A stretch of 64,000 bases of DNA. Origin: Candidatus Enterousia sp. GTDB taxonomy: Bacteria; Pseudomonadota; Alphaproteobacteria; Rs-D84. Within the stretch, counting starts at the first letter, position 1, and each line of letters begins with the position of its first letter. The notes below the pieces were generated by a model. It had not been told where the DNA came from and ran no database searches. It saw only the letters and a list, made by a program, of their open reading frames with translations. Below are positions 1 to 64,000 of the stretch, one piece after another. The position numbers were made by a program, and so were the translations under genes. The stretch covers positions 20,108-84,107 of the forward strand of contig JAZLDI010000021.1 in assembly GCA_045614665.1 (NCBI GenBank), given 5' to 3'.

Positions 1-392
1 TCGTTTATCCGCAGGCCACCAACATCCGGTAACCCAACACCCAATTTTCGTGCAATTGAATCTGTAAAGCCAACCTCTATACGACCAAAATTCCGCATTT
101 GATAAAAGCCAAAGGCCTCTCGAAATGCTTTACCGTCATCTGTTGCGGCGGCGTCCAACGCATACACTGCGCCAAATTTGTGATTTTCATTTGCGTTTAC
201 GTTGATTTCCCCACGCACGCGCCAATCCCCAATAAAAAGTGGTGTTTCAAAATCGGGCTGAATAATGCCGCCTGTTCCATATCCTGTTAATTTAAAATTA
301 AATTTACCAGCATCGTATTCAAGCGCATACGCCCCACCCCCAGACAATACCAAAGCAATTGTCGCAACATAAATTTTTCTGTAAAATCCCAT
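1..392 (-). CDS. outer-membrane beta-barrel (porin-like) protein, N-terminal part; gene runs off the window start
   Basis: ATG at 390-392 on the minus strand translates to MGFYRKIYVATIALVLSGGGAYA (signal peptide) followed by Gly/aromatic-rich strand-like sequence. No stop before the window edge, so it is absent from the ORF track. Confidence 0.5.
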   Translation of the reverse strand, partial: MGFYRKIYVATIALVLSGGGAYALEYDAGKFNFKLTGYGTGGIIQPDFETPLFIGDWRVRGEINVNANENHKFGAVYALDAAATDDGKAFREAFGFYQMRNFGRIEVGFTDSIARKLGVGLPDVGGLRIN

Positions 393-398
393 AATCCC

Positions 399-1310
399 TT
401 ATCCTTGACTTTCTTTCAAAATCGCATCACGCAGTTTATTATATGCGCGTTCTTCGATTTGACGTACACGTTCGCGTGAAATACCATATTTTTGTGCGCA
501 AGATTCCAGCGTTGCCACCGGATCTGATAAACGTCGTGCCTTTAATATTTCGCGGTCGCGTTCTGGTAATGCGTCCAGATGCTTGCGCAATAGTTCGTAT
601 CCACGTCGGCGAAATTCAATACGTTCCAGTGAATCTTCGATATTTGCACGATTGTCCGCCAGGTTAGACAGGATGTCTGATGCCCCCTCGTCCCCGACGT
701 GTGCGGGTGCGTTTAATGAAACGTCGCGTGCCCCCACGCGTGTTGCCATACGCTTTACATCGTTTTCCGGTACGTCCAGATATTCTGCGATTTGTTTTGT
801 TTGGTCATCACTTAAGTTGTTGTCCATTATCCCCAACGCCCGTTTTGCCCGCGCCAGGTTAAAGAATACCCGCTTTTGGTTCGCAGATGTTCCGATTTTT
901 ACAATTGACCAGTTATTAAGAATTGTTTCATAAATTTCCGCCCGTACCCAGAACATAGCATAGGTTGAAAATCTGAATCCTTTTTCTGGGTCGAACTTTT
1001 GCAGTGCCTGCATCAGGCCCATATTACCACTTGCGATTAAATCGCCAACCGGAATACCATAGTTTTTAAAATCATACGCCACCGACACCACCATTCGCAA
1101 ATGTGACGCCACCAGGCGTTCCCCCGCACTTTGATCGCGATTTTTAACCCATTGTGTGGCATATTCGTATTCTTCTTCGGCGGACAGCAGGGGGATTTTC
1201 TGTACTGTTTGTATATATTGCGCCAGGCCGGATTCATCACTGACCCCACGGGCGGCAACCAGTGAAGTATTTGTTTGTACCGGTAAAGCGTTCTTGATTT
1301 GCTTTTTCAT
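399..1310 (-). CDS. rpoH: RNA polymerase sigma-32 (heat-shock sigma factor)
   Basis: Sigma-70 family regions 2-4. RpoH-box-like QKRVFFNLARAKRAL. 303 aa. Confidence 0.9.
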   Translation of the reverse strand: MKKQIKNALPVQTNTSLVAARGVSDESGLAQYIQTVQKIPLLSAEEEYEYATQWVKNRDQSAGERLVASHLRMVVSVAYDFKNYGIPVGDLIASGNMGLMQALQKFDPEKGFRFSTYAMFWVRAEIYETILNNWSIVKIGTSANQKRVFFNLARAKRALGIMDNNLSDDQTKQIAEYLDVPENDVKRMATRVGARDVSLNAPAHVGDEGASDILSNLADNRANIEDSLERIEFRRRGYELLRKHLDALPERDREILKARRLSDPVATLESCAQKYGISRERVRQIEERAYNKLRDAILKESQG

Positions 1311-1363
1311 AACTTTTATAGTATATCATAATTTGATAATTATCAAGCACAGGAGATTTACAA

Positions 1364-2014
1364 ATGTCATCAATCTTATCAAGAAATCAAAAAGTTGTCC
1401 CGCAAAAGAAAACACGTCAAGAATATGCCGAAGATGCCCTTTATCGCGAGGTGTGGGAAGATGTAAATAACGAAAAGACATTAAAGTTTATAAAGAAATA
1501 CTATCGTTATTTAATTGCGGGTGCGCTGGTTGTTTTGATAATTGCGACCGGTTTTCAGATTGGTGCACGTCACATTGCGGCACAAAAAATGCATACCGCT
1601 GAAATGTATGAAGATGCCCTGGCCAGTGTTGATGCGAATAATTTGGCCCACTTTGCCGATGATGCATCTGGTGCGACGGCGGATTTAGCCCTTTTTCAGG
1701 CATATTTATTGGATGGTGATGTAAGTAAACTGGAACGTTTGGTAACCGATGGTGACACGCGTGATTTTCGTGACTTGGCACGCTTGCATATCGTAAATGT
1801 TCGTGGTGATGAGATGAGTGCCACGGATGTTGAAAAATATTTGTCTGATTTAGATACAAAAAGCTCTCCTTTTTATTACACCGCATCCCTGACCATTGCC
1901 CAGAAATATCTGGCCGATGGCAACCGCGAATCAGCAAACAAATGGATGGATAAAATTTTGAATGACAAAGATGCGCCGGCATCTATTGTTGGTACGGCAA
2001 CAACTCTGCGCTAA
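1364..2014 (+). CDS. YfgM-like membrane-anchored TPR-like protein
   Basis: Short cytoplasmic N-terminus, one TM (YLIAGALVVLIIATGF), periplasmic helical domain. Sits immediately upstream of a BamB-like gene, as yfgM does. Confidence 0.5.
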   Translation: MSSILSRNQKVVPQKKTRQEYAEDALYREVWEDVNNEKTLKFIKKYYRYLIAGALVVLIIATGFQIGARHIAAQKMHTAEMYEDALASVDANNLAHFADDASGATADLALFQAYLLDGDVSKLERLVTDGDTRDFRDLARLHIVNVRGDEMSATDVEKYLSDLDTKSSPFYYTASLTIAQKYLADGNRESANKWMDKILNDKDAPASIVGTATTLR

Positions 2015-2023
2015 GGATTAAAA

Positions 2024-2743
2024 ATGAAACGTGCAGTCTTGGGGCTTTTATCGGTATTGGCATTATGTGCGTGTGATAAACACGACCCGATTTTACCGGG
2101 CATACGTTCGCCAATTTTTGATATGCCACGTATAAACATCTTGAATGCAGATATTCAGAATCTGCCGGATGTGGCGTATGAACCATCTGGCACGGATTGC
2201 CCATATACACGTGATGCATCGAATGTTGTATGGGATGGCTCGCGCAAGGTTTTCAGTGGTTTCGCCACGGATAACGCAGTTGCTTCTGATATAAAGCCGG
2301 TGTGTGCTGGGAAATATATCTATGTCGGATTAACAACCGGCGAATTGGTAAAGATTGAACCAAGAACACGTAAAATAATGTGGATTGCGGACATCTATCG
2401 GGCCAGTAATCTGACCGGTGGTGCATCGATGTTGGATATTGTTGCCGAACCAATTGTTCGTGAAAATTATGTGTATGTGGGTGGGCTGGGGGATGCTTTT
2501 TGCAAGATAAACGCAACATCTGGTGCGCGCATCTGGTGCACGAATATCAGTGTTCCAACAGATTTTATTATTGCAGGTGACGCGGCATTTGTTGTGGGTG
2601 CGGATAAAAAATTGTATGCGGTGCGCCTGACCGACGGTGCGGCATATTGGACGGTGCCAGTTGAAAAAATTGCCACACCAATATATGAAAATAAAACCAT
2701 AACGGTTGGTAAACAACAATTTAATGCGGTAAATGGCAAATAA
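2024..2743 (+). CDS. bamB: BamB-like PQQ-repeat lipoprotein (short)
   Basis: Lipobox LALCAC. PQQ/beta-propeller-like repeats (YVYVGG..., KLYAVRLTDGAAYW). Position after the yfgM-like gene. 239 aa is shorter than typical BamB. Confidence 0.5.
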   Translation: MKRAVLGLLSVLALCACDKHDPILPGIRSPIFDMPRINILNADIQNLPDVAYEPSGTDCPYTRDASNVVWDGSRKVFSGFATDNAVASDIKPVCAGKYIYVGLTTGELVKIEPRTRKIMWIADIYRASNLTGGASMLDIVAEPIVRENYVYVGGLGDAFCKINATSGARIWCTNISVPTDFIIAGDAAFVVGADKKLYAVRLTDGAAYWTVPVEKIATPIYENKTITVGKQQFNAVNGK

Positions 2744-2771
2744 AAAACACCGGCATTTGCCGGTGTTTTTA
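2742..2771. terminator. rho-independent terminator hairpin (bidirectional)
   Basis: aaaaaacaccggcatttgccggtgttttt: A-tract, GC stem with ATTT loop, T-tract, between convergent genes. Confidence 0.6.
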
Positions 2772-4388
2772 TTACTTTTTCACAACGCCAAATCCGGCCG
2801 AGAAGAAGCGTTCCACATTTGCCGCAGACTCGGGGTCATATTCTTGTTCTAATAAACTGGCGCGTCCAACGGCCTCGGATGGTGTTGTGCCATCACCATA
2901 GTATTCCGTTGTCATATTAATTTGGGTTTTATTGGCCCAATCTTCGGTTGTGCTGACACCGTCAAACATTTCGCCATTGATTCCACTGAATTCTGTATTA
3001 TTAAATTTATACATATCGTTTTTAATGTTATCACCATTGCTAAGTTTTACCGTCACATTGTTGCCGTTGGTTGTATATTCTATATCATACCAATTAGAAA
3101 AGTTTGCAGTTAATATTTCTGTTCCGTTGTCAAACACCAAAGTGGCATTATTTGATTCTATGTCTAAATAGTTATCCGTTGCGACACCATTTTCGTCTTC
3201 TGAGTGATGCATTACAAATCCGACGGCTTTGCCATTAAATTCCATTGTCCCGGTCATTGAATTTTTATCAATGTTTTTTACATCGTATCCGCCTGCAAAC
3301 ACATATCGCAAATCTTCTACGTTATTTTTATCTGTTGCCAAATATTGTGTGCCAATTAATCTGCCGAAATCAGAATGTCTTAATCCGACGGTTGCGCCAT
3401 ATGCATCAACACTAACTGATTTTTCACTTGGTGTATAATATAGCCCTGTTCCATCCTTATCATATATTGCTTCTAGTTCGGTTGCAGACATCGGTGCAAA
3501 TAGCGACACAGACGTTATTTGGTTTATCAATTTTTGAATTTCCGCTTTGTTAATTGCTGGGTTGTATTGTGCTTCTTCTTCTAGCTTTTCAGAAAAAGCG
3601 GCCTTGATATTTTCAATCGATTCATTTGGATTATTTGTTTTTAATGTTAGTTGGCAAAATTGACCACATTTCAAAGCGTATTTATAAGCAGCTGATAAAA
3701 ACTTATTATTACTTTTTCTTTCAAATTCTAATTCTTGATTTCCCCAGTCATCAAACATTGCGATGCTTGTAATTTTTCCATTTTCTGTTTGTGTTATTTT
3801 AAGATGTTCTTCGGTCCAACCACGATTTCCCGTCACAAACAGCTTTTGATCAGCCAGGTTACTGGTTTTATGGTTCCAATTTTTAGGCTTGTTATTTTCA
3901 TCATCCCAATCAAAGAATCTGCGCAAAACGTGTTCGTGGTTATCTTTGATAAACTGTTTTCTGGCATCGTCACTTAAATTGTCGTAAACGCTGGCTTCAC
4001 CACCGCTTAATAAATAGGCTTTCTTTAAATCGTCATTATCTTTGCCGTCTGTGTTATTTATTGCAAAATCATACATGTTTTGATATTCAGCAATTGCATT
4101 ATCAAATTCAGAATTTTCATTTATGGCGGAAAAAGTACGTATTGCGCTGTTTCTGGAATGAACGGAGGATGTACCGCCGGCGTTTATTACACTGGGTGTA
4201 TCGCCAATTTTATCCACAACATATGCAATAATGTTACTTTTGTTATCTGCGCTATCCTGCATACTGGTTGTGGATAAATCTACGGCTGTTGGTGCACGTA
4301 CCTCACCCGATGTGTATGCACCACCACCGCCACCACCGGCACAGGCCGTCAATAATAACAAAGTTCCCATAATGTATGCAGATTTCAT
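2772..4388 (-). CDS. surface-lipoprotein-like protein with poly-Gly linker; TbpB/handle-domain-like C-terminal repeats possible
   Basis: Lipobox LLLTAC followed by GGGGGG linker. 538 aa. C-terminal GxxEFNGKAVGF and GEMFDG motifs and a terminal ...FGVVKK. No recognisable enzymatic motifs. Lies at the 3' side of tRNA-Val. Confidence 0.55.
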   Translation of the reverse strand: MKSAYIMGTLLLLTACAGGGGGGAYTSGEVRAPTAVDLSTTSMQDSADNKSNIIAYVVDKIGDTPSVINAGGTSSVHSRNSAIRTFSAINENSEFDNAIAEYQNMYDFAINNTDGKDNDDLKKAYLLSGGEASVYDNLSDDARKQFIKDNHEHVLRRFFDWDDENNKPKNWNHKTSNLADQKLFVTGNRGWTEEHLKITQTENGKITSIAMFDDWGNQELEFERKSNNKFLSAAYKYALKCGQFCQLTLKTNNPNESIENIKAAFSEKLEEEAQYNPAINKAEIQKLINQITSVSLFAPMSATELEAIYDKDGTGLYYTPSEKSVSVDAYGATVGLRHSDFGRLIGTQYLATDKNNVEDLRYVFAGGYDVKNIDKNSMTGTMEFNGKAVGFVMHHSEDENGVATDNYLDIESNNATLVFDNGTEILTANFSNWYDIEYTTNGNNVTVKLSNGDNIKNDMYKFNNTEFSGINGEMFDGVSTTEDWANKTQINMTTEYYGDGTTPSEAVGRASLLEQEYDPESAANVERFFSAGFGVVKK

Positions 4389-4484
4389 AATTATCCCCCT
4401 TGTACAATATGATTATATTCTAGAACACTTAAAAGCAATGGGTCAAACAATAAAAAAACCGGGACACGCCCGATTTATTTATTC

Positions 4485-4561
4485 TGGTGGGTGGTATTGG
4501 ACTCGAACCAACGACCTTTACGATGTCAACGTAACGCTCTAACCAACTGAGCTAACCACCC
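4485..4561 (-). tRNA. tRNA-Val (anticodon GAC)
   Basis: Reverse complement gives GGGTGGTTAGCTCAGTTGGTTAGAGCGTTACGTTGACATCGTAAAGGTCGTTGGTTCGAGTCCAATACCACCCACCA. Cloverleaf folds: 7-bp acceptor, anticodon loop TTGACAT, T-loop TTCGAGT, encoded CCA. Confidence 0.9.
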
Positions 4562-4597
4562 GCAAAACTTCCCCGATTATAACAGACTTTTTTCTAA

Positions 4598-4627
4598 TTG
4601 CAAATATTAATTGCTATGGGATATAAT
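4598..4627 (+). promoter_or_regulatory. sigma-70-like promoter: TTGCAA, 18-nt spacer, TATAAT
   Basis: ttgcaa at 4598-4603 and tataat at 4622-4627 with 18-nt spacing. Drives the roughly 170-nt non-coding stretch that ends at the 4781-4806 terminator. Confidence 0.4.
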
Positions 4628-4633
4628 ACCAAT

Positions 4634-4806
4634 TGTAATGGGGAACCCGTTATGCGAGATTAGAACTCTCGACCAACAGTCGTCTGCGCAGACGTTAATT
4701 GCTCCAACCCGTGGTTGGAGGGCGGTGAATATATTGAATAAGTCGCTGAGCATACTGTTGTGCAAAGTTCTAACCTCCAACCACCCCATATTGTGGTGGT
4801 TTTTAT
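4634..4806 (+). ncRNA. candidate small RNA, promoter-to-terminator unit of unknown family
   Basis: Near-consensus promoter upstream. Internal 8-bp hairpin CTCCAACC-cgtg-GGTTGGAG. Terminal CCACC...GGTGG hairpin plus TTTTTATTTT. No convincing ORF. Confidence 0.3.
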
Positions 4807-4830
4807 TTTAAGAAAAACAGGGGGTGGGTA

Positions 4831-5016
4831 ATGACGCTTGGTCAAGAGATCGAATATGTTCGTACACTGCGTGGATTTTCGGTTGTTTATATGTGTAATG
4901 CCCTGAATGTATTAGAGACCGATTATATGCACATAATTTCCCACAGTGGCCCTCTTAGTATATATCAGAAAATAATGCTGGTTGCGGCAACTGAATACCA
5001 ATTTGATTTGATATAA
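4831..5016 (+). CDS. small XRE/Cro-like helix-turn-helix protein (61 aa)
   Basis: MTLGQEIEYVRTLRGFS...ISHSGPLS matches the Cro/C1 HTH pattern LGxxIxxxRxxxGxS...IS..E.G..P. Preceded by a GGGGGTGGG Shine-Dalgarno-like stretch. Followed by the 5024-5053 terminator. Confidence 0.4.
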   Translation: MTLGQEIEYVRTLRGFSVVYMCNALNVLETDYMHIISHSGPLSIYQKIMLVAATEYQFDLI

Positions 5017-5023
5017 CATTATG

Positions 5024-5053
5024 AAAAAAAGCCGGCATTTGCCGGCTTTTTTT
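5024..5053. terminator. rho-independent terminator (bidirectional; overlaps the accC stop)
   Basis: aaaaaaagccggcatttgccggcttttttt. Confidence 0.6.
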
Positions 5054-6410
5054 ATTCGTCTTTTTTTAAAAAACTTTCAAGCCATTTATTGTCAAAGTTT
5101 AATTGTTTAACGTCTTTGTTGGCCAATAATTTTTGTTGTAGTGGGATTGTTGTTTTTACCCCCTCGATAACAAATTCATCCAATGCGCGTGTTGCACGCA
5201 TAATACATGCCGGCCTGTTTGGTGCATGGACAATAAGTTTTGCAATCATAGAATCATATGTTGCCGGAATTGTGTATCCGGTGTATGCCGCACTGTCCAC
5301 ACGAACGCCCATTCCACCCGCCGGCGCATAAAGTGTTATTTTGCCCGGGTTTGGAATAAATGTTTCTGGGTCTTCTGCATTGATACGAAATTCGATTGCA
5401 TGTCCATTTGGAATAACATTTGATTGGTTATACCCCAATTTTTCGCCGGCGGCAATTCGAATTTGTTCGCGAACTAAATCAACACCATATACCATTTCGG
5501 TCACGGGATGTTCAACCTGTAACCGCGTGTTCATTTCAAGGAAATAGAATTTGCCATCTTCGAACATAAATTCAAAGGTACCGGCATTTGTATAACCCAT
5601 TTTTTTGGCGGCGGCTTTGCAAACCTCTATCATATCGTCGCGCTGTTTTTGGGTTAAAATCGCGGCGGGACATTCTTCCATAACCTTTTGGTTACGACGT
5701 TGCAATGAACAGTCTCGTTCTCCAAAGATTACAACATTGCCGTGTTGATCGCCCAAAACCTGAAATTCAATATGGCGTGGATGGGTTAATAATTTTTCCA
5801 TATAAAGTGTATCATCACCGAACGCAGACTGTGCCTCGTTCCGGGTTAATTGATATGCCTCTGCCATGTCGTTCTGGGACATAACTGCGCGCATACCACG
5901 CCCGCCACCACCGGCTGCGGCCTTTAACATAACAGGATATCCGATTTTATCGGCGCATTCAATCGCGTGCTCCAAACTTATCACTGCCCCGTCCGAACCC
6001 GGTACCACCGGCAACCCGCATTCAATTGCAGTACGTTTGGCATTAACCTTGTCCCCCATTTTTTCAATCATATCTGGTGACGGGCCAATCCAAATCATTT
6101 TATGCTGTTCTACCTTGCGGGCAAAGTCCGCACGTTCAGATAAAAAACCATATCCTGGATGAATTGCATCCGAATTGGTCAGTAATGCCGCCGTCAAAAT
6201 CGCAGATTCATTCAGGTATGAATCACGCACCGCCGCCGGCCCGATACAAACGGATTCGTCTGCCAACTGTACGTGCATAGCATCCCGGTCTGCGGTTGAA
6301 TACACCGCAACCGTGCGTATACCCATATCGCGACACGCACGAATAATACGCAGGGCAATTTCACCACGATTGGCAATTAAAACTTTTTTTATTTGTGACA
6401 TTTTATTCAA
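5052..6410 (-). CDS. accC: acetyl-CoA carboxylase, biotin carboxylase subunit
   Basis: ATP-grasp biotin carboxylase: KVLIANRGEIALRIIRACRDMGI, glycine-rich loop. 452 aa. Immediately downstream of accB. Confidence 0.95.
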   Translation of the reverse strand: MNKMSQIKKVLIANRGEIALRIIRACRDMGIRTVAVYSTADRDAMHVQLADESVCIGPAAVRDSYLNESAILTAALLTNSDAIHPGYGFLSERADFARKVEQHKMIWIGPSPDMIEKMGDKVNAKRTAIECGLPVVPGSDGAVISLEHAIECADKIGYPVMLKAAAGGGGRGMRAVMSQNDMAEAYQLTRNEAQSAFGDDTLYMEKLLTHPRHIEFQVLGDQHGNVVIFGERDCSLQRRNQKVMEECPAAILTQKQRDDMIEVCKAAAKKMGYTNAGTFEFMFEDGKFYFLEMNTRLQVEHPVTEMVYGVDLVREQIRIAAGEKLGYNQSNVIPNGHAIEFRINAEDPETFIPNPGKITLYAPAGGMGVRVDSAAYTGYTIPATYDSMIAKLIVHAPNRPACIMRATRALDEFVIEGVKTTIPLQQKLLANKDVKQLNFDNKWLESFLKKDE

Positions 6411-6840
6411 TAACGATTAAAGGTTGGTCAAACTCAACCGCCGCCCCGTCTGTTACCAAAATTTCTTTGACGGTGCCGTCTTTGTCAGACTTGATTGGGT
6501 TAAATGTTTTCATTGCTTCGACCAGTGCGACTGTGTCCCCAGCCTTGACCGATGTGCCAACGGTAACGAATGGTTTTGCGCCCGGCTCTGGTGCCAGGTA
6601 TACAACCCCCACCATTGGTGATTTTAATGCGCATCCATTGATTTTATCTTCGCATGTTGCACCCATTTTTTTTGATTCAATGTTTGGTGCGGATACTGCA
6701 ACGGTTGCAGCTTGTTGTTTTGATAAATGAATATGTTTACGATACAGCCCGAACAAGAACTGACGTTCCAGGTTTAATTCAGTAATCCCCATTTCATCCA
6801 TAATCTTTGACATAGATTCCACGGTTGCACGAAATGACAT
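6403..6840 (-). CDS. accB: biotin carboxyl carrier protein of acetyl-CoA carboxylase
   Basis: C-terminal biotinyl domain with EAMK motif (VEAMKTFNPI). 145 aa. Overlaps the accC start. Confidence 0.9.
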   Translation of the reverse strand: MSFRATVESMSKIMDEMGITELNLERQFLFGLYRKHIHLSKQQAATVAVSAPNIESKKMGATCEDKINGCALKSPMVGVVYLAPEPGAKPFVTVGTSVKAGDTVALVEAMKTFNPIKSDKDGTVKEILVTDGAAVEFDQPLIVIE

Positions 6841-6912
6841 TTATAAATCCTTTTAATAAATTTTAATCATATCCCATAAATTCTATCACAAAGTACCACA
6901 TTGTCAAGCATA

Positions 6913-7158
6913 TCAGGGCACTGGGTCATAACCAAAACCGCCCCCCGGTCGACAGCGAAAAATACGCTTTATCCCCATCCACGTTCCGCGAAATGTGCCA
7001 TATTTATCAATTGCTTGCTTTGTATATTCGCTGCACGACGGGGTAAAACGACATGCCGCCCGTCCACCAATAAATGGCGAAATACACGCTTGGTACACCT
7101 GTACCAGTCCCATTGCAACCTGCTTTGCAATACCGTGATTATTTTTGTGATTGTTCAT
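6913..7158 (-). CDS. yidD: membrane protein insertion efficiency factor YidD
   Basis: Conserved ...SPF.GG.CRFTPSCSEY... motif. 81 aa. Overlaps the 3' end of rnpA. Confidence 0.85.
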   Translation of the reverse strand: MNNHKNNHGIAKQVAMGLVQVYQACISPFIGGRAACRFTPSCSEYTKQAIDKYGTFRGTWMGIKRIFRCRPGGGFGYDPVP

Positions 7159-7492
7159 TTTTATAGGTTTTTTTTATCCAATGTAACGCCTTGCGCATTG
7201 CGATGCGTCCTTCTTCCCTGGTGGCTTTTAGAATTGGTGCACGCGCCACGAATATATAATCCATATTTGGTAACATCATGTCGCTATAAAAACGAATCCA
7301 GTCCCGCAAAAGGCGTTTTGCGCGATTTCTGTCGACGGCGTGTTTAAAAGTTCGTTTTGTTACAACCAGTCCATATCGTGCATCATTTGGAAAACGTGCA
7401 TATTTTGCCCGCACAATAAAATACGACGACAGGCCTGATAAATCATCGGGCGAAACGGCGAAATCGCTATGTTTTTTTATTGTGTTACGCAT
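7139..7492 (-). CDS. rnpA: ribonuclease P protein component
   Basis: RnpA RNR-like motif (AVDRNRAKRLLRDWIR). 117 aa. Classical rnpA-yidD overlap. Confidence 0.85.
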   Translation of the reverse strand: MRNTIKKHSDFAVSPDDLSGLSSYFIVRAKYARFPNDARYGLVVTKRTFKHAVDRNRAKRLLRDWIRFYSDMMLPNMDYIFVARAPILKATREEGRIAMRKALHWIKKTYKNEQSQK

Positions 7493-7607
7493 AGCCCTTA
7501 TAATAACACATAAATTAAATAGTCAAACTTTTTTTGTGCCCGCGTCTTGATTTTTAGCAATCCCCGTTTTATAGTGACGTGAACGTATTTATAAATCATG
7601 ATTTTAG

Positions 7608-8666
<1,059 letters not shown>

Positions 8667-8667
8667 T

Positions 8668-8696
8668 AAAAAATGCCGGCAAACGCCGGCGTTTTT
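8668..8696 (+). terminator. rho-independent terminator after mreB
   Basis: aaaaaatgccggcaaacgccggcgttttt. Confidence 0.6.
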
Positions 8697-8751
8697 ATTT
8701 GATTTTATGGTGTGTTTTTCCTAGACTGAAATGTAACAGCAAAGGAATTTT

Positions 8752-9837
8752 TTGATGAAAATTTATGAACAAACCGAACTTGATTTTAAAGATGTTTTGA
8801 TTAAGCCAAAGCGTTCTTATATAAACTCGCGCTCTGAAACGGATGTGACACGTGAATATAAATTCAAATGGTGTCCGCGTAAAATTACGGGGACTGGTGT
8901 AATTACTGCGAATATGGCAACGGTTGGAACGTTTGAAATTGCGCGGCATATGATGCAACAAAAAATGTTTTGTTGTTTGCATAAACATTATTCTTTGGAT
9001 GAATTGATTAAATTTATCACAGAAAATGATTGCAGCGAATATGTATTTTTATCAATGGGTCTGCGCGATGATGATATTGCCAAGATGGATGAAATATTAA
9101 CCCGTTTCCCAGACAAATGTCGCAACGTATGTATTGATGTTCCAAACGCGTATATTCCACGTGTCAAAGACCTGGTTATTCGTATGCGTCAAAAATATCC
9201 AGATATTTTGTTGATGGTTGGCAATGCAGTGACGGCCGAATTGGTCGAAGATTTAATATTATCTGGTGCCGACATTATCAAGTGTGGCATCGGCAGTGGC
9301 AGTGCCTGTACCACACGTCGTATGACCGGTGTTGGTCGTCCACAATTGTCCACTATTTTTGAATGTGCCGATGTTGCCCACGGCATTGGTGGTATGATTT
9401 GTTCAGATGGTGGTATTGTCCATATTGGCGACGTATCCAAGGCATTTGGTGCCGGTGCAGATTTTGTGATGATGGGTGGATTTTTTGCCGGTTGCCCCGA
9501 GGTATCTGGTGACATAATCACAAAAAGATATCAAACGAACCAGTTGGATGAAAACGGCGAATTTATTATTGAAACAAAACAGTTCAAAGTTTTCTATGGA
9601 ATGTCATCCGAGTACGCACAAAAAACGCACTATTGCGGAATGCCATCGTATCGCGCCAGCGAGGGTCGCTTTGTAGAAGTACCTCTTAAACCATCAATTG
9701 ACCGCCTGTTACAAGATATCTTGGGGGGCTTGCGTTCGTGTATGACATATGTTGGTGCACGTCGCTTAAAAGATTTATCCAAGTGCACAACGTTTTATCG
9801 TGTAAACACACAATTAAATACAGTGTTTGAAAAATAA
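8752..9837 (+). CDS. guaC: GMP reductase
   Basis: Full-length match to the GuaC pattern (FKDVLIKPKRS..., GIGSGSACTTR, GGLRS.MTYVGA). 361 aa, no CBS insert, so GMP reductase rather than IMPDH. Confidence 0.85.
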   Translation: MMKIYEQTELDFKDVLIKPKRSYINSRSETDVTREYKFKWCPRKITGTGVITANMATVGTFEIARHMMQQKMFCCLHKHYSLDELIKFITENDCSEYVFLSMGLRDDDIAKMDEILTRFPDKCRNVCIDVPNAYIPRVKDLVIRMRQKYPDILLMVGNAVTAELVEDLILSGADIIKCGIGSGSACTTRRMTGVGRPQLSTIFECADVAHGIGGMICSDGGIVHIGDVSKAFGAGADFVMMGGFFAGCPEVSGDIITKRYQTNQLDENGEFIIETKQFKVFYGMSSEYAQKTHYCGMPSYRASEGRFVEVPLKPSIDRLLQDILGGLRSCMTYVGARRLKDLSKCTTFYRVNTQLNTVFEK

Positions 9838-9868
9838 TAAAAATGCCGGCAAACGCCGGCATTGTTTT
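9838..9868. terminator. rho-independent terminator (bidirectional)
   Basis: aaaatgccggcaaacgccggcattgtttt. Confidence 0.55.
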
Positions 9869-11084
9869 ATTCATATCTAAGACTGTCAATTGGGTTTAGT
9901 TTAGCTGCCTTCATTGCCGGCATAACCCCCGACGCCAGGCCCACCACAACCGCAACCGATACCGATAATACAACTGGCCAAATACTAAATGGAACATTAT
10001 ACCCCAGTATTCCGCGCCCTACCCCCTGGGACAAACCAACGCCAATTATCAATCCAATCATAGACCCCAGGAAAGAAATCATAATTGATTCTGCCAGGAA
10101 CTGGATAATAATATGACGTTCACGGGCACCAATTGCCTTGCGGATACCAATCTCGCGCGTGCGTTCCGCAACCGACACCAGCATCATATTCATAATACCA
10201 ATCGCGCCAACCAATAATGATACCGCCGCAATTGCAATCAACAGCAATTTCATATAACCAGTCACGGTATTCATGGTTTCCATAATTTGTTTCATATCCA
10301 TAATTTGGAAATCATCCACCACATCGTCTTTTAATCTGTGACGTTGACGTAACAAGGTTGTAATTTGTTCAATCGCCAAAGCGTTATCAGATTCTGGATA
10401 AAGTTTAAGCGCAATCATATTAACCGAATTTGGAAACCTGGACCCCTGTAAGCGTTTTTTTAGGGTCGTAATTGGCACAATCACCATATCATCTTGGCTG
10501 CCCATGGCCGAATCTCCCTTGGCCTTTGTAACGCCTATGATTGTGACCGGAGTATTTTGGATACGAATAACCTCGCCCACAGGATTTTGTGGTAACCCCA
10601 GTTCCTCGGCCGTTTCTGGTCCAATAATGGCATAGGTTGACGCATTTCGCACCGCGGACATATCAAAGAATGTTCCATATTCCATTTCAATATTTTGCAC
10701 GGTCATATAGTCTGGGTACACCCCCATCATAGATGTGCCCCAGTTTTTATTTCCATAAATAACCTGGGCTGAACCAGGCTGAACCGGTGTAATCGCCATA
10801 ACATCTGGTAATTTTGCGATAAATTGTGCGTCGTCTATGGTTAATGTTTGACGATTTCCCGTACGCACACCTGCGCTTTGTGCGGCGCCTGCGCGAATCA
10901 TAATTGTATTTGTCCCCAGCGACGAAAACTGGTCTGTGATTTGATGCTGAACGGTTTCGCCAACCGCCACCATAATCACCACCGCCATAACCCCGATAAT
11001 AATCCCCAACACGGTCAGGAATGAACGGATTTTATTTCCACTGATGGACAACCAAGATTCTTTTAGAATGTCATTTATGCTCAT
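9867..11084 (-). CDS. ABC transporter permease, FtsX/MacB-LolCE family
   Basis: N-terminal TM, large periplasmic domain, C-terminal 3-TM FtsX domain. 405 aa, the size of LolC/E or DevC-type permeases. Confidence 0.8.
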   Translation of the reverse strand: MSINDILKESWLSISGNKIRSFLTVLGIIIGVMAVVIMVAVGETVQHQITDQFSSLGTNTIMIRAGAAQSAGVRTGNRQTLTIDDAQFIAKLPDVMAITPVQPGSAQVIYGNKNWGTSMMGVYPDYMTVQNIEMEYGTFFDMSAVRNASTYAIIGPETAEELGLPQNPVGEVIRIQNTPVTIIGVTKAKGDSAMGSQDDMVIVPITTLKKRLQGSRFPNSVNMIALKLYPESDNALAIEQITTLLRQRHRLKDDVVDDFQIMDMKQIMETMNTVTGYMKLLLIAIAAVSLLVGAIGIMNMMLVSVAERTREIGIRKAIGARERHIIIQFLAESIMISFLGSMIGLIIGVGLSQGVGRGILGYNVPFSIWPVVLSVSVAVVVGLASGVMPAMKAAKLNPIDSLRYE

Positions 11085-11104
11085 ATTTGCGCCCTGCCCC
11101 GATA

Positions 11105-11827
11105 TTATAAGTTGTTGTCGTTCTTTGGGATTTTTCCGTCATAGTTTATCTTTCCATCACGAATGTGAATCAGTCTGTCTGCATATTTTGCAATATCAAA
11201 TTCGTGTGTAATCATAACAATAGTAATCCCCAGGTCTTTGTTTAATTCCTTGAAGAATTTCAATATTTCATTACCCATTTTACTGTCTAGCGCGCCTGTC
11301 GGCTCGTCCGCCAGGATTAACTTTGGTTCGCCCGCCAATGCGCGTGCAATCGCGACGCGTTGCTTCATACCACCCGATAATTGTGTTGGTAAATAAGATG
11401 CAAAGTTTTCCAGTCCCACACGCTTTAACATTTCGCGCGCACGCCGTTCGCGTTCTTCGTGTGTCATACCGCGATACATCAGTGGCAACATTACATTGTC
11501 CAATACACTGCGCTTTGGTAATAAATTAAACTGTTGAAAAACAAAGCCAATATATTCATTTCGCACCAATGCTAATTCATCCGTACTTAATCCAGTCACA
11601 TCATTGCCATACAGTTCGTACACCCCACTGGTCGGTGTATCCAGCGCGCCAATGATATTCATACAGGTTGATTTCCCAGATCCAGACGGCCCCATAATCG
11701 CAACAAATTCACCGGCCTTGACCGTGAAATTGATGTCGAATAAAACCTGTTGCTCGCCCCCCAGTTCCAGTGGGAAACTTTTGTTAATGTCTTTCAGCGA
11801 AATGATAATCTCGGATGATTTTTTCAT
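11105..11827 (-). CDS. ABC transporter ATP-binding protein (LolD/MacB-type ATPase)
   Basis: Walker A GPSGSGKST, ABC signature LSGGMKQRVAIARAL, Walker B ILADEPTGALD. 240 aa. Confidence 0.85.
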   Translation of the reverse strand: MKKSSEIIISLKDINKSFPLELGGEQQVLFDINFTVKAGEFVAIMGPSGSGKSTCMNIIGALDTPTSGVYELYGNDVTGLSTDELALVRNEYIGFVFQQFNLLPKRSVLDNVMLPLMYRGMTHEERERRAREMLKRVGLENFASYLPTQLSGGMKQRVAIARALAGEPKLILADEPTGALDSKMGNEILKFFKELNKDLGITIVMITHEFDIAKYADRLIHIRDGKINYDGKIPKNDNNL

Positions 11828-11938
11828 AACTCTCTGTCCCTGTGTTTCTTGTATATTATATCATAAAAAAACAAAGCAGATAAATTGATTTATATACTAA
11901 TTGACAAATAAGTATTTGGTGATAAAATAATAAGTATT

Positions 11939-12949
11939 ATGTCAAAGATAAAACAGTATTTAGAATATGCAATTGACCGGCTTTTACCGGTGGGTGTGCC
12001 TGTGCGTAAATTGCCATATGTTATGATTTTCAAGACTACGCATTGGTGCTGGTACAATTGTCCGCATTGTTGTGAGTCTGCGGGCAAAAATCGTCCGGCT
12101 GAATTTATTCCGGCCGATGTTATAAAATTTTATACGGATTCCGCCAAGCCAGACCCAAAATTTACAGATGAAATAGTCTTGACTGGTGGCGAAATAATGG
12201 CATCTTATAAATTTGATATGCCGTATTATGTTCCTGATTTGGTAAACTATATCGCAGAACGTGGGATTAGTCTGGATATAAAAACAAATGGCGCGTGGAT
12301 TCGTAATAAAGACTTGCGTACCAAAATTGTCCCAGATTTAATCAATATGAATGAACGTTGTTCGGGGTACCGCCGTTTGCCGTATCAATTATCTTTGTCG
12401 TTGGATAAATACCATCCAAATGCGCTGGAAAACACATATGAAATAATCTGTGAATTGGCGCGCCGCAATAAAAACAAGCCAACGATTTTGGTTCATATAT
12501 CTGGCTTTATGGGGCAAGATGCTCTTTATAAAGAACTGCTGGCTAAACTATTAGCTACTCGAAACACAAGAATCGAAGACGCCTATATTATGGCAAAGTC
12601 TGGAAACGCGATACCGTTGCACGTTATTAATCGGTGTGTGGCCCTGCGTCCATCATTTGATGCGTTACTTTTTGCCGGTGGTCGCGCCCAGAATTTACCA
12701 GAGGCATTTCACAGTGCTAATCCAACATTTGAAATAATAAATGATGACGCGAACGTTTTGATGGCGTTTGATGCCGCAGGTAATGTGACACTGGGTGAAA
12801 ATTCCGGTCGCAAGATAACGGTACCATGGCGTGACAAGGATGGAAATCCCCGGGATTTGCCGGCAATTAGACACGATTTAGTGCAACGGGCCCGATACGA
12901 ACAATTGCGCCAATATGTGATAAATTTAAAGAAAATTTTTGTTAAATAA
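11939..12949 (+). CDS. radical SAM domain protein of unknown function
   Basis: CxxxCxxC motif (CWYNCPHCC) near the N-terminus and a TGGE-like glycine-rich motif. No C-terminal SPASM cysteine cluster. Divergent from the ABC exporter. Confidence 0.65.
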   Translation: MSKIKQYLEYAIDRLLPVGVPVRKLPYVMIFKTTHWCWYNCPHCCESAGKNRPAEFIPADVIKFYTDSAKPDPKFTDEIVLTGGEIMASYKFDMPYYVPDLVNYIAERGISLDIKTNGAWIRNKDLRTKIVPDLINMNERCSGYRRLPYQLSLSLDKYHPNALENTYEIICELARRNKNKPTILVHISGFMGQDALYKELLAKLLATRNTRIEDAYIMAKSGNAIPLHVINRCVALRPSFDALLFAGGRAQNLPEAFHSANPTFEIINDDANVLMAFDAAGNVTLGENSGRKITVPWRDKDGNPRDLPAIRHDLVQRARYEQLRQYVINLKKIFVK

Positions 12950-12953
12950 AATA

Positions 12954-12983
12954 TAAAAAAAGCCGGCATTTGCCGGTCTTTTT
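12954..12983. terminator. rho-independent terminator (bidirectional; radical SAM gene / parB)
   Basis: aaaaaaagccggcatttgccggtcttttt. Confidence 0.6.
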
Positions 12984-13860
12984 ATGACAGTTTTTTTATC
13001 AATTCTTCCAGTTGGATTCGCGTTGCGAACGAAATAACAATCTGCCCCGCCCCGCCCCGGCGTTCGATGATTTTTGCCGGTGCGCCAATGTTTTTTGTGA
13101 CATTTGATTCCATCTCGCGAACAATTTTTGGATCGATTGTTTTGGATATTTTTTCCCGGCTTTTTCCGGCTTTTTTGCCATTGTTTACCATGCGTTGAGT
13201 GTCGGCCACAGAAATCTTTTCGCTTATAATTTTATGCGCTAAATCTTCTGGATTATCGGCAACTGCAATTGTGCGTGCGTGTGATGCGGATATTTCCCCG
13301 GATGCAACCAATGTCTTTACAGATTCTGGCAGGTTGTTAATGCGCATAATATTGCGAATATAGCTTTCTGATTTACCAATTAAACGTACGACATCACCCA
13401 ATTCATATCCACACTCTGTCATCAGGTTTTTGTAAGCATCGGCCTCTTCTATTGGGTTCAAGTTTTCGCGCTGAACATTTTCAATCAGCGCAATTTCCAT
13501 TGCGTTTTCGTTGCTTAATGTTTTTACCAATGCGGGAATTTCGTTCAGGCCCGCCAATTTACTGGCGCGGTATCTGCGTTCGCCGGCAACGATTTCATAC
13601 ATATATGGGCGCCCCGTAACCGTACGTAACAGGATTGGTTGTAATACACCTTTTTCGCGAATCGATGCCGCCAAATCATTCAGTTCGTCGTCATTAAACG
13701 TTTTGCGTGGCTGGTCGGGATTTGCACCAATTTGTGCCAACGGGATTTGTTTTACAACAACGCGTTCTGCGCCCGTTAAAACGGATATGTCTGGGATTGC
13801 ACCTTTGGCCATTTGTAAATCTGCTAATCCGCGTCCTAATCCAAACTTATTTGTCGCCAT
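12982..13860 (-). CDS. parB: chromosome partitioning protein ParB
   Basis: ParB/Spo0J N-terminal box (GERRYRASKLAG) and HTH. Overlaps parA. 292 aa. Confidence 0.9.
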   Translation of the reverse strand: MATNKFGLGRGLADLQMAKGAIPDISVLTGAERVVVKQIPLAQIGANPDQPRKTFNDDELNDLAASIREKGVLQPILLRTVTGRPYMYEIVAGERRYRASKLAGLNEIPALVKTLSNENAMEIALIENVQRENLNPIEEADAYKNLMTECGYELGDVVRLIGKSESYIRNIMRINNLPESVKTLVASGEISASHARTIAVADNPEDLAHKIISEKISVADTQRMVNNGKKAGKSREKISKTIDPKIVREMESNVTKNIGAPAKIIERRGGAGQIVISFATRIQLEELIKKLS

Positions 13861-14632
13861 TTTCGATTCCTTCGGTTCTTTGAATTACTTCGGTTGCAAC
13901 GCACAGGTACGCCTGGGCCCCGGGTGATTTAAAATCATAGAATAGGGCGGGTTTACCGTGGCTGGGGGCCTCGGATACGCGAACATTACGTGGTACAACG
14001 GTTTTAAATACGGTATCACCAAATGCCTTGCGTACGTCTTCTTCGACCGCACGTGTCAGACCATATTGTTTCGCATACATTGTTAACAAAACGCCCAAAA
14101 TTTCCAGGTTCGGATTCCATTTTTGACGCACTGCGGCGATTGTGTCTGTTAATTGGGTTAATCCTTCCAGTGCGTAAAATTCGCATTGTAGCGGGATTAT
14201 AACCGCATTTGCGGCAGTTAAAGCGTTAACGGTCAAATAACCTAGTGCCGGTGGACAATCGATAAGAATATAATCGTAATGTTCTGCGATTGTGTTTATT
14301 GCATCACGCAGACGAAATTCTGGATTTTCCATCCCTAATAAATCAATTTCCAAGCCGGCCAATGCCTGGGAAGAGGGCAATAAATGCAATCCTGGGACCG
14401 CGGTCGATAATATATTGTCTGCGATATTTGCTGTACCCATAATAACGCCATATGCGCTTTGGCGATGGTCGGCACGAACAAATCCCAACCCTGTGCCGGC
14501 ATTTCCCTGGGGGTCCAGGTCGATTAACAAGACTCGGCGCTTGATAGCCGCCAAAGAAGAGCCAATGTTAATTGCGGTTGTTGTTTTACCAACACCGCCT
14601 TTCTGATTTGCAAATGCGATAATTTGAACCAT
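13847..14632 (-). CDS. parA: chromosome partitioning ATPase ParA
   Basis: Deviant Walker A KGGVGKTT. 261 aa. Upstream of parB. Confidence 0.9.
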   Translation of the reverse strand: MVQIIAFANQKGGVGKTTTAINIGSSLAAIKRRVLLIDLDPQGNAGTGLGFVRADHRQSAYGVIMGTANIADNILSTAVPGLHLLPSSQALAGLEIDLLGMENPEFRLRDAINTIAEHYDYILIDCPPALGYLTVNALTAANAVIIPLQCEFYALEGLTQLTDTIAAVRQKWNPNLEILGVLLTMYAKQYGLTRAVEEDVRKAFGDTVFKTVVPRNVRVSEAPSHGKPALFYDFKSPGAQAYLCVATEVIQRTEGIENGDK

Positions 14633-14747
14633 TTTCTCTTTCCTAAGAATTTAATTTAACTTCTTTTAAAGATTATAAAAAACAGTCGATTCGGTCAAGG
14701 TATTAAATATGAATGTTAAAATGACGTATATTCAATAAATTATTTAT

Positions 14748-14763
14748 GATTTCATGTGAAATA
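14748..14763. promoter_or_regulatory. degenerate parS-like palindrome (gATTTCATGTGAAATa)
   Basis: Matches 12 of 16 positions of the parS consensus tGTTTCACGTGAAACa. In the intergenic region next to parAB. Confidence 0.3.
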
Positions 14764-14794
14764 GTCTGGTTGTTTCTTGAGTGTGAAAAATATG

Positions 14795-14823
14795 CGAAAA
14801 AGCCGGCGAATGCCGGCAAAGGT
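14795..14823 (-). terminator. rho-independent terminator downstream of rsmG
   Basis: The minus strand reads cctttgccggcattcgccggcttttt. Confidence 0.55.
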
Positions 14824-14856
14824 GCAAAAACGAACTTAAAACAATAAATTGTTAAT

Positions 14857-14872
14857 GGTTTCATATGAAATC
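14857..14872. promoter_or_regulatory. second parS-like palindrome (gGTTTCATATGAAATc) overlapping the rsmG stop
   Basis: Perfect 12-bp palindrome TTTCATATGAAA. Shares a GATTTCAT(G/A)TGAAAT core with site 1. Confidence 0.3.
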
Positions 14873-15431
14873 ACCGGTCAAAACGCACCGAAATGATAAA
14901 ACCATCGCCTGTTTTAGACGGTGTTAGGTCATAATTAAATTTATATTTGCGTTTCGCATCGTTAATTTCGGATTCTATTTCCCGGCCTTTTAATAGAAAA
15001 AGCCGGTATTTTGTATGCGCAACATAGTCCATGATTTTGGTTAGTGAAGCAAATGCGCGTGCGGTGAATGCAAAATTGTGTGAATTTGCCGGCATTTGCC
15101 GGACAAAATCTTCCAGTCTACCGTGATAAATTTCAAGATTGTCTAGTCCTAGTTCGTCTTTTACAGCGCGCAAGAATGAAACTTTTTTCCCGATTGACTC
15201 AACGCATGTTACATTCCAACCTAAAATTGCCAATACGACGGCCGGAAAACCTGCGCCACTGCCCATATCTATAATGTTTACATTCTGTGGCAGGACGTCC
15301 GCCAATTGTGCGGAATCGGCAATATGACGTGTTTGTATGTCATTTAGTGTGCTGGGTGCAACAAGATTCATGCGTGTTGACCATTCGCGCAGCAGCTTTT
15401 CGTATCGTTCAAATTTGACTTTATTGCTCAT
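14871..15431 (-). CDS. rsmG: 16S rRNA (guanine527-N7)-methyltransferase RsmG (GidB)
   Basis: SAM-MTase motif DMGSGAGFP. 186 aa. Conserved position next to parA. Confidence 0.85.
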   Translation of the reverse strand: MSNKVKFERYEKLLREWSTRMNLVAPSTLNDIQTRHIADSAQLADVLPQNVNIIDMGSGAGFPAVVLAILGWNVTCVESIGKKVSFLRAVKDELGLDNLEIYHGRLEDFVRQMPANSHNFAFTARAFASLTKIMDYVAHTKYRLFLLKGREIESEINDAKRKYKFNYDLTPSKTGDGFIISVRFDR

Positions 15432-15452
15432 AAGCGGTATTCTAACACAATT

Positions 15453-17066
15453 ATGAGGAAAGTCGAAAAAATATTTATAGGTGTTGGTTTAATTGCGGTT
15501 GTTGCGGTTCTGAGTGGGATAATGTTTTCGCATATGGCAAAATATTCCGACCCCCCCCAGGCAACGTTTCCAACGACCCAGTACGGTGCTTTCTTAGCGG
15601 CCCAGCACGCAATTTACGTTAATGATTTTGAAAATGCAGCGCGTTTTTCGGATATCTTGACACATACCGAATACACAACTGTTCAGAATACAAAATTTTT
15701 ATCTGAATTTCTAAGTGGTAAAATGCCGTCTGATGCAAAACTTCTAAAGTCAGAGAAGGGCGCCGCAGCCAAGATAATTTATGACGCGTATCTTGTCACC
15801 CAAGACGATTGGAAGGCGTTTCATAATCGTCACAAAACGGATGAGTCCGCACTTTCTGCACCGTTTCGTATATGGTCTGCGATACCAAATGATTGGCGTA
15901 CAAACACGTTCAAGTTTATCGACCGGCTTTCAACTAACGATTCTTGGAAGGCGTTTGCTCGCGGTCAAATATATGCAGAACTGGGCAATATAGACCAAGC
16001 AAATATCGAATTTGCCAAGGTGCATCCAGATTTTATGAATTTAAATGATTATATGTACTTGATGTCGTTTTATAATCATTTCGAATTGTTCGAAGATGCG
16101 CGAATCTTGCACGATGATTTTGTTGCGCGTCCAGGCGGAATGTTTATGGCAGATTTTAATGATTTTCCAGCCTGGGAAACGTTTTCTGGGTATAAGAATC
16201 AACTGGCGTTCAATCTGGTACAAAGTGTGTCGCATACGCAAATTATGATGTATTCAGATTTGGCGATGCTGTTCTTGCGTTTTGCCGAGATAACCGCGCC
16301 AGATGCAAAAAACAGTGATGCTTTAAACTATTATTTGGGGCAATATTTTTATACAAACAGTGGTGATTATCAGGCTTGTTTTGATAAGATTTCTCCATCT
16401 TCGCCATTTAAATTATTTGCGGATTTACGCATCGCGGAACGAGATAGCGATGTACAGAAATTAATTTCTATTCTGGACAGGAATCCATTGTTTGTACCGG
16501 CAATAAATTCGGCGGTTTCGCGTTCTATTCAAAACGGCAATCGTCGTGATGCGTTGCGTGTTGTAAATCGTGCGTTGGAAGCGGATAGTCTTGGCGAAAT
16601 AGGGCGTTCGTTTTTATACAAGACGCGTGCCCAGATAAATTACGCATTTGGAAAATATAACGATGCGCAATCTGATTTACATGCAGCATCTCGTACGTTG
16701 GGGGCGGATGCGGATATTTTATCTTTACAAGCGAAAATTTGGGCGGCCCAGGACCGTGAAATTGAAAACGCATATGATTATGCGATGGGGCTGGTTCGTC
16801 AAAATCCATCAGATGTGTTTGCGTGGGACACTCTGGGGCGGGTTGTTGCCACGCGCGAGGGGGCTGATGCTGCTCTGGAATTATTATCCCGGGTAGGCGA
16901 GGTATCAAACACCTGTTCATCATTATTTGACATTATGGGTGATTTATATGAACGGGTTGGGGACTGTGACCGTGCGCGCGATGCTTATAATCGCGCAATT
17001 GAATTATCTGATGACGGTATGGTTGTTGTTCCCGAAATTCAAAGAAAACTAAGGAATCTAAAATGA
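15453..17066 (+). CDS. TPR-repeat protein with N-terminal membrane anchor
   Basis: N-terminal TM (IFIGVGLIAVVAVLSGIMF). Helical repeat-rich, with C-terminal TPR-like repeats. Overlaps the gpsA start. Confidence 0.55.
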   Translation: MRKVEKIFIGVGLIAVVAVLSGIMFSHMAKYSDPPQATFPTTQYGAFLAAQHAIYVNDFENAARFSDILTHTEYTTVQNTKFLSEFLSGKMPSDAKLLKSEKGAAAKIIYDAYLVTQDDWKAFHNRHKTDESALSAPFRIWSAIPNDWRTNTFKFIDRLSTNDSWKAFARGQIYAELGNIDQANIEFAKVHPDFMNLNDYMYLMSFYNHFELFEDARILHDDFVARPGGMFMADFNDFPAWETFSGYKNQLAFNLVQSVSHTQIMMYSDLAMLFLRFAEITAPDAKNSDALNYYLGQYFYTNSGDYQACFDKISPSSPFKLFADLRIAERDSDVQKLISILDRNPLFVPAINSAVSRSIQNGNRRDALRVVNRALEADSLGEIGRSFLYKTRAQINYAFGKYNDAQSDLHAASRTLGADADILSLQAKIWAAQDREIENAYDYAMGLVRQNPSDVFAWDTLGRVVATREGADAALELLSRVGEVSNTCSSLFDIMGDLYERVGDCDRARDAYNRAIELSDDGMVVVPEIQRKLRNLK

Positions 17067-17926
17067 AAGTATCTGTAATTGGGGCAGGGGCCTGGGGCAC
17101 TGCATTGGCGATTGCTGTTGCGCGTGGTGGCGCAGATGTCGTTTTATGGTCTTATGATTGTGAATACAAGCATTTTGAAGGTGTTGAAATGCCGTCTAAT
17201 ATAACCGTTACACCAGATATGGAGCAAATGCGTGACAGCGAGGCGTGGTTGATTGTGACACCGGCGGCTTTTTTCAGGGAAACTCTGCGTAAAGCGCGCG
17301 ATTTTTATGCTGGCCAACCAATGATTATTTGTACCAAGGGTGCTGAAAGTTCTACTGGTGCATTTACATCTGAAATGTTACGTGACGAATTGCCGGAATG
17401 TGAATCTTTTGGGGTGTTGTCTGGTCCACAATTCGCCGCCGAGGTTGCCCAAGGTATCCCCACAGGTTCAACCCTAGCTGGCAGTGATGCGGTTGTAAGT
17501 ATTGGTAAGCAAATCTTGAATCAATTGTATATAGAAACCAGCGATGACATCATCGGCACAGAATTATGCGGTATGGGCAAGAATGCGGTCGCATTGATTT
17601 GCGGTTATAATTCTGTTGCATGCCGTGGTGAAAACGATCGTGCAATGCTGTTTACACGCGCCTGGAACGAGGTGGTGGATTTAGGAATTGCATCGGGGGC
17701 ACAAACCCGTACGTTTTTACGTCTGTGCGGAATAGGGGACTTATTCCTATCTGCGACATCTCCAACCAGTCGTAATTATTCGGGGGGCGCGGCAATTGCT
17801 CGTGGTTTGCCACCCGCTGGCACGGTTGAAGGTTTGTTTGCCCTGGGCGGATTGATTGCGCGTGCGCGTGCATTGAATGTGCCGACCCCTGTGTTATGTG
17901 AAATGCGTGAAAAAATGGGTTTGTAA
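17063..17926 (+). CDS. gpsA: NAD(P)H-dependent glycerol-3-phosphate dehydrogenase
   Basis: N-terminal Rossmann MKVSVIGAGAWGTALA and a GpsA-type catalytic core. 287 aa, shorter than typical. Confidence 0.75.
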   Translation: MKVSVIGAGAWGTALAIAVARGGADVVLWSYDCEYKHFEGVEMPSNITVTPDMEQMRDSEAWLIVTPAAFFRETLRKARDFYAGQPMIICTKGAESSTGAFTSEMLRDELPECESFGVLSGPQFAAEVAQGIPTGSTLAGSDAVVSIGKQILNQLYIETSDDIIGTELCGMGKNAVALICGYNSVACRGENDRAMLFTRAWNEVVDLGIASGAQTRTFLRLCGIGDLFLSATSPTSRNYSGGAAIARGLPPAGTVEGLFALGGLIARARALNVPTPVLCEMREKMGL

Positions 17927-17927
17927 T

Positions 17928-17955
17928 AAAAATCCCGGCAAACGCCGGGTTTTTT
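17928..17955. terminator. rho-independent terminator (bidirectional; gpsA / der)
   Basis: aaaaatcccggcaaacgccgggtttttt. Confidence 0.55.
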
Positions 17956-17962
17956 ATCTATG

Positions 17963-19333
17963 TCAGTCGAATGGATTATCAGATTTTTCATATTCAATTA
18001 CAATGGGCAGGTGTTCCCACTTTAAAGCCGTCGCAATTCCACGACGTAAATACCGTGTATAAGATTCTGGGATATCAGACGCCCCACCGACATTTATCGT
18101 TATGCGCATTGGATGACGGCCCGTTTGACGTGCGAATTTAATCTTCATTGGGCGTTTTAATCGCGACATAGGTGGCTGACGCTCTGCAACCAGTTTTTCG
18201 ACAATTCGGTTTATCAGACTGGTCGGGGCCTGGGCTGATGAAATATCCCATTGTTCATAAACGCGCTTGAACAGGTTTTGAACACCACTGCCTGTTTCCG
18301 CAGATATCGCCAGGATTAACGGCTTTATAATCTGATGGAAAGAATTTGAAAACTGATGCTTTAATTTTAATAATTTTTCATCACGTTCCGCTGGCTCTAT
18401 TAAATCCCACTTGTTTAACGCAACACATAATATTTTACCCGCATCATAAACACGTCCAGCAATCCCCAATGCCTGGTTTTCAATATTTTTTGTTGCATCA
18501 ACAACCAAGATTACAACGTCTGATTTGCCAATCGCATCCAGGGATTTTAATGCGGACAGCGTTTCAACGTCATCTTTGACACCCGCCTTGCGACGCAGCC
18601 CCGCCGTATCCATCAAAACAATATCACGGCCATAGAATTTTGTTGGAATTTTTACCGTGTCACGCGTAATGCCTGGTGCGTCCATAACAATCTGACGCGT
18701 GGTACCCAATACACGATTAACCAGCGTTGATTTACCAACATTGGGTTGACCCATAATCGCGATTTTTACACGCGTGTCGGCCGCTTTTACCGGGATTGGT
18801 GCATCGGCCGCATCCCCCGCAATCTTGTCCAGAAAATCATATATTGCATCAAAACCACGCTTGTGTTCTGCTGAAATCATTTGTGGTTCGCCAAAGCCCA
18901 ACTTGTAGAAATCGTGAACATCCGCCATACGTTTACCGGATTCTGATTTGTTGACTAATAATAATACGGGGGCCTTTGTCTTGCGACGAACCAGGCGCGC
19001 CCAGTCCAAATCTTCGTTTGTCAGTCCTACGCGCCCATCGACAACGAATAATACCGCGTCGGCCGCGCATATTGCGTCAATTGCCATATTTGTTGAATCC
19101 AACGCGATACCATTTTTTGCATTTTCCAGGCCCGCCGTATCCATCAGTTTATATGGACGGTCTGAAAACGTACCATCGATACAGTCGCGTGTAACCCCGG
19201 GGCGATCATGCACCAGTGCATCACGTGTTCCCGTCAGGGCGTTAAATAATGTGGACTTGCCCGTGTTGGGACGTCCGGCTATGGTTACTTTTAACATCAC
19301 TTTTTCCATTGATTTTTTGTAATTATAAAGCAA
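17963..19333 (-). CDS. der: ribosome-associated GTPase Der (EngA)
   Basis: Two tandem GTPase domains (GRPNTGKST and GQPNVGKST) plus a KH-like C-terminus. The true start is probably the internal Met at 19297. Confidence 0.9.
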   Translation of the reverse strand: MLYNYKKSMEKVMLKVTIAGRPNTGKSTLFNALTGTRDALVHDRPGVTRDCIDGTFSDRPYKLMDTAGLENAKNGIALDSTNMAIDAICAADAVLFVVDGRVGLTNEDLDWARLVRRKTKAPVLLLVNKSESGKRMADVHDFYKLGFGEPQMISAEHKRGFDAIYDFLDKIAGDAADAPIPVKAADTRVKIAIMGQPNVGKSTLVNRVLGTTRQIVMDAPGITRDTVKIPTKFYGRDIVLMDTAGLRRKAGVKDDVETLSALKSLDAIGKSDVVILVVDATKNIENQALGIAGRVYDAGKILCVALNKWDLIEPAERDEKLLKLKHQFSNSFHQIIKPLILAISAETGSGVQNLFKRVYEQWDISSAQAPTSLINRIVEKLVAERQPPMSRLKRPMKIKFARQTGRHPMRITINVGGASDIPESYTRYLRRGIATALKWEHLPIVIEYEKSDNPFD

Positions 19334-19364
19334 AAATATAAATAATCAAATCTGGGGGTACAAA

Positions 19365-19958
19365 ATGATAAAAAAGTTCAAGCGCGCAATAAAACACGTT
19401 CGTGATGTAGTTATAAATCCTCGCCGCTTTTTTACAAAGATTGTTGCCGACGGCAATATGGAAGAAGCTATGTTCAAGGCTTTTCTTTGGGGATTGCTGG
19501 GCGGATTATTGGTTTTTGGCATTAATATGTTGACTGGCGCATCGTTTACAGTTGGCGCATTGTTCAGTGCTTTGATTGTCGCCCCGGTTATGGCGGTTGG
19601 TGTATTGTTTGTTATGGGTGGATTATTGATGCTGGTGTCTGAAATCACGGGTGGCGAACGTGATTGGGAAATCGCGATAAAGGCATTGGCGTCTGTATTC
19701 TTTATGTATCCGGTGATATTGGGTGTTAATGCGCTGGCATTTAATTGTACATCATTATGGATTATCAGTATCCTGGTAGATGTTTATATTTTATTTTTGT
19801 TTTATAATATTGCGCTTTATGCAATGCGCGGCAATCGTGCCAATGTTGCGATGGTGATTGCAATAATCGCGATGTTTTTGGTAACCGTATACGCCACAGA
19901 TTATCGAATGGGGTGGTTTGTGCTTAAAAACAACAGTGCGGCATTCGCGTGTTTATAA
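19365..19958 (+). CDS. Yip1-like multi-pass membrane protein
   Basis: Five predicted TM helices, no catalytic motifs. 197 aa. Confidence 0.45.
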   Translation: MIKKFKRAIKHVRDVVINPRRFFTKIVADGNMEEAMFKAFLWGLLGGLLVFGINMLTGASFTVGALFSALIVAPVMAVGVLFVMGGLLMLVSEITGGERDWEIAIKALASVFFMYPVILGVNALAFNCTSLWIISILVDVYILFLFYNIALYAMRGNRANVAMVIAIIAMFLVTVYATDYRMGWFVLKNNSAAFACL

Positions 19959-19986
19959 AAATCCCCGGCTTTGCCGGGATTTTTAT
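19957..19986. terminator. rho-independent terminator (bidirectional)
   Basis: aaaaatccccggctttgccgggatttttat. Confidence 0.6.
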
Positions 19987-20423
19987 AAATTACGATTTTG
20001 CAAGACGGCGGTAAATGTTGCCTCTGCTACCTTTTTACCAGACACCATTGCGATACCATGGAATTTGTATAATCTCATCTTGCTGGTTATTAATTCCACA
20101 TGCAATTCCAATTTGTCACCAGGATGAACCATGTGTGAAAATTTAATCTTTTCCATTGTGGTGAAATATCCCAATGTTTGGGCGGCCTCGGCTGGGTCCA
20201 TGCGTTTAAACGCAACAAAGCACGCCGTTTGTGCCAATGCCTCTACTTGTAAAACACCGGGCATAATTGGTTTGTCTGGGAAATGACCCGCGCACCAAAA
20301 TTCGTCATCGCGCACATATTTTATTCCAACCGCAGACGTATCCGAATATTCACGAATTTCATCAACCAGGCGCATATTTCCACGATGTGGGATAACGGCC
20401 TCAACCCCCTTGGCATCAATCAT
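19983..20423 (-). CDS. fabZ: 3-hydroxyacyl-ACP dehydratase FabZ
   Basis: Hotdog fold with HFPDKPIMPGVLQVEALAQ. 146 aa. Downstream of lpxD. Confidence 0.9.
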   Translation of the reverse strand: MIDAKGVEAVIPHRGNMRLVDEIREYSDTSAVGIKYVRDDEFWCAGHFPDKPIMPGVLQVEALAQTACFVAFKRMDPAEAAQTLGYFTTMEKIKFSHMVHPGDKLELHVELITSKMRLYKFHGIAMVSGKKVAEATFTAVLQNRNL

Positions 20424-20441
20424 ATTTATGTCTCCCTATGT

Positions 20442-21515
20442 CTATTTCTTTACATTCTTTTTTAACCAGGCATAGTGGCGCATAAATTCTGTGCCCGGAC
20501 CCGCCGGATAGCCCATATGTGATTGTCCATCTGGGATATTTCTGAAAACACCACTGTTTGCGCCGACCGATGCATCATTGCCGATCTTTACACCATTGGC
20601 AACGCCAACATGACCGCCCAATAATGCACGGTCACCAATTACAATGCCACCCGCCAGGCCCACGCCCGCCGCAATAAAGCATTCATCCCCGACAACAACA
20701 CCGTGTGCAATCTGACACAGGTTGTCAATTTTCGTTCCGTTTCCAATACGTGTGTCCGTCATAGCGCCACGATCAACACAGGTGTTTGCACCAATCGATA
20801 CCCGGTCGCCAATAACCACACGACCCACGTGCGGAATAAATACATTCTTGCCATTTTGACGGGTGTAACCAAATCCATCCTTGCCAATAACGGCATTTGC
20901 GTTAATTACACAGTCCGCGCCAATTGTTGCGTTTTCAATATGTGCACCGGTTTGAACAACCGTGCCCCGCCCCAGGACAACATTGCGCCCAATATATGCA
21001 TTTGGATAGATTTTGACATCCGCCTCAATCACCGCGCCACGTTCAATCGTTGCAAATTGTCCAACATAGACCGTACGTTTTTTGCGAAAGAAAACCCCAC
21101 GTGCAACATCTGCATTACGATGAATGCCAAAGCGTGGTTTTTCACGATATATTTCACCCAAGATTTTTACAATATTTCCACGTGGACTGTCCGTAATCAG
21201 CAACGTCGCCCCCGCCGGCGCATCTGCCACCTGATCTGGTTGTAATAAAATCACCGTTGCACGGGTGTTTTTCAACACATCTATCGGCAGGATTTTAAAT
21301 GCCGCACTGTTTCGTTCCGTTGAATAAAACGCCAACTGTCCTGCGCGCGCATCCGCAATCGGAGCAACGCCACGCACCGGTGCGTTTTTATCCCCTTGCA
21401 ATTTAAGACCGAATTTTTCAGCCAACGCCCCCGCCGTCGTTCTCGCAGCTTTTGGGCCAAATAAAAAAGATAGTATTTTTGACATAGCCCGATTATAGAA
21501 TAAAAAAACTGGCAT
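20442..21515 (-). CDS. lpxD: UDP-3-O-(3-hydroxyacyl)glucosamine N-acyltransferase
   Basis: Long left-handed beta-helix of hexapeptide repeats and an LpxD N-terminal domain. The start is probably the internal Met at 21485. Confidence 0.85.
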
Positions 21516-21535
21516 CGCCAGTTTTTTTGTTAAGT

Positions 21536-22081
21536 TTACTTTGTGGCCTTGGCCGGTGCAACGATAATGGATTTTGTCCGTTCGTCGGGCTTTGATTTTG
21601 ATTCCAGTGTTCCGCGTTCACCAACAATTTCTAAAATACGTGCAAATAATTCAGGCACCGCATCCTTGCCACGGGCCAAAACTTTCTTGGACCCTTTGGT
21701 CATAACGGCGATTTTAACCTTGTTCCCGTCACCCAAAAATTCCAGAACCTTTTTCATTTTGATGTTCAGGTCATTTTCTTCAATAAATGGTTTTACCCAA
21801 ACCTCTTTCATTTCTGTGGTTTTTTGATTTTTTTTGGCCTCAGATGCGCGTTTTTTTTGTTCGTATTTGAATTTGCCATAGTCCATAATTTTTGTAATAG
21901 GTGTTGGACCATTTGCGTTCATTTCGACTAAATCCAGTCCCATATCCATCGCCATCGCAATTGCGTCTGCGGTTGACATAATACCCAGATTTTGGCCATC
22001 TGCGCTAATTACCTGAACGGATTTAGATGTAATCCGATTGTTCATACGTGGGCCGGCATCGCGGCGATTATCACGGTTCAT
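21536..22081 (-). CDS. infC: translation initiation factor IF-3
   Basis: IF3 N- and C-terminal domains (…[14 protein letters not shown]…). 181 aa. Confidence 0.9.
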
Positions 22082-22136
22082 TGTTGGTTTAATAGTAGGC
22101 TCCTTTGATACACTATGCGCGAATTATTAATTATTT

Positions 22137-22949
22137 TTACGCGTTTTTCAACAAATTTTGTACATTTTGCAACGCATTCCATACATCACGCTTGGCTGCT
22201 GGTTTCAGTATAAGATAATTTGGGTGGTATATTGGCATTACTGCTGTGCCGTCTTTCATTTGTACTGACTCACCATGCGATCGCCCCAGATTAATCCCAG
22301 CAATCTCTGCCGCCGGCAGGGTTCCCAATGTTAAAATCACACGTGGCTTCAATAATTCAATTGCACGATTTACAAATGGACGTGCTAAATCAATTTCGTC
22401 GCGTGATGGTGTGCGTCCCCCCGGAGTTCGCCAAAACAGCATTGGCAGAATAGATACATTATCACGACTCATTCCAATTGCGGTCAACATCTTGTCCATT
22501 AAATCACCGTTCGCGCCCGTCAGAATTGCACCCGCCGCATCATCATCTGCCGACGGCATATCTGTGATGACAATCATACCGTTTGGATTTTGGGCGATGT
22601 GAAGCGGAATTGTGTTTGTTGCACCTGCGCGCAGCGGATGATTAAATTCGCAAATCATACGGTTCAGTGCATTTATATCTGTTGGACGTGCCGCCATTGA
22701 CTCTGCGGTATTCTTTGTCATTGGTGTTGTTGGGGCGATTGGTGGTACAACGCATGTCGCGGTCCGTCCCGTGGTATCGACAATTGGGGCGACCGCTTGC
22801 GATTGTGTGACAAGATTTGCCCGCACCAACGGCACATCGGTTATTTCCCAACGAATCCCAGCCAAATACAAATCCCGCAATGTTCCGTCTGTCATTTTTG
22901 TTTTTCCTTGATATTTCATAAGTTTTATTATACAATAGACCACGAGCAA
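22137..22949 (-). CDS. uracil-DNA glycosylase superfamily protein (family 4/5-like)
   Basis: C-terminal UDG-like core (GESVQMKDGTAVMPIYHPNYLI) lacking Fe-S cysteines. N-terminal extension. The start may be the Met at 22898. Confidence 0.55.
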   Translation of the reverse strand: MLVVYCIIKLMKYQGKTKMTDGTLRDLYLAGIRWEITDVPLVRANLVTQSQAVAPIVDTTGRTATCVVPPIAPTTPMTKNTAESMAARPTDINALNRMICEFNHPLRAGATNTIPLHIAQNPNGMIVITDMPSADDDAAGAILTGANGDLMDKMLTAIGMSRDNVSILPMLFWRTPGGRTPSRDEIDLARPFVNRAIELLKPRVILTLGTLPAAEIAGINLGRSHGESVQMKDGTAVMPIYHPNYLILKPAAKRDVWNALQNVQNLLKNA

Positions 22950-22972
22950 CAGAAACTCAAGGGAGTATTTTC

Positions 22973-23389
22973 ATGAAAATTAAAAACTTTGCTATGTTGG
23001 CTGGTGTTGCGGGGCTGTTGGCTGCTTGTGGTGGTTCCAGCATCGTTGAACCTGCTGATTTAAACGAACAGCGCGTATTCTTTGCGTTCAATTCTGCTGA
23101 AATTTCCGAAGATGCAGAAAACAATCTGCTGGGTCAGTCTTTGTATATGAAGAACCACGAAGACGTTAAAATCCAAATCGCTGGTAACTGCGACGAACGC
23201 GGTTCCACAGAATACAACTTGGCTTTGGGTGCAAAACGTGCCAACGCTGCCAAGCAAGTTCTGGTAAAAGACGGTATTGATGCAAAACGTATCTCGACCA
23301 TTTCTTATGGTAAAGAACGCCCATTGGTTCAGGGTTCTGGCGAAGAAGTCTGGAAATGGAATCGTAACGCAACAACAACTGTTAAATAA
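22973..23389 (+). CDS. pal: peptidoglycan-associated lipoprotein Pal (OmpA-like)
   Basis: Lipobox LLAACG and an OmpA C-terminal domain (NLALGAKRANAAKQVL). 138 aa. Confidence 0.75.
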   Translation: MKIKNFAMLAGVAGLLAACGGSSIVEPADLNEQRVFFAFNSAEISEDAENNLLGQSLYMKNHEDVKIQIAGNCDERGSTEYNLALGAKRANAAKQVLVKDGIDAKRISTISYGKERPLVQGSGEEVWKWNRNATTTVK

Positions 23390-23408
23390 TAGTGTTGTAA
23401 TTGATATT

Positions 23409-23437
23409 TAAATCCCGCTATTGGCGGGATTTTTTTG
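23409..23437 (+). terminator. rho-independent terminator after pal
   Basis: aaatcccgctattggcgggattttttt. Confidence 0.6.
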
Positions 23438-23530
23438 CATATATTGTGTTGGGACAAGTTTCTCTTTTCATTTATATTTTTTATTGTTATAGTTGAATTG
23501 CTAAAACAAAAAAACTAAAAGGATGGAAAA

Positions 23531-24196
23531 ATGGCAACAAAAACAAATGTAAATCTAGCGGCCAAAAGTTATGCAAAAACCGGCATAATTGCGGCAATTG
23601 TTATTGCGGTTGCGGCGTGTGGTGTGTGGTTGGTATCAAGCCTGAATGGTAATTCGGGGGCATCGGTCGAAGAATCAATGGAAATGGTATCGACAGATGC
23701 GGCAAATGCGTCAGACCTGCGAATCGCGGTTATTCGTATGGATGCAATTCAAAATGATGCGGTTGCATTAAAAGATTTGCGTAAACAGAAAGAAAATTAT
23801 GAATCAAAATTACGCGATGAATTGACCAAACGCCAGAAAGAATTAGAAAAAGAAAAAGCAGAAATTGAAAAATCCCAGGATGTTCTTTCTCGCGAGGCCT
23901 TGCAACGTCGTGTCGTTGATTATCAGGGTCGTGTAAATGAATTACAGCGTGATTTGAGCGAACGCGCACAGAGCATTGAAATGTCCTTCCAGAAGGCCTT
24001 AAATGATGTTCAAACAAAACATCTGGACCCGATTATAGAGGGTACAATCGCGAAAAAGAAATTATCTTTGGTCGTCGATGGTCGTTTTGCACGTACGGGT
24101 GCCGATGCGGCAAATCTGGATATCACAGACGAGATTGTAAAAGCACTTGATAAAAAAGTGTCCAAGGTAAAAATGGAAACCCCAAAAGGGTTCTAA
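23531..24196 (+). CDS. skp: OmpH/Skp-like periplasmic chaperone
   Basis: Signal anchor followed by a long charged coiled-coil (KDLRKQKENYESKLRDELTKRQKELEKEKAEIEK), typical of the OmpH family. 221 aa. Confidence 0.55.
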   Translation: MATKTNVNLAAKSYAKTGIIAAIVIAVAACGVWLVSSLNGNSGASVEESMEMVSTDAANASDLRIAVIRMDAIQNDAVALKDLRKQKENYESKLRDELTKRQKELEKEKAEIEKSQDVLSREALQRRVVDYQGRVNELQRDLSERAQSIEMSFQKALNDVQTKHLDPIIEGTIAKKKLSLVVDGRFARTGADAANLDITDEIVKALDKKVSKVKMETPKGF

Positions 24197-24202
24197 GAAA
24201 TA

Positions 24203-24229
24203 AAAATCCCGCGTAACGCGGGATTTTTA
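24203..24229. terminator. rho-independent terminator (bidirectional; skp / rlmN)
   Basis: aaaaatcccgcgtaacgcgggattttt. Confidence 0.6.
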
Positions 24230-25327
24230 CTTTGCGTTATTAAGGCGTAATTGACCACACGCCGAACCAATATCTGTACCGCGTTCGCGACGAATTCGTG
24301 TATGGATACCATTTTTAATAAGAATATCCTGGAAACGATGTACCGCGTTCCCCGATGGGGACGCAAAATCACGTTCATCAACCGCATTCCACGGAATCAG
24401 ATTTACCATACAATTTTTTCCCGCCAATAATTCAGACAGTTTTTCGGCATATTCAGGCGTCGCGTTATATAATTCTGTGTCACCATTTTCGTTGCGACGC
24501 CCCAGTAATATGTATTCAATCATTAACTGACGATTATGTGTGTCGGTAAAACGCCATGCCGCATCCAGAACCTGGCTTAACTTGTACTTATTATTAATTG
24601 GCATAATTTGCGAACGTAATTCGTCCGTTGGTGCGTGCAAAGATATCGCCAAATTAATCGGTCGACCCCATTCAATCAATCGCTCAATACCCGGCACAAT
24701 ACCACACGTAGAAACCGTTATTCGGCGCCACCCAATGCCCATATCACGATTTGCGCGTTCTATAAAGTCTATTACATTTTCTGTGTTTTGTAATGGTTCG
24801 CCTGTACCCATAATAACAATATGAGACACATCGTTGTTATTCGCATCGCCATTTGGACGAATTGGTTTATCACTAAATTTATCGCTACGCAATTCCCATT
24901 GTGCAACCAGAATTTGTGCAAATATTTCATTGGCGGTTAAATTGCGTTTCAGTCCCAGCAAAGTACTGGCACAGAAACGGCAACCCATTGCGCATCCTGC
25001 CTGGGAACTGACACAGACACTGTTACCATATGTTGTGCGCATTAAAACACATTCAATGGTTTCACCGTCGACTAGTTCCAACAAGAATTTCGTAGTTTCA
25101 CCATCTGCCGATTGCAGTTTTTTTATAATTTTTACCGGCAACATCTGGGCAACTGAATCCAGATCCCGTCGCAACACGTCCGGTATGTTCTTCATAGATG
25201 CTGCATCAGGCGCGCCACGCATCAGCCATTCGCGAATTTGTTTTGCACGAAACTTTGGCTGGCCCATATCGCCCAAGAACTGGGTTAATTCTGCATCAGT
25301 TAAATTAAAAAGTATCGGTTTTGTCAT
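24227..25327 (-). CDS. rlmN: 23S rRNA/tRNA A2503-C2 methyltransferase RlmN (radical SAM)
   Basis: CxxxCxxC (CAMGCRFC) plus RlmN N-terminal domain. 366 aa. Confidence 0.9.
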   Translation of the reverse strand: MTKPILFNLTDAELTQFLGDMGQPKFRAKQIREWLMRGAPDAASMKNIPDVLRRDLDSVAQMLPVKIIKKLQSADGETTKFLLELVDGETIECVLMRTTYGNSVCVSSQAGCAMGCRFCASTLLGLKRNLTANEIFAQILVAQWELRSDKFSDKPIRPNGDANNNDVSHIVIMGTGEPLQNTENVIDFIERANRDMGIGWRRITVSTCGIVPGIERLIEWGRPINLAISLHAPTDELRSQIMPINNKYKLSQVLDAAWRFTDTHNRQLMIEYILLGRRNENGDTELYNATPEYAEKLSELLAGKNCMVNLIPWNAVDERDFASPSGNAVHRFQDILIKNGIHTRIRRERGTDIGSACGQLRLNNAK

Positions 25328-25329
25328 AT

Positions 25330-26193
25330 TTATAACTTGTATCTGTCGTCGTTAATAACAATCACCGCTTTGCGGCGTAATTGTTTCAGTTGCTGGTCTG
25401 CCTGGAACATAGCGGATTTAAATATCGCGTTTTGTTTTATTATGTTGTCCAGGTCCCCATATTCTTTTGTTTTTTTTGCATCACATACCAATAAAATATT
25501 TCCATCCACCCGCGTTGACCAGGTTAATTTTTTCAACCCCGCCACACGTTCGCGCACATCCGCCGCTAATTCATATTGCATTGCGGTAAATTTTTGTGGC
25601 ACCCCCCCAAGGTCTTCGGCCATTTTTATTGCATCATCACAAGATTTTGGTCTTGTCAGTTTTTTTGCAATCGTATCTGGGATGTTAACCAGGCGCACAA
25701 TCGTCATTTCAATCGGCAACCCATGTTCGGTCGCCAGAGATATTTTTTCCGCATTAATTTCATCTGCGGTGACGTCAATTGTTGGCACAATTGTATGCGC
25801 AACCAATACCTGCCAGGCGATTTCAGATTTAAGTGCACTGCGCGCCATATCTTTTTCTGCAGCTGTCAATTCCCCCAGGTTCATTTTCTGTAATTCTTTA
25901 TCAACGTCGGCATCGCTTGGGGTGGCGCCAACATTTGAAGCGTGTGCTAATTTAACCGCATCATCAATAATTGCATTCAACGCGACACGACGATTGTCTG
26001 ATGAAGTTTTGCCTTGTTTAGCCATCAGGGTTGTACGCGATGTTATATCGGTATCTGTAATTGGTTTACCATTAACCGTTGCAACAACTGATGCTGCATA
26101 TGCTGGCATCGCAATCATCATTGATAAAAATATCAGTGCCTTTTTCATTTGTTTCTCTTTCCTTTGCGCTTTTTTAATATCTTTGGCCATCAA
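25330..26193 (-). CDS. surA: SurA N-terminal-domain periplasmic chaperone-like protein
   Basis: Signal peptide. SurA_N-like chaperone region without an obvious PPIase domain. Position downstream of lptD. 287 aa. Confidence 0.55.
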   Translation of the reverse strand: MMAKDIKKAQRKEKQMKKALIFLSMMIAMPAYAASVVATVNGKPITDTDITSRTTLMAKQGKTSSDNRRVALNAIIDDAVKLAHASNVGATPSDADVDKELQKMNLGELTAAEKDMARSALKSEIAWQVLVAHTIVPTIDVTADEINAEKISLATEHGLPIEMTIVRLVNIPDTIAKKLTRPKSCDDAIKMAEDLGGVPQKFTAMQYELAADVRERVAGLKKLTWSTRVDGNILLVCDAKKTKEYGDLDNIIKQNAIFKSAMFQADQQLKQLRRKAVIVINDDRYKL

Positions 26194-28201
26194 TACTCAT
26201 TCCAAATCTGAACTGGAATGTTGTTGTTCCTTCATAGTCTTCTTTGACCGCATTATCGCGACGGTATTCAACAGACAAATAATAGCATGGGTGTTCATAG
26301 AACAAACCACCGGTGTGTCGCTGAAAATCTCCGAATGTCATATTGTATATGCCATTCCATCGCAGTGCCCACCGATTGGACAATTGAATGCCGGCACCAA
26401 TAACGGCTTCGTTAATATTATCTTCTTTGGCCAGTGTTTCTTCAAACTGCTGTGACCATATATGTCCAATATTCAAGAAGTTTTTCGCCCCACCAATATG
26501 CAGCGAAGTTTCCATATGTCTCAGGGATAAATCTGTTCTGTCGAATCTGAAACGTGTTGCCACATCCAACCATTTGTTATTGTTGTATCCTATACGGCCC
26601 ACATAGTCTGATGCGCCGTGATGATAACCGCTGTTTGGATCCAGGGTTTTTGCACGGTCTGTTAAATCATATGCTTGCCCCAAGAATACCTCTGCATTGG
26701 TGCCGTTTTCATTGTTAAATGCGGAATATCGTACACCATAATCTGCAAATGTTCCATTTTCCCATAAATCATATCCAGAGAATCTATTGTCTGAAAATAA
26801 TGTTGAATCCGATAAAAATGTACCAGCAGAATCGGTATTTGAACCAAATTGTTCTTCCTCGGTCTTGCGCATAACTGTCAAACGTGCGCGTGGCTCAATA
26901 ACCTGGGTCCATGTTTGTGATGGACGGAACAAAGGCAATCCCCATTCAACATACCCACTTGGCAGAAAACGGTTTTTATATCCCGAAAAGTCGGCCGCAT
27001 CGACAAAGTCGGTATTATCAAAATGATATAAATCATATCGTGCATCCAAGGACAAGGTTAATCGATTGCCCCCCCACAATGTCCATGGTGATGTAATGCG
27101 TGCATCCCCGGTCACACGCTGTGATGACATGCCGTCCCCAGACACACCCAATATGTCTGTGATAAATGTCATATATGTTTCGTCAAATAACGGCTGTGTT
27201 TGGTATACGCCACGAATATTTGGCAAAATGTTCCCGCTTGGGATTGTGGAGTTTCCGCCGTATTCAGAACGCATTTCTTGGAATATATGCATGTCGGCAA
27301 CTGCATATGCAGATTGTCCAAATAATTCCAGTTTTGCCCCCGAATCCAAGTATGGCTGATCACTGTAAAATCCGTATTTTTGCAGATATGTCCTATCCGA
27401 TGCGCGTTCCAGGAATATTGTTGCTCGTGCATTATCTCCTAATTCTATTACGTCATCATTAAATATGTGCCAACGACTTTCACCCGCCTTGTTATACGTA
27501 TATGATGCCTGTGTTTCATATTCAGAATGCATCGCATTTAACCGATGTTCAATTTGAAACAGTGGGTTTTCTTTGGTCAGATACGACAGTTTAACCGTCA
27601 TGTCATGGGTGTCTGAAAAGTTCACATATAATGGGATGTTTATTTGTGTTCCCATTTTATTGGTTGATTCAAAATCTGGTGTTAAAAATCCAGTCTTGTA
27701 TTTTACGCCCGGGTCTGGCATTTCAAAGTATGGCAACCATAGCACCGGTATATTATATGCCCATAAAACCGGACTGTAAAATCGCAACATACGTTCATTC
27801 ATTTTATAGACAATTTTGTATGTTGAAATTTTCCAAGCATCACCAAATCCGTCACAGTTATCACATGCCGTAAACAGTGCATCCCGTGCCACAGTGGTAT
27901 TTCCAGTGCGTTCGATGTTCGCAGATTCAATATATACGTGTTCGCCAATCCATAATTTGATATCGTCACCTGTTAAACTTTCACCGTCCTGGGAAATATA
28001 AGAATCTACCAGCGTCATTCGCTGACCGGACTTGTTTACAATCTCTGTCTGGCCTGATGTTTTGATTGTGGCGTTATTTATATCATATTCAATTTTTTTT
28101 GCAGTTATTGTTTTTGGTTCGTCAATCCCAACAGACATACTGGCCATGGCAACGCCATATGTCGCAAGCAAGAATGATAAAAATGCGGATAACTTTCTCA
28201 T
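26174..28201 (-). CDS. lptD: LPS-assembly outer-membrane protein LptD
   Basis: Signal peptide, N-terminal OstA/LptD jellyroll, large C-terminal beta-barrel. 675 aa. Between lptG and surA. Confidence 0.85.
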   Translation of the reverse strand: MRKLSAFLSFLLATYGVAMASMSVGIDEPKTITAKKIEYDINNATIKTSGQTEIVNKSGQRMTLVDSYISQDGESLTGDDIKLWIGEHVYIESANIERTGNTTVARDALFTACDNCDGFGDAWKISTYKIVYKMNERMLRFYSPVLWAYNIPVLWLPYFEMPDPGVKYKTGFLTPDFESTNKMGTQINIPLYVNFSDTHDMTVKLSYLTKENPLFQIEHRLNAMHSEYETQASYTYNKAGESRWHIFNDDVIELGDNARATIFLERASDRTYLQKYGFYSDQPYLDSGAKLELFGQSAYAVADMHIFQEMRSEYGGNSTIPSGNILPNIRGVYQTQPLFDETYMTFITDILGVSGDGMSSQRVTGDARITSPWTLWGGNRLTLSLDARYDLYHFDNTDFVDAADFSGYKNRFLPSGYVEWGLPLFRPSQTWTQVIEPRARLTVMRKTEEEQFGSNTDSAGTFLSDSTLFSDNRFSGYDLWENGTFADYGVRYSAFNNENGTNAEVFLGQAYDLTDRAKTLDPNSGYHHGASDYVGRIGYNNNKWLDVATRFRFDRTDLSLRHMETSLHIGGAKNFLNIGHIWSQQFEETLAKEDNINEAVIGAGIQLSNRWALRWNGIYNMTFGDFQRHTGGLFYEHPCYYLSVEYRRDNAVKEDYEGTTTFQFRFGMSIDGQRY

Positions 28202-29292
28202 TTTTTTGCCAATATAATTAGTATTGCAATTAATAATACAAATTCCAGTCCGGCCAATATAAACAAGCCACTAAGACTTGCAATCATATTTGCACCCGAC
28301 ATAAACAATGCCATAACCACCGCCATCAATCCAACCGCAATTGCTGGCGCAACACTGGCCCGGCGACGCAACAATGACGAACGTAATAGAACGCATACAC
28401 ACAAAGCCACTAATATTAAATTCATAAACGGCATTAATATTCTGTTGGCTAATTCCGTCAGTACAGTCTTGTGACGTTTAATGTCGGGCGAATCCAACAC
28501 GGATTTAATAAGCGTTAATGTCGGTACGCGTCGCACTCGAAACGACGAGTTTCCTCCTTTGTCTACGACATTTAAATCCATATCAAATGTGTCGAACGTT
28601 CCTGTAACCATTGCATTTCCTGTCGCTTGCAGGGAACCATTCGTCATAACAATCGACAGGCCCCGCGTAGTCGACACCAATTTTCCTTTTTCTGCAAATA
28701 TCGTTTGCCAGGCTCTGGCATCGCGCTGGTCTGATAACATCACCTGGGCCAAATCATGTCCAGAAACCTTGTCAACGTAAACGACTAATCCGTCATTTAA
28801 TTCAGTAAACGCCCCTTCTTGCAATTTCATATGGGCCATACCATATCGCAAATTCCATTGTGTATCATAGAATTTTGATTGACTGACCGGTACCAGCCAA
28901 ACGCTTAATACCAAATGTAATATCGTAAGGACACCCGCCAGCCATAATGCCGGCATTGCAATCTGGCGTGGGGAAATTCCAGATGCCGCCATAACGGTAA
29001 TCTCGTTATCAGAAATCATTTTATTATATATGAATATCACGGCAATAAAGGTTACGAATGGGACAACAATTGACATAATAAATGGTATCATCAACGCTGT
29101 CAGTCCCAAAAAACTGCCCAAATTTACACCATAGTTCAAAAGGAACTTCATCATAGACATAATTTGAACCATCCAGGCCAGTCCCGTTAACACCATAAGC
29201 AACATAATAAATATAGCAATCAGTTGCCGCAAAAAATACTTATTAAGAATCTTCATATCACGCAGTATAAAACCCAAAAGCCCAACCGTCAA
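28198..29292 (-). CDS. lptG: LPS export ABC permease LptG/LptF family
   Basis: YjgP/YjgQ permease topology (6 TM plus periplasmic domain). 364 aa. Overlaps the lptD start. Confidence 0.7.
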   Translation of the reverse strand: MTVGLLGFILRDMKILNKYFLRQLIAIFIMLLMVLTGLAWMVQIMSMMKFLLNYGVNLGSFLGLTALMIPFIMSIVVPFVTFIAVIFIYNKMISDNEITVMAASGISPRQIAMPALWLAGVLTILHLVLSVWLVPVSQSKFYDTQWNLRYGMAHMKLQEGAFTELNDGLVVYVDKVSGHDLAQVMLSDQRDARAWQTIFAEKGKLVSTTRGLSIVMTNGSLQATGNAMVTGTFDTFDMDLNVVDKGGNSSFRVRRVPTLTLIKSVLDSPDIKRHKTVLTELANRILMPFMNLILVALCVCVLLRSSLLRRRASVAPAIAVGLMAVVMALFMSGANMIASLSGLFILAGLEFVLLIAILIILAKK

Positions 29293-29429
29293 ATAATATT
29301 CTACTTTTTCCTTGCATTTAATCGATTCGGTGCTAAAATAGGCTTGTTCTTAAAACAGTTTTTAAGGGCGGGGTTGAAAGAACCCCGCCTTTTAATAAGA
29401 TACGTAAACAAGTAGAAGGAGTTAAACAA

Positions 29430-30968
29430 ATGTCATTTGTTTCAATGCCGCGCCAGGATTTATTGCTTGCTATCGATTCCCTGGCCCAGGAAAAGATTAT
29501 TGATCGCGAAATTGTTATTGAGTCCTTAGAGGCGGCAATTGCAAAAATCGCAAAACACAAATATGGCGAAGAATTTAATATCGTTGCAAATATTGATCGC
29601 AAAAATGGTGCGATTTATGTCAAGCGCTTGTTTACTGTTATTGAATCGCCGGAATCTATGGGCGAAGAATATGATCCAAACACAATGCTGACGGTTGATC
29701 AGGCAAAAAAATATGCCAAAAGCCCAGTTGTTGGTGACGTTGTCGAAGATGCTTTGCCGGAACCTGAATTTGGACGTATGGCGTTCCAGACCGCAAAACA
29801 AATTATGACAACGCGCGTCCGTGACGCAGAAAAGGGTCGCCAATTCGAAGAATTCAAAGATAATATTGGCGATATTGTCAGTGGTGTTGTTAAACGTATT
29901 GAATTTGGCAATATCTTTGTTGACATTAATGGCAAGGCCGAAGGTTATATCAAAGGATCTGAATTAATCCCGGGCGAGCGTTTGAATGTTGGTGACCGTG
30001 TTCGTGCATTAATTATGGATGTTGCGCGTTCTAATTCTGGACCGCAAATTTTCTTGACTCGTACACATCCAATGTTTATGGAAAAATTGTTTGTCCAAGA
30101 AGTGCCTGAAATTTATGAAGGTATTATCAAAATCAAATCTGTTGCGCGTGCACCGGGCTCACACGCCAAGATTGCGGTTGAAACAGCTGATCCATCGATT
30201 GATGCGGTTGGTATGACCGTCGGTATCAAGGGTACACGTATTCAGCCGGTTATTAATGAATGTCACGGCGAAAAGATTGACGTTATTTTGTATTCCGAAG
30301 ATCCGGCCGTGTTTATCGTAAACGCAATGCAACCGGCCAAGGTCGCAAAAATTATCGTTGACGAAGATACTCGCACTGCTGCCGTTGTTGTTACCGAAGA
30401 TCAACAATCATTGGCAATTGGTCGCCGTGGTCAGAATGTTCGCCTGGCATCTCAGCTGACGGGGTGGAACATCGACGTTATGAACGAGGCTGAGGAACAA
30501 GAACGTCGCGCTAAAGAATTCAAAGAAAAGACAGAATTGTTTATTCGTGGTCTGGACGTTGACGAAATGATTGCACACCTGTTGATTACCGAAGGGTTCC
30601 GTACAATCGAAGAAATTGCATTTGTTGAATCCAGTGAATTGGAATCAATCGAAGGCTTTAATTCAGAATTAGCGGCCGAATTACAAAAACGCGCAAAAGA
30701 TTACCTGGACAAAATCGAACAAGATTATTTGGACGAAGGACATAAACTTGGGATGTCAGACGATTTGTTGACATTTACATTTATCAAGCGTCCAACAATA
30801 ATGCAATTGGGTGCAGCTGGTATTAAATCATTGGATGATTTGGCAGATCTGGCATCTGATGAATTGGTTGAAATCTTGGGCGAAGATAATATGTCAAACC
30901 GCCTGGCGGGACGCATCATTATGAAAGCGCGCGAGGTTGCATACGGCATAACCCAGGACGAGGAATAA
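29430..30968 (+). CDS. nusA: transcription termination/antitermination factor NusA
   Basis: NusA N-terminal domain, S1, KH1/KH2 and C-terminal acidic repeats. 512 aa. Confidence 0.95.
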   Translation: MSFVSMPRQDLLLAIDSLAQEKIIDREIVIESLEAAIAKIAKHKYGEEFNIVANIDRKNGAIYVKRLFTVIESPESMGEEYDPNTMLTVDQAKKYAKSPVVGDVVEDALPEPEFGRMAFQTAKQIMTTRVRDAEKGRQFEEFKDNIGDIVSGVVKRIEFGNIFVDINGKAEGYIKGSELIPGERLNVGDRVRALIMDVARSNSGPQIFLTRTHPMFMEKLFVQEVPEIYEGIIKIKSVARAPGSHAKIAVETADPSIDAVGMTVGIKGTRIQPVINECHGEKIDVILYSEDPAVFIVNAMQPAKVAKIIVDEDTRTAAVVVTEDQQSLAIGRRGQNVRLASQLTGWNIDVMNEAEEQERRAKEFKEKTELFIRGLDVDEMIAHLLITEGFRTIEEIAFVESSELESIEGFNSELAAELQKRAKDYLDKIEQDYLDEGHKLGMSDDLLTFTFIKRPTIMQLGAAGIKSLDDLADLASDELVEILGEDNMSNRLAGRIIMKAREVAYGITQDEE

Positions 30969-30991
30969 ATATTTAGTAGTGGAGTAGTTTT

Positions 30992-33391
30992 ATGGCAACA
31001 CTGACACTTGGAAAATCTGTTACAATTGACGCGGTGCAAAGCAAAAAGGGCGACGCGGTGTTCGTAGAACGCCGTCGTCGCGTTGTTGCACCAAACAGTA
31101 ACGAATTGCGTGACGAACCAAAAACACCGGTCGCAACACCAAAGAATGCGGCGGATGAAAAATTGCGCGCGGTGTTGGCCGCGGCCAAAGCTCGCGAAGA
31201 AGAACGTAAAGCCCGCGAGGAGGCTGAGGCTGCTGCTGCTGCAAAACGCGCTGCGGAAATCGAACGCGAAGAGCGCGAATACGAACAGGTTCGTTCCCAG
31301 TTGGCGGCACGTGAAAACGCAACCACTGTGTCAGATGTCGAAGAAGATACAAAAACACAATCTAAACCTGTACAAAACACACCAAAGACATTTACTAATA
31401 ATGCGGTGGCTGGTGCAAATCGTCGTCGCAACAATGCCGATGACGAAGATGCCCGTCCAAACAAACATTCAAAGAAAGATTTCAAAAAATCTGGAAAAAT
31501 ATCACTTCATGATATTGTTATGGGGGGCGACGATGATGATGACGAAATCGGTCTGCGTGGTGCAAACCGTCGCCGGTCCGAGGCCTCGTTAAAACGTTTC
31601 CGTGAAAAGGCACGTGCGGTATTTTCTGCCCCGCAAAAGGTTGAACGTGTTGTGTCATTGGGTGAAACGATTACCGTCAAAGATTTGGCAAATGCAATGG
31701 CGGAAAAGGTTGGCAACGTTATCAAGAAATTGATGGAAATGGGTATGATGGTGTCAATGAATCAGTCTATTGATGCCGATACAGCTGAATTAATAGCGTC
31801 TGAATTTGGTGCAACCGTAAAACGTGTTGTAGTTAAACCATATGCAGACCAATTGGAACGTGAACCAAATCCAGAAAATTTGACACCACGCGCACCGGTT
31901 GTGACCGTTGTGGGACACGTTGACCACGGAAAAACATCACTGTTGGATGCGTTCCGTAATGCAAACGTTGTTGCCGGCGAGGCGGGCGGTATCACCCAGC
32001 ATATTTCTTCGTATGAGGTTAAAACAAAATCGGGGCAATTGATAACATTCTTGGACACGCCGGGTCACGAAACATTTACCGCAATGCGTGCACGTGGCGC
32101 GCAAATGGCGGACATTGTTGTATTGGTTGTGGCTGCAAATGATTCAATTATGCCACAAACGATTGAGGCCATTAATCACATCCGTGCAGCGGGCGTGCCA
32201 TTTATTGTGGCGATTAACAAAATTGACCTGCCCCAGGCGAATGCACAACGTGTGAAAATGGACCTGTTACAGCAAGAGGTTCAGGTCGAAGAAATGGGCG
32301 GTGATGTTCAATGTGTTGAAATTTCCGCAACGAAAAAAATCGGTCTGGATAAACTGGAAGAGGCAATTTTATTACAGGCAGAAATGATGGAATTAAAGGC
32401 CGATGCACAAATGCCAGCAGTTGCATATGTTGTAGAAGCCAAGATGGAAAAAGGCCTGGGGGCGGTTGCAACAGTATTGATGCGCCAGGGTACATTAAAA
32501 ATTGGCGACCCATTTGTCGTTGGTGAAACATTTGGTCGTGTGCGTGGTCTGATTGGTTCAGATGGTACACGTGTAAAATCTGTACGCCCGGGCCAGCCAA
32601 CCGTTGTATTGGGCTTGGATTCGGTGCCAAATGCTGGTGATGAATTACGCGTTATGGAAACCGAGGCTCAAACCCGCGAAGTTGCTGCATATCGCGCACA
32701 ATTGGCCAAAGACAAGGCAAATGCTGTTAAACGTTCAAGTCTAGAAGAATTGTTTGCCAAACGTGACGAGTCCAAGAAGCTTATTCTGCCAATTATCCTG
32801 CGTGCAGACGTTCAGGGTTCTGTTGAGGCCATCGTTGATATGCTAAAAGAAATCAACACGGACAAGGTTGGTGTAGATATTCTGTCGTCGGGTGTTGGAC
32901 AAATTACAGAGGGCGATATCCGCCTGGCAACAGCTTCTGGTGCGGTTGTGATTGCGTTTAATGTTCGTGCGGATTCGGTTGTTCGTGATATGGCACGCAG
33001 CAATAATGTTGATATTCGCTATCACAGCGTTGTTTACCGTATAACCGATGAAATCAAAGAAATTTTGTCGGGTAAATTGGCCCCAGAACGCAAAGAAAAC
33101 TTTATCGGATACGCGGATGTAATTGCACTGTTCACGGTCGGCAAGGGCGTACGTGTTGCCGGCTGCCGTATGAGCGAGGGCACAATCAAAAAAGATGCCT
33201 TTGTACGTTTGTTGCGCAACAATGTTGTTATCTATGATGGCAAAATTGGGGAATTGCGCCGCGAAAAGAACGAGGTCAAAGAAGTATCCGGCGGTGTTGA
33301 ATTTGGTATGTCTTTTGACAAGTATAACGACTTGAAAGAGGGCGACCGTGTTGAATGCTATGAGGTCGAAGAAATTCGTGCCAAAATTTAA
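30992..33391 (+). CDS. infB: translation initiation factor IF-2
   Basis: GTPase G-domain ([22 protein letters not shown]) and IF2 C-terminal domains. Low-complexity charged N-terminus. 799 aa. Confidence 0.95.
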
Positions 33392-33408
33392 ATGAACGAG
33401 GCATTGGA

Positions 33409-34128
33409 ATGAGATGGTTTTCCAAAAAATCAGATAAAATTTCAGGTGTTGTACAATTACGCGGTTCTAATAACCGCGTAATTATTATTGAATGTGGCAT
33501 CGAGCGACCGTTGCATCGCAATGCAAATATTCCTGGTCTGGATATAATAGTTGTCGGCAATAACAACACGATAAAAATAGAGATGCCATTTAATAGCCAC
33601 AATTCGTCAATATTTATTATGAATGATGGGGTTAATATTGAATTGGGGCGAACCTCGGCATTTTCAAATGTTAAAATAGTATGCCGGAACGGTCATAGAC
33701 AGGTTTGCAAAATTGGTTGTGATACAACAATAAATGGTGCCATCATTGAACTGCCAGAATCCAGTGGTCTTATTATAGGTGAAGGCTGCTTGTTGTCTGA
33801 TAATATAAAAATCTGGGGCAGTGACGGCCATTCTATTATTGATGCGGATACAATGGAAATAATAAATCCCGTGATGGAACCGATAGTAGTTGGTAATCAT
33901 GTATGGGTTGGTGAATCTGTGATATTCACAAAAAATGCATCTGTTGCGCAAGATTCGGTTGTTGGTGCAGGAACCGTGTGTTGTAAAAAATATACAGAAC
34001 CCAATGTTATTATCGCGGGCAATCCCGGAAGAATTATTCGTAAAAATATTCTGTGGAACAGATATAATCCAACAAAACTAATTTCTGATATAGAGAAGAT
34101 TTCTGCAAAATGGGAACCGCGCAAATAG
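33409..34128 (+). CDS. hexapeptide-repeat (left-handed beta-helix) acyl/acetyltransferase
   Basis: Imperfect hexapeptide repeats and the C-terminal GNPGRIIRK motif typical of sugar O-acetyltransferases. Starts 18 nt after infB with a GAGG Shine-Dalgarno motif. Confidence 0.55.
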   Translation: MRWFSKKSDKISGVVQLRGSNNRVIIIECGIERPLHRNANIPGLDIIVVGNNNTIKIEMPFNSHNSSIFIMNDGVNIELGRTSAFSNVKIVCRNGHRQVCKIGCDTTINGAIIELPESSGLIIGEGCLLSDNIKIWGSDGHSIIDADTMEIINPVMEPIVVGNHVWVGESVIFTKNASVAQDSVVGAGTVCCKKYTEPNVIIAGNPGRIIRKNILWNRYNPTKLISDIEKISAKWEPRK

Positions 34129-34153
34129 AAAATTTTGCGCGGTTTATTGTCTT

Positions 34154-35488
34154 TTATTTTGTTCTGTTTATGCGTCCGGTCAGCAACCACCACAATTGTT
34201 GTGCACAACTTGTTTGTTCATTGATTTTACGCAAATGATCAGGGTCACCATTAACATAAAAAACACCTTTCATTAAATTGCGTGCTGGTTTGTCAATTTC
34301 TTTTGGTGCGCCGTTTATTTCTGCAATTGTTTTTCGAATATCACTACGGATGTTTTCGATATTTTGTTTTTGGGTTACACCTGAACACAAATCTTCTGTT
34401 TCGCGCTGAATCATATGTTTTAATTTCTTTGATGGTTTTATTGTATCATCTGTGGCGAAACGCGCAGACGAAAATACAGTTGGTTGTAAATCAACCAATT
34501 GTGCCATTTGTTGATGCAACGAAATAACCTCATTGTTTGCTTCTGCGATTGCCTGGGGCAGGGAATGATGAATTAGCTTGTCCAGTTTTTGTTCGCGTTC
34601 TTTTTGTTTTTTGCTTATTTGCCCGACCGATTTTGGTGCGGTTACCAGACCGAATTTTTTGCCCGGCACAATTGCACGTGATGCTAAATGATTGCGATAT
34701 GTCTTGCGCAGGTTTTGCAGTCTTGATAATCTAAGTCCCAGCATTACGCGACGAAATGCCCACCAAACGGTTTCGTTTGCAATTTTGTGCATACGTTCGT
34801 TTAAATATTTTGGTGGCATTTGTCCCGAATCCATCACGCCTTGGATCAGAATTGCATTCTTGTCCAGCATTGGTCTTGTTGGTGCGTGTTTGCGTGCAAA
34901 TGGGGGCAGCATACCAAAATCATATGCGTGAATATTCTGGATGGTGGTCATATATTTTTCGTGTTTTTCCTGACTAACACCGGTCGGTCTATTGTATTGA
35001 AAGAACTTCATTCGTTCATAAAGATTGTCGTCTGGTTCCGCCTCTTTGCCATTCAGTAAATCGCCATAAAGCCCAAAAATTAAATCAAATGAAATATCTG
35101 AAACAAAGGCGCCACGTGGGGGTTGATTACCCATAATTTTATCAGAATGCATTGCAATTCGATTGTCGTTTCCAATGGCAATAAATTTGTATCCCGATGG
35201 CGCAAATTTATTCATACACGCCAAGATAAGGCGCATATCAAATACGTCCATTTGTTTCTTGATTTCTTTTAGAGCCTCTGCTTTTTGTTCTTTAGCGCGC
35301 TGTGCCGCAACGCGTTTAGCTTCTCTACGTGCATTGTGTTCTGGGTCGCGTGACTGCGTTGGGTTGTCAACATACATCATGCGGCACACACGTTTTTTTC
35401 CCTCGTATACGCGTTTGCGCAACATCATACCGCCAACGGTTGGCTGTGATACAATATTATCTGTTTTGCTTTCAATATTTTCGGTCAT
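34154..35488 (-). CDS. hypothetical cytoplasmic protein (444 aa, no recognisable domain)
   Basis: Long uninterrupted ORF adjacent to tRNA-Val. Charged and helical, no signal peptide or TM. No family recognised. Confidence 0.5.
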   Translation of the reverse strand: MTENIESKTDNIVSQPTVGGMMLRKRVYEGKKRVCRMMYVDNPTQSRDPEHNARREAKRVAAQRAKEQKAEALKEIKKQMDVFDMRLILACMNKFAPSGYKFIAIGNDNRIAMHSDKIMGNQPPRGAFVSDISFDLIFGLYGDLLNGKEAEPDDNLYERMKFFQYNRPTGVSQEKHEKYMTTIQNIHAYDFGMLPPFARKHAPTRPMLDKNAILIQGVMDSGQMPPKYLNERMHKIANETVWWAFRRVMLGLRLSRLQNLRKTYRNHLASRAIVPGKKFGLVTAPKSVGQISKKQKEREQKLDKLIHHSLPQAIAEANNEVISLHQQMAQLVDLQPTVFSSARFATDDTIKPSKKLKHMIQRETEDLCSGVTQKQNIENIRSDIRKTIAEINGAPKEIDKPARNLMKGVFYVNGDPDHLRKINEQTSCAQQLWWLLTGRINRTK

Positions 35489-35520
35489 ACTTAATCAATA
35501 CCTTTATAAATCAACTGGAT

Positions 35521-35546
35521 AAAAAAATCCGCTTTGCGCGGATTAA
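35521..35546 (-). terminator. rho-independent terminator downstream of tRNA-Val(TAC)
   Basis: The minus strand reads aatccgcgcaaagcggattttttt. Confidence 0.55.
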
Positions 35547-35550
35547 AACT

Positions 35551-35627
35551 TGGTGGGTGTTGAGGGACTCAAACCCCCGACCCTCTCGGTGTAAACGAGA
35601 TGCTCTAATCAACTGAGCTAAACACCC
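35551..35627 (-). tRNA. tRNA-Val (anticodon TAC)
   Basis: Reverse complement gives GGGTGTTTAGCTCAGTTGATTAGAGCATCTCGTTTACACCGAGAGGGTCGGGGGTTTGAGTCCCTCAACACCCACCA. Anticodon loop TTTACAC, 7-bp acceptor, encoded CCA. Confidence 0.9.
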
Positions 35628-35850
35628 AAAGCCCAGCAATATTAACCTATAGTTTTTTGTTTGTCAAATGTTTTTTATGTATGCCCCATAATTAGGGGAA
35701 TATTATTATTTGCAAACTGTTAAATATGCTTTATAATTGCGAACGCGGGGATGAAATTGTTCCTTTTTATGCTTGGGTACAAAGAGTATAAAAACGAATG
35801 ATTTGTCTTCGCAACATTCAAGAAGAACAAACAAAAATATGGAGTAAAAA

Positions 35851-38013
35851 ATGGTATTTGGTTTATTTAAAAAAGATGCCAAATTAAACAATCCAGTTGT
35901 GGTTGAAATCCCGTATGGTGATGAAACACTGCGTCTGGAAACGGGTCGTATGGCAAAACAGGCTAACGGTTCTGTGTTGGCAACAATGGGTGGTACAATG
36001 GTTTTGGCGACGGTTTGCGCTGAAAAATCTGCGGTCGAGGGACAAGATTTCTTCCCTTTAACCGTTGATTATCAGGAAAAATTCGCATCCGCTGGTCGTA
36101 TCCCTGGTTCCCGCGACAGACGCGAGGGCAAGGCTTCAACCGCCGAAACATTGACGGCGCGTTTGATTGATCGTCCAATTCGTCCATTGTTCCCAGAAAC
36201 ATTCAAGAACAAGGTTCAAATTATTGCCCAGGTATTTTCATATGATAAAAAGAATCAACCAGACATCTTAGCGATGATTGCATCATCTGCAGCGTTGGCG
36301 TTAAGCGGCGTTCCATTCCAGGGACCAATTGGTGCCGCACGTGTTGGATACTCAGACGGTAAATATATCTTGAACCCATCACGCAAGGCGACAGAAGAAT
36401 CTGAAATGGATTTGGTTGTTGCTGCGACCAAGGACGGCGTTTTGATGGTTGAATCTGAAATTGGCGAATTAGACGAACCAACGGTTTTGGGCGCGGTTAA
36501 ATTCGGGTTTGATGCACAACAAACGGTTATTGCGGCAATTAACGAATTGGCGGAAAAGGCGGGCAAAGAACGTTGGGCAACCCCAGAAAAGACCGAAGAA
36601 CAATTGACAATGGAATCAAACTTTGAATCTTTTGCACCAGCAATCGAAGAAGCGTTGCAAATCAAAGAAAAATTGGTTCGTTTGGAAACTTTGGCTGATA
36701 TTCATGCCCAGGCAAAAGCACGTATCCCAGAACTGTTCCCAGAATCAATTCGTGCAACATCAACATTAGATTCATGGGCAGACGAAGTTATTGAAAACCT
36801 GACTGCACGCATCATGCGTGGAAATATCTTGGCGGGCAAGCCACGTATTGACGGTCGTGATAACAAGACAGTGCGTCCAATTGAAATTGAATTGGGTGTA
36901 TTGCCACGTGCACACGGCTCTGCATTGTTTACACGTGGTGAAACACAGGCCTTGGTATCCTTGACATTGGGTGGTGGTAAAGACGCGTTGCCAATCGAAT
37001 CCCTGGACGGTGCCGAAGAACGTGATTTCATCCTAAACTATAACTTCCCGGGTTATTCCGTTGGCGAAGCCAAAGGCTTAAAGGCCCCGGGTCGTCGTGA
37101 AATTGGTCACGGTAATTTGGCGTGGCGTGCGGTTCATCCAATGGTACCAACACGTGCCGAATTTGACTATGTAATTCGCGTTGTATCTGATATCTTGGAA
37201 TCAAATGGTTCATCGTCAATGGCGACAACATGTGGTGCGACATTGGCAATGATGGACGGAGGTGTTCCAATGAAACGCCCTGTGGCTGGTATTGCAATGG
37301 GTCTGATAAAAGAGGGCGATGATTACGCAATTTTGACGGACATCCTGGGCGACGAAGATCATCTGGGCGACATGGACTTCAAAGTAACGGGTACAGACCA
37401 TGGTATCACTGCCCTGCAGATGGATATCAAAATCACATCTATTACGTTTGAAATTATGGAACGTGCGTTGGCCCAGGCAAAAGATGGTCGTATGCACATC
37501 TTGGGCAAGATTGAAAAAGCAATCAAAAAGCCACGCAACACCGTGTCCGAATATGCGCCCCAGACTTACACAATGAAAATCAACCCAGACAAGGTTCGTG
37601 AAGTAATTGGCAAGGGTGGTTCTGTAATTCAGGCCTTGGTTCGTGAAACAAACACGATTATCGACCTGGAAGATGATGGTACGGTTAAAATCATGGCAAC
37701 AACCAAAGAAGAAGCCGATGAAGCAATCCGTCGCATCAAAGACATCGTTGCCGAACCAGAAGTTGGCATGATTTACAAAGGGACCGTATCTGGTATGAAA
37801 GATTTTGGTCTGTTTGTAAAAATCATGAACGGATTCGAAGCAATGGTTCATATCTCTGAAATCACCGGTGAACGTATCGCAAAAATCGAAGACACAAAAA
37901 TCAAAGAGGGTGATACGGTTTACGTTCGTTATCTGGGGGCCGACAAACGTGGTAAAACACGTATGTCCATGGTTGGCATCGATCAAAAAACGGGCGAAGA
38001 AATCAAGAAGTAA
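35851..38013 (+). CDS. pnp: polyribonucleotide nucleotidyltransferase (PNPase)
   Basis: Two RNase PH domains, KH and S1. 720 aa. Confidence 0.95.
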   Translation: MVFGLFKKDAKLNNPVVVEIPYGDETLRLETGRMAKQANGSVLATMGGTMVLATVCAEKSAVEGQDFFPLTVDYQEKFASAGRIPGSRDRREGKASTAETLTARLIDRPIRPLFPETFKNKVQIIAQVFSYDKKNQPDILAMIASSAALALSGVPFQGPIGAARVGYSDGKYILNPSRKATEESEMDLVVAATKDGVLMVESEIGELDEPTVLGAVKFGFDAQQTVIAAINELAEKAGKERWATPEKTEEQLTMESNFESFAPAIEEALQIKEKLVRLETLADIHAQAKARIPELFPESIRATSTLDSWADEVIENLTARIMRGNILAGKPRIDGRDNKTVRPIEIELGVLPRAHGSALFTRGETQALVSLTLGGGKDALPIESLDGAEERDFILNYNFPGYSVGEAKGLKAPGRREIGHGNLAWRAVHPMVPTRAEFDYVIRVVSDILESNGSSSMATTCGATLAMMDGGVPMKRPVAGIAMGLIKEGDDYAILTDILGDEDHLGDMDFKVTGTDHGITALQMDIKITSITFEIMERALAQAKDGRMHILGKIEKAIKKPRNTVSEYAPQTYTMKINPDKVREVIGKGGSVIQALVRETNTIIDLEDDGTVKIMATTKEEADEAIRRIKDIVAEPEVGMIYKGTVSGMKDFGLFVKIMNGFEAMVHISEITGERIAKIEDTKIKEGDTVYVRYLGADKRGKTRMSMVGIDQKTGEEIKK

Positions 38014-38069
38014 TAAAAAAACGCCCCGTCCGGGGCGTTTGAATCCTAAAACAGTCTCAGGAGAGAAAA

Positions 38070-38369
38070 ATGGATATGGAAACTTTAATGGCCCAGGCCG
38101 CCGAATTACAAAACAAAGTTGCCGCAGCTCAGGAAGACTTAGCCAAAACCGTTGTAAAGGGGATTGCTGCAAATGGTGCGTGCATTGTTGATATGACCGG
38201 TAAATATGATTTGGTTAATGTCGTTATTCGTCCTGATGCATTGGCGGGCGGTGCGGATGCGGTTGCGAAAATCGTTGCAGACGCATACCGTGATGCCAAA
38301 AGCAAGGCCGATGATTTAATCGATCGTGTTATGGGTGATGCCACCAATGGTGTAAATTTACCAATGTAA
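38070..38369 (+). CDS. ybaB: YbaB/EbfC nucleoid-associated protein
   Basis: Typical 99-aa YbaB pattern (…LMAQAAELQNKVAAAQEDLA…). Confidence 0.8.
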   Translation: MDMETLMAQAAELQNKVAAAQEDLAKTVVKGIAANGACIVDMTGKYDLVNVVIRPDALAGGADAVAKIVADAYRDAKSKADDLIDRVMGDATNGVNLPM

Positions 38370-38398
38370 AAAAAATCCCGCTGTGTGGCGGGGTTTTT
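38368..38398. terminator. rho-independent terminator (bidirectional)
   Basis: aaaaaaaatcccgctgtgtggcggggttttt. Confidence 0.6.
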
Positions 38399-39074
38399 AT
38401 CGTGCCGGCGCAATACGCAATTCAATCCGCCGATTGGTCAGGCGTCCGATACCATCCTGGGCGGCAATGGGGCGTGTAGCTCCGCGCCCAACAATAAACA
38501 TACGTGTTGTGTTAATTCCGTGTTGTGCAAAATATACACCAACGCGTTGGGCCATATCTGATGACAGTGCATTTGCCGCCGATGTATTTTGCATTGCATC
38601 GGTATAGCCTGCAACTTCGATAAATGTTGCGTCAAATTTCTTTAATATTTTGCTGATTCTTTTTAATGTATCATCGCCGGTTGCGGATATTTGCGCAGCG
38701 TTTAATTCCATAATCGCATCCCGTACCAGAATTACAACAATCTCTGTCCCTGCGCGTTGAACGGAAATTCCTGGCTTGCGCAGACCGTCATAAAGTGCAA
38801 ATTCCAATTCAGACATATATTTAATAATTCGTGCATTGTCATTGGTTAATTTGTCGCCGTATTCGGAAACAGGTATCGTAACATCATCGTTTAATACCAT
38901 GCGTCCACCCGCCCCCAAATATACGGGGCGTTTTGCAACACGGGCCGTATCGGTCATATCTGTAAAGCTGGCCCCATTCAGGTATTGCATCCAATTTTCG
39001 CGTACCGGACTGACATACGGTGCACACGCCACCATCATTCCAATTAAAAATAAAGACGCAATTTTTTTATGCAT
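38397..39074 (-). CDS. OmpA-family lipoprotein (C-terminal OmpA/MotB peptidoglycan-binding domain)
   Basis: Lipobox MMVACA. C-terminal OmpA-like domain (AGYTD…NRRIEL). Last gene of the dnaX-pilin-ompA transcription unit. Confidence 0.7.
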   Translation of the reverse strand: MHKKIASLFLIGMMVACAPYVSPVRENWMQYLNGASFTDMTDTARVAKRPVYLGAGGRMVLNDDVTIPVSEYGDKLTNDNARIIKYMSELEFALYDGLRKPGISVQRAGTEIVVILVRDAIMELNAAQISATGDDTLKRISKILKKFDATFIEVAGYTDAMQNTSAANALSSDMAQRVGVYFAQHGINTTRMFIVGRGATRPIAAQDGIGRLTNRRIELRIAPAR

Positions 39075-39536
39075 TTATTGAACGATAAAAGAAATTTGAT
39101 TCGTTGGTGTTGAAAAACATCTGTCTGAGTTATCCAGAACCTCGTACCCGTTAATCAGCATTGCCGCCGACCATTGTGGTTTTGTGGTTTGGAAATAAGA
39201 GCATTCGCCCTGGGTTAATTCGGTCAGATTTATTGAAAAGGATTCGCCATCTGTGCTTGCTGTGACGGACCAATTGTCGCCACCCAATGGCGCCTTGTCA
39301 GATTTTAATGCGCCCGCCTTTATTAAATAGTCAACCGATACACCCGAATAATCGCCACGCATTTCCATCAATAATTTAACATCACCTGCAATTTGTTCCA
39401 GTTGCGATGTGGCTATTGTACGGGCATTGTTTTCTCGCATCATACGATACATACCAATTGCCGCCGCCGTCATAACGGTTCCGATTGCAATAACGCCAAC
39501 AATTTCAATCAAAGAACGTCCAGATTCATATCTCAT
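39075..39536 (-). CDS. type IV pilin / pseudopilin-like protein (153 aa)
   Basis: Leader MRYESG then RSLIEIVGVIAIGTVMTAAAIGMY: Gly at -1, Glu at +5, 20-residue hydrophobic helix. C-terminal Cys pair (CSYF…DRCF) like a pilin D-region. The start overlaps the dnaX stop (ATGA). Confidence 0.6.
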   Translation of the reverse strand: MRYESGRSLIEIVGVIAIGTVMTAAAIGMYRMMRENNARTIATSQLEQIAGDVKLLMEMRGDYSGVSVDYLIKAGALKSDKAPLGGDNWSVTASTDGESFSINLTELTQGECSYFQTTKPQWSAAMLINGYEVLDNSDRCFSTPTNQISFIVQ

Positions 39537-41140
39537 TATTTCACCCCTACGATTTCTGCGTTTTCAAATAAACTCATTGCGCTGGCAATCATTGGATCGG
39601 CGGCCAATTCTTCTTGTTTTTGTTCGGTAATTGTATGTGTGTGTACCGTTTCGGTCGCGCGTTCCAGTTGCCATTGTTTTCCGGTTTTGTCCATCAGCCA
39701 CGACGCCAACCGTGGTGCAAAATCTGCATCCCCACGTCTGTCAAAGTATTTGATTTTGCCATCCGTGATTTCTGCAACCTCTATGTTGCTAGAATAATAA
39801 GAGTACAGTAATATTTCCTTGGACTCTTGTAATAATTGTGCCAGTTCCACTGCGGTTGTAATTTGTGGCTTTTCCGGCGTGGCGGATACTGGTTGTGCTG
39901 GCGTTCCGCCATGATTGCTTAATGCGTCCCGTACCGCTCCAACATTTGGACGGGGGGCGTCATTTTTTTTTATCAGTTCTGCGACCGTTGGCATATCTGC
40001 AACATGCATCATACGTACAATCAGCATGTCAAAGCATTGCTTTTGATTGCCACTGGCCTGCATTTCTGGGACGGCGGCAACCATAACCTGCCATATGCGG
40101 GACAAGGTATTTAATGTTGCGGTCTTGTTAATTTCGCGAATTTGATTTCGTTGGTCGGCGGTATATGGGGAATTTGTTACGTCGCCCGCATGCAAGCTTG
40201 GGTGCATACGTGTTGCCCAATGCGTCCATTCCATCATATCCAATAACAACATAGACAAATCAGCGCCGTTATTATAGATGGCGTCAACCTTGTCCAGTGC
40301 CGCCGCTGTATTTCCAGATAAAACCGTTTTCATAAAGTCAACCACGACCCCACGGTCTGCACGTTTAAGCATGTCTAGAACCGCCGCCTCGTCTACGTGG
40401 CCACCGGTTTGCGCTATTGCCTGGTCCAGTAATGATAATCCGTCGCGAACCGAACCATCGGCTGCGCGTGCCAATAATTCATTCGCGGCATCTGATAATT
40501 CAACTTGCTCCTGATCTGCTACCCATGCGAAATGTTTTTTCAGTGTATCAACCGGAACGCGCATCAAATCAAACCGTTGGCAACGTGACAAGATTGTAAC
40601 CGGAACCTTTCGGATTTCGGTTGTCGCTAAAATGAATATAACGTGTGCTGGTGGTTCTTCTAGTGTTTTAAGCAACGCATTAAATGCACTGGTTGATAAC
40701 ATATGGACTTCGTCGATAATATAAACCTTGTACCGACCGTTTGTTGGGCGATATTGCGCCGCATCCAGAATGTCACGCATATTATCAACGCCAGTATGTG
40801 ATGCTGCGTCGATTTCCATAACGTCAATATGTTGGCCCGCCGCAATTGATTTACAGTTTTCACAAACGCCACACGGTGTTGCAGTGGCCTTGTCCGACGA
40901 TAAACAGTTCAAGGCCTTGGCCAGGATACGTGCCGTACTGGTTTTTCCAGTTCCGCGAATTCCGGTAAAAATATACGCATGCGCAATGCGTCCTGTATTA
41001 ATTGCGGTGGTTAATGTTTTTACCAAAACTTCTTGGCCGATAAGGGTTTGAAAATCTTGACTGCGATATTTACGCGCTAAAACGGTATAATTGCTATCCA
41101 TACTAAAACTTCCTTTTGATATACAATAGCAAACCCGCAC
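39536..41140 (-). CDS. dnaX: DNA polymerase III subunits gamma/tau
   Basis: AAA+ clamp-loader (GIRGTGKTS Walker A, zinc module C..C..C..C, SRC motif). 534 aa. Confidence 0.9.
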   Translation of the reverse strand: MRVCYCISKGSFSMDSNYTVLARKYRSQDFQTLIGQEVLVKTLTTAINTGRIAHAYIFTGIRGTGKTSTARILAKALNCLSSDKATATPCGVCENCKSIAAGQHIDVMEIDAASHTGVDNMRDILDAAQYRPTNGRYKVYIIDEVHMLSTSAFNALLKTLEEPPAHVIFILATTEIRKVPVTILSRCQRFDLMRVPVDTLKKHFAWVADQEQVELSDAANELLARAADGSVRDGLSLLDQAIAQTGGHVDEAAVLDMLKRADRGVVVDFMKTVLSGNTAAALDKVDAIYNNGADLSMLLLDMMEWTHWATRMHPSLHAGDVTNSPYTADQRNQIREINKTATLNTLSRIWQVMVAAVPEMQASGNQKQCFDMLIVRMMHVADMPTVAELIKKNDAPRPNVGAVRDALSNHGGTPAQPVSATPEKPQITTAVELAQLLQESKEILLYSYYSSNIEVAEITDGKIKYFDRRGDADFAPRLASWLMDKTGKQWQLERATETVHTHTITEQKQEELAADPMIASAMSLFENAEIVGVK

Positions 41141-41181
41141 TAAATTTCAACAAATAAAGTATGAAAAAGCGATGAATTTTA

Positions 41182-41538
41182 TCAGTTTAAATTTGTAATA
41201 AAATCAGGAAACGGACTTTCTTCTTCGTCTTCTTTGTCGGCGGTATTGTTGGCCTCTGCTTCTGCGATTGCTTTTTCGGCGGCGGCCTTTTCTTTGGTGT
41301 CGCGACTGGAATCAATTTTGCCCTGTTCTGCATTTACCATACGACCATAATGTTCGGCTGCCTGCAACAGGCGTTCGCGTTCAATTTCATCCGGTGTCTG
41401 GCGTGCCTGGTCGATGTACTGTTTTCTTCTTTGACGCCATTTATGACAACGTTGAATCATTTGTCCGACATTGGATTGATTTTTTTTATTTTGCATATTA
41501 AGTCTTTTGTTAAATGGAAAGTTTTTTATCAATTTCAC
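41182..41538 (-). CDS. small basic/acidic hypothetical protein
   Basis: ORF upstream of and co-oriented with dnaX. Lys/Arg-rich N-terminus, acidic C-terminus. The start is possibly the internal Met at 41496. No family recognised. Confidence 0.35.
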   Translation of the reverse strand: MKLIKNFPFNKRLNMQNKKNQSNVGQMIQRCHKWRQRRKQYIDQARQTPDEIERERLLQAAEHYGRMVNAEQGKIDSSRDTKEKAAAEKAIAEAEANNTADKEDEEESPFPDFITNLN

Positions 41539-41643
41539 ATCAATACTGAAATCAACGAACAGAATGTTAATCTATCTGAAAACTGATTGCAATATTTTTT
41601 TTCAATTGCTATTCTGTGAAATATGTAGGGGGTATTTAAACAA

Positions 41644-42999
41644 TTGCGTAAACAATCAGGTAATTTTTTAGTCCAGGCGTTATTGGCATTAACATTGATT
41701 TTTGCCTTTATACCATTTATTGCGACGCAACTTGCGGCCCGTAATATTGATGCGCAAATGTATTCATCAACACGCCAGATTGGCAATGCCTCTACCGCGG
41801 CACGTATATTTATTCGCGAAAATGCACGACTGATTTCGTATGGGCAAACGGTTGTTGCCGGGGACGATTTTGCGGATTTGTTGGAACCATATGGGTTGCC
41901 ACTGGGGTTTGTACCGCGTACCCCCATGGGACAGGATATAATTTTGGTTATCAATAAAACGCCAACGGATGTGTCGGCATATTTGGATGTGACTGGTGGT
42001 GGTTTGTCTGAATTAAAGTTGGCTGAATTGGCGCGCAGAATTGGTTTCTATGCGACGTCAATTGATAATGGTGTGCGTGTTGGAATTGTGTTAACCGATG
42101 ACTATTCTGACATTGTTCGTCGGAACGAACCGGACCTGGACAACAGTGGTTTTTTAACAGACATAGATATGGGGAATTTTTCATTTCGTAATGCGGGCAA
42201 TGTGTTTGCATCCGGTGGTGATTTTAATACTGCCCAGTTTACAACCCTTTCGATTGTTGGTACTGAATCTGGTCGCAAGGCGCAAAATGATATAAAAAAT
42301 ATTACCGCCAACAAGACTGTTTTTCAAAGCCGTACGGGTGAGGCTGCCTTGGCTCTGTCGCGTGGAACGTTGTTGTTGGGGACACTGGATGCGCGTACGG
42401 TTTCCAAGTTTGGTGATATGGGAAGCTTTACGGCAAATTCTGCGGCTGTTTATGATTTTTCCATGACGGCTGGACGTACAGCATTTACGGGTCCGGCCAA
42501 ATGGAATGTTCATGGTAATGTTGCATCAAACAAGATGAATTTTAGTGTAGAGCGCCTGGATATAGATTCGCATCTAAACGTTACCCGTGGTCAGGACGTT
42601 TTTATCGACGCCGATACATTGGAATACAGTACAAAAAGCGGGATAGAGGCAGGTACTGTTTATGCGTCCAATATTACTGTTCGTGATCAGACGTCCCAGG
42701 GGTTGTCTGGTGGCTCGTCGGGTGCAACGATTTTGGATATTCGTCCGGCGGGTGTATCTTTATTGCCAGATGTTTTGGTTGATTCTGTTAATAACGACAA
42801 TTTTAAAATTCTAAAAAGTCCAGATGCTGATAACGGCGATACAATTACATGCAAAGACATCATTGTTGATTTTGGTGGCGTTTATAATTCCAAGTCTTTG
42901 GCCCATAATTTAATTTGCCAGTATGTTTTTTGGCAGCGTCTGGAACACAGAATCAAAATAAAACAATGTTTAATGGCGGGTGGCAGTGACTGTATTTAA
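41644..42999 (+). CDS. large prepilin-type N-terminal domain protein (451 aa), paralog 1
   Basis: TTG start. 6-aa basic leader MRKQSG then NFLVQALLALTLIFAFIPFIATQLAA (Gln at +5). Shine-Dalgarno-like AGGGGG upstream. The rest is Thr/Ser/Gly/Asn-rich and predicted beta. C-terminal Cys residues. Confidence 0.55.
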   Translation: MRKQSGNFLVQALLALTLIFAFIPFIATQLAARNIDAQMYSSTRQIGNASTAARIFIRENARLISYGQTVVAGDDFADLLEPYGLPLGFVPRTPMGQDIILVINKTPTDVSAYLDVTGGGLSELKLAELARRIGFYATSIDNGVRVGIVLTDDYSDIVRRNEPDLDNSGFLTDIDMGNFSFRNAGNVFASGGDFNTAQFTTLSIVGTESGRKAQNDIKNITANKTVFQSRTGEAALALSRGTLLLGTLDARTVSKFGDMGSFTANSAAVYDFSMTAGRTAFTGPAKWNVHGNVASNKMNFSVERLDIDSHLNVTRGQDVFIDADTLEYSTKSGIEAGTVYASNITVRDQTSQGLSGGSSGATILDIRPAGVSLLPDVLVDSVNNDNFKILKSPDADNGDTITCKDIIVDFGGVYNSKSLAHNLICQYVFWQRLEHRIKIKQCLMAGGSDCI

Positions 43000-44191
43000 A
43001 ACAAAAATTTTTACAGATGAAAATCGTGGCGCCAGTGTTATGGAAGTCTTACTGGCGCTGGGGATTGTTGCGCTGGCGACACCGTTTGTGTATTCCCAAA
43101 TTTCGCGCAGCACCCAAACCGTACGCGATATGGCGCACGCAAAACAAATTATGGATGTTCGTGATAATGTTTTGAACTTTGTTCGTATGAATCAGGACAA
43201 ATGGCCAGATGTTGCACAAATAAGATTAGATGAAGATGAATTGCGCGCAATATCTGATGTGCCGGTTGCGGGATTGATTGATAAATATTCTGTGCGTGGT
43301 GCGACAATAACGGATGTGTATTTGGCGTACGAAATCGGTGATGATTTAATGACGACCGCGCGTATTGCGTCGCATATTGGCTCTGATGCGGCAGTTGTGT
43401 CTGATGATGGTGTGGCGTATGGTCCGTCTTGGGCGGCGGCGGCACCGGATTTTGCACCGGGTGATTTGGTTTATCGTATAACACGTGATGTGTCTGGATC
43501 GGATACGTCGCGATATTTACATCGTGCAACATCGGGCGAAGACAAATTAAATGTCATGTTCCGTGATTTAAATATGGGGGGCTACAATGTATACAATACT
43601 GCGTCCATCCTTGCTGATTCGGTGCGTTCAAATAATGCCACTGCATTTTTTGTAAACGCAGACGATATCGCGGCGGAAAATGTATACTTTTCATCTGGGG
43701 CAAATATGGATGGCGGCGATGTCTTTATTAACAGTATGCGTGTGTCTGGGGATATAACTGGCTTTAAAAATATTTATGCTGATAAAATGAATGGTACTAC
43801 ATACACAACATCTGGTCGTATTATCGCGGACAAGGCAACGGTTGCAAATTCTATAAATATTTCGCGTGACTTGATTTTGAAATCAGATTCGACAAAAACA
43901 ATAAGTGGGTTTACAGGTATTACAACCGGGACGGTTTTGGCGCCATTTTTATCAACCGAAGAAATTGTTTTTTACGAAGATTTCGGCCTAACGGTATCTG
44001 GTGAATTGTTAATGTCAACGGTTGCGCCGTTACAGATTGGGCGTTGGGTATTTCCATCAACGACACCTCCGCGTTTTTCACAATTTACCATATCGCGTAC
44101 AACCAATCCATCTATGCCAGATGTGTCAGAATTTAACGCGATAATGAAATCTGGCTGGATGCAGACTGAAACAATAATACCAACGGAATAA
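42980..44191 (+). CDS. large prepilin-type N-terminal domain protein (403 aa), paralog 2
   Basis: GTG start overlapping the paralog 1 end. ...DENRG then ASVMEVLLALGIVALATPFV (Glu at +5). The post-helix region aligns with paralogs 1 and 3 on a Q…I…V..(F/Y)(V/I)RxN pattern. Confidence 0.55.
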   Translation: MAVTVFKTKIFTDENRGASVMEVLLALGIVALATPFVYSQISRSTQTVRDMAHAKQIMDVRDNVLNFVRMNQDKWPDVAQIRLDEDELRAISDVPVAGLIDKYSVRGATITDVYLAYEIGDDLMTTARIASHIGSDAAVVSDDGVAYGPSWAAAAPDFAPGDLVYRITRDVSGSDTSRYLHRATSGEDKLNVMFRDLNMGGYNVYNTASILADSVRSNNATAFFVNADDIAAENVYFSSGANMDGGDVFINSMRVSGDITGFKNIYADKMNGTTYTTSGRIIADKATVANSINISRDLILKSDSTKTISGFTGITTGTVLAPFLSTEEIVFYEDFGLTVSGELLMSTVAPLQIGRWVFPSTTPPRFSQFTISRTTNPSMPDVSEFNAIMKSGWMQTETIIPTE

Positions 44192-44192
44192 A

Positions 44193-45524
44193 ATGACAAA
44201 AAGATACGGTATTTTTTCTGATTTTATGCATAACCCTGCTCGTGGCAGCATGCTTGTTGAATTACTGCTAAGTGTGGCGTTGGCGGCATTGGTGATTCCT
44301 TTTATTTTTCAGTATCACCAAAATGCAGCTGTTCGTACCCAGAATATTGCAATAACACAAAATATGAACGCGGTTCAAAATGTTCTGGAGCGGTATATCG
44401 TTGAAAATCGTACCGATTTACTGCGTACTGTTGGAAAAAATATTACGCGTGTAAATATTGCAGACTTAACAGAATATGGTTTGTCACCAACTCTTGTTCA
44501 GGATGCTGATAAATACCAGTTGCGCATCTTAAAGTCAACTGACACCACGGGCAGCGCGACATTACAAGGTGTTGTTGTTTATACATCATCGGATATTACA
44601 CCAATTCGTACCCGCGAAATTGTAAACATTGGTGGGGCGAATATGGGGTTTGTTGATGGTACGCGTGCGTATGGCGCATATGGTGCGTGGCGTAACGATA
44701 TTTCTGATATCGGCATCGATGCCCGTGATGGTATTGTCGGCACCACATCGGTAAAGCGTGATGCTGCATTATATCTGTCACGTTTACCGTCTGATAATAT
44801 TGACGATGCAACAATGATGTCGCCGTTTAATCTTGGGGGGCACGATATTATAAATGCTCGGTTCTTTGATGCGTCTACTATTCAATTTGCAGAAGATTTG
44901 AATATAAAGTCTGGTGTGGTTCGTGACTTGATATTTCAAAATCGCACAGCGATTGACACAACGTATACGTCTGAAACTGCAACAGTCTCGGGTGGTTTGT
45001 CGTCAGATGGTCGTACAATGGAAATTTCTGGCAAGTTTCTTCTTGCAGACGTGGGCAAGTTTTCATCATTCACAGTAGGTGATTTGTGGACATCGACGAT
45101 GACATTGTCTGGATTGTCGATCAGTGCATATGATGAATATTATCGCGAACAGCCCGCAATATTAAAGATTGCTGGATCTTTGGATATGACGGCGGGGCGC
45201 ATAGAATCGCTTTATACAACGGTTGGTTTTGCAGGGTCGATTACACCACGTTTGGTTGTGTATGATCGTATAGAGGATTCTAAAAATTCTGATTATTATT
45301 GGGATGTGGATAAATCGTCGGCAAACTTTGCGGACGTGACATTAGCGGAACTTAATCGCTTGGCAACATTGGCGGCGCATTTCGAGAAGGTTCCCGGTAC
45401 AGACAGCGCTACCTTGTTTGGTGGTGTGACCGCGAACAAGAATGCGACGGCGGCGGATTTTATGAATGCTATTCGTGAAATTCAGACCCGTGTTCGTGCG
45501 AAATATCGCCTGTTGAATTTGTAA
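44193..45524 (+). CDS. large prepilin-type N-terminal domain protein (443 aa), paralog 3
   Basis: ATG 1 nt after the paralog 2 stop. ...HNPARG then SMLVELLLSVALAALVIPF (Glu at +5). An alternative internal ATG gives a 7-aa leader MHNPARG. Confidence 0.55.
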   Translation: MTKRYGIFSDFMHNPARGSMLVELLLSVALAALVIPFIFQYHQNAAVRTQNIAITQNMNAVQNVLERYIVENRTDLLRTVGKNITRVNIADLTEYGLSPTLVQDADKYQLRILKSTDTTGSATLQGVVVYTSSDITPIRTREIVNIGGANMGFVDGTRAYGAYGAWRNDISDIGIDARDGIVGTTSVKRDAALYLSRLPSDNIDDATMMSPFNLGGHDIINARFFDASTIQFAEDLNIKSGVVRDLIFQNRTAIDTTYTSETATVSGGLSSDGRTMEISGKFLLADVGKFSSFTVGDLWTSTMTLSGLSISAYDEYYREQPAILKIAGSLDMTAGRIESLYTTVGFAGSITPRLVVYDRIEDSKNSDYYWDVDKSSANFADVTLAELNRLATLAAHFEKVPGTDSATLFGGVTANKNATAADFMNAIREIQTRVRAKYRLLNL

Positions 45525-45547
45525 TTATTTGTGGTATAAGTATAGAT

Positions 45548-46072
45548 ATGAAAATAACATGTGATTTTTGTAAAACAGAATATAATACCCCGTCGCGTGC
45601 GGGCGCAGCCGTGCGTTGCGCGGTGTGTGGCAATACATGGACGGTGCCAATGCCTGCGCGCAAGAATGCGTTTTTAATGTTTTTTGCGTCTTTGTGTGCA
45701 TTGTTGTCTGTAATTGTATTTGTTGTTGCGGTTGTTGTAACGCACAAGCCGAATCCGGAACGCGATGCTCCATTGGTTGCGCGTGTGACTGGACACGAAA
45801 TTGTGACAAACGACGATGGTGCACGTAATTTGAAAGTATCTGGTACGGTTTATAACCAGACGTCAGATATCTATGGTATGCCGGATATAATGATTGTTTT
45901 GCGTGATGCGGACGGCCGCACAATTGCTAGCCAGAAATTTATGCCATCTGCAACATTGATTGACGCGGGTGGTACATCAAATTTCACATATACTTTGTCT
46001 GGTCCGGTATCACCGGATATAAAAAGCATAGATGTACGCTTGGTTGTCGATGGGGGACAGGATGAAAAATAA
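45548..46072 (+). CDS. zinc-ribbon (MJ0042-type CxxC…CxxC) plus TM plus DUF3426-like domain protein
   Basis: N-terminal CDFC…CAVC zinc ribbon, a single TM (LMFFASLCALLSVIVFVVAVVV), a periplasmic beta-rich domain. 174 aa. Confidence 0.55.
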   Translation: MKITCDFCKTEYNTPSRAGAAVRCAVCGNTWTVPMPARKNAFLMFFASLCALLSVIVFVVAVVVTHKPNPERDAPLVARVTGHEIVTNDDGARNLKVSGTVYNQTSDIYGMPDIMIVLRDADGRTIASQKFMPSATLIDAGGTSNFTYTLSGPVSPDIKSIDVRLVVDGGQDEK

Positions 46073-46532
46073 AATATACTCAGTTTTACTTGGTTGTATA
46101 TTGTCCGTGGCGGCAAATGCGGCAACGGAAACGCCGATACAGCCACGTGTGTCCATTTTTTCCACCAGCACTGATTGGGAGGCTGTAACCGGTCGTCCCC
46201 TGAATGAATATTATGGAAAATTTAGTGGTCGTTCATCGCTGATTGGTCGTGGTTTAATGCTGTACTATCTGGATGGTTTTCCGTGTTATGGCCTTGGGGG
46301 CAGTGTCCAGGCCTGGGTTGGTCCTAACGGTGATTCGTCACATCGATTGCGTCTAGCTTGCGTGGCGGCGCCCAAGACAATAAACTTTGCATGGGTTCAT
46401 GCATCGCGTGACGCGGACGACCAAACAACAACGGGAATTTTGACATGTGAAATTGATGGCGATGGCGGTCGTGATTTTGAAATTGACTTGTCGCGTTGTA
46501 CACGTGGCCCCGATTGGGATGATTATGAATAA
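46062..46532 (+). CDS. small secreted cysteine-containing hypothetical protein
   Basis: GGGGGACAGG Shine-Dalgarno motif, then ATG at 46062. Signal peptide MKNKIYSVLLGCILSVAANA. Four or more Cys. The start overlaps the end of the preceding gene. Confidence 0.45.
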   Translation: MKNKIYSVLLGCILSVAANAATETPIQPRVSIFSTSTDWEAVTGRPLNEYYGKFSGRSSLIGRGLMLYYLDGFPCYGLGGSVQAWVGPNGDSSHRLRLACVAAPKTINFAWVHASRDADDQTTTGILTCEIDGDGGRDFEIDLSRCTRGPDWDDYE

Positions 46533-46546
46533 GGGGTTTGTTTTTT

Positions 46547-47506
46547 ATGTCGGATATTCGCGAATTTGTTGTAGATGATGAAAGTGTGGGCGTTCGTATT
46601 GATAAGTTCTTGTCCGCACAAATGCCTGAATTTTCACGCAGTGAAATTCAAAAGTTTACCGTCACACGCGGTGGCACCTTGATAAAGTTTTCAGAAAAAA
46701 CACGTGCTGGCGATGTGTTTTCTGTAACGGTGTCGACCCCACAGACAAAAAACGCAACCGACAATGTTTCATCAGATTTTGATTTGGATATTTTGTTCGA
46801 AGACGACGATATTATTGTGATAAATAAACCGCGTGGTGTTGTTATGTATCCATCGGCGGGTAATAACACTGGAACATTGGTTCAAAATATCTTGGCACAT
46901 ACACATTTATCCGCATTGGGTGGTGATACGCGTCCCGGCGTTGTGCACAGATTGGACAAGGATACCAGTGGCGTTATGGTTTTTGCAAAATCTGATGCTG
47001 CATACCGCGCATTGGTAAAAATGTTTTCAGAACACAATTTAACCCGCAAATATGTGTGTTTTGCATGGGGAATTCCAAACTGGGAAGATGCCACAATAAC
47101 CGGCAATATCGCGCGTTCATCCCGCAATCGTCAGAAAATGACAATGGTAAAGTCTGGGGGTAAACACGCCCATACCGATGTGGCGGTTATAAATGCATTT
47201 CCGCGTGCTGGCGTGACCCAGTTTCGTTGTACATTGATGACGGGGCGTACGCACCAGATACGTGTTCACTTGTCCGCGCACGGTTTTCCTGTTTTGTGTG
47301 ATCCGATTTATGGACGCGGCTCGTCACGTCTGGGGTCTGTGCGAGATGCAGATTTGCTGGATTTTTTACGTAATCACGATGGTCAAATGTTACATGCAGA
47401 ATTGCTGGAATTTACGCATCCTGTAACGGGCGCGCAAATGCGGTTTAAAACGCGTCTTCCCGACGATATGGAAGAATTAAGATATTTGCTTACTGAAATT
47501 GGATAA
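46547..47506 (+). CDS. rluD: 23S rRNA pseudouridine synthase, RluA/RluD family
   Basis: S4-like N-terminus and catalytic HRLDKDTSGVMVFAK motif. The ORF track starts at a TTG at 46538; the ATG at 46547 has the better Shine-Dalgarno motif. Confidence 0.85.
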   Translation: MSDIREFVVDDESVGVRIDKFLSAQMPEFSRSEIQKFTVTRGGTLIKFSEKTRAGDVFSVTVSTPQTKNATDNVSSDFDLDILFEDDDIIVINKPRGVVMYPSAGNNTGTLVQNILAHTHLSALGGDTRPGVVHRLDKDTSGVMVFAKSDAAYRALVKMFSEHNLTRKYVCFAWGIPNWEDATITGNIARSSRNRQKMTMVKSGGKHAHTDVAVINAFPRAGVTQFRCTLMTGRTHQIRVHLSAHGFPVLCDPIYGRGSSRLGSVRDADLLDFLRNHDGQMLHAELLEFTHPVTGAQMRFKTRLPDDMEELRYLLTEIG

Positions 47507-47582
47507 TTAAGCGATTTTTGCACTATTTTTCCCTTTCCAAAGCGTTGGTTTTATGTTAAAATAAAACAAAAGTATATGGAGT

Positions 47583-50500
47583 TTGGGAATGTCATTCTTG
47601 AAAAAAACTGTTAGTATGTTGGCTGTTTTCGCCGTATTTCCGGCGGCTTTTGCGGTGACTGCGCGTCCCAGTGTGATGAACACTGTAACGGCAACATCGC
47701 GTCGTTTGCCGACGTTGACTGCGTATATTAATTCTGCGACTTCATCAACATCGACGACAACGTCTTCATCGACAATGTCAGATACCGAATGTGTTGAAGC
47801 GTATACCGAATGTATGAAGGGCGAAGATGCCTGTGGTCCAGAATTCGAAGAATGTACAACCCGTAAATTGTTTCACGGTAAAATGCCGGTGTGCTTGAAT
47901 GTTTTATCACAGTGCTCGTCTGCTGGTGTTAATGATTTGTTTGGGACGTCTGCGATTTCTGCGCTTGGTAATATCAAGACCACGGATTCTGCGACGGGTG
48001 AAATTTTGGATTATACATACCCAACCGATGGCAGTGCGATGGGGCAATGGGTGTCGGCGGCGGCCATTAATAACCAGTATGATACATCGACATGTGTGAA
48101 ACGTTATACGTCCTGCTTGAACAAGGAAAGTGTTTGTGGTGCCGATTTTGAATTGTGTACATCTACCAAAGATTTCAAGAAACAAGCTTTGTTTTGTGAT
48201 TCAACATTGGCTCGTTGTCAAAGTGCAGGGGTACGCGAACTGTTTGGTGTATATCCATGGACTCCGTCCAGTGCGTCAATTGGTGGTCGTGTGGCGTCTA
48301 TGATTGAAGATGGGGCACAATTGGCGGCGATGAATGCGGTTTCAACGTGTTACAAGGTTGTGGAACAGTGTTTCTTGGGTGCGTGTACGGCCAATCCGTT
48401 CCGTTGTATTGAGGGGGCAACTCTCGAAACTGTAACGGCGGCGAATTTGGCGTCTGAAACATCGGAAAATGCAACGGCTGTATCTGCGTCTGGTGATGTT
48501 TTATCTAAAAGCGATGTTAATCGTTATTTAAAAACATCTTGTTTGGATACAATTGGTGCAAATAAGTATTGTCATATGACGTTCCGTGAAAAAACACCGA
48601 CCAAGGGCGAATTGTCTGATGTCGAAGCTCAAGAAGAAGTGTTTGAGGCGGCAATTGACCAACGTAAAAAATACGTTGATTCTAAAATCCAAGACATAAT
48701 GCAGAAATTTGACACCCGTGCCAAGAACAAATGTTCTGAAACAATTCGTTCATGTGCAATGCGCACCTGTGGCGAAGGGATTGGTTCTGTATGCTATACA
48801 TCTGTATTTAATGGTTCCAATGAATCTATTAACAAAGAATCTACATATGCCCAGATAAAACGCGGTTGTGAATCGATTGTTAATACCGACACAAATTGTC
48901 AGTATGCGTATGCCTCTGTCAAGAACCAGGCCTATTCCTATGCATACTTAAATGACGGGGTGTTTGATACATTGTTCCCGGTATATGATGAAACAACCAA
49001 GTCCGATCCAATTGGTGTTGTTGCATCGTTAAATGCGACATTGTCTAATAATTACAGTATGGCTGCAATTGCAGAGATGAAAAAACAATGCCAATCCGTC
49101 GCGACCAGTTGCGTCAAGACGATGTGTGGTACGGACTATGTAAATTGTTATCGCAATCGTACGGATATTGTTGGCGATTTAACACAAACAGGCGATGCTG
49201 ACTTTGATAAATCAATGAACAAAGCTGGTGGTGTTCTGGATTACACAATCGTATTGGGGCTGTGTATGAACACGGTAAAGGCGGCCGATGTTTGTGATGA
49301 GCATCTTAAAATCGAACAGGCTCGTTTGGCCCAGGGCGCAAATCTTAGCAACAGCTGGGGTGAATCGGCATCTGTGCGTGATGGCTGGATTGATGCTGGC
49401 GGTGCCAAGTCTGTAACGGTTGATACCGAAACAGTTCAAAAGGTTGATGCCAACGGTAATAAAATCTGTGCCAATTCCAAGGGGTACGAGGGTATTTGTT
49501 ACCAGGTTGACAACGATGGCGACGTATATGATGAACCGGTTATGGAATCATATAAAACATATCTGACGAACCAGTCTGCGACCACATTGTTCCGCGAACT
49601 GTTAAGCGATATTGAATACGAGGCCCAGGCAAAATATAACGCCAAACTGACCAAACAGCAAAATATGTGTATGTCGGCAAATTCTGGTGGTGTAATGGGT
49701 AAAAATGATTTGGCCTCTACATTTATGTGGGCGAAATTAAAGAACAACAAGGTTCCGGCCAATTACGCAACGGCCGGTCTGAAACCAAACCAGGTTGTGG
49801 CCAGTAATGAATTGTATGGTTCTTTCTGTCGGGTACGTGTAAACATTCAATCCGACGACAAAGATATCCAAGATGCCATTAACAAGGGCGCAGATTGGGC
49901 AACGGCATACTTTGCCGCCGGCGACGCCTTTACCTGTGGCAGCTGGATAAGTGGCAATGATTTGGAAAAAATTGCCGAAGTCGTTGGCAAGGACGCCCGT
50001 GCGGATAAAGAAAAGACCCAGGCTAAAAATCTTGAATGGTGGTTGGCGCCAATCGCCGCGATTGGAACGGGTGTTGGTGGCGCATACCTGGGGGCGGGCA
50101 TTGCAAACGGTGACGTATTTGGCAAACTGTCCGGTCTGAATTCAAACAAGAAAGATACGAATTCAGTAGAAGCCAGTCAAAAGGGTTGCAAAAACAGTAT
50201 TGATTCTGCAACGACTATATTAGGGTCCAGCGACAACAAGGATTATGGTATTATTGAAATGCATGTAAATGCCGCGATTACAAGCGCAAAAAAACTAGAT
50301 TTGCCAACAACTACTGTAGAAGGATACTTAAAAACATATAAAGAAAAGGTTGATGCATATAAGAGTGATGCAAACAAGAAAACAGAGGCTGAAACCGCTA
50401 ATGAAAACCTGAAAAATGGCTTAGGCGCGTTGAAAAATTTGTGTGAGGCGGGAAGCAACAATGAAGAAGAAAATTCTGCCAAGAAAACGCAAACGGCGGC

Positions 50501-50705
50501 GGGGATAACCGGTGCAATAACGGCGGTTGGCGGTGGCATAATGACATTCTTTGCGACCAAGGCGATTAAAAATGCCATCCTGGACAAGGCCGAACAAGAG
50601 GCATATGATACCTTTATGAATGAAATTGGTAATCATATCTACTGTTACATCGGCGGTGAAGAGGCCGGTCAATACGGCGACGTCATTGCCACCAGTATGG
50701 AATAA
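47583..50705 (+). CDS. large secreted cysteine-rich repeat protein with C-terminal membrane anchor (1040 aa)
   Basis: Signal peptide (…FPAAFA), Ser/Thr-rich linker, about 50-aa Cys-rich modules in at least two clear copies plus degenerate ones, two C-terminal hydrophobic segments. No recognised family. Confidence 0.65.
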   Translation: MGMSFLKKTVSMLAVFAVFPAAFAVTARPSVMNTVTATSRRLPTLTAYINSATSSTSTTTSSSTMSDTECVEAYTECMKGEDACGPEFEECTTRKLFHGKMPVCLNVLSQCSSAGVNDLFGTSAISALGNIKTTDSATGEILDYTYPTDGSAMGQWVSAAAINNQYDTSTCVKRYTSCLNKESVCGADFELCTSTKDFKKQALFCDSTLARCQSAGVRELFGVYPWTPSSASIGGRVASMIEDGAQLAAMNAVSTCYKVVEQCFLGACTANPFRCIEGATLETVTAANLASETSENATAVSASGDVLSKSDVNRYLKTSCLDTIGANKYCHMTFREKTPTKGELSDVEAQEEVFEAAIDQRKKYVDSKIQDIMQKFDTRAKNKCSETIRSCAMRTCGEGIGSVCYTSVFNGSNESINKESTYAQIKRGCESIVNTDTNCQYAYASVKNQAYSYAYLNDGVFDTLFPVYDETTKSDPIGVVASLNATLSNNYSMAAIAEMKKQCQSVATSCVKTMCGTDYVNCYRNRTDIVGDLTQTGDADFDKSMNKAGGVLDYTIVLGLCMNTVKAADVCDEHLKIEQARLAQGANLSNSWGESASVRDGWIDAGGAKSVTVDTETVQKVDANGNKICANSKGYEGICYQVDNDGDVYDEPVMESYKTYLTNQSATTLFRELLSDIEYEAQAKYNAKLTKQQNMCMSANSGGVMGKNDLASTFMWAKLKNNKVPANYATAGLKPNQVVASNELYGSFCRVRVNIQSDDKDIQDAINKGADWATAYFAAGDAFTCGSWISGNDLEKIAEVVGKDARADKEKTQAKNLEWWLAPIAAIGTGVGGAYLGAGIANGDVFGKLSGLNSNKKDTNSVEASQKGCKNSIDSATTILGSSDNKDYGIIEMHVNAAITSAKKLDLPTTTVEGYLKTYKEKVDAYKSDANKKTEAETANENLKNGLGALKNLCEAGSNNEEENSAKKTQTAAGITGAITAVGGGIMTFFATKAIKNAILDKAEQEAYDTFMNEIGNHIYCYIGGEEAGQYGDVIATSME
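47787..48249 (+). repeat. intragenic tandem repeat encoding 8-Cys modules (ECVEAYTECMKGEDACGPEFEEC… and TCVKRYTSCLNKESVCGADFELC…)
   Basis: Two roughly 53-aa segments with identical Cys spacing, both ending …CxSAGV(N/R)(D/E)LFG, separated by about 48 aa. Confidence 0.5.
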
Positions 50706-50707
50706 AT

Positions 50708-50737
50708 AAAAAATCCCGCCACATGGCGGGATTTTTT
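50708..50737 (+). terminator. rho-independent terminator
   Basis: aaaaaatcccgccacatggcgggattttttg. Confidence 0.6.
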
Positions 50738-50778
50738 GATGCTTGCAAAACGTGATATTTTGCCCTAAGATTTAATCT

Positions 50779-52824
50779 ATGAAATTTAAAAAGATTCTGC
50801 GCATATTTTTAAATGTGATATTCTGGTGCTTTACCGCGGCGATTGCGGCGGTTGCGGCACTGGTTTTGATTTATGGGAATGATTTGCCAGATTATAAAAA
50901 ATTGGCAACGTATGCGCCACCGGTGGCAACACGCCTTTATGCGGCGGATGGTTCGTTGCTGATTGAATATGCCGAAGAACGTCGTGTATTCATCGATTAT
51001 GATGATATGCCACCGCAATTGGTAAATGCATTTATCGCGGCCGAGGATCAAAATTTCTGGACGCATCCCGGAATTGATATTCAGGGGATAATTCGCGCCG
51101 CCACGAACAACGCAATGCGCAGGATGGGATATAATGCCAGTTTTTCTGGGGCATCTACAATCACGCAACAGGTTGCAAAAAACTTCTTTTTATCATCTGA
51201 ACGTACAATTTCCAGAAAAATTAAAGAGGCGATTCTTGCCCTGCGCCTAGAGCGTGCATTTTCCAAACAGCATATCCTGACATTGTACCTGAACCAGATA
51301 TTCTTGGGTGCGCGCGCGTATGGTGTGGGTTCGGCGGCACTGATGTATTTTAATAAACCTGTATCTGAATTGTCCTTGGCCCAGTGCGCCTTTCTGGCAT
51401 CTCTGCCCAAGGCACCAAACAATCGTGAAAACGCGATTGAACGTCGCAATTATGTTCTGCGCCGCATGGTAGAAGAGGGCTATATAACCCAATCTGATGC
51501 CGACATTGCATCGGCCGAGGAATTAAATATCAACAGTGGCTTTACCGCCCAGATGGAACCGGATTTTCAATACTTTGCCGAAGATGTCCGCCGTCAATTA
51601 TTGCGTACCCTTGGTCGCGAGGTTTTATATAACCAGGGTCTTTACATAAAAACAACGATTAACCCCGAATTTCAGCGTGCGGCAACCGCCGCCTTGGTCA
51701 AGGAATTGGATTCTTATAACAAAAATCATCCTGATTCAGAACCGCTCCAGGGGGCTTTAATTGCGATGAATCCACATACGGGTCGTATTGTGGCAATGGT
51801 TGGTGGACATTCTTTCCGGGAAAGTTCGTTTAACCGTGCCACCCAGGCGTATCGTCAAATTGGTTCAACCATTAAACCGTTTGTATATCTGGCGGCATTG
51901 GAACGCGGGTACAGTCCGCAAAGCCTATTACTGGATGCACCAATTGTTGGTATTCGTGCGGATTTAAGTGAATGGAAACCCGAAAATTATGATAAAAAAT
52001 TCTTGGGCGATGTGCCATTGCGGTTATCGCTTGAAACATCGCGTAATGTGCCGACGGTTCGCCTGGTCCAAGATATTGGCGAACAAAACGCGATTGAGGC
52101 CGCCCAGCGTTTCGGTGTTTATCCCGCTGATATGAAAAATATAAATCTGTCGATGGCATTGGGCTCTGGCGAGACTACACTTGAAAAACTGGTGTTGGGT
52201 TATTCTGCGTTTGTAAATGGTGGTCGTGCAATATCGCCACGGATGGTTGACTATATCGCCGACAGGTATGGTCGCGTTGTCGGTGGTACAGAATCCGAGT
52301 TAATCGAATGGTCACCCGATTTATTGCCACCAACGGTGACGGATGAAACCGAGCCATTATCAGACCCACAAAGCCTGTATCAAATGGTCTCTATTTTACA
52401 TGGTGCGGTTGAACGTGGTACCGGTAAACAGGCCCGTGTAAAAGGGCACACTATTGCGGGTAAAACCGGCACAACTAACGATGTCAAGGATGTTTGGTTT
52501 ATCGGCTTTACCAAGAATTTAATTGCGGGTGTTTACTTGGGGTTTGATAACCCAAAGCCATTGGGGCGTGGCGCGGGGTCCCATATGGCTGCGCGTGTGT
52601 TTGCAGACTTTATGAAAACCGCACTAGCAGATGAAAAAGATCAACCGTTTTCTGTTCCAAATGGTATGACTTTTATGCGTGTAAATCGTAGTACCGGTGT
52701 GTCGGCGGCATCTGACCCCAACGGTATGATCATATCAGAGGCGTTCAAGCCCGGTCAGAAACCAAATCCGGCCCCCGCTGTAAAGCAATCTGCGTCCAGC
52801 GCGGTTGTTGGTGGTATATTCTAA
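50779..52824 (+). CDS. mrcA: class A penicillin-binding protein (PBP1A-type transglycosylase/transpeptidase)
   Basis: GT51 motifs (EDQNFWTHPGID, RKIKE) and transpeptidase SxxK (STIKP), SxN and KTG (KTGTTND). 681 aa, short for PBP1A. Confidence 0.85.
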   Translation: MKFKKILRIFLNVIFWCFTAAIAAVAALVLIYGNDLPDYKKLATYAPPVATRLYAADGSLLIEYAEERRVFIDYDDMPPQLVNAFIAAEDQNFWTHPGIDIQGIIRAATNNAMRRMGYNASFSGASTITQQVAKNFFLSSERTISRKIKEAILALRLERAFSKQHILTLYLNQIFLGARAYGVGSAALMYFNKPVSELSLAQCAFLASLPKAPNNRENAIERRNYVLRRMVEEGYITQSDADIASAEELNINSGFTAQMEPDFQYFAEDVRRQLLRTLGREVLYNQGLYIKTTINPEFQRAATAALVKELDSYNKNHPDSEPLQGALIAMNPHTGRIVAMVGGHSFRESSFNRATQAYRQIGSTIKPFVYLAALERGYSPQSLLLDAPIVGIRADLSEWKPENYDKKFLGDVPLRLSLETSRNVPTVRLVQDIGEQNAIEAAQRFGVYPADMKNINLSMALGSGETTLEKLVLGYSAFVNGGRAISPRMVDYIADRYGRVVGGTESELIEWSPDLLPPTVTDETEPLSDPQSLYQMVSILHGAVERGTGKQARVKGHTIAGKTGTTNDVKDVWFIGFTKNLIAGVYLGFDNPKPLGRGAGSHMAARVFADFMKTALADEKDQPFSVPNGMTFMRVNRSTGVSAASDPNGMIISEAFKPGQKPNPAPAVKQSASSAVVGGIF

Positions 52825-52901
52825 AAAACATAATTAATAACGTTTATTTTCATATTTTATTGTGATAGAATGTTCGGTATAAGAAGGCTAAGGAGTGTGT
52901 T

Positions 52902-53993
52902 ATGCTGACCGATTATTTTTTATCCCACGGTTTAACGTTTTTTGCAAGTGGCTGGATGCAGTTTGGTGCCGCTTTTGGCGCAGCATTTGCAATAATGATG
53001 GTTTTTGGGCGTCCCTTTATTCGCGCAATGCATAATTGGCAAAAGCGTGGTCAGCCCATCAGTGAAAACGTCCCGGAATCTCATCGCAAGAAAGCGGGCA
53101 CCCCAACAATGGGTGGTATTTTGGTCGTAATTGCAATATTGGTTGGTGCGATGTTGTTTATGCCAATGCACAATAACCTGCCGGGTTGGATTGCGTTGTT
53201 GTCTCTGGTGATGTTTGGTGCACTGGGGTTTGCTGACGATTACAAGAAGGTTTCGTCTCAATCAAAAAAAGCATCAAATGGTCTGTCACCTAAAATGCGT
53301 CTTTTTATAGAGGGGGTATTTGTTCTTGTTCTGGCATATTTGATTAACATGACAATGCCACCATATATCCCGGAATATTCATTGGCAATTGGATCTGGAA
53401 TTATTTTGCCGTTGGGGGTGTTGTATTTTGTGTTTGCGTACTTCGTGATTTGTGGTGGTGCAAATGCAACAAATATCACAGATGGTTTGGATGGAATGCT
53501 GGCGAAATTATATATGCCGGTATTGGTTGTATTGGTTGTTGCATTGTATGGTGCAACGCGTATTGGTTTTATGGATACGGTTATGTTCCTGCCATCGGCC
53601 AGTGGTCTGTATCCGGTATTAGGTGCGGCATTTGGTGCGGTGTTGGGCTTTCTGTGGTTTAATGCGAAACCTGCTTCAATCTTTATGGGTGATGCGGGCT
53701 CATTGGCGTTGGGAGGCTTTATGGGTACGGTAGCAATGCTGTTAAAATCTGAAATTTTAATGGGTATTGCGGCGGGTATGATGGTGTTAATTTTGCTGTC
53801 ATCGTTTACCCAGACAATATGTTTCAAAATTACACGTCGTATGACAGGGACAGGACGGCGTGTGTTCCTGCGTGCACCATTACATCATCATTTTGAGGAA
53901 TTGGGCTGGGATGAAACCAAGATTGTAGATAGATTCTTTATCATATCTGTTTTGTTTGCGGGATTGGCATTGGCATTGTTAAAATTCGCATAA
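52902..53993 (+). CDS. mraY: phospho-N-acetylmuramoyl-pentapeptide transferase
   Basis: 10-TM MraY with DD..DG and HHH.E motifs (PLHHHFEELGW). 363 aa. Confidence 0.9.
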   Translation: MLTDYFLSHGLTFFASGWMQFGAAFGAAFAIMMVFGRPFIRAMHNWQKRGQPISENVPESHRKKAGTPTMGGILVVIAILVGAMLFMPMHNNLPGWIALLSLVMFGALGFADDYKKVSSQSKKASNGLSPKMRLFIEGVFVLVLAYLINMTMPPYIPEYSLAIGSGIILPLGVLYFVFAYFVICGGANATNITDGLDGMLAKLYMPVLVVLVVALYGATRIGFMDTVMFLPSASGLYPVLGAAFGAVLGFLWFNAKPASIFMGDAGSLALGGFMGTVAMLLKSEILMGIAAGMMVLILLSSFTQTICFKITRRMTGTGRRVFLRAPLHHHFEELGWDETKIVDRFFIISVLFAGLALALLKFA

Positions 53994-54011
53994 AGCAAGG
54001 GGATATGGCAA

Positions 54012-55157
54012 ATGTTTGATATTCCGCGCACCGAAGACAGTAAATTTACCAGTTGGTATTATGGAACAGACCGCAAGTTGTTGGGATATGTGTTGGCACT
54101 GATATTTGTTGGTATGCTGTGCGCGGTGTCGGCAGGTTCTGTTCAGGCTCTGCGTAAGGGGTGGGAATGGTATTATTTCTTGCAAAAGATGTTGCCGTTT
54201 TATGTGTTGGGGATCGGCACGTTATTTGTGGCCAGTATGCTGAATAAAAAGTGGGTATTGGGTATATCGGCGTTAAATGTTGTAGGCTGTTTTTTGTTGC
54301 TTCTGTGGACTGTAATTCACCCCGTGGCCAGTCATGGTTCCGAACGTTGGGCGGTTATCGGCGGATTGCGATTAATGCCATCAGATTTGATGAAACCAGG
54401 CTTGGTTATAATGACGGCGTGGTTTCTGGCAAAGATGAAGGAAAAGTTTGGGTCTGATATATTTTTAAATTCTGCCCCGTGGAAGCCTGGGTGGTTGTCA
54501 TGGTGGGCATTTTTAGTGCCGTTTGCAATTGTTTTATTGATTTTGTTCCAGCAACCAGATATTGGTACAACATTGCTGTTTATGGCGGTGATTGGTACGA
54601 TGCTGTTTATTTCAGGTCTGCCACGCAAGATTTGGTTGCCAGGATTGGGACTTTTTGGTGCGGTTGGGTTCTTGGCATTTTTGTTTGTTCCACACGTGCA
54701 TCGTCGTGTATTGGAATTTTTTAAGCCCCTCGACCCTACAACCCAGGTTGGATATTCTGTAAATGCGGTTCGTCAGGGCGGATTGTTCGGTATGGGGGAT
54801 GAAGCCTTTGCAAAAGAATCATTGCCCGATGCTCATACGGACTTTATCTTTGCTGCCTTGGCCGAAGATTGGGGGGCAATATTGGCGTGTGGATTATTGG
54901 CATTGTTATTGGTTGTTATTCGTCGCTTGACTGTAACGGCAATGTCTGCGCGTGATACATTTGTGTTTTACGCGGTCGGGGGTACAACGGCATTATTTGC
55001 AACCCAGATTTGTATTAATTTGGCATCAACATTGGGATTGATGCCGCCCAAGGGGATGACATTGCCATTTATTTCATCCGGGGGCAGTTCGTTTATGGGA
55101 TACTGTCTGCTGTTTGGGATGATATTGGCAATTGTTCGTGAAGATAAATGGAAATAA
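54012..55157 (+). CDS. ftsW: peptidoglycan glycosyltransferase FtsW/RodA (SEDS family)
   Basis: 10-TM SEDS protein. Position between mraY and murG. 381 aa. Confidence 0.85.
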   Translation: MFDIPRTEDSKFTSWYYGTDRKLLGYVLALIFVGMLCAVSAGSVQALRKGWEWYYFLQKMLPFYVLGIGTLFVASMLNKKWVLGISALNVVGCFLLLLWTVIHPVASHGSERWAVIGGLRLMPSDLMKPGLVIMTAWFLAKMKEKFGSDIFLNSAPWKPGWLSWWAFLVPFAIVLLILFQQPDIGTTLLFMAVIGTMLFISGLPRKIWLPGLGLFGAVGFLAFLFVPHVHRRVLEFFKPLDPTTQVGYSVNAVRQGGLFGMGDEAFAKESLPDAHTDFIFAALAEDWGAILACGLLALLLVVIRRLTVTAMSARDTFVFYAVGGTTALFATQICINLASTLGLMPPKGMTLPFISSGGSSFMGYCLLFGMILAIVREDKWK

Positions 55158-55173
55158 ACAAAGGGATTTTAAG

Positions 55174-56220
55174 ATGAAAGTATGGATTGCAACGGGCGGA
55201 ACAGGAGGACATGTGTTCCCAGCAATGGCGGTAGCGACGGAATTAGTATCGCGGGGATGTGGTGTTACGATTTCTTGTGACGGTCGTGTTCGCGAAATGG
55301 TGCGTAAATCGCGTCCCACAGGTGCACGTATGGTGCATATCTGGGCATCGGGCGTTGGCGCAAAAAGTAAATTAAAACAATTGTGGGCATTGTTTAAAAT
55401 AGGCGTGTCTGCGGTTGCACTGACACTGCGTTTTATGGTGGCGCGTCCCAATCGAGTGGTTGCGTTTGGTGGATATGCATCGGTACCCGCGGTGTTTGCT
55501 GCACACGTTTGGGGTGTTCCAACATTCTTGCACGAACAGAATGCGGCAATTGGTCGTGCAAATAAGTTTACAATGCGTTGGGTTAAAACTTTGATGACCA
55601 GTTTTCCAGAGGTGTCCGGCATTCCAACCGCATCAACGGCACGTGTGATTTATACGGGCCTGCCGGTGCGTCATGAAATATTGGCGGCATCCAATGCACC
55701 GCTGGATGGGGCGGGGCGCATATTGGTGACGGGTGGTTCGCTGGGTGCAACGATATTAGATGATGTTGTGCCGGGGGCAATTGTGGCAATGAAAAATAAA
55801 AAGATTTTTGTGACACACCAGACCAGACCCGAAAATGTTGCGCGCCTGCAAAAATTTTATGCAGATAACAAAATTCACGCAAATGTTTTGTCGTTTATAA
55901 ACGATATGGCGGGCGCGATTGTTGGGGCGGATTTGGTAATTGGGCGCAGTGGTGCATCAACCGTTGTTGAACTTGAAACAATTGGACGTCCGGCGATCTT
56001 GGTTCCATTAAATATTAACCCTGACCAGGCGGCCAACGCCGCATCATTTGTACGCACCGGTGGTGGTTTTGCGATTGAACAGTCTAAATTTACACAAAAA
56101 TGGTTGACTGCGACATTGTCTGACCTGTTTGATAATCCGTCGCGCTTGCAAAAAATGGCGCAAAAGGCCTATGTAAAAAATAATGCGGTTACACTAATTT
56201 GTGACGCGATTATGGAATAA
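55174..56220 (+). CDS. murG: UDP-GlcNAc:undecaprenyl-PP-MurNAc-pentapeptide GlcNAc transferase
   Basis: N-terminal GGTGGHVFPA and GT28 C-terminal domain. The ATG at 55174 has an AAGGGA Shine-Dalgarno motif; the ORF track starts earlier at 55132. Confidence 0.9.
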   Translation: MKVWIATGGTGGHVFPAMAVATELVSRGCGVTISCDGRVREMVRKSRPTGARMVHIWASGVGAKSKLKQLWALFKIGVSAVALTLRFMVARPNRVVAFGGYASVPAVFAAHVWGVPTFLHEQNAAIGRANKFTMRWVKTLMTSFPEVSGIPTASTARVIYTGLPVRHEILAASNAPLDGAGRILVTGGSLGATILDDVVPGAIVAMKNKKIFVTHQTRPENVARLQKFYADNKIHANVLSFINDMAGAIVGADLVIGRSGASTVVELETIGRPAILVPLNINPDQAANAASFVRTGGGFAIEQSKFTQKWLTATLSDLFDNPSRLQKMAQKAYVKNNAVTLICDAIME

Positions 56221-56250
56221 AAATCACCCGCAATGCGCGGGTGCTTTTTT
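56219..56250 (+). terminator. rho-independent terminator after murG
   Basis: aaaatcacccgcaatgcgcgggtgctttttt. Confidence 0.55.
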
Positions 56251-56327
56251 ATTTTGATTCCAGTCTATTTTTCCGCTTGCACCAAAATCGTTATTTGTTC
56301 TATGATGATAACGGAAGGAAAGGAATT

Positions 56328-57635
56328 ATGCGTCATATAACTGTATCAATTTTTGCGTTTTTGCTTGCAGTGCCTGCGTTTGCGGATGCAAGGTTGCCGG
56401 TTGTAAACCTGGCGGCCGCTGGGATTTCTGCACGTGCCGCATTCGGAGAGAGTGTACCAACATCAAAAAAACAATTGCCAAAACGGAATGTTGTTGCGCG
56501 TCCTGCGGTTCAGCGTGTTGCCACCCCTGCAAAAATGGCGAATGTGACGGCGACCACGGTTGGCACATCGAATGATATATTGATTCCAAATCGCCCCAGC
56601 AATGATTTATGGGCGCATAATTCTACAAATTTGAACGCATCTGTTGATGCGCCACTGCGTATGCCGACACCATCTGAATTTGCGGTTTATCGCAGTGATG
56701 AAATTTTACCAGAAGAAAGTCTGGATGTTTCTACAATGCCAAAGACGTACGCGTATAATGATGATGCGCCGGTTGTTCCGGCACGCACCGCGGCGGCAAA
56801 AAAAACTGAATTGGATGCCCAGATTGAACGCCTGGTTGAATTACAGCGTCGTGCCGACGAAAGTGTTACGCCAACCAATGTTGCGCCACGCGTGATTGCG
56901 CGCCCAGTGGTTGATGAACCAATTGCGCCACGTGTAGATGATGTACGTGTTGCCGTGGCGGAAGTAATACCCACAGAAACCGTAAATGTGCGTCGTATGG
57001 TTGTGCCAATGGAAACACAGGATGTTATTGTGCGCAGTGTTGAAAAAAATCAATCCCCACGCATTGCAGCGGTGCGCGATGATATGACAAAACTAAGCCC
57101 GTCTGAATTACGTCGTGCATTTCGTAAAACATTCCTGTCGGAAAATAAACATTTATCCACATACCAAATGGATGATTCCTTTGATGTGGTCAGCGATATG
57201 GGCTCGTCATCCGGTTCATTTACATCTTCTCGTGATTTAAGCGAGGATGCAGGCATTCGTCCATTGGAAATAAAAATTAATTTCCGCAATGATGATTCGT
57301 CTTTGTCGCGTGATAACTATAATTTGTTAAGTGAATATGCTGCAATCGTTGTTCATAATCCAACGCGTGCGATTCAGATTGCAATTCCAGCACGCACAAC
57401 GACCGATGTGGATGCGCGAAAATTAACGGCACGCCGTCTGGCTATTGTTGAACAGGTTTTACGTGATACAGGTGTGTCAATGCAACGCATTGTTCCTGTG
57501 TTGTCGCAACGTGACGAAGATGGTTTTGTTTTACGTGTGATATCTAATGAGCAGTATGAAAGCTTGTCCCAGCAAAAACGTAATATCTTTGGCGATACAG
57601 TTTCATCCAAGAAGTATAAAAGTTTAACGTGGTAA
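56328..57635 (+). CDS. secreted Pro-rich protein with degenerate C-terminal OmpA-like domain
   Basis: AAGGAA Shine-Dalgarno motif plus ATG at 56328. Signal peptide MRHITVSIFAFLLAVPAFADA. Pro/Val-rich linker. The C-terminus aligns to the OmpA_C pattern but lacks the GHTD motif. Confidence 0.45.
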   Translation: MRHITVSIFAFLLAVPAFADARLPVVNLAAAGISARAAFGESVPTSKKQLPKRNVVARPAVQRVATPAKMANVTATTVGTSNDILIPNRPSNDLWAHNSTNLNASVDAPLRMPTPSEFAVYRSDEILPEESLDVSTMPKTYAYNDDAPVVPARTAAAKKTELDAQIERLVELQRRADESVTPTNVAPRVIARPVVDEPIAPRVDDVRVAVAEVIPTETVNVRRMVVPMETQDVIVRSVEKNQSPRIAAVRDDMTKLSPSELRRAFRKTFLSENKHLSTYQMDDSFDVVSDMGSSSGSFTSSRDLSEDAGIRPLEIKINFRNDDSSLSRDNYNLLSEYAAIVVHNPTRAIQIAIPARTTTDVDARKLTARRLAIVEQVLRDTGVSMQRIVPVLSQRDEDGFVLRVISNEQYESLSQQKRNIFGDTVSSKKYKSLTW

Positions 57636-58348
57636 AGACCTGGTTAAAATCTGTTGTTGAATTTTTGTTTCCGCCGGCGTGTCCATTATGTGGTACGCCG
57701 GTGTCTGTTCATGGTGAATTATGTGCTGATTGTTGGACGTCATTTAATTGGATAGATGGTGCAAAATGTATCCGCTGTGGTTATCCGTTTATGGTTGATA
57801 TGGATAACGCAATGTGTTCGGTATGTGCGTCGGGTAAATGTGAGCTGGATTGGATACGGTCGGCGTGTGTTTATGATGATGCGTCACGGATGGCGATGCT
57901 GCTATTTAAGCACAGTGGTCGTATTTCATATGCATACTTTATGTCGCGTGCGATGATTTGGGCACTGCGTGATATTGATGTGTCAGATATAGATTTTGTT
58001 ATGCCGGTGCCATTGGCGCGTCGTCGCTTGTTTCATCGTGGTTATAACCAGGCAACATTACTTGCGCGGCCAATTGCACGCGCGTTGGGATTAAAATTGG
58101 ATTATGATTCGGTGCGCCGTAAATACAGGCGTGATATGGGGCACTTAAATTCACACCAGCGTGCACAAAACATTCATGGTGTGTTCAGTGTTTTGTGTCC
58201 AGCAAATATACGTGGTAAAAATATCTTGTTGGTCGATGATGTTATGACGTCTGGCGCGACATTTTCAGAATTGCGCCGTGTGTTAATCAAGGCTGGTGCT
58301 AAAAAAGTCTATGGTGTGACTTTTTGTCGTGTCGTTCATTCTACTTAA
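57629..58348 (+). CDS. comF: ComF family phosphoribosyltransferase-domain protein
   Basis: N-terminal double CxxC zinc finger and a C-terminal PRTase motif (LLVDDVMTSGATF). 239 aa. Confidence 0.75.
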   Translation: MVKTWLKSVVEFLFPPACPLCGTPVSVHGELCADCWTSFNWIDGAKCIRCGYPFMVDMDNAMCSVCASGKCELDWIRSACVYDDASRMAMLLFKHSGRISYAYFMSRAMIWALRDIDVSDIDFVMPVPLARRRLFHRGYNQATLLARPIARALGLKLDYDSVRRKYRRDMGHLNSHQRAQNIHGVFSVLCPANIRGKNILLVDDVMTSGATFSELRRVLIKAGAKKVYGVTFCRVVHST

Positions 58349-58707
58349 GAAACGGTTTTGCTGTTTGTGATCTCGTGAATCATAAATCTAGAATGTATCA
58401 AATGCGCTTCCTGGGCCAGGATTTTTAAACTGCACATACGCATCAAATCAATTATGTCTTTTGCCACAGGGTCAATTGATTTTATAGACGTATCAACCAT
58501 AGCTTCTTCCAGAGTTTCATCGCCCAATGTTGCGGTGTAATATACGATTGCCGATTTTGGGGTATAAAGTGCGATGTCTGAACATAATGCCAGCTTTCGT
58601 TCATCTGGTAGAATTGTAAAGTATATTATGGTTCCGTCTTGTTTAACCATAGATATGGGCATCTTATCAAACATATCATGTAAAAATTTTTTGTTTTCTG
58701 GATTCAT
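58345..58707 (-). CDS. hypothetical protein, paralog A of a tandem pair
   Basis: 120 aa, cytoplasmic. Shares the MNPExxKFxH N-terminus and the C-terminal …CSxKxLAQExH…H segment with the adjacent gene. Confidence 0.45.
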   Translation of the reverse strand: MNPENKKFLHDMFDKMPISMVKQDGTIIYFTILPDERKLALCSDIALYTPKSAIVYYTATLGDETLEEAMVDTSIKSIDPVAKDIIDLMRMCSLKILAQEAHLIHSRFMIHEITNSKTVS

Positions 58708-58709
58708 TT

Positions 58710-59102
58710 CTAGCTATGTATTTTATCTTTGTGTAACTGTGCCAGGATACCTGTGTGTCTGGCGTGTATTTCCTGAGCTAACAGTTTATCAGAACAGTGT
58801 TTGACAAGTTGTATTAGATTTTTTGTAATGTCTGTTGGTTTGTGTCCGTCCAGACAGTAGCCTTCGTGCAAAACCTGCATGTCAACGGTAATCGCATAGT
58901 AGCGTCCGGGGCGTCCTTTGTCATCGGTTGTATAAACGCATGAAAAACCAAACGTTGTTCCGTCGTCTGTATCAATCGAATATTCGACCATTTCGTCACT
59001 GCGCAATACATCGATATTAGATGTGCGAATAAGGGTGTGAAAAAATTTTAATCTTTCAGGATTCATGTTGTATATTTTGCGGCCAAAAAAAACATTTGTC
59101 AA
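58710..59102 (-). CDS. hypothetical protein, paralog B of a tandem pair
   Basis: The start is likely the Met at 59066 (MNPERLKFFH…), matching paralog A. 3-nt gap to paralog A. Confidence 0.45.
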   Translation of the reverse strand: MTNVFFGRKIYNMNPERLKFFHTLIRTSNIDVLRSDEMVEYSIDTDDGTTFGFSCVYTTDDKGRPGRYYAITVDMQVLHEGYCLDGHKPTDITKNLIQLVKHCSDKLLAQEIHARHTGILAQLHKDKIHS

Positions 59103-59179
59103 ATATTTTATTCTTGTTGTGCGATATTTTTCAATTTATACTGAATCTGTCCGATATATAAGAACAAAAGGGGAAATAA

Positions 59180-59704
59180 ATGATAAAGAAATTTATATTA
59201 ACATCTGTTTTGGCAATTTTGCCATTGGTGTCAAATGCAGGAATGCCGTTTACCGGATTTTATCAGACAATTGATGATGAAACGAATACGCCAAAATCTA
59301 TTGTTCGTATCTATGAATATCGTGATGGGGATGATGTAGAAATTGCGGGTCGTATTGTTGCGCTTTATAATGCGGATGGTACGATTTCTGAAACGTTATC
59401 AAATCCAACGCGTATTGCTGACCAGGTAAAAGGTGCGCCAAAAATGGTCGGTCTGGATATTCTGTGGAATATGGAATGGGATGCAGATGATAGTAAATAC
59501 GAAGACGGTAAAATCATGGACCCCAAATCTGGCAAGGTTTATTCATCTGTTATGTGGCAAGATACACCAGAAATCCTGAATGTTCGTGGCAAAATTGGAC
59601 CATTTGGTCGTACGCAGCATTGGAATACATTGGATACATCTGCATTGCCGGCGGAATTACAGTCGATTGATGTATCGACCTGGATGCCTGTTTTGTTGAA
59701 ATAA
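59180..59704 (+). CDS. DUF2147-like secreted protein
   Basis: Signal peptide, then the conserved DUF2147 pattern (…W.MEWD…G.I.DP..GK.YSS.MW…L.VRGKIGPFGRTQ.W). 174 aa. Confidence 0.55.
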   Translation: MIKKFILTSVLAILPLVSNAGMPFTGFYQTIDDETNTPKSIVRIYEYRDGDDVEIAGRIVALYNADGTISETLSNPTRIADQVKGAPKMVGLDILWNMEWDADDSKYEDGKIMDPKSGKVYSSVMWQDTPEILNVRGKIGPFGRTQHWNTLDTSALPAELQSIDVSTWMPVLLK

Positions 59705-59729
59705 AAATCGCCCCAGATGGGGCGTTTTT
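59703..59729 (+). terminator. rho-independent terminator
   Basis: aaaaatcgccccagatggggcgttttt. Confidence 0.6.
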
Positions 59730-59795
59730 CTTGAAATCTGAATTTTATCTGATACGATTACACCTGGACTATTTTTTTAATAACAGGACACGGAT

Positions 59796-62195
59796 ATGAA
59801 CATAGAACTTGGCAAGAATATAAATCCACGTGATATCGAAACCAGAATTCAAGAATTCTGGGATAAAAACACATTTTGGAATAATGATGTTAATTCGGAT
59901 AAACCGTCATTTTGCATTATGATGCCACCGCCGAACGTGACGGGAAATTTGCATATGGGACATGCGTTGGATAATGTTCTTACGGATATTATGTGTCGTT
60001 ATAAACGTATGGCGGGCTTTGACGTTTTGTGGCAGCCCGGAACCGATCATGCATCGATTGCGACCCAGTTATTGGTGGAACGTGATTTGTCCAAGCGTGG
60101 AATTAACCCGCATTCCCTGACATTGGATGAAAAATTAAACGCGGCCTGGACGTGGAAGGCTGACAAAGGCGGTCAGATTATGAACCAGTTGCATATTTTG
60201 GGCGTGACGCCCGTATGGCAACGCGAACGCTTCACAATGGACGAAGGTTTGTCTGCGGCGGTTACAAAACTGTTTGTTAAGATGTATAACGAAGGGTTAA
60301 TTTATCGTGAAAAACGCCTGGTTAATTGGTGCCCGAAACAGATGACATCTGTATCAGATCTGGAAGTTGAAACCCGTGATGAAAAGGGCAAGTTCTATTA
60401 TTTTAACTATCCATTGGTTGGCGGTGGTGTTGTTGAAATTGCGACAACGCGCCCCGAAACATTATTCGGTGACCAGGCGATTGCTGTTCATCCAGAAAAT
60501 GAAAAATTAAAACACTTGATTGGTCGTCACGCGATTATCCCGTTGACTGATATAGAAATTCCAATCATAGGTGACGAACATGCAGACCCGGAAAAGGGAA
60601 CAGGTGCGGTAAAGATTACGCCTGCACATGATTTTGATGACTATGAGGTGGGTTTGCGTCATAATTTAACCCCGGTCTGTATATTAACCCCGGATGCCAA
60701 GCTAAATGATAGTCCGGTTGTGCCTGAAAAATATCGTGGTCTGGATCGGTACAAGGCACGCGAAGCCGTTGTCGCAGATATCGAAACGGCGGGCCTGCTG
60801 GTAAAGGTAGAGGACAGAACAATCCCAACACCATATTCTGAACGTGGTGGTGTACCGGTCGAACCATATTTGACAGACCAATGGTTTGTTGATGCCGAAA
60901 AATTGGCTCAACCTGCAATCAAGGCGGTCGAAGAAGGCAAGATTAAGTTTATGCCAGAACATAGATATAACTTGTTTATGTCTTGGATGAAAAACATTCG
61001 TCCATGGACGATTTCGCGCCAGTTGTGGTGGGGGCATCATATTCCTGCGTGGTATGATGCGGATGGCAACGTCTATGTCGCAGAAACCGAAGAAGAAGCA
61101 ATTAAACAATCTGGTGGCAAAGAACTAACCCGTGATGGCGATGTTTTGGATACGTGGTTCTCGTCGGGATTGTGGCCGTTTTCAACATTGGGCTGGCCGA
61201 CCGATACGTTGGAATTAAAGAAATATTATCCAACCAGTCTGTTATACACCGCCGCCGATATTATCTTCTTCTGGGTTGCGCGTATGATTATGATGGGTAT
61301 TTATGTAATGGGTGACGTTCCGTTCAAGACGGTAAATTTCCACGGTCTGGTACGTGATGCCAAGGGACAAAAAATGTCCAAGACCAAGGGCAATGGCACT
61401 GATCCATTAACAACGGTTGAAAAATTTGGTGTCGATGCCTTGCGTTATTGGATTGCAACCGCCCCAATTGGTACCGATATTCGTTACAGTGATGACGAGG
61501 TTAAACGTGGTTCAAAACTGCTGACTAAATTATGGAACGCGTCAAAATATGTTCTGATGAATTTGTCTGATTTTGATCCGATGACTTCGGCGCAGATTCC
61601 GGTTTCCGAACGCTTTATCGAGGATTGTTGGGTGTTAAATGAATTGAACAAAACGATTGCTGAAACGCGCCGGAATTTGGATAAATATGACAACTATAAT
61701 TCACGCAGTGCGATTGATACTTTCTTCTGGGATATTTTCTGTGACCAGTATCTGGAATTTATCAAAGACCGTTTCTGGGCGCCTGAAAAATATAGTAACG
61801 AATCTAAATTATCGGCACAGTGGACGTTGTACACGGTATTGCGTGCGATTATCGGATTGTATGCCCCGTTCATACCGTTCTTGACCGAAGAATTATGGCA
61901 GAAAATTTACAAAGATTTCGAGGGGGGTGAAACACTGCACCTGACTGCATATCCAGAAACAAAATCGGAATACGAAACGGATGTGTCGCAAATGGATATT
62001 GCGCTGGAAATCTTGAAAAATGTTCGTGGACTGCGCACCGACAGAAAGGTTGGTAATGGTGCAAAACTGGAAACGCTGACAATTCCCGCAACAACACCGG
62101 ACGTATTGCATGGTCTGATTAAATCTGCGGCACGTGCAAACGAAATTATTCTGGGGGATGAGTTGGATTTTGTTGTTGCCGAACAGAAACAATAA
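59796..62195 (+). CDS. valS: valine--tRNA ligase
   Basis: Class I aaRS with HIGH-like (HMGHA) and KMSKT (KMSKTKGN) motifs, editing domain. 799 aa, lacking the long C-terminal coiled coil. Confidence 0.9.
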   Translation: MNIELGKNINPRDIETRIQEFWDKNTFWNNDVNSDKPSFCIMMPPPNVTGNLHMGHALDNVLTDIMCRYKRMAGFDVLWQPGTDHASIATQLLVERDLSKRGINPHSLTLDEKLNAAWTWKADKGGQIMNQLHILGVTPVWQRERFTMDEGLSAAVTKLFVKMYNEGLIYREKRLVNWCPKQMTSVSDLEVETRDEKGKFYYFNYPLVGGGVVEIATTRPETLFGDQAIAVHPENEKLKHLIGRHAIIPLTDIEIPIIGDEHADPEKGTGAVKITPAHDFDDYEVGLRHNLTPVCILTPDAKLNDSPVVPEKYRGLDRYKAREAVVADIETAGLLVKVEDRTIPTPYSERGGVPVEPYLTDQWFVDAEKLAQPAIKAVEEGKIKFMPEHRYNLFMSWMKNIRPWTISRQLWWGHHIPAWYDADGNVYVAETEEEAIKQSGGKELTRDGDVLDTWFSSGLWPFSTLGWPTDTLELKKYYPTSLLYTAADIIFFWVARMIMMGIYVMGDVPFKTVNFHGLVRDAKGQKMSKTKGNGTDPLTTVEKFGVDALRYWIATAPIGTDIRYSDDEVKRGSKLLTKLWNASKYVLMNLSDFDPMTSAQIPVSERFIEDCWVLNELNKTIAETRRNLDKYDNYNSRSAIDTFFWDIFCDQYLEFIKDRFWAPEKYSNESKLSAQWTLYTVLRAIIGLYAPFIPFLTEELWQKIYKDFEGGETLHLTAYPETKSEYETDVSQMDIALEILKNVRGLRTDRKVGNGAKLETLTIPATTPDVLHGLIKSAARANEIILGDELDFVVAEQKQ

Positions 62196-62207
62196 TGGGG
62201 TGTTTTT

Positions 62208-62936
62208 ATGGCCGATAAACTGACCGAAAAAAGGGTGTTACAGGCATATCAGTGCGATAGATTTGGTAATGTTCGTCCATTGATTTTGATGAACGAATTG
62301 CAATCGATTGCCGACCGTCATGCTGAAATTTTGGGCTGTGGTCGTACATATTGTCTGGAAAATAATGTTGGCTGGGTTGTGATGTATTATCTGGTCGATA
62401 TTATCGAATTACCGCGCGAGGGCGAAGAATTAACATTTACAACCTGGCCATCGTGCCAAGATGCCCTGCGTGCAACGCGTGATTTTGAAATCCACGGGTC
62501 TGATGGGCGTTTGATGGTTCGTGCGACAAGTCAATGGATTTTGATTGATATGGAGCGTCGCCGTCCATTGCCGTTGGAAAATCATTTGTCGCCAGATGTG
62601 GTTGTGCCACATCGTGCATATGGTTGCGCGTTTGAAAAATTCCCGGATTTTGAAACAGACAAAACGCATGTTATGAAATGTCGTTTTGATGATATTGACG
62701 TGAATCAACATATAAACAATGCGGTCTATGCGGTGTGGGCAACGGAAAGTGTCGGCTTTAAATATCGCAGCGAGCATAAATTGAAAAAAATCGATATCAA
62801 TTTCAAGAAAGAGGTTTCCGCCGACATCCCCGAAATTCGTATTGACGTTGCGATTGATGGCCTGACTACGCGTCATAAAATATGCAGTGGTGACACCGAA
62901 CACGCGGTTGTAATTTGCCACTGGGAACAGATATAG
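62208..62936 (+). CDS. acyl-ACP thioesterase family protein
   Basis: Double hotdog architecture with Acyl-ACP_TE-like N- and C-halves (…NxVGWVVMYY…, …DIDVNQHINNAVY…). 242 aa. Confidence 0.65.
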   Translation: MADKLTEKRVLQAYQCDRFGNVRPLILMNELQSIADRHAEILGCGRTYCLENNVGWVVMYYLVDIIELPREGEELTFTTWPSCQDALRATRDFEIHGSDGRLMVRATSQWILIDMERRRPLPLENHLSPDVVVPHRAYGCAFEKFPDFETDKTHVMKCRFDDIDVNQHINNAVYAVWATESVGFKYRSEHKLKKIDINFKKEVSADIPEIRIDVAIDGLTTRHKICSGDTEHAVVICHWEQI

Positions 62937-62998
62937 AAAAAATCCCGCCGTTTGGCGGGATATGTTTTAAAATAAAAAACCGCCAATTGGCGGTTTTT
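62936..62998. terminator. two back-to-back rho-independent terminators (thioesterase on plus, rpmH on minus)
   Basis: aaaaaatcccgccgtttggcgggatatgtttt followed by aaaaaaccgccaattggcggttttt. Confidence 0.55.
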
Positions 62999-62999
62999 A

Positions 63000-63152
63000 T
63001 TAATTCACTGCGCTAACTGCGATGCGTTTGCGACCCGCAGCGCGACGACGATTCAATACATCGCGACCACTTTTTGTTTCCATACGTGCGCGGAAACCGT
63101 GTGTGCGAACACGACGTGTTTTCGATGGTTGATATGTACGTTTTGTTGCCAT
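63000..63152 (-). CDS. rpmH: 50S ribosomal protein L34
   Basis: The reverse complement encodes [50 protein letters not shown] (50 aa). This is the canonical L34 sequence, and it is missing from the ORF track because it is under 60 aa. Confidence 0.85.
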
Positions 63153-63463
63153 TTTATTTATCCTTCGGTTTTTCTCTTTGTCATTTCATATTGGCCGAAG
63201 CAGTACAAGACCAACCTGAAATAAATCCGTTTGCGGGTATATTTAAGCATATGTTTTTATAAAAAGCAAGTTTTATTTAGATTTTACTAAACCTAATTTT
63301 TTTAATCCTTCTTGAATCAGGTGGTATAAAAAAATTACCACAAATAAATTCCAAAAAGGCAAAAATAATTTGTCGTTCATTTTGAAAAAATCCTGTTGTT
63401 TTATGTTGATGTGATTTTACTGCAAATTGCGTGTTTGTCAATGTGTTTTTTGGGCTTTATTTC

Positions 63464-63493
63464 TTGACGTAAAGCGCAAAAATTTGCTATATT
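63464..63493 (+). promoter_or_regulatory. sigma-70-like promoter for gyrA: TTGACG, 18-nt spacer, TATATT
   Basis: ttgacg at 63464-63469 and tatatt at 63488-63493, about 30 nt upstream of the GGGAAAG Shine-Dalgarno motif and ATG at 63524. Confidence 0.4.
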
Positions 63494-63523
63494 TTAACTG
63501 TTATAAACAAGGGAAAGTGAAGT

Positions 63524-64000
63524 ATGTCTGAAATTATTAACGAAGTTGTTGAAAATCGTGTGCCACAATCGTCTTTGGAACATGAAATGCGGACCAGTTT
63601 CTTGGATTATGCGATGTCGGTTATTGTTGATCGTGCATTGCCAGATGTTCGTGACGGGTGCAAACCGGTTCATCGTCGAATTTTGTATGTTATGAATGAT
63701 GTTGCGCCTGCGACAAAGCCAACGGTAAAATCTGCGCGTATTGTCGGTGACGTTATGGGTAAATACCATCCGCATGGTGATTCTTCTATTTACGAAGCGA
63801 TGGTCCGCATGGGTCAGGATTTTTCCATGGGCGAAATGCTGGTCCAGGGCCAGGGTAACTTTGGTTCACGCGACGGGGACAAGGCTGCGGCTATGCGTTA
63901 TACAGAGGCGCGCCTTTCTAAACTGGGTGCGTCGTTAATGGATGATATGGACAAAGATACCGTTGATTGGATGCCGAATTTTGACGGTTCGTTACAAGAA
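63524..64000 (+). CDS. gyrA: DNA gyrase subunit A, N-terminal part (runs off the window end)
   Basis: …[34 protein letters not shown]…[21 protein letters not shown]… is the GyrA N-terminal consensus. GGGAAAG Shine-Dalgarno motif. No stop before the window edge. Confidence 0.85.

Follow-up and report, generated by a model that had tools for sequence, protein, structure and literature searches.

We identified a lineage-restricted family of cysteine-rich proteins in gut Alphaproteobacteria of order Rs-D84. It represents a new family of disulfide-rich helical domains, unmatched in the PDB and BFVD fold libraries. Its representative here is encoded in Candidatus Enterousia, in a stretch of 64,000 nucleotides (the window). 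We propose that it acts in the envelope or at the surface of Rs-D84 cells and is specific to this lineage. A tentative reading, which we favour without calling it probable, is that it works with a type IVb-like pilus/secretin system.

The gene and its family

The open reading frame runs unbroken across 47583-50705 on the + strand and would encode 1040 aa if the TTG at 47583 were used, as in the mechanical call. The TTG is likely to be the wrong start. The ATG at 47589 is favoured because GGAG lies at 47578-47581, 7 nt upstream, and because homologs begin with MSFLK; the true coding sequence is probably 47589-50705 (+), 1038 aa. A promoter-like site (TTTCCA-17-TAAAAT, extended TG), found by consensus scan only, was located at 47534-47562 (+), within the 76-nt gap 3' of rluD. 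An intrinsic terminator (AAAAATCCCGCC-ACAT-GGCGGGATTTTTT, 50708-50737, +) begins 4 nt past the TAA stop.

The same architecture was present at full length in more than 180 homologs. Since the frame is also uninterrupted, an artefact of gene fusion or frameshift can be dismissed, one of the outcomes by which the initial annotation said its description would be undone. At least 827 homologs were found, and an exhaustive profile search gave 267 clusters at 50% identity. In this search the family was closed, with gut Alphaproteobacteria of order Rs-D84 throughout, and it was joined to no other family. Relatives were present in 231 species genomes, all of them Rs-D84-type gut MAGs, and the named relatives were without exception uncultured gut Alphaproteobacteria or 'Rickettsiales' MAGs.

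The earlier statement that the protein belongs to no known bacterial family was borne out by the searches. In addition to the exhaustive profile search, a Pfam scan at E<=10 gave two noise matches only (YqfD and T4_CASP), and neither NCBIfam nor the PDB sequences yielded a relevant match. Foldseek comparison of the AF2 model (pTM 0.34) with PDB and BFVD returned generic helical or four-helix-bundle matches only, all with E > 0.01.

Cysteine modules and probable disulfide bonds

The protein contains 38 Cys. Module A1 (47775-47960, +, residues ~65-126) has the pattern C-x6-C-x6-C-x6-C-x12-C-x6-C and is a predicted helical hairpin. Module A2 (48078-48263, +, residues ~166-227) is homologous to it (hhalign 99.2%, E 1.6e-19), and in a divergent clade A2 is the sole A module present. 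The two modules had been described as near-identical, with eight Cys each. Their homology stands, but each has six Cys in the spacing given for A1, and their identity is 38% at the protein level and 46% at the DNA level.

The helical Cys-rich core follows (48285-49340, +, residues ~235-586). It consists of three units, C-x6-C-x4-C-x6/7-C then a C-x9-C pair, and beyond the three units there is one extra C-x9-C pair. These later segments (B1-B4) had been taken for more degenerate modules. They do have a common Cys pattern, but profile comparison detected no significant relation to the A modules or of one segment to another. Demonstrable homology is thus confined to two modules, A1 and A2. Across the 183 relatives surveyed the copy number was fixed, with two A modules in 158 of them and three B motifs in 181, which does not agree with the suggested adhesin of variable repeat number.

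We judged disulfide pairing from Cys co-loss and Cys parity. Most Cys columns were kept at 22-27% identity, and C70 and C111 were jointly lost in member P0150. The mature Cys count was even in 63 of the 65 members; the framing of this parity argument, as of the motif argument presented below, was partly post hoc, the sequences having already been seen. We infer from the sequences that approximately 19 disulfides lock the protein, which would fold in the periplasm into a mainly helical structure. In the AF2 model most of the chain was alpha-helical, and the Cys sat on helices, spaced in heptads; in A1 the Cys-bearing helices are H67-78 and H94-109 (pLDDT ~80-87).

Helices stapled by disulfides are known from other systems. 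In twin CX9C and CX3C (CHCH) domains, two antiparallel helices carry Cys pairs of fixed spacing and are joined by two disulfides, and C70-x6-C77 with C104-x6-C111 of module A1 would fit a comparable twin-CX6C hairpin. Unlike our protein, CHCH domains are mitochondrial; they have other spacing and are not homologous to it. Helicobacter Hcp proteins (Sel1-like repeats) are secreted bacterial helical repeats stapled by disulfides. The protein studied here differs from Hcp in Cys spacing and module size and in having only two demonstrably homologous modules, and Pfam gave no Sel1 match even at E<=10.

The C-terminal half and topology

A beta-containing region, a long helix and an alpha/beta domain occupy 49431-50054 (+, residues ~617-824; pLDDT 70-86). 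The beta-containing region carries a C629/C639 pair, and the alpha/beta domain, which contains C696, C749 and C785, is highly conserved, with dense invariant columns. Gly-zipper segment 1 (WWLAPIAAIGTGVGGAYLGAGIANG; 50064-50162, +, residues ~828-860) has low pLDDT. It is followed by a hypervariable four-helix bundle (50163-50450, +, residues ~861-956) with a C869/C954 pair; its helices were modelled with pLDDT 70-91. The last part (50484-50702, +) comprises Gly-zipper segment 2 (residues ~968-995), a helix and a beta-hairpin tail, IYCYIGGEEAGQYGDVIATSME, which is conserved and contains C1021.

The initial annotation had anchored the protein in the membrane by two C-terminal helices with a short tail. 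Two hydrophobic segments and a tail of ~47 aa are indeed present, but the segments are Gly-rich and weakly hydrophobic. KD19 of segment 1 was 1.29 in this protein (family median 1.34), and the family median for segment 2 was 1.47, both lower than the signal-peptide median of 1.84; by these medians both segments fall under the usual transmembrane threshold. A KD19 of at least 1.6 was reached by 6% of members for segment 1 and by 25% for segment 2. The four-helix bundle is the least conserved part of the protein (8-25% per block), and the stretch between the Gly-rich segments ranges from 20 to 324 aa across the family alignment. The number of Cys in this stretch was 0, 2, 4, 6 or 8 and never odd in 65 members, and C869 and C954 were lost jointly in four. 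Because of this parity and co-loss, we argue that the stretch is joined by disulfides and is extracytoplasmic. Anchoring by two membrane helices does not agree with these data, and we found no support for a transmembrane hairpin with a cytoplasmic loop in KD19, Cys parity or Cys co-loss, which together make an indirect test.

The whole mature chain is probably outside the cytoplasm, as far as topology can be read from the sequences. The Gly-zipper segments would form no inner-membrane hairpin and would instead flank the hypervariable disulfide-bonded bundle. The C-terminal tail probably docks on the alpha/beta domain, where C1021 would be bonded to C696, C749 or C785.

Envelope proteins with weakly hydrophobic GxxxG-rich helices include the Gly-zipper_2TM lipoproteins (SlyB/Pcp) and the Rickettsia 17-kDa antigen. 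Unlike in these, the two segments of our protein are ~115 aa apart, with no tight hairpin and no lipobox, and Pfam gave no match to a Gly-zipper family.

Signal peptide and N-terminal motif

The previously reported signal peptide, MSFLKKTVSMLAVFAVFPAAFA|V, is present. It is of Sec type (47589-47654, +, residues 3-24 in ORF numbering), with predicted cleavage at AFA|V and KD19 of 1.99, and it is kept across the family (median KD19 1.84). The protein would be exported by Sec and the signal peptide then removed. The mature N-terminus (47655-47780, +, residues 25-66) is predicted to be disordered (AF2, pLDDT 26-36). It contains a bipartite motif, TARPSV...RR(L/M)PT, followed by the S/T-rich linker that had been noticed earlier (SATSSTSTTTSSST).

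R28, R41, P43 and T44 were invariant among 51 homologs. ARPS was found in 45 of the 51 and RR[ML]PT also in 45; at 22-27% identity the forms are degenerate. One small paralog and a 464-aa secreted protein carry the motif too; two ORFs of the window have it, against 0.01 expected.

Gene neighbourhood and shared parts

The pilin-like cluster upstream proved to be the most useful lead of the initial annotation. In Enterousia the array reads, on the same strand, pl451, pl403, pl443, a ZitP-like protein, a 166-aa protein, RluD and then the Cys-rich protein. Its synteny with the gene was kept in about 66-69 of 84 loci. The three large pilin-like proteins (451, 403 and 443 aa; 41644-45524, +) are possible functional partners. 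Prepilin-like G|xxxxE N-termini are present in pl403 and pl443 (G|ASVME and G|SMLVE), and pl451 has Q at +5. N_methyl was matched by 11 of 29 pl403 orthologs, with the window copies below threshold. Shufflon_N (PilV) was matched by 2 of 23 and 2 of 29 orthologs across pl403 and pl443 (best E 5.8e-6), the window copies again being sub-threshold. A PDB profile search gave pl443 a weak match to the Geopilin N-terminus (E 0.015) and pl403 nothing; pl451 had no hit. The AF2 model of pl443 (pLDDT 42.8) was too poor for a fold search. The ZitP-like protein (45548-46072, +) has a zinc ribbon, a TM segment and DUF3426 (Zn_ribbon_4 at E 1.8e-6, DUF3426 at E 2.2e-4; neither reaches its Pfam cut-off). In Caulobacter, the DUF3426 of ZitP is needed for pilus biogenesis (PMC5182063).

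Type IV filament genes adjoin the gene in three different arrangements. In L090, where the protein is 25% identical, it is encoded directly upstream of the same pilin cluster. In L086 it lies directly upstream of TcpQ and secretin, and L087 and L088 have the same region without it. No pilus gene was found beside it in ~10 Enterousia loci with enough flank or in the lineages of L085, L089 and L091. None of the loci showed an assembly ATPase, a platform protein or a prepilin peptidase, and the rest of the window contains housekeeping genes only; a pilus ATPase, a platform protein and a secretin are all absent from it. In a published survey, type IV pili were reported from another lineage and not from Rs-D84. 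The adjacency may be historical, since synteny is generally high in small genomes and the array includes unrelated housekeeping genes (DnaX, RluD).

Downstream, PBP1A and MraY follow in the window, and the gene had been described as lying upstream of a peptidoglycan synthesis cluster. A functional tie to PBP1A was rejected because of the canonical terminator after the stop and the variable downstream genes; PBP1A adjoins the gene in only 10 of the 84 loci.

Three parts of the protein recur in smaller secreted paralogs, with support that differs by part. Besides the N-terminal motif, the alpha/beta domain is homologous to a paralog family of 263-302 aa (hhalign 99.0%, E 6.9e-18), and this domain and Gly-zipper segment 1 are common to the small paralogs. 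The tail is matched C-terminally in a second family of secreted Cys-rich proteins, which is encoded beside the secretin (hhalign 94.8%, E 5e-8). An HMM of the C-terminal 76 residues did not find this family at E<=0.01, and a looser tail-motif pattern was framed with both sequences in view; for these reasons hhalign carries the claim of a shared tail. Cys counts were complementary, odd in both split families and even in the protein studied here.

A candidate pilus partner and alternative explanations

TcpF of Vibrio cholerae and CofJ of ETEC are Sec-exported type IVb pilus exoproteins encoded beside pilus genes, and it is through their disordered mature N-terminus that they bind to the large minor pilin at the tip (PMC9565799, PMC10120004, PMC6048534). 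Our protein has a signal peptide and a conserved motif in a mature N-terminus predicted to be disordered (pLDDT <36), and its neighbours, where pilus genes adjoin it, are PilV-like minor pilins (400-450 aa) or the TcpQ-secretin pair. Unlike them, it is approximately three times larger, with 38 Cys, two Gly-zipper segments and a conserved tail, and shows no sequence or fold similarity to them. By analogy, we propose that it may be bound by a pilin and exported in a TcpF/CofJ-like manner. It would then be a pilus-exported or pilus-tip-associated surface protein whose TARPSV...RRMPT motif is recognised by the large PilV-like minor pilins; we infer both this link to pili and the part played by the motif. 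In this way the protein would help these bacteria, which are metabolically dependent, to make the contact with partner cells that they need. Against the pilus reading we count that the pilin calls are weak, with N-terminal motifs in some orthologs only, and that a protein of ~1000 aa with two hydrophobic segments is, to our knowledge, unlike known T4bP cargo. PilY1/PilC are Sec-exported type IVa pilus non-pilins of ~1000 aa, encoded with minor pilins and thought to be tip adhesins. Our protein differs from them in being Cys-rich and mostly helical, with short beta regions and no beta-propeller, and Pfam gave no PilY1/PilC-type match.

The Gly-zipper segments can also be read without pili. Anchoring in the outer membrane, with the Gly-zipper helices as an oligomeric hairpin, the bundle on the surface and the Cys-rich part and tail in the periplasm, seems doubtful to us. 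It would explain why the most variable and length-variable region, with its even Cys, sits exactly between the Gly-rich segments, why the remainder, if unexposed, is strongly conserved, and why the tail and the alpha/beta domain appear paired on one side; both segments are also too weakly hydrophobic for Sec stop-transfer. However, alpha-helical outer-membrane anchors are rare, there is no sign of oligomers, no known family matches (Gly-zipper families are absent from Pfam results even at E<=10), and the recurrent pilin/secretin adjacency is left unexplained. Somewhat less likely still is a periplasmic protein anchored in the inner membrane, in which two transmembrane helices would enclose a cytoplasmic four-helix loop and leave a domain of 800 aa and the tail in the periplasm. 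It would work as a scaffold of the envelope, possibly together with PBP1A, or serve the pilus machine as an inner-membrane accessory. The two uncharged hydrophobic stretches of 22-23 residues, the quarter of members in which segment 2 reaches the higher KD19, and PBP1A and MraY downstream in the window would agree with it, and it places tail and ectodomain on the same side, matching the tail docking proposed above. The would-be cytoplasmic loop, however, is the most variable part, with Cys always even and a Cys pair co-lost; the median hydrophobicity of both segments is sub-threshold, and a terminator precedes PBP1A, which is rarely adjacent.

Glycine zippers are common in pore-forming proteins, and the GxxxG-rich, weakly hydrophobic segments, the extensive disulfide stabilisation and a lifestyle dependent on partners could suggest a secreted membrane-active effector or toxin, whose zippers would enter the membrane of a competing or partner cell and which would owe its gut stability to the Cys-rich part. 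We consider this very improbable, as the gene has no immunity-like small gene as a consistent neighbour, the protein is not similar to known toxins, and the gene resembles, in the loci examined, a conserved core gene in syntenic surroundings rather than a typical toxin locus. The idea that the protein is an adhesin taken from the host, with the eukaryote-like EGF or cystine-knot repeats to which the initial annotation had likened it, was suggested by high Cys content, regular spacing and gut habitat. It is now largely refuted and hardly tenable. The Cys are placed on helices in the AF2 model and not in a small (~30-40 aa), mainly beta, disulfide-knotted fold; Pfam gave no EGF-type match at E<=10; the two modules share only 38% identity and their copy number is fixed; the GC content of the gene is the same as that of the surrounding genome; and no eukaryotic sequence was found among named or listed homologs.

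A wider reading, which we regard as decidedly unlikely at present, is a modular surface system of Rs-D84. In this system, disulfide-rich secreted proteins with three shared short modules would be sorted or displayed by the type IVb-like pilus/secretin machine, and the 1040-aa protein would be a fused, self-docking member whose bundle is exposed via a helical outer-membrane hairpin. The modules may be the ARPSV...RMPT motif after the signal peptide, the Gly-zipper with the alpha/beta docking domain, and the C-terminal CxIGG...YGD tail, whose single Cys may bond to the docking domain.

Significance for Rs-D84

Rs-D84 (Enterousia) is uncultured and occurs widely in the guts of humans, livestock and birds and probably of insects. 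With genomes of about 0.75-1 Mb, its members lack amino acid, nucleotide and lipid synthesis as well as standard transporters (PMC12306168). Contact with partner cells has previously been proposed for their nutrient acquisition.

The gene is likely to be central to this lifestyle, since it takes up 3.1 kb in a tiny genome, is found in 231 species genomes and keeps most of its Cys at 22% identity. A role in contact with other cells is plausible, and the protein is a good candidate for how dependent Rs-D84 bacteria touch other cells. The candidate set for this interface comprises the protein itself, the three PilV-like pilins, the ZitP-like protein, TcpQ and secretin, and the two module-sharing paralog families. 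If the modular system were true, it would represent a new sorting or anchoring mechanism, and likely the contact organ of a Patescibacteria-like, partner-dependent proteobacterium.

Open reading frame and cysteine modules

The reading frame of the cysteine-rich secreted protein (here the target) is unbroken at 47583..50705 (+) and encodes 1040 aa if counted from TTG. The true start is probably ATG 47589 rather than TTG 47583, because GGAG at 47578-47581 lies 7 nt before ATG and 1 nt before TTG, and homologs begin with MSFLK. The N-terminus is a typical signal peptide of the Sec type, as the initial annotation had proposed, with a hydrophobicity score (KD19) of 1.99 and the cleavage site AFA|V, followed by SATSSTSTTTSSST.

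We identified 38 Cys in the target. The pattern C-x6-C-x6-C-x6-C-x12-C-x6-C (module A) is present twice, at C70-C111 and C171-C212. The pattern C-x6-C-x4-C-x6/7-C followed by a C-x9-C pair (motif B) is present three times, starting from C256, C384 and C503. There is an additional C-x9-C pair, C629/C639, and six single Cys are located at 696, 749, 785, 869, 954 and 1021. The two A modules are homologous (hhalign 99.2%, E 1.6e-19). They had been described as near-identical units of 8 Cys; we counted 6 Cys in each, and they share 38% identity in protein and 46% in DNA. Therefore we consider the duplication old. The later Cys segments did not show a significant relation to the A modules or to one another in hhalign.

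Further, we counted the copies in 183 full-length family members. Two A modules were found in 158/183 of them and one in a divergent clade, three B motifs were found in 181/183, and the length variation was located in the helical bundle near the C-terminus. The module copy number, which had been proposed for a survey of relatives, is thus fixed, and by these counts the architecture is unlike that of repeat adhesins of varying copy number.

Distribution of the family

We did not find any match to the target in Pfam (E<=10), NCBIfam or PDB sequences. A word-indexed search gave 827 relatives, and the 120 matches listed were mostly near full length, which argues against a fusion or frameshift artefact. 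An exhaustive HMM search of 1.84 billion representatives assigned only 267 clusters to the family; those listed were family members or their fragments, with no tie to other families. The earlier view that the protein belongs to no recognised bacterial family was therefore upheld.

Relatives are encoded in 231 stretches of species-representative genomes, labelled as Candidatus Enterousia, uncultured Alphaproteobacteria or 'Rickettsiales' and obtained from guts of human, chicken, ruminant, rabbit and others; one of the genomes is circular (958,618 bp). The more remote members, at 22-30% identity, are likewise from MAGs of uncultured Alphaproteobacteria or Rickettsiales. The GC content of the target gene agrees with that of the surrounding genome. 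Contigs carrying the gene are also publicly labelled Bacteroides fragilis or Muribaculaceae (L033, CAVGNU010000002.1; P0062; P0299, NC311), and these are probably mis-binned or mislabelled MAGs.

Modules shared with other secreted proteins

On the basis of sequence comparison, other secreted proteins contain counterparts of three parts of the target. Residues ~686-852, an alpha/beta domain with 3 Cys and the first Gly-zipper, are homologous to paralogs of 263-302 aa (BLASTP E 2e-7; hhalign 99.0%, E 6.9e-18). We located these in the loci of five relatives (L087 14931-15776; L088 14792-15673; L035 315-1232; L081 17262-18146 (-); L072 16780-17682 (-)), and they resemble the target in having a signal peptide, an S/T linker and a motif of the form ARPSM or SRRSV. 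The second part is the final 23 residues, IYCYIGGEEAGQYGDVIATSM, which correspond to the very C-terminal end of a Cys-rich secreted family (hhalign 94.8%, E 5e-8) of five ORFs of ~295-600 aa (L087 11661-13460 and 18561-19448; L088 12057-13361, 18558-19694 and 19967-20851), one of them encoded directly after a secretin. Their N-terminal parts are variable, and they share a near-identical C-terminal module of ~95 aa ending with CxIGGQxVAxWGDEFxVGMQ, with a Gly/Ala/Thr-rich hydrophobic segment ahead of the tail. The third part is the motif AR[PV][SAG][VIM]...R[MLI]P[TS], found in two ORFs of the window (0.01 expected from shuffles): the target and a secreted protein of 464 aa at 56241-57635 (+), which has the form ARPAV...LRMPT and no Pfam match. 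A ComFC-like gene (DZR_2 and Pribosyltran) follows the latter in a block spanning 56241-58348 (+), and in L089, the locus of another relative, the target ortholog is followed immediately by a homologous pair.

The mature chain contains 5 Cys in each of the four small paralogs with a clear N-terminus, and 31, 9, 9 and 21 in the four complete tail-sharing proteins, all odd and exactly one in each tail; the cleavage sites behind these counts were set by visual inspection, and the paralogs cannot count as independent samples. The count is thus odd in both split families and even in the target, a complementarity which suggests that the tail Cys bonds to the alpha/beta domain. Such a bond would be intramolecular in the target and intermolecular in the split families.

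Cysteine pairing, topology and predicted structure

Conservation of Cys was analyzed in 65 full-length representatives. Most Cys columns were retained down to 22-27% identity, and the mature count, from 22 to 48, was even in 63/65, which fits complete disulfide bonding. Cys were also lost in pairs: C70 with C111 in P0150, a homolog, C869 with C954 in four members, C629 with C639 in three, and C749 with C785 in one deletion. These losses point to bonded partners. Elimination would then make module A a twin-CX6C hairpin, held by C70-C111 and C77-C104 and with C84-C91 forming a loop, and would leave C1021 as the partner of C696.

We obtained an AF2 model of the target with 51 homologs (mean pLDDT 65.8, pTM 0.34). 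Most domains scored 70-90; with such a pTM, the relative placement of domains is unreliable. The model is chiefly helical, with short beta regions at 617-656, 714-784 and 1020-1036 and a confident four-helix bundle at 860-956. Residues 1-63 and both Gly-rich segments were of low confidence.

The initial annotation had assumed two membrane helices. The two hydrophobic segments are present and are Gly-rich, but in most members they stay below transmembrane-level hydrophobicity: the family median KD19 is 1.34 and 1.47, compared with 1.84 for the signal peptide, and a value of 1.6 is reached by only 6% (segment 1) and 25% (segment 2) of members. Conservation in the target is lowest between the two segments (8-25% per block). 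Across the aligned family this stretch is 20 to 324 aa long, and its Cys count is always even (0, 2, 4, 6 or 8). Such behaviour is not expected of a cytoplasmic loop, and from this indirect evidence we conclude that the whole mature chain is probably extracytoplasmic.

Gene neighbourhood

Between 41644 and 50705 all genes point the same way and either overlap or lie <=76 nt apart. A promoter-like site lies within the 76-nt gap preceding the target, and a canonical terminator (CCCGCC-ACAT-GGCGGG and a T run) begins 4 nt after its stop. The tie to the peptidoglycan cluster is positional only, since this terminator intervenes and PBP1A and MraY follow in only 10/84 and 9/84 loci, respectively.

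In ~69/84 loci the order is OmpA-like, 153-aa pilin-like, DnaX (all minus), three pilin-like proteins (pl451, pl403, pl443), Zn174, 166 aa, RluD and the target. The three pilin-like genes (451, 403 and 443 aa; 41644-45524 (+)) overlap and encode proteins with beta-rich C-terminal halves. pl403 and pl443 have prepilin-like N-termini (G|xxxxE); N_methyl was matched by 11/29 pl403 orthologs, and Shufflon_N, the constant region of the R64 thin-pilus PilV, by orthologs of both (best E 5.8e-6). The pl443 profile gave a weak match to the Geopilin N-terminal helix (E 0.015), and its AF2 model was poor, showing only a long N-terminal helix and then strands. We found no profile match for pl451, whose +5 residue is Q, not E, and whose C-terminal part has four conserved Cys. 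Zn174 (174 aa; 45548-46072 (+)) contains a zinc ribbon, a TM segment and DUF3426, with Pfam scores below gathering cut-offs. Caulobacter ZitP, a factor in pilus biogenesis and polarity, has the same architecture, and its DUF3426 is required there to assemble the pilus and the secretin (PMC5182063). The 153-aa protein (G|RSLIE; weak N_methyl and PilS matches) lies beside the OmpA-domain protein at 38397-39536 (-), and this pair is kept upstream of DnaX in 62/84 loci. In several relatives (L001-L003, first 1 kb) a T4SS coupling protein of VirD4/TraG type was seen beside the OmpA/pilin/DnaX block. Three other ORFs of the window, 2772-4388 (-), 33409-34128 (+) and 34154-35488 (-), encode 538, 239 and 444 aa and had no Pfam match at E<=0.001.

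In L090 the order differs: the target sits with DnaX on one side and the same pilin cluster on the other, across the cluster from its place in Enterousia. In L086 it immediately precedes the genes for a TcpQ-domain protein and a secretin (13832-16354), the latter with an N-terminus resembling a lipoprotein signal. The equivalent region of two Enterousia-like genomes (L087 and L088), in which the pair spans 9048-11629, lacks the target; the pair lies near S20, PlsY, DprA and DnaA. It is 72-78% identical across the lineage, far better conserved than the target. Across Enterousia species, identity was 47-58% for the target, similar for the pilin-like proteins, and 70-82% for RluD, DnaX and PBP1A; farther away the target fell to 25%, while pilin-like proteins still shared 45-54%. 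We did not see a link to pilus genes in L085, L091 and L089, the pilin cluster was not near the target in ~10 Enterousia loci, and neither the window nor any locus showed an assembly ATPase, a platform protein or a prepilin peptidase. The association is recurrent, not universal, and could be historical given the high synteny of these genomes.

Possible role of the protein

Type IVb pili export TcpF and CofJ, which are Sec-exported and whose disordered mature N-terminus binds a large tip minor pilin (PMC9565799, PMC10120004, PMC6048534). The target has elements that would match: a signal peptide, a conserved motif within a mature N-terminus predicted to be disordered, adjacent genes for PilV-like minor pilins of 400-450 aa, and a TcpQ-type secretin in its lineage. 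As the best explanation, we tentatively propose that the target is a disulfide-locked surface or envelope protein working with this filament system, which would export or display it. The module formed by the Gly-zipper and the tail would let it associate with a membrane or dock, with the hypervariable bundle exposed.

A helical-hairpin anchor in the outer membrane, independent of pili, would not explain the recurrent neighbourhood; we consider it rather unlikely. The inner-membrane hairpin of the initial annotation would use the same Gly-rich segments, and their modest hydrophobicity and the even Cys between them make it somewhat less likely again. The Gly-zippers could also belong to a toxin, which seems improbable, and an EGF adhesin of eukaryotic type, which Cys-rich modules might recall and their fixed copy number does not, is hardly credible.

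As a general kind, secreted envelope proteins rich in disulfides and with a possible tie to a type IV filament are already known. The family, its Cys modules, the shared tail and the motif are undescribed and without detectable relatives, and we found no paper describing the protein. Enterousia is placed in the order Rs-D84, with genomes of ~0.75-1.0 Mb that lack respiration, the TCA cycle, standard transporters and synthesis of amino acids, nucleotides or lipids, and contact with partner cells was suggested (PMC12306168). In summary, this gut lineage is abundant, uncultured and partner-dependent; the target is one of its core genes, without a recognised fold, and its candidate partners can be tested.
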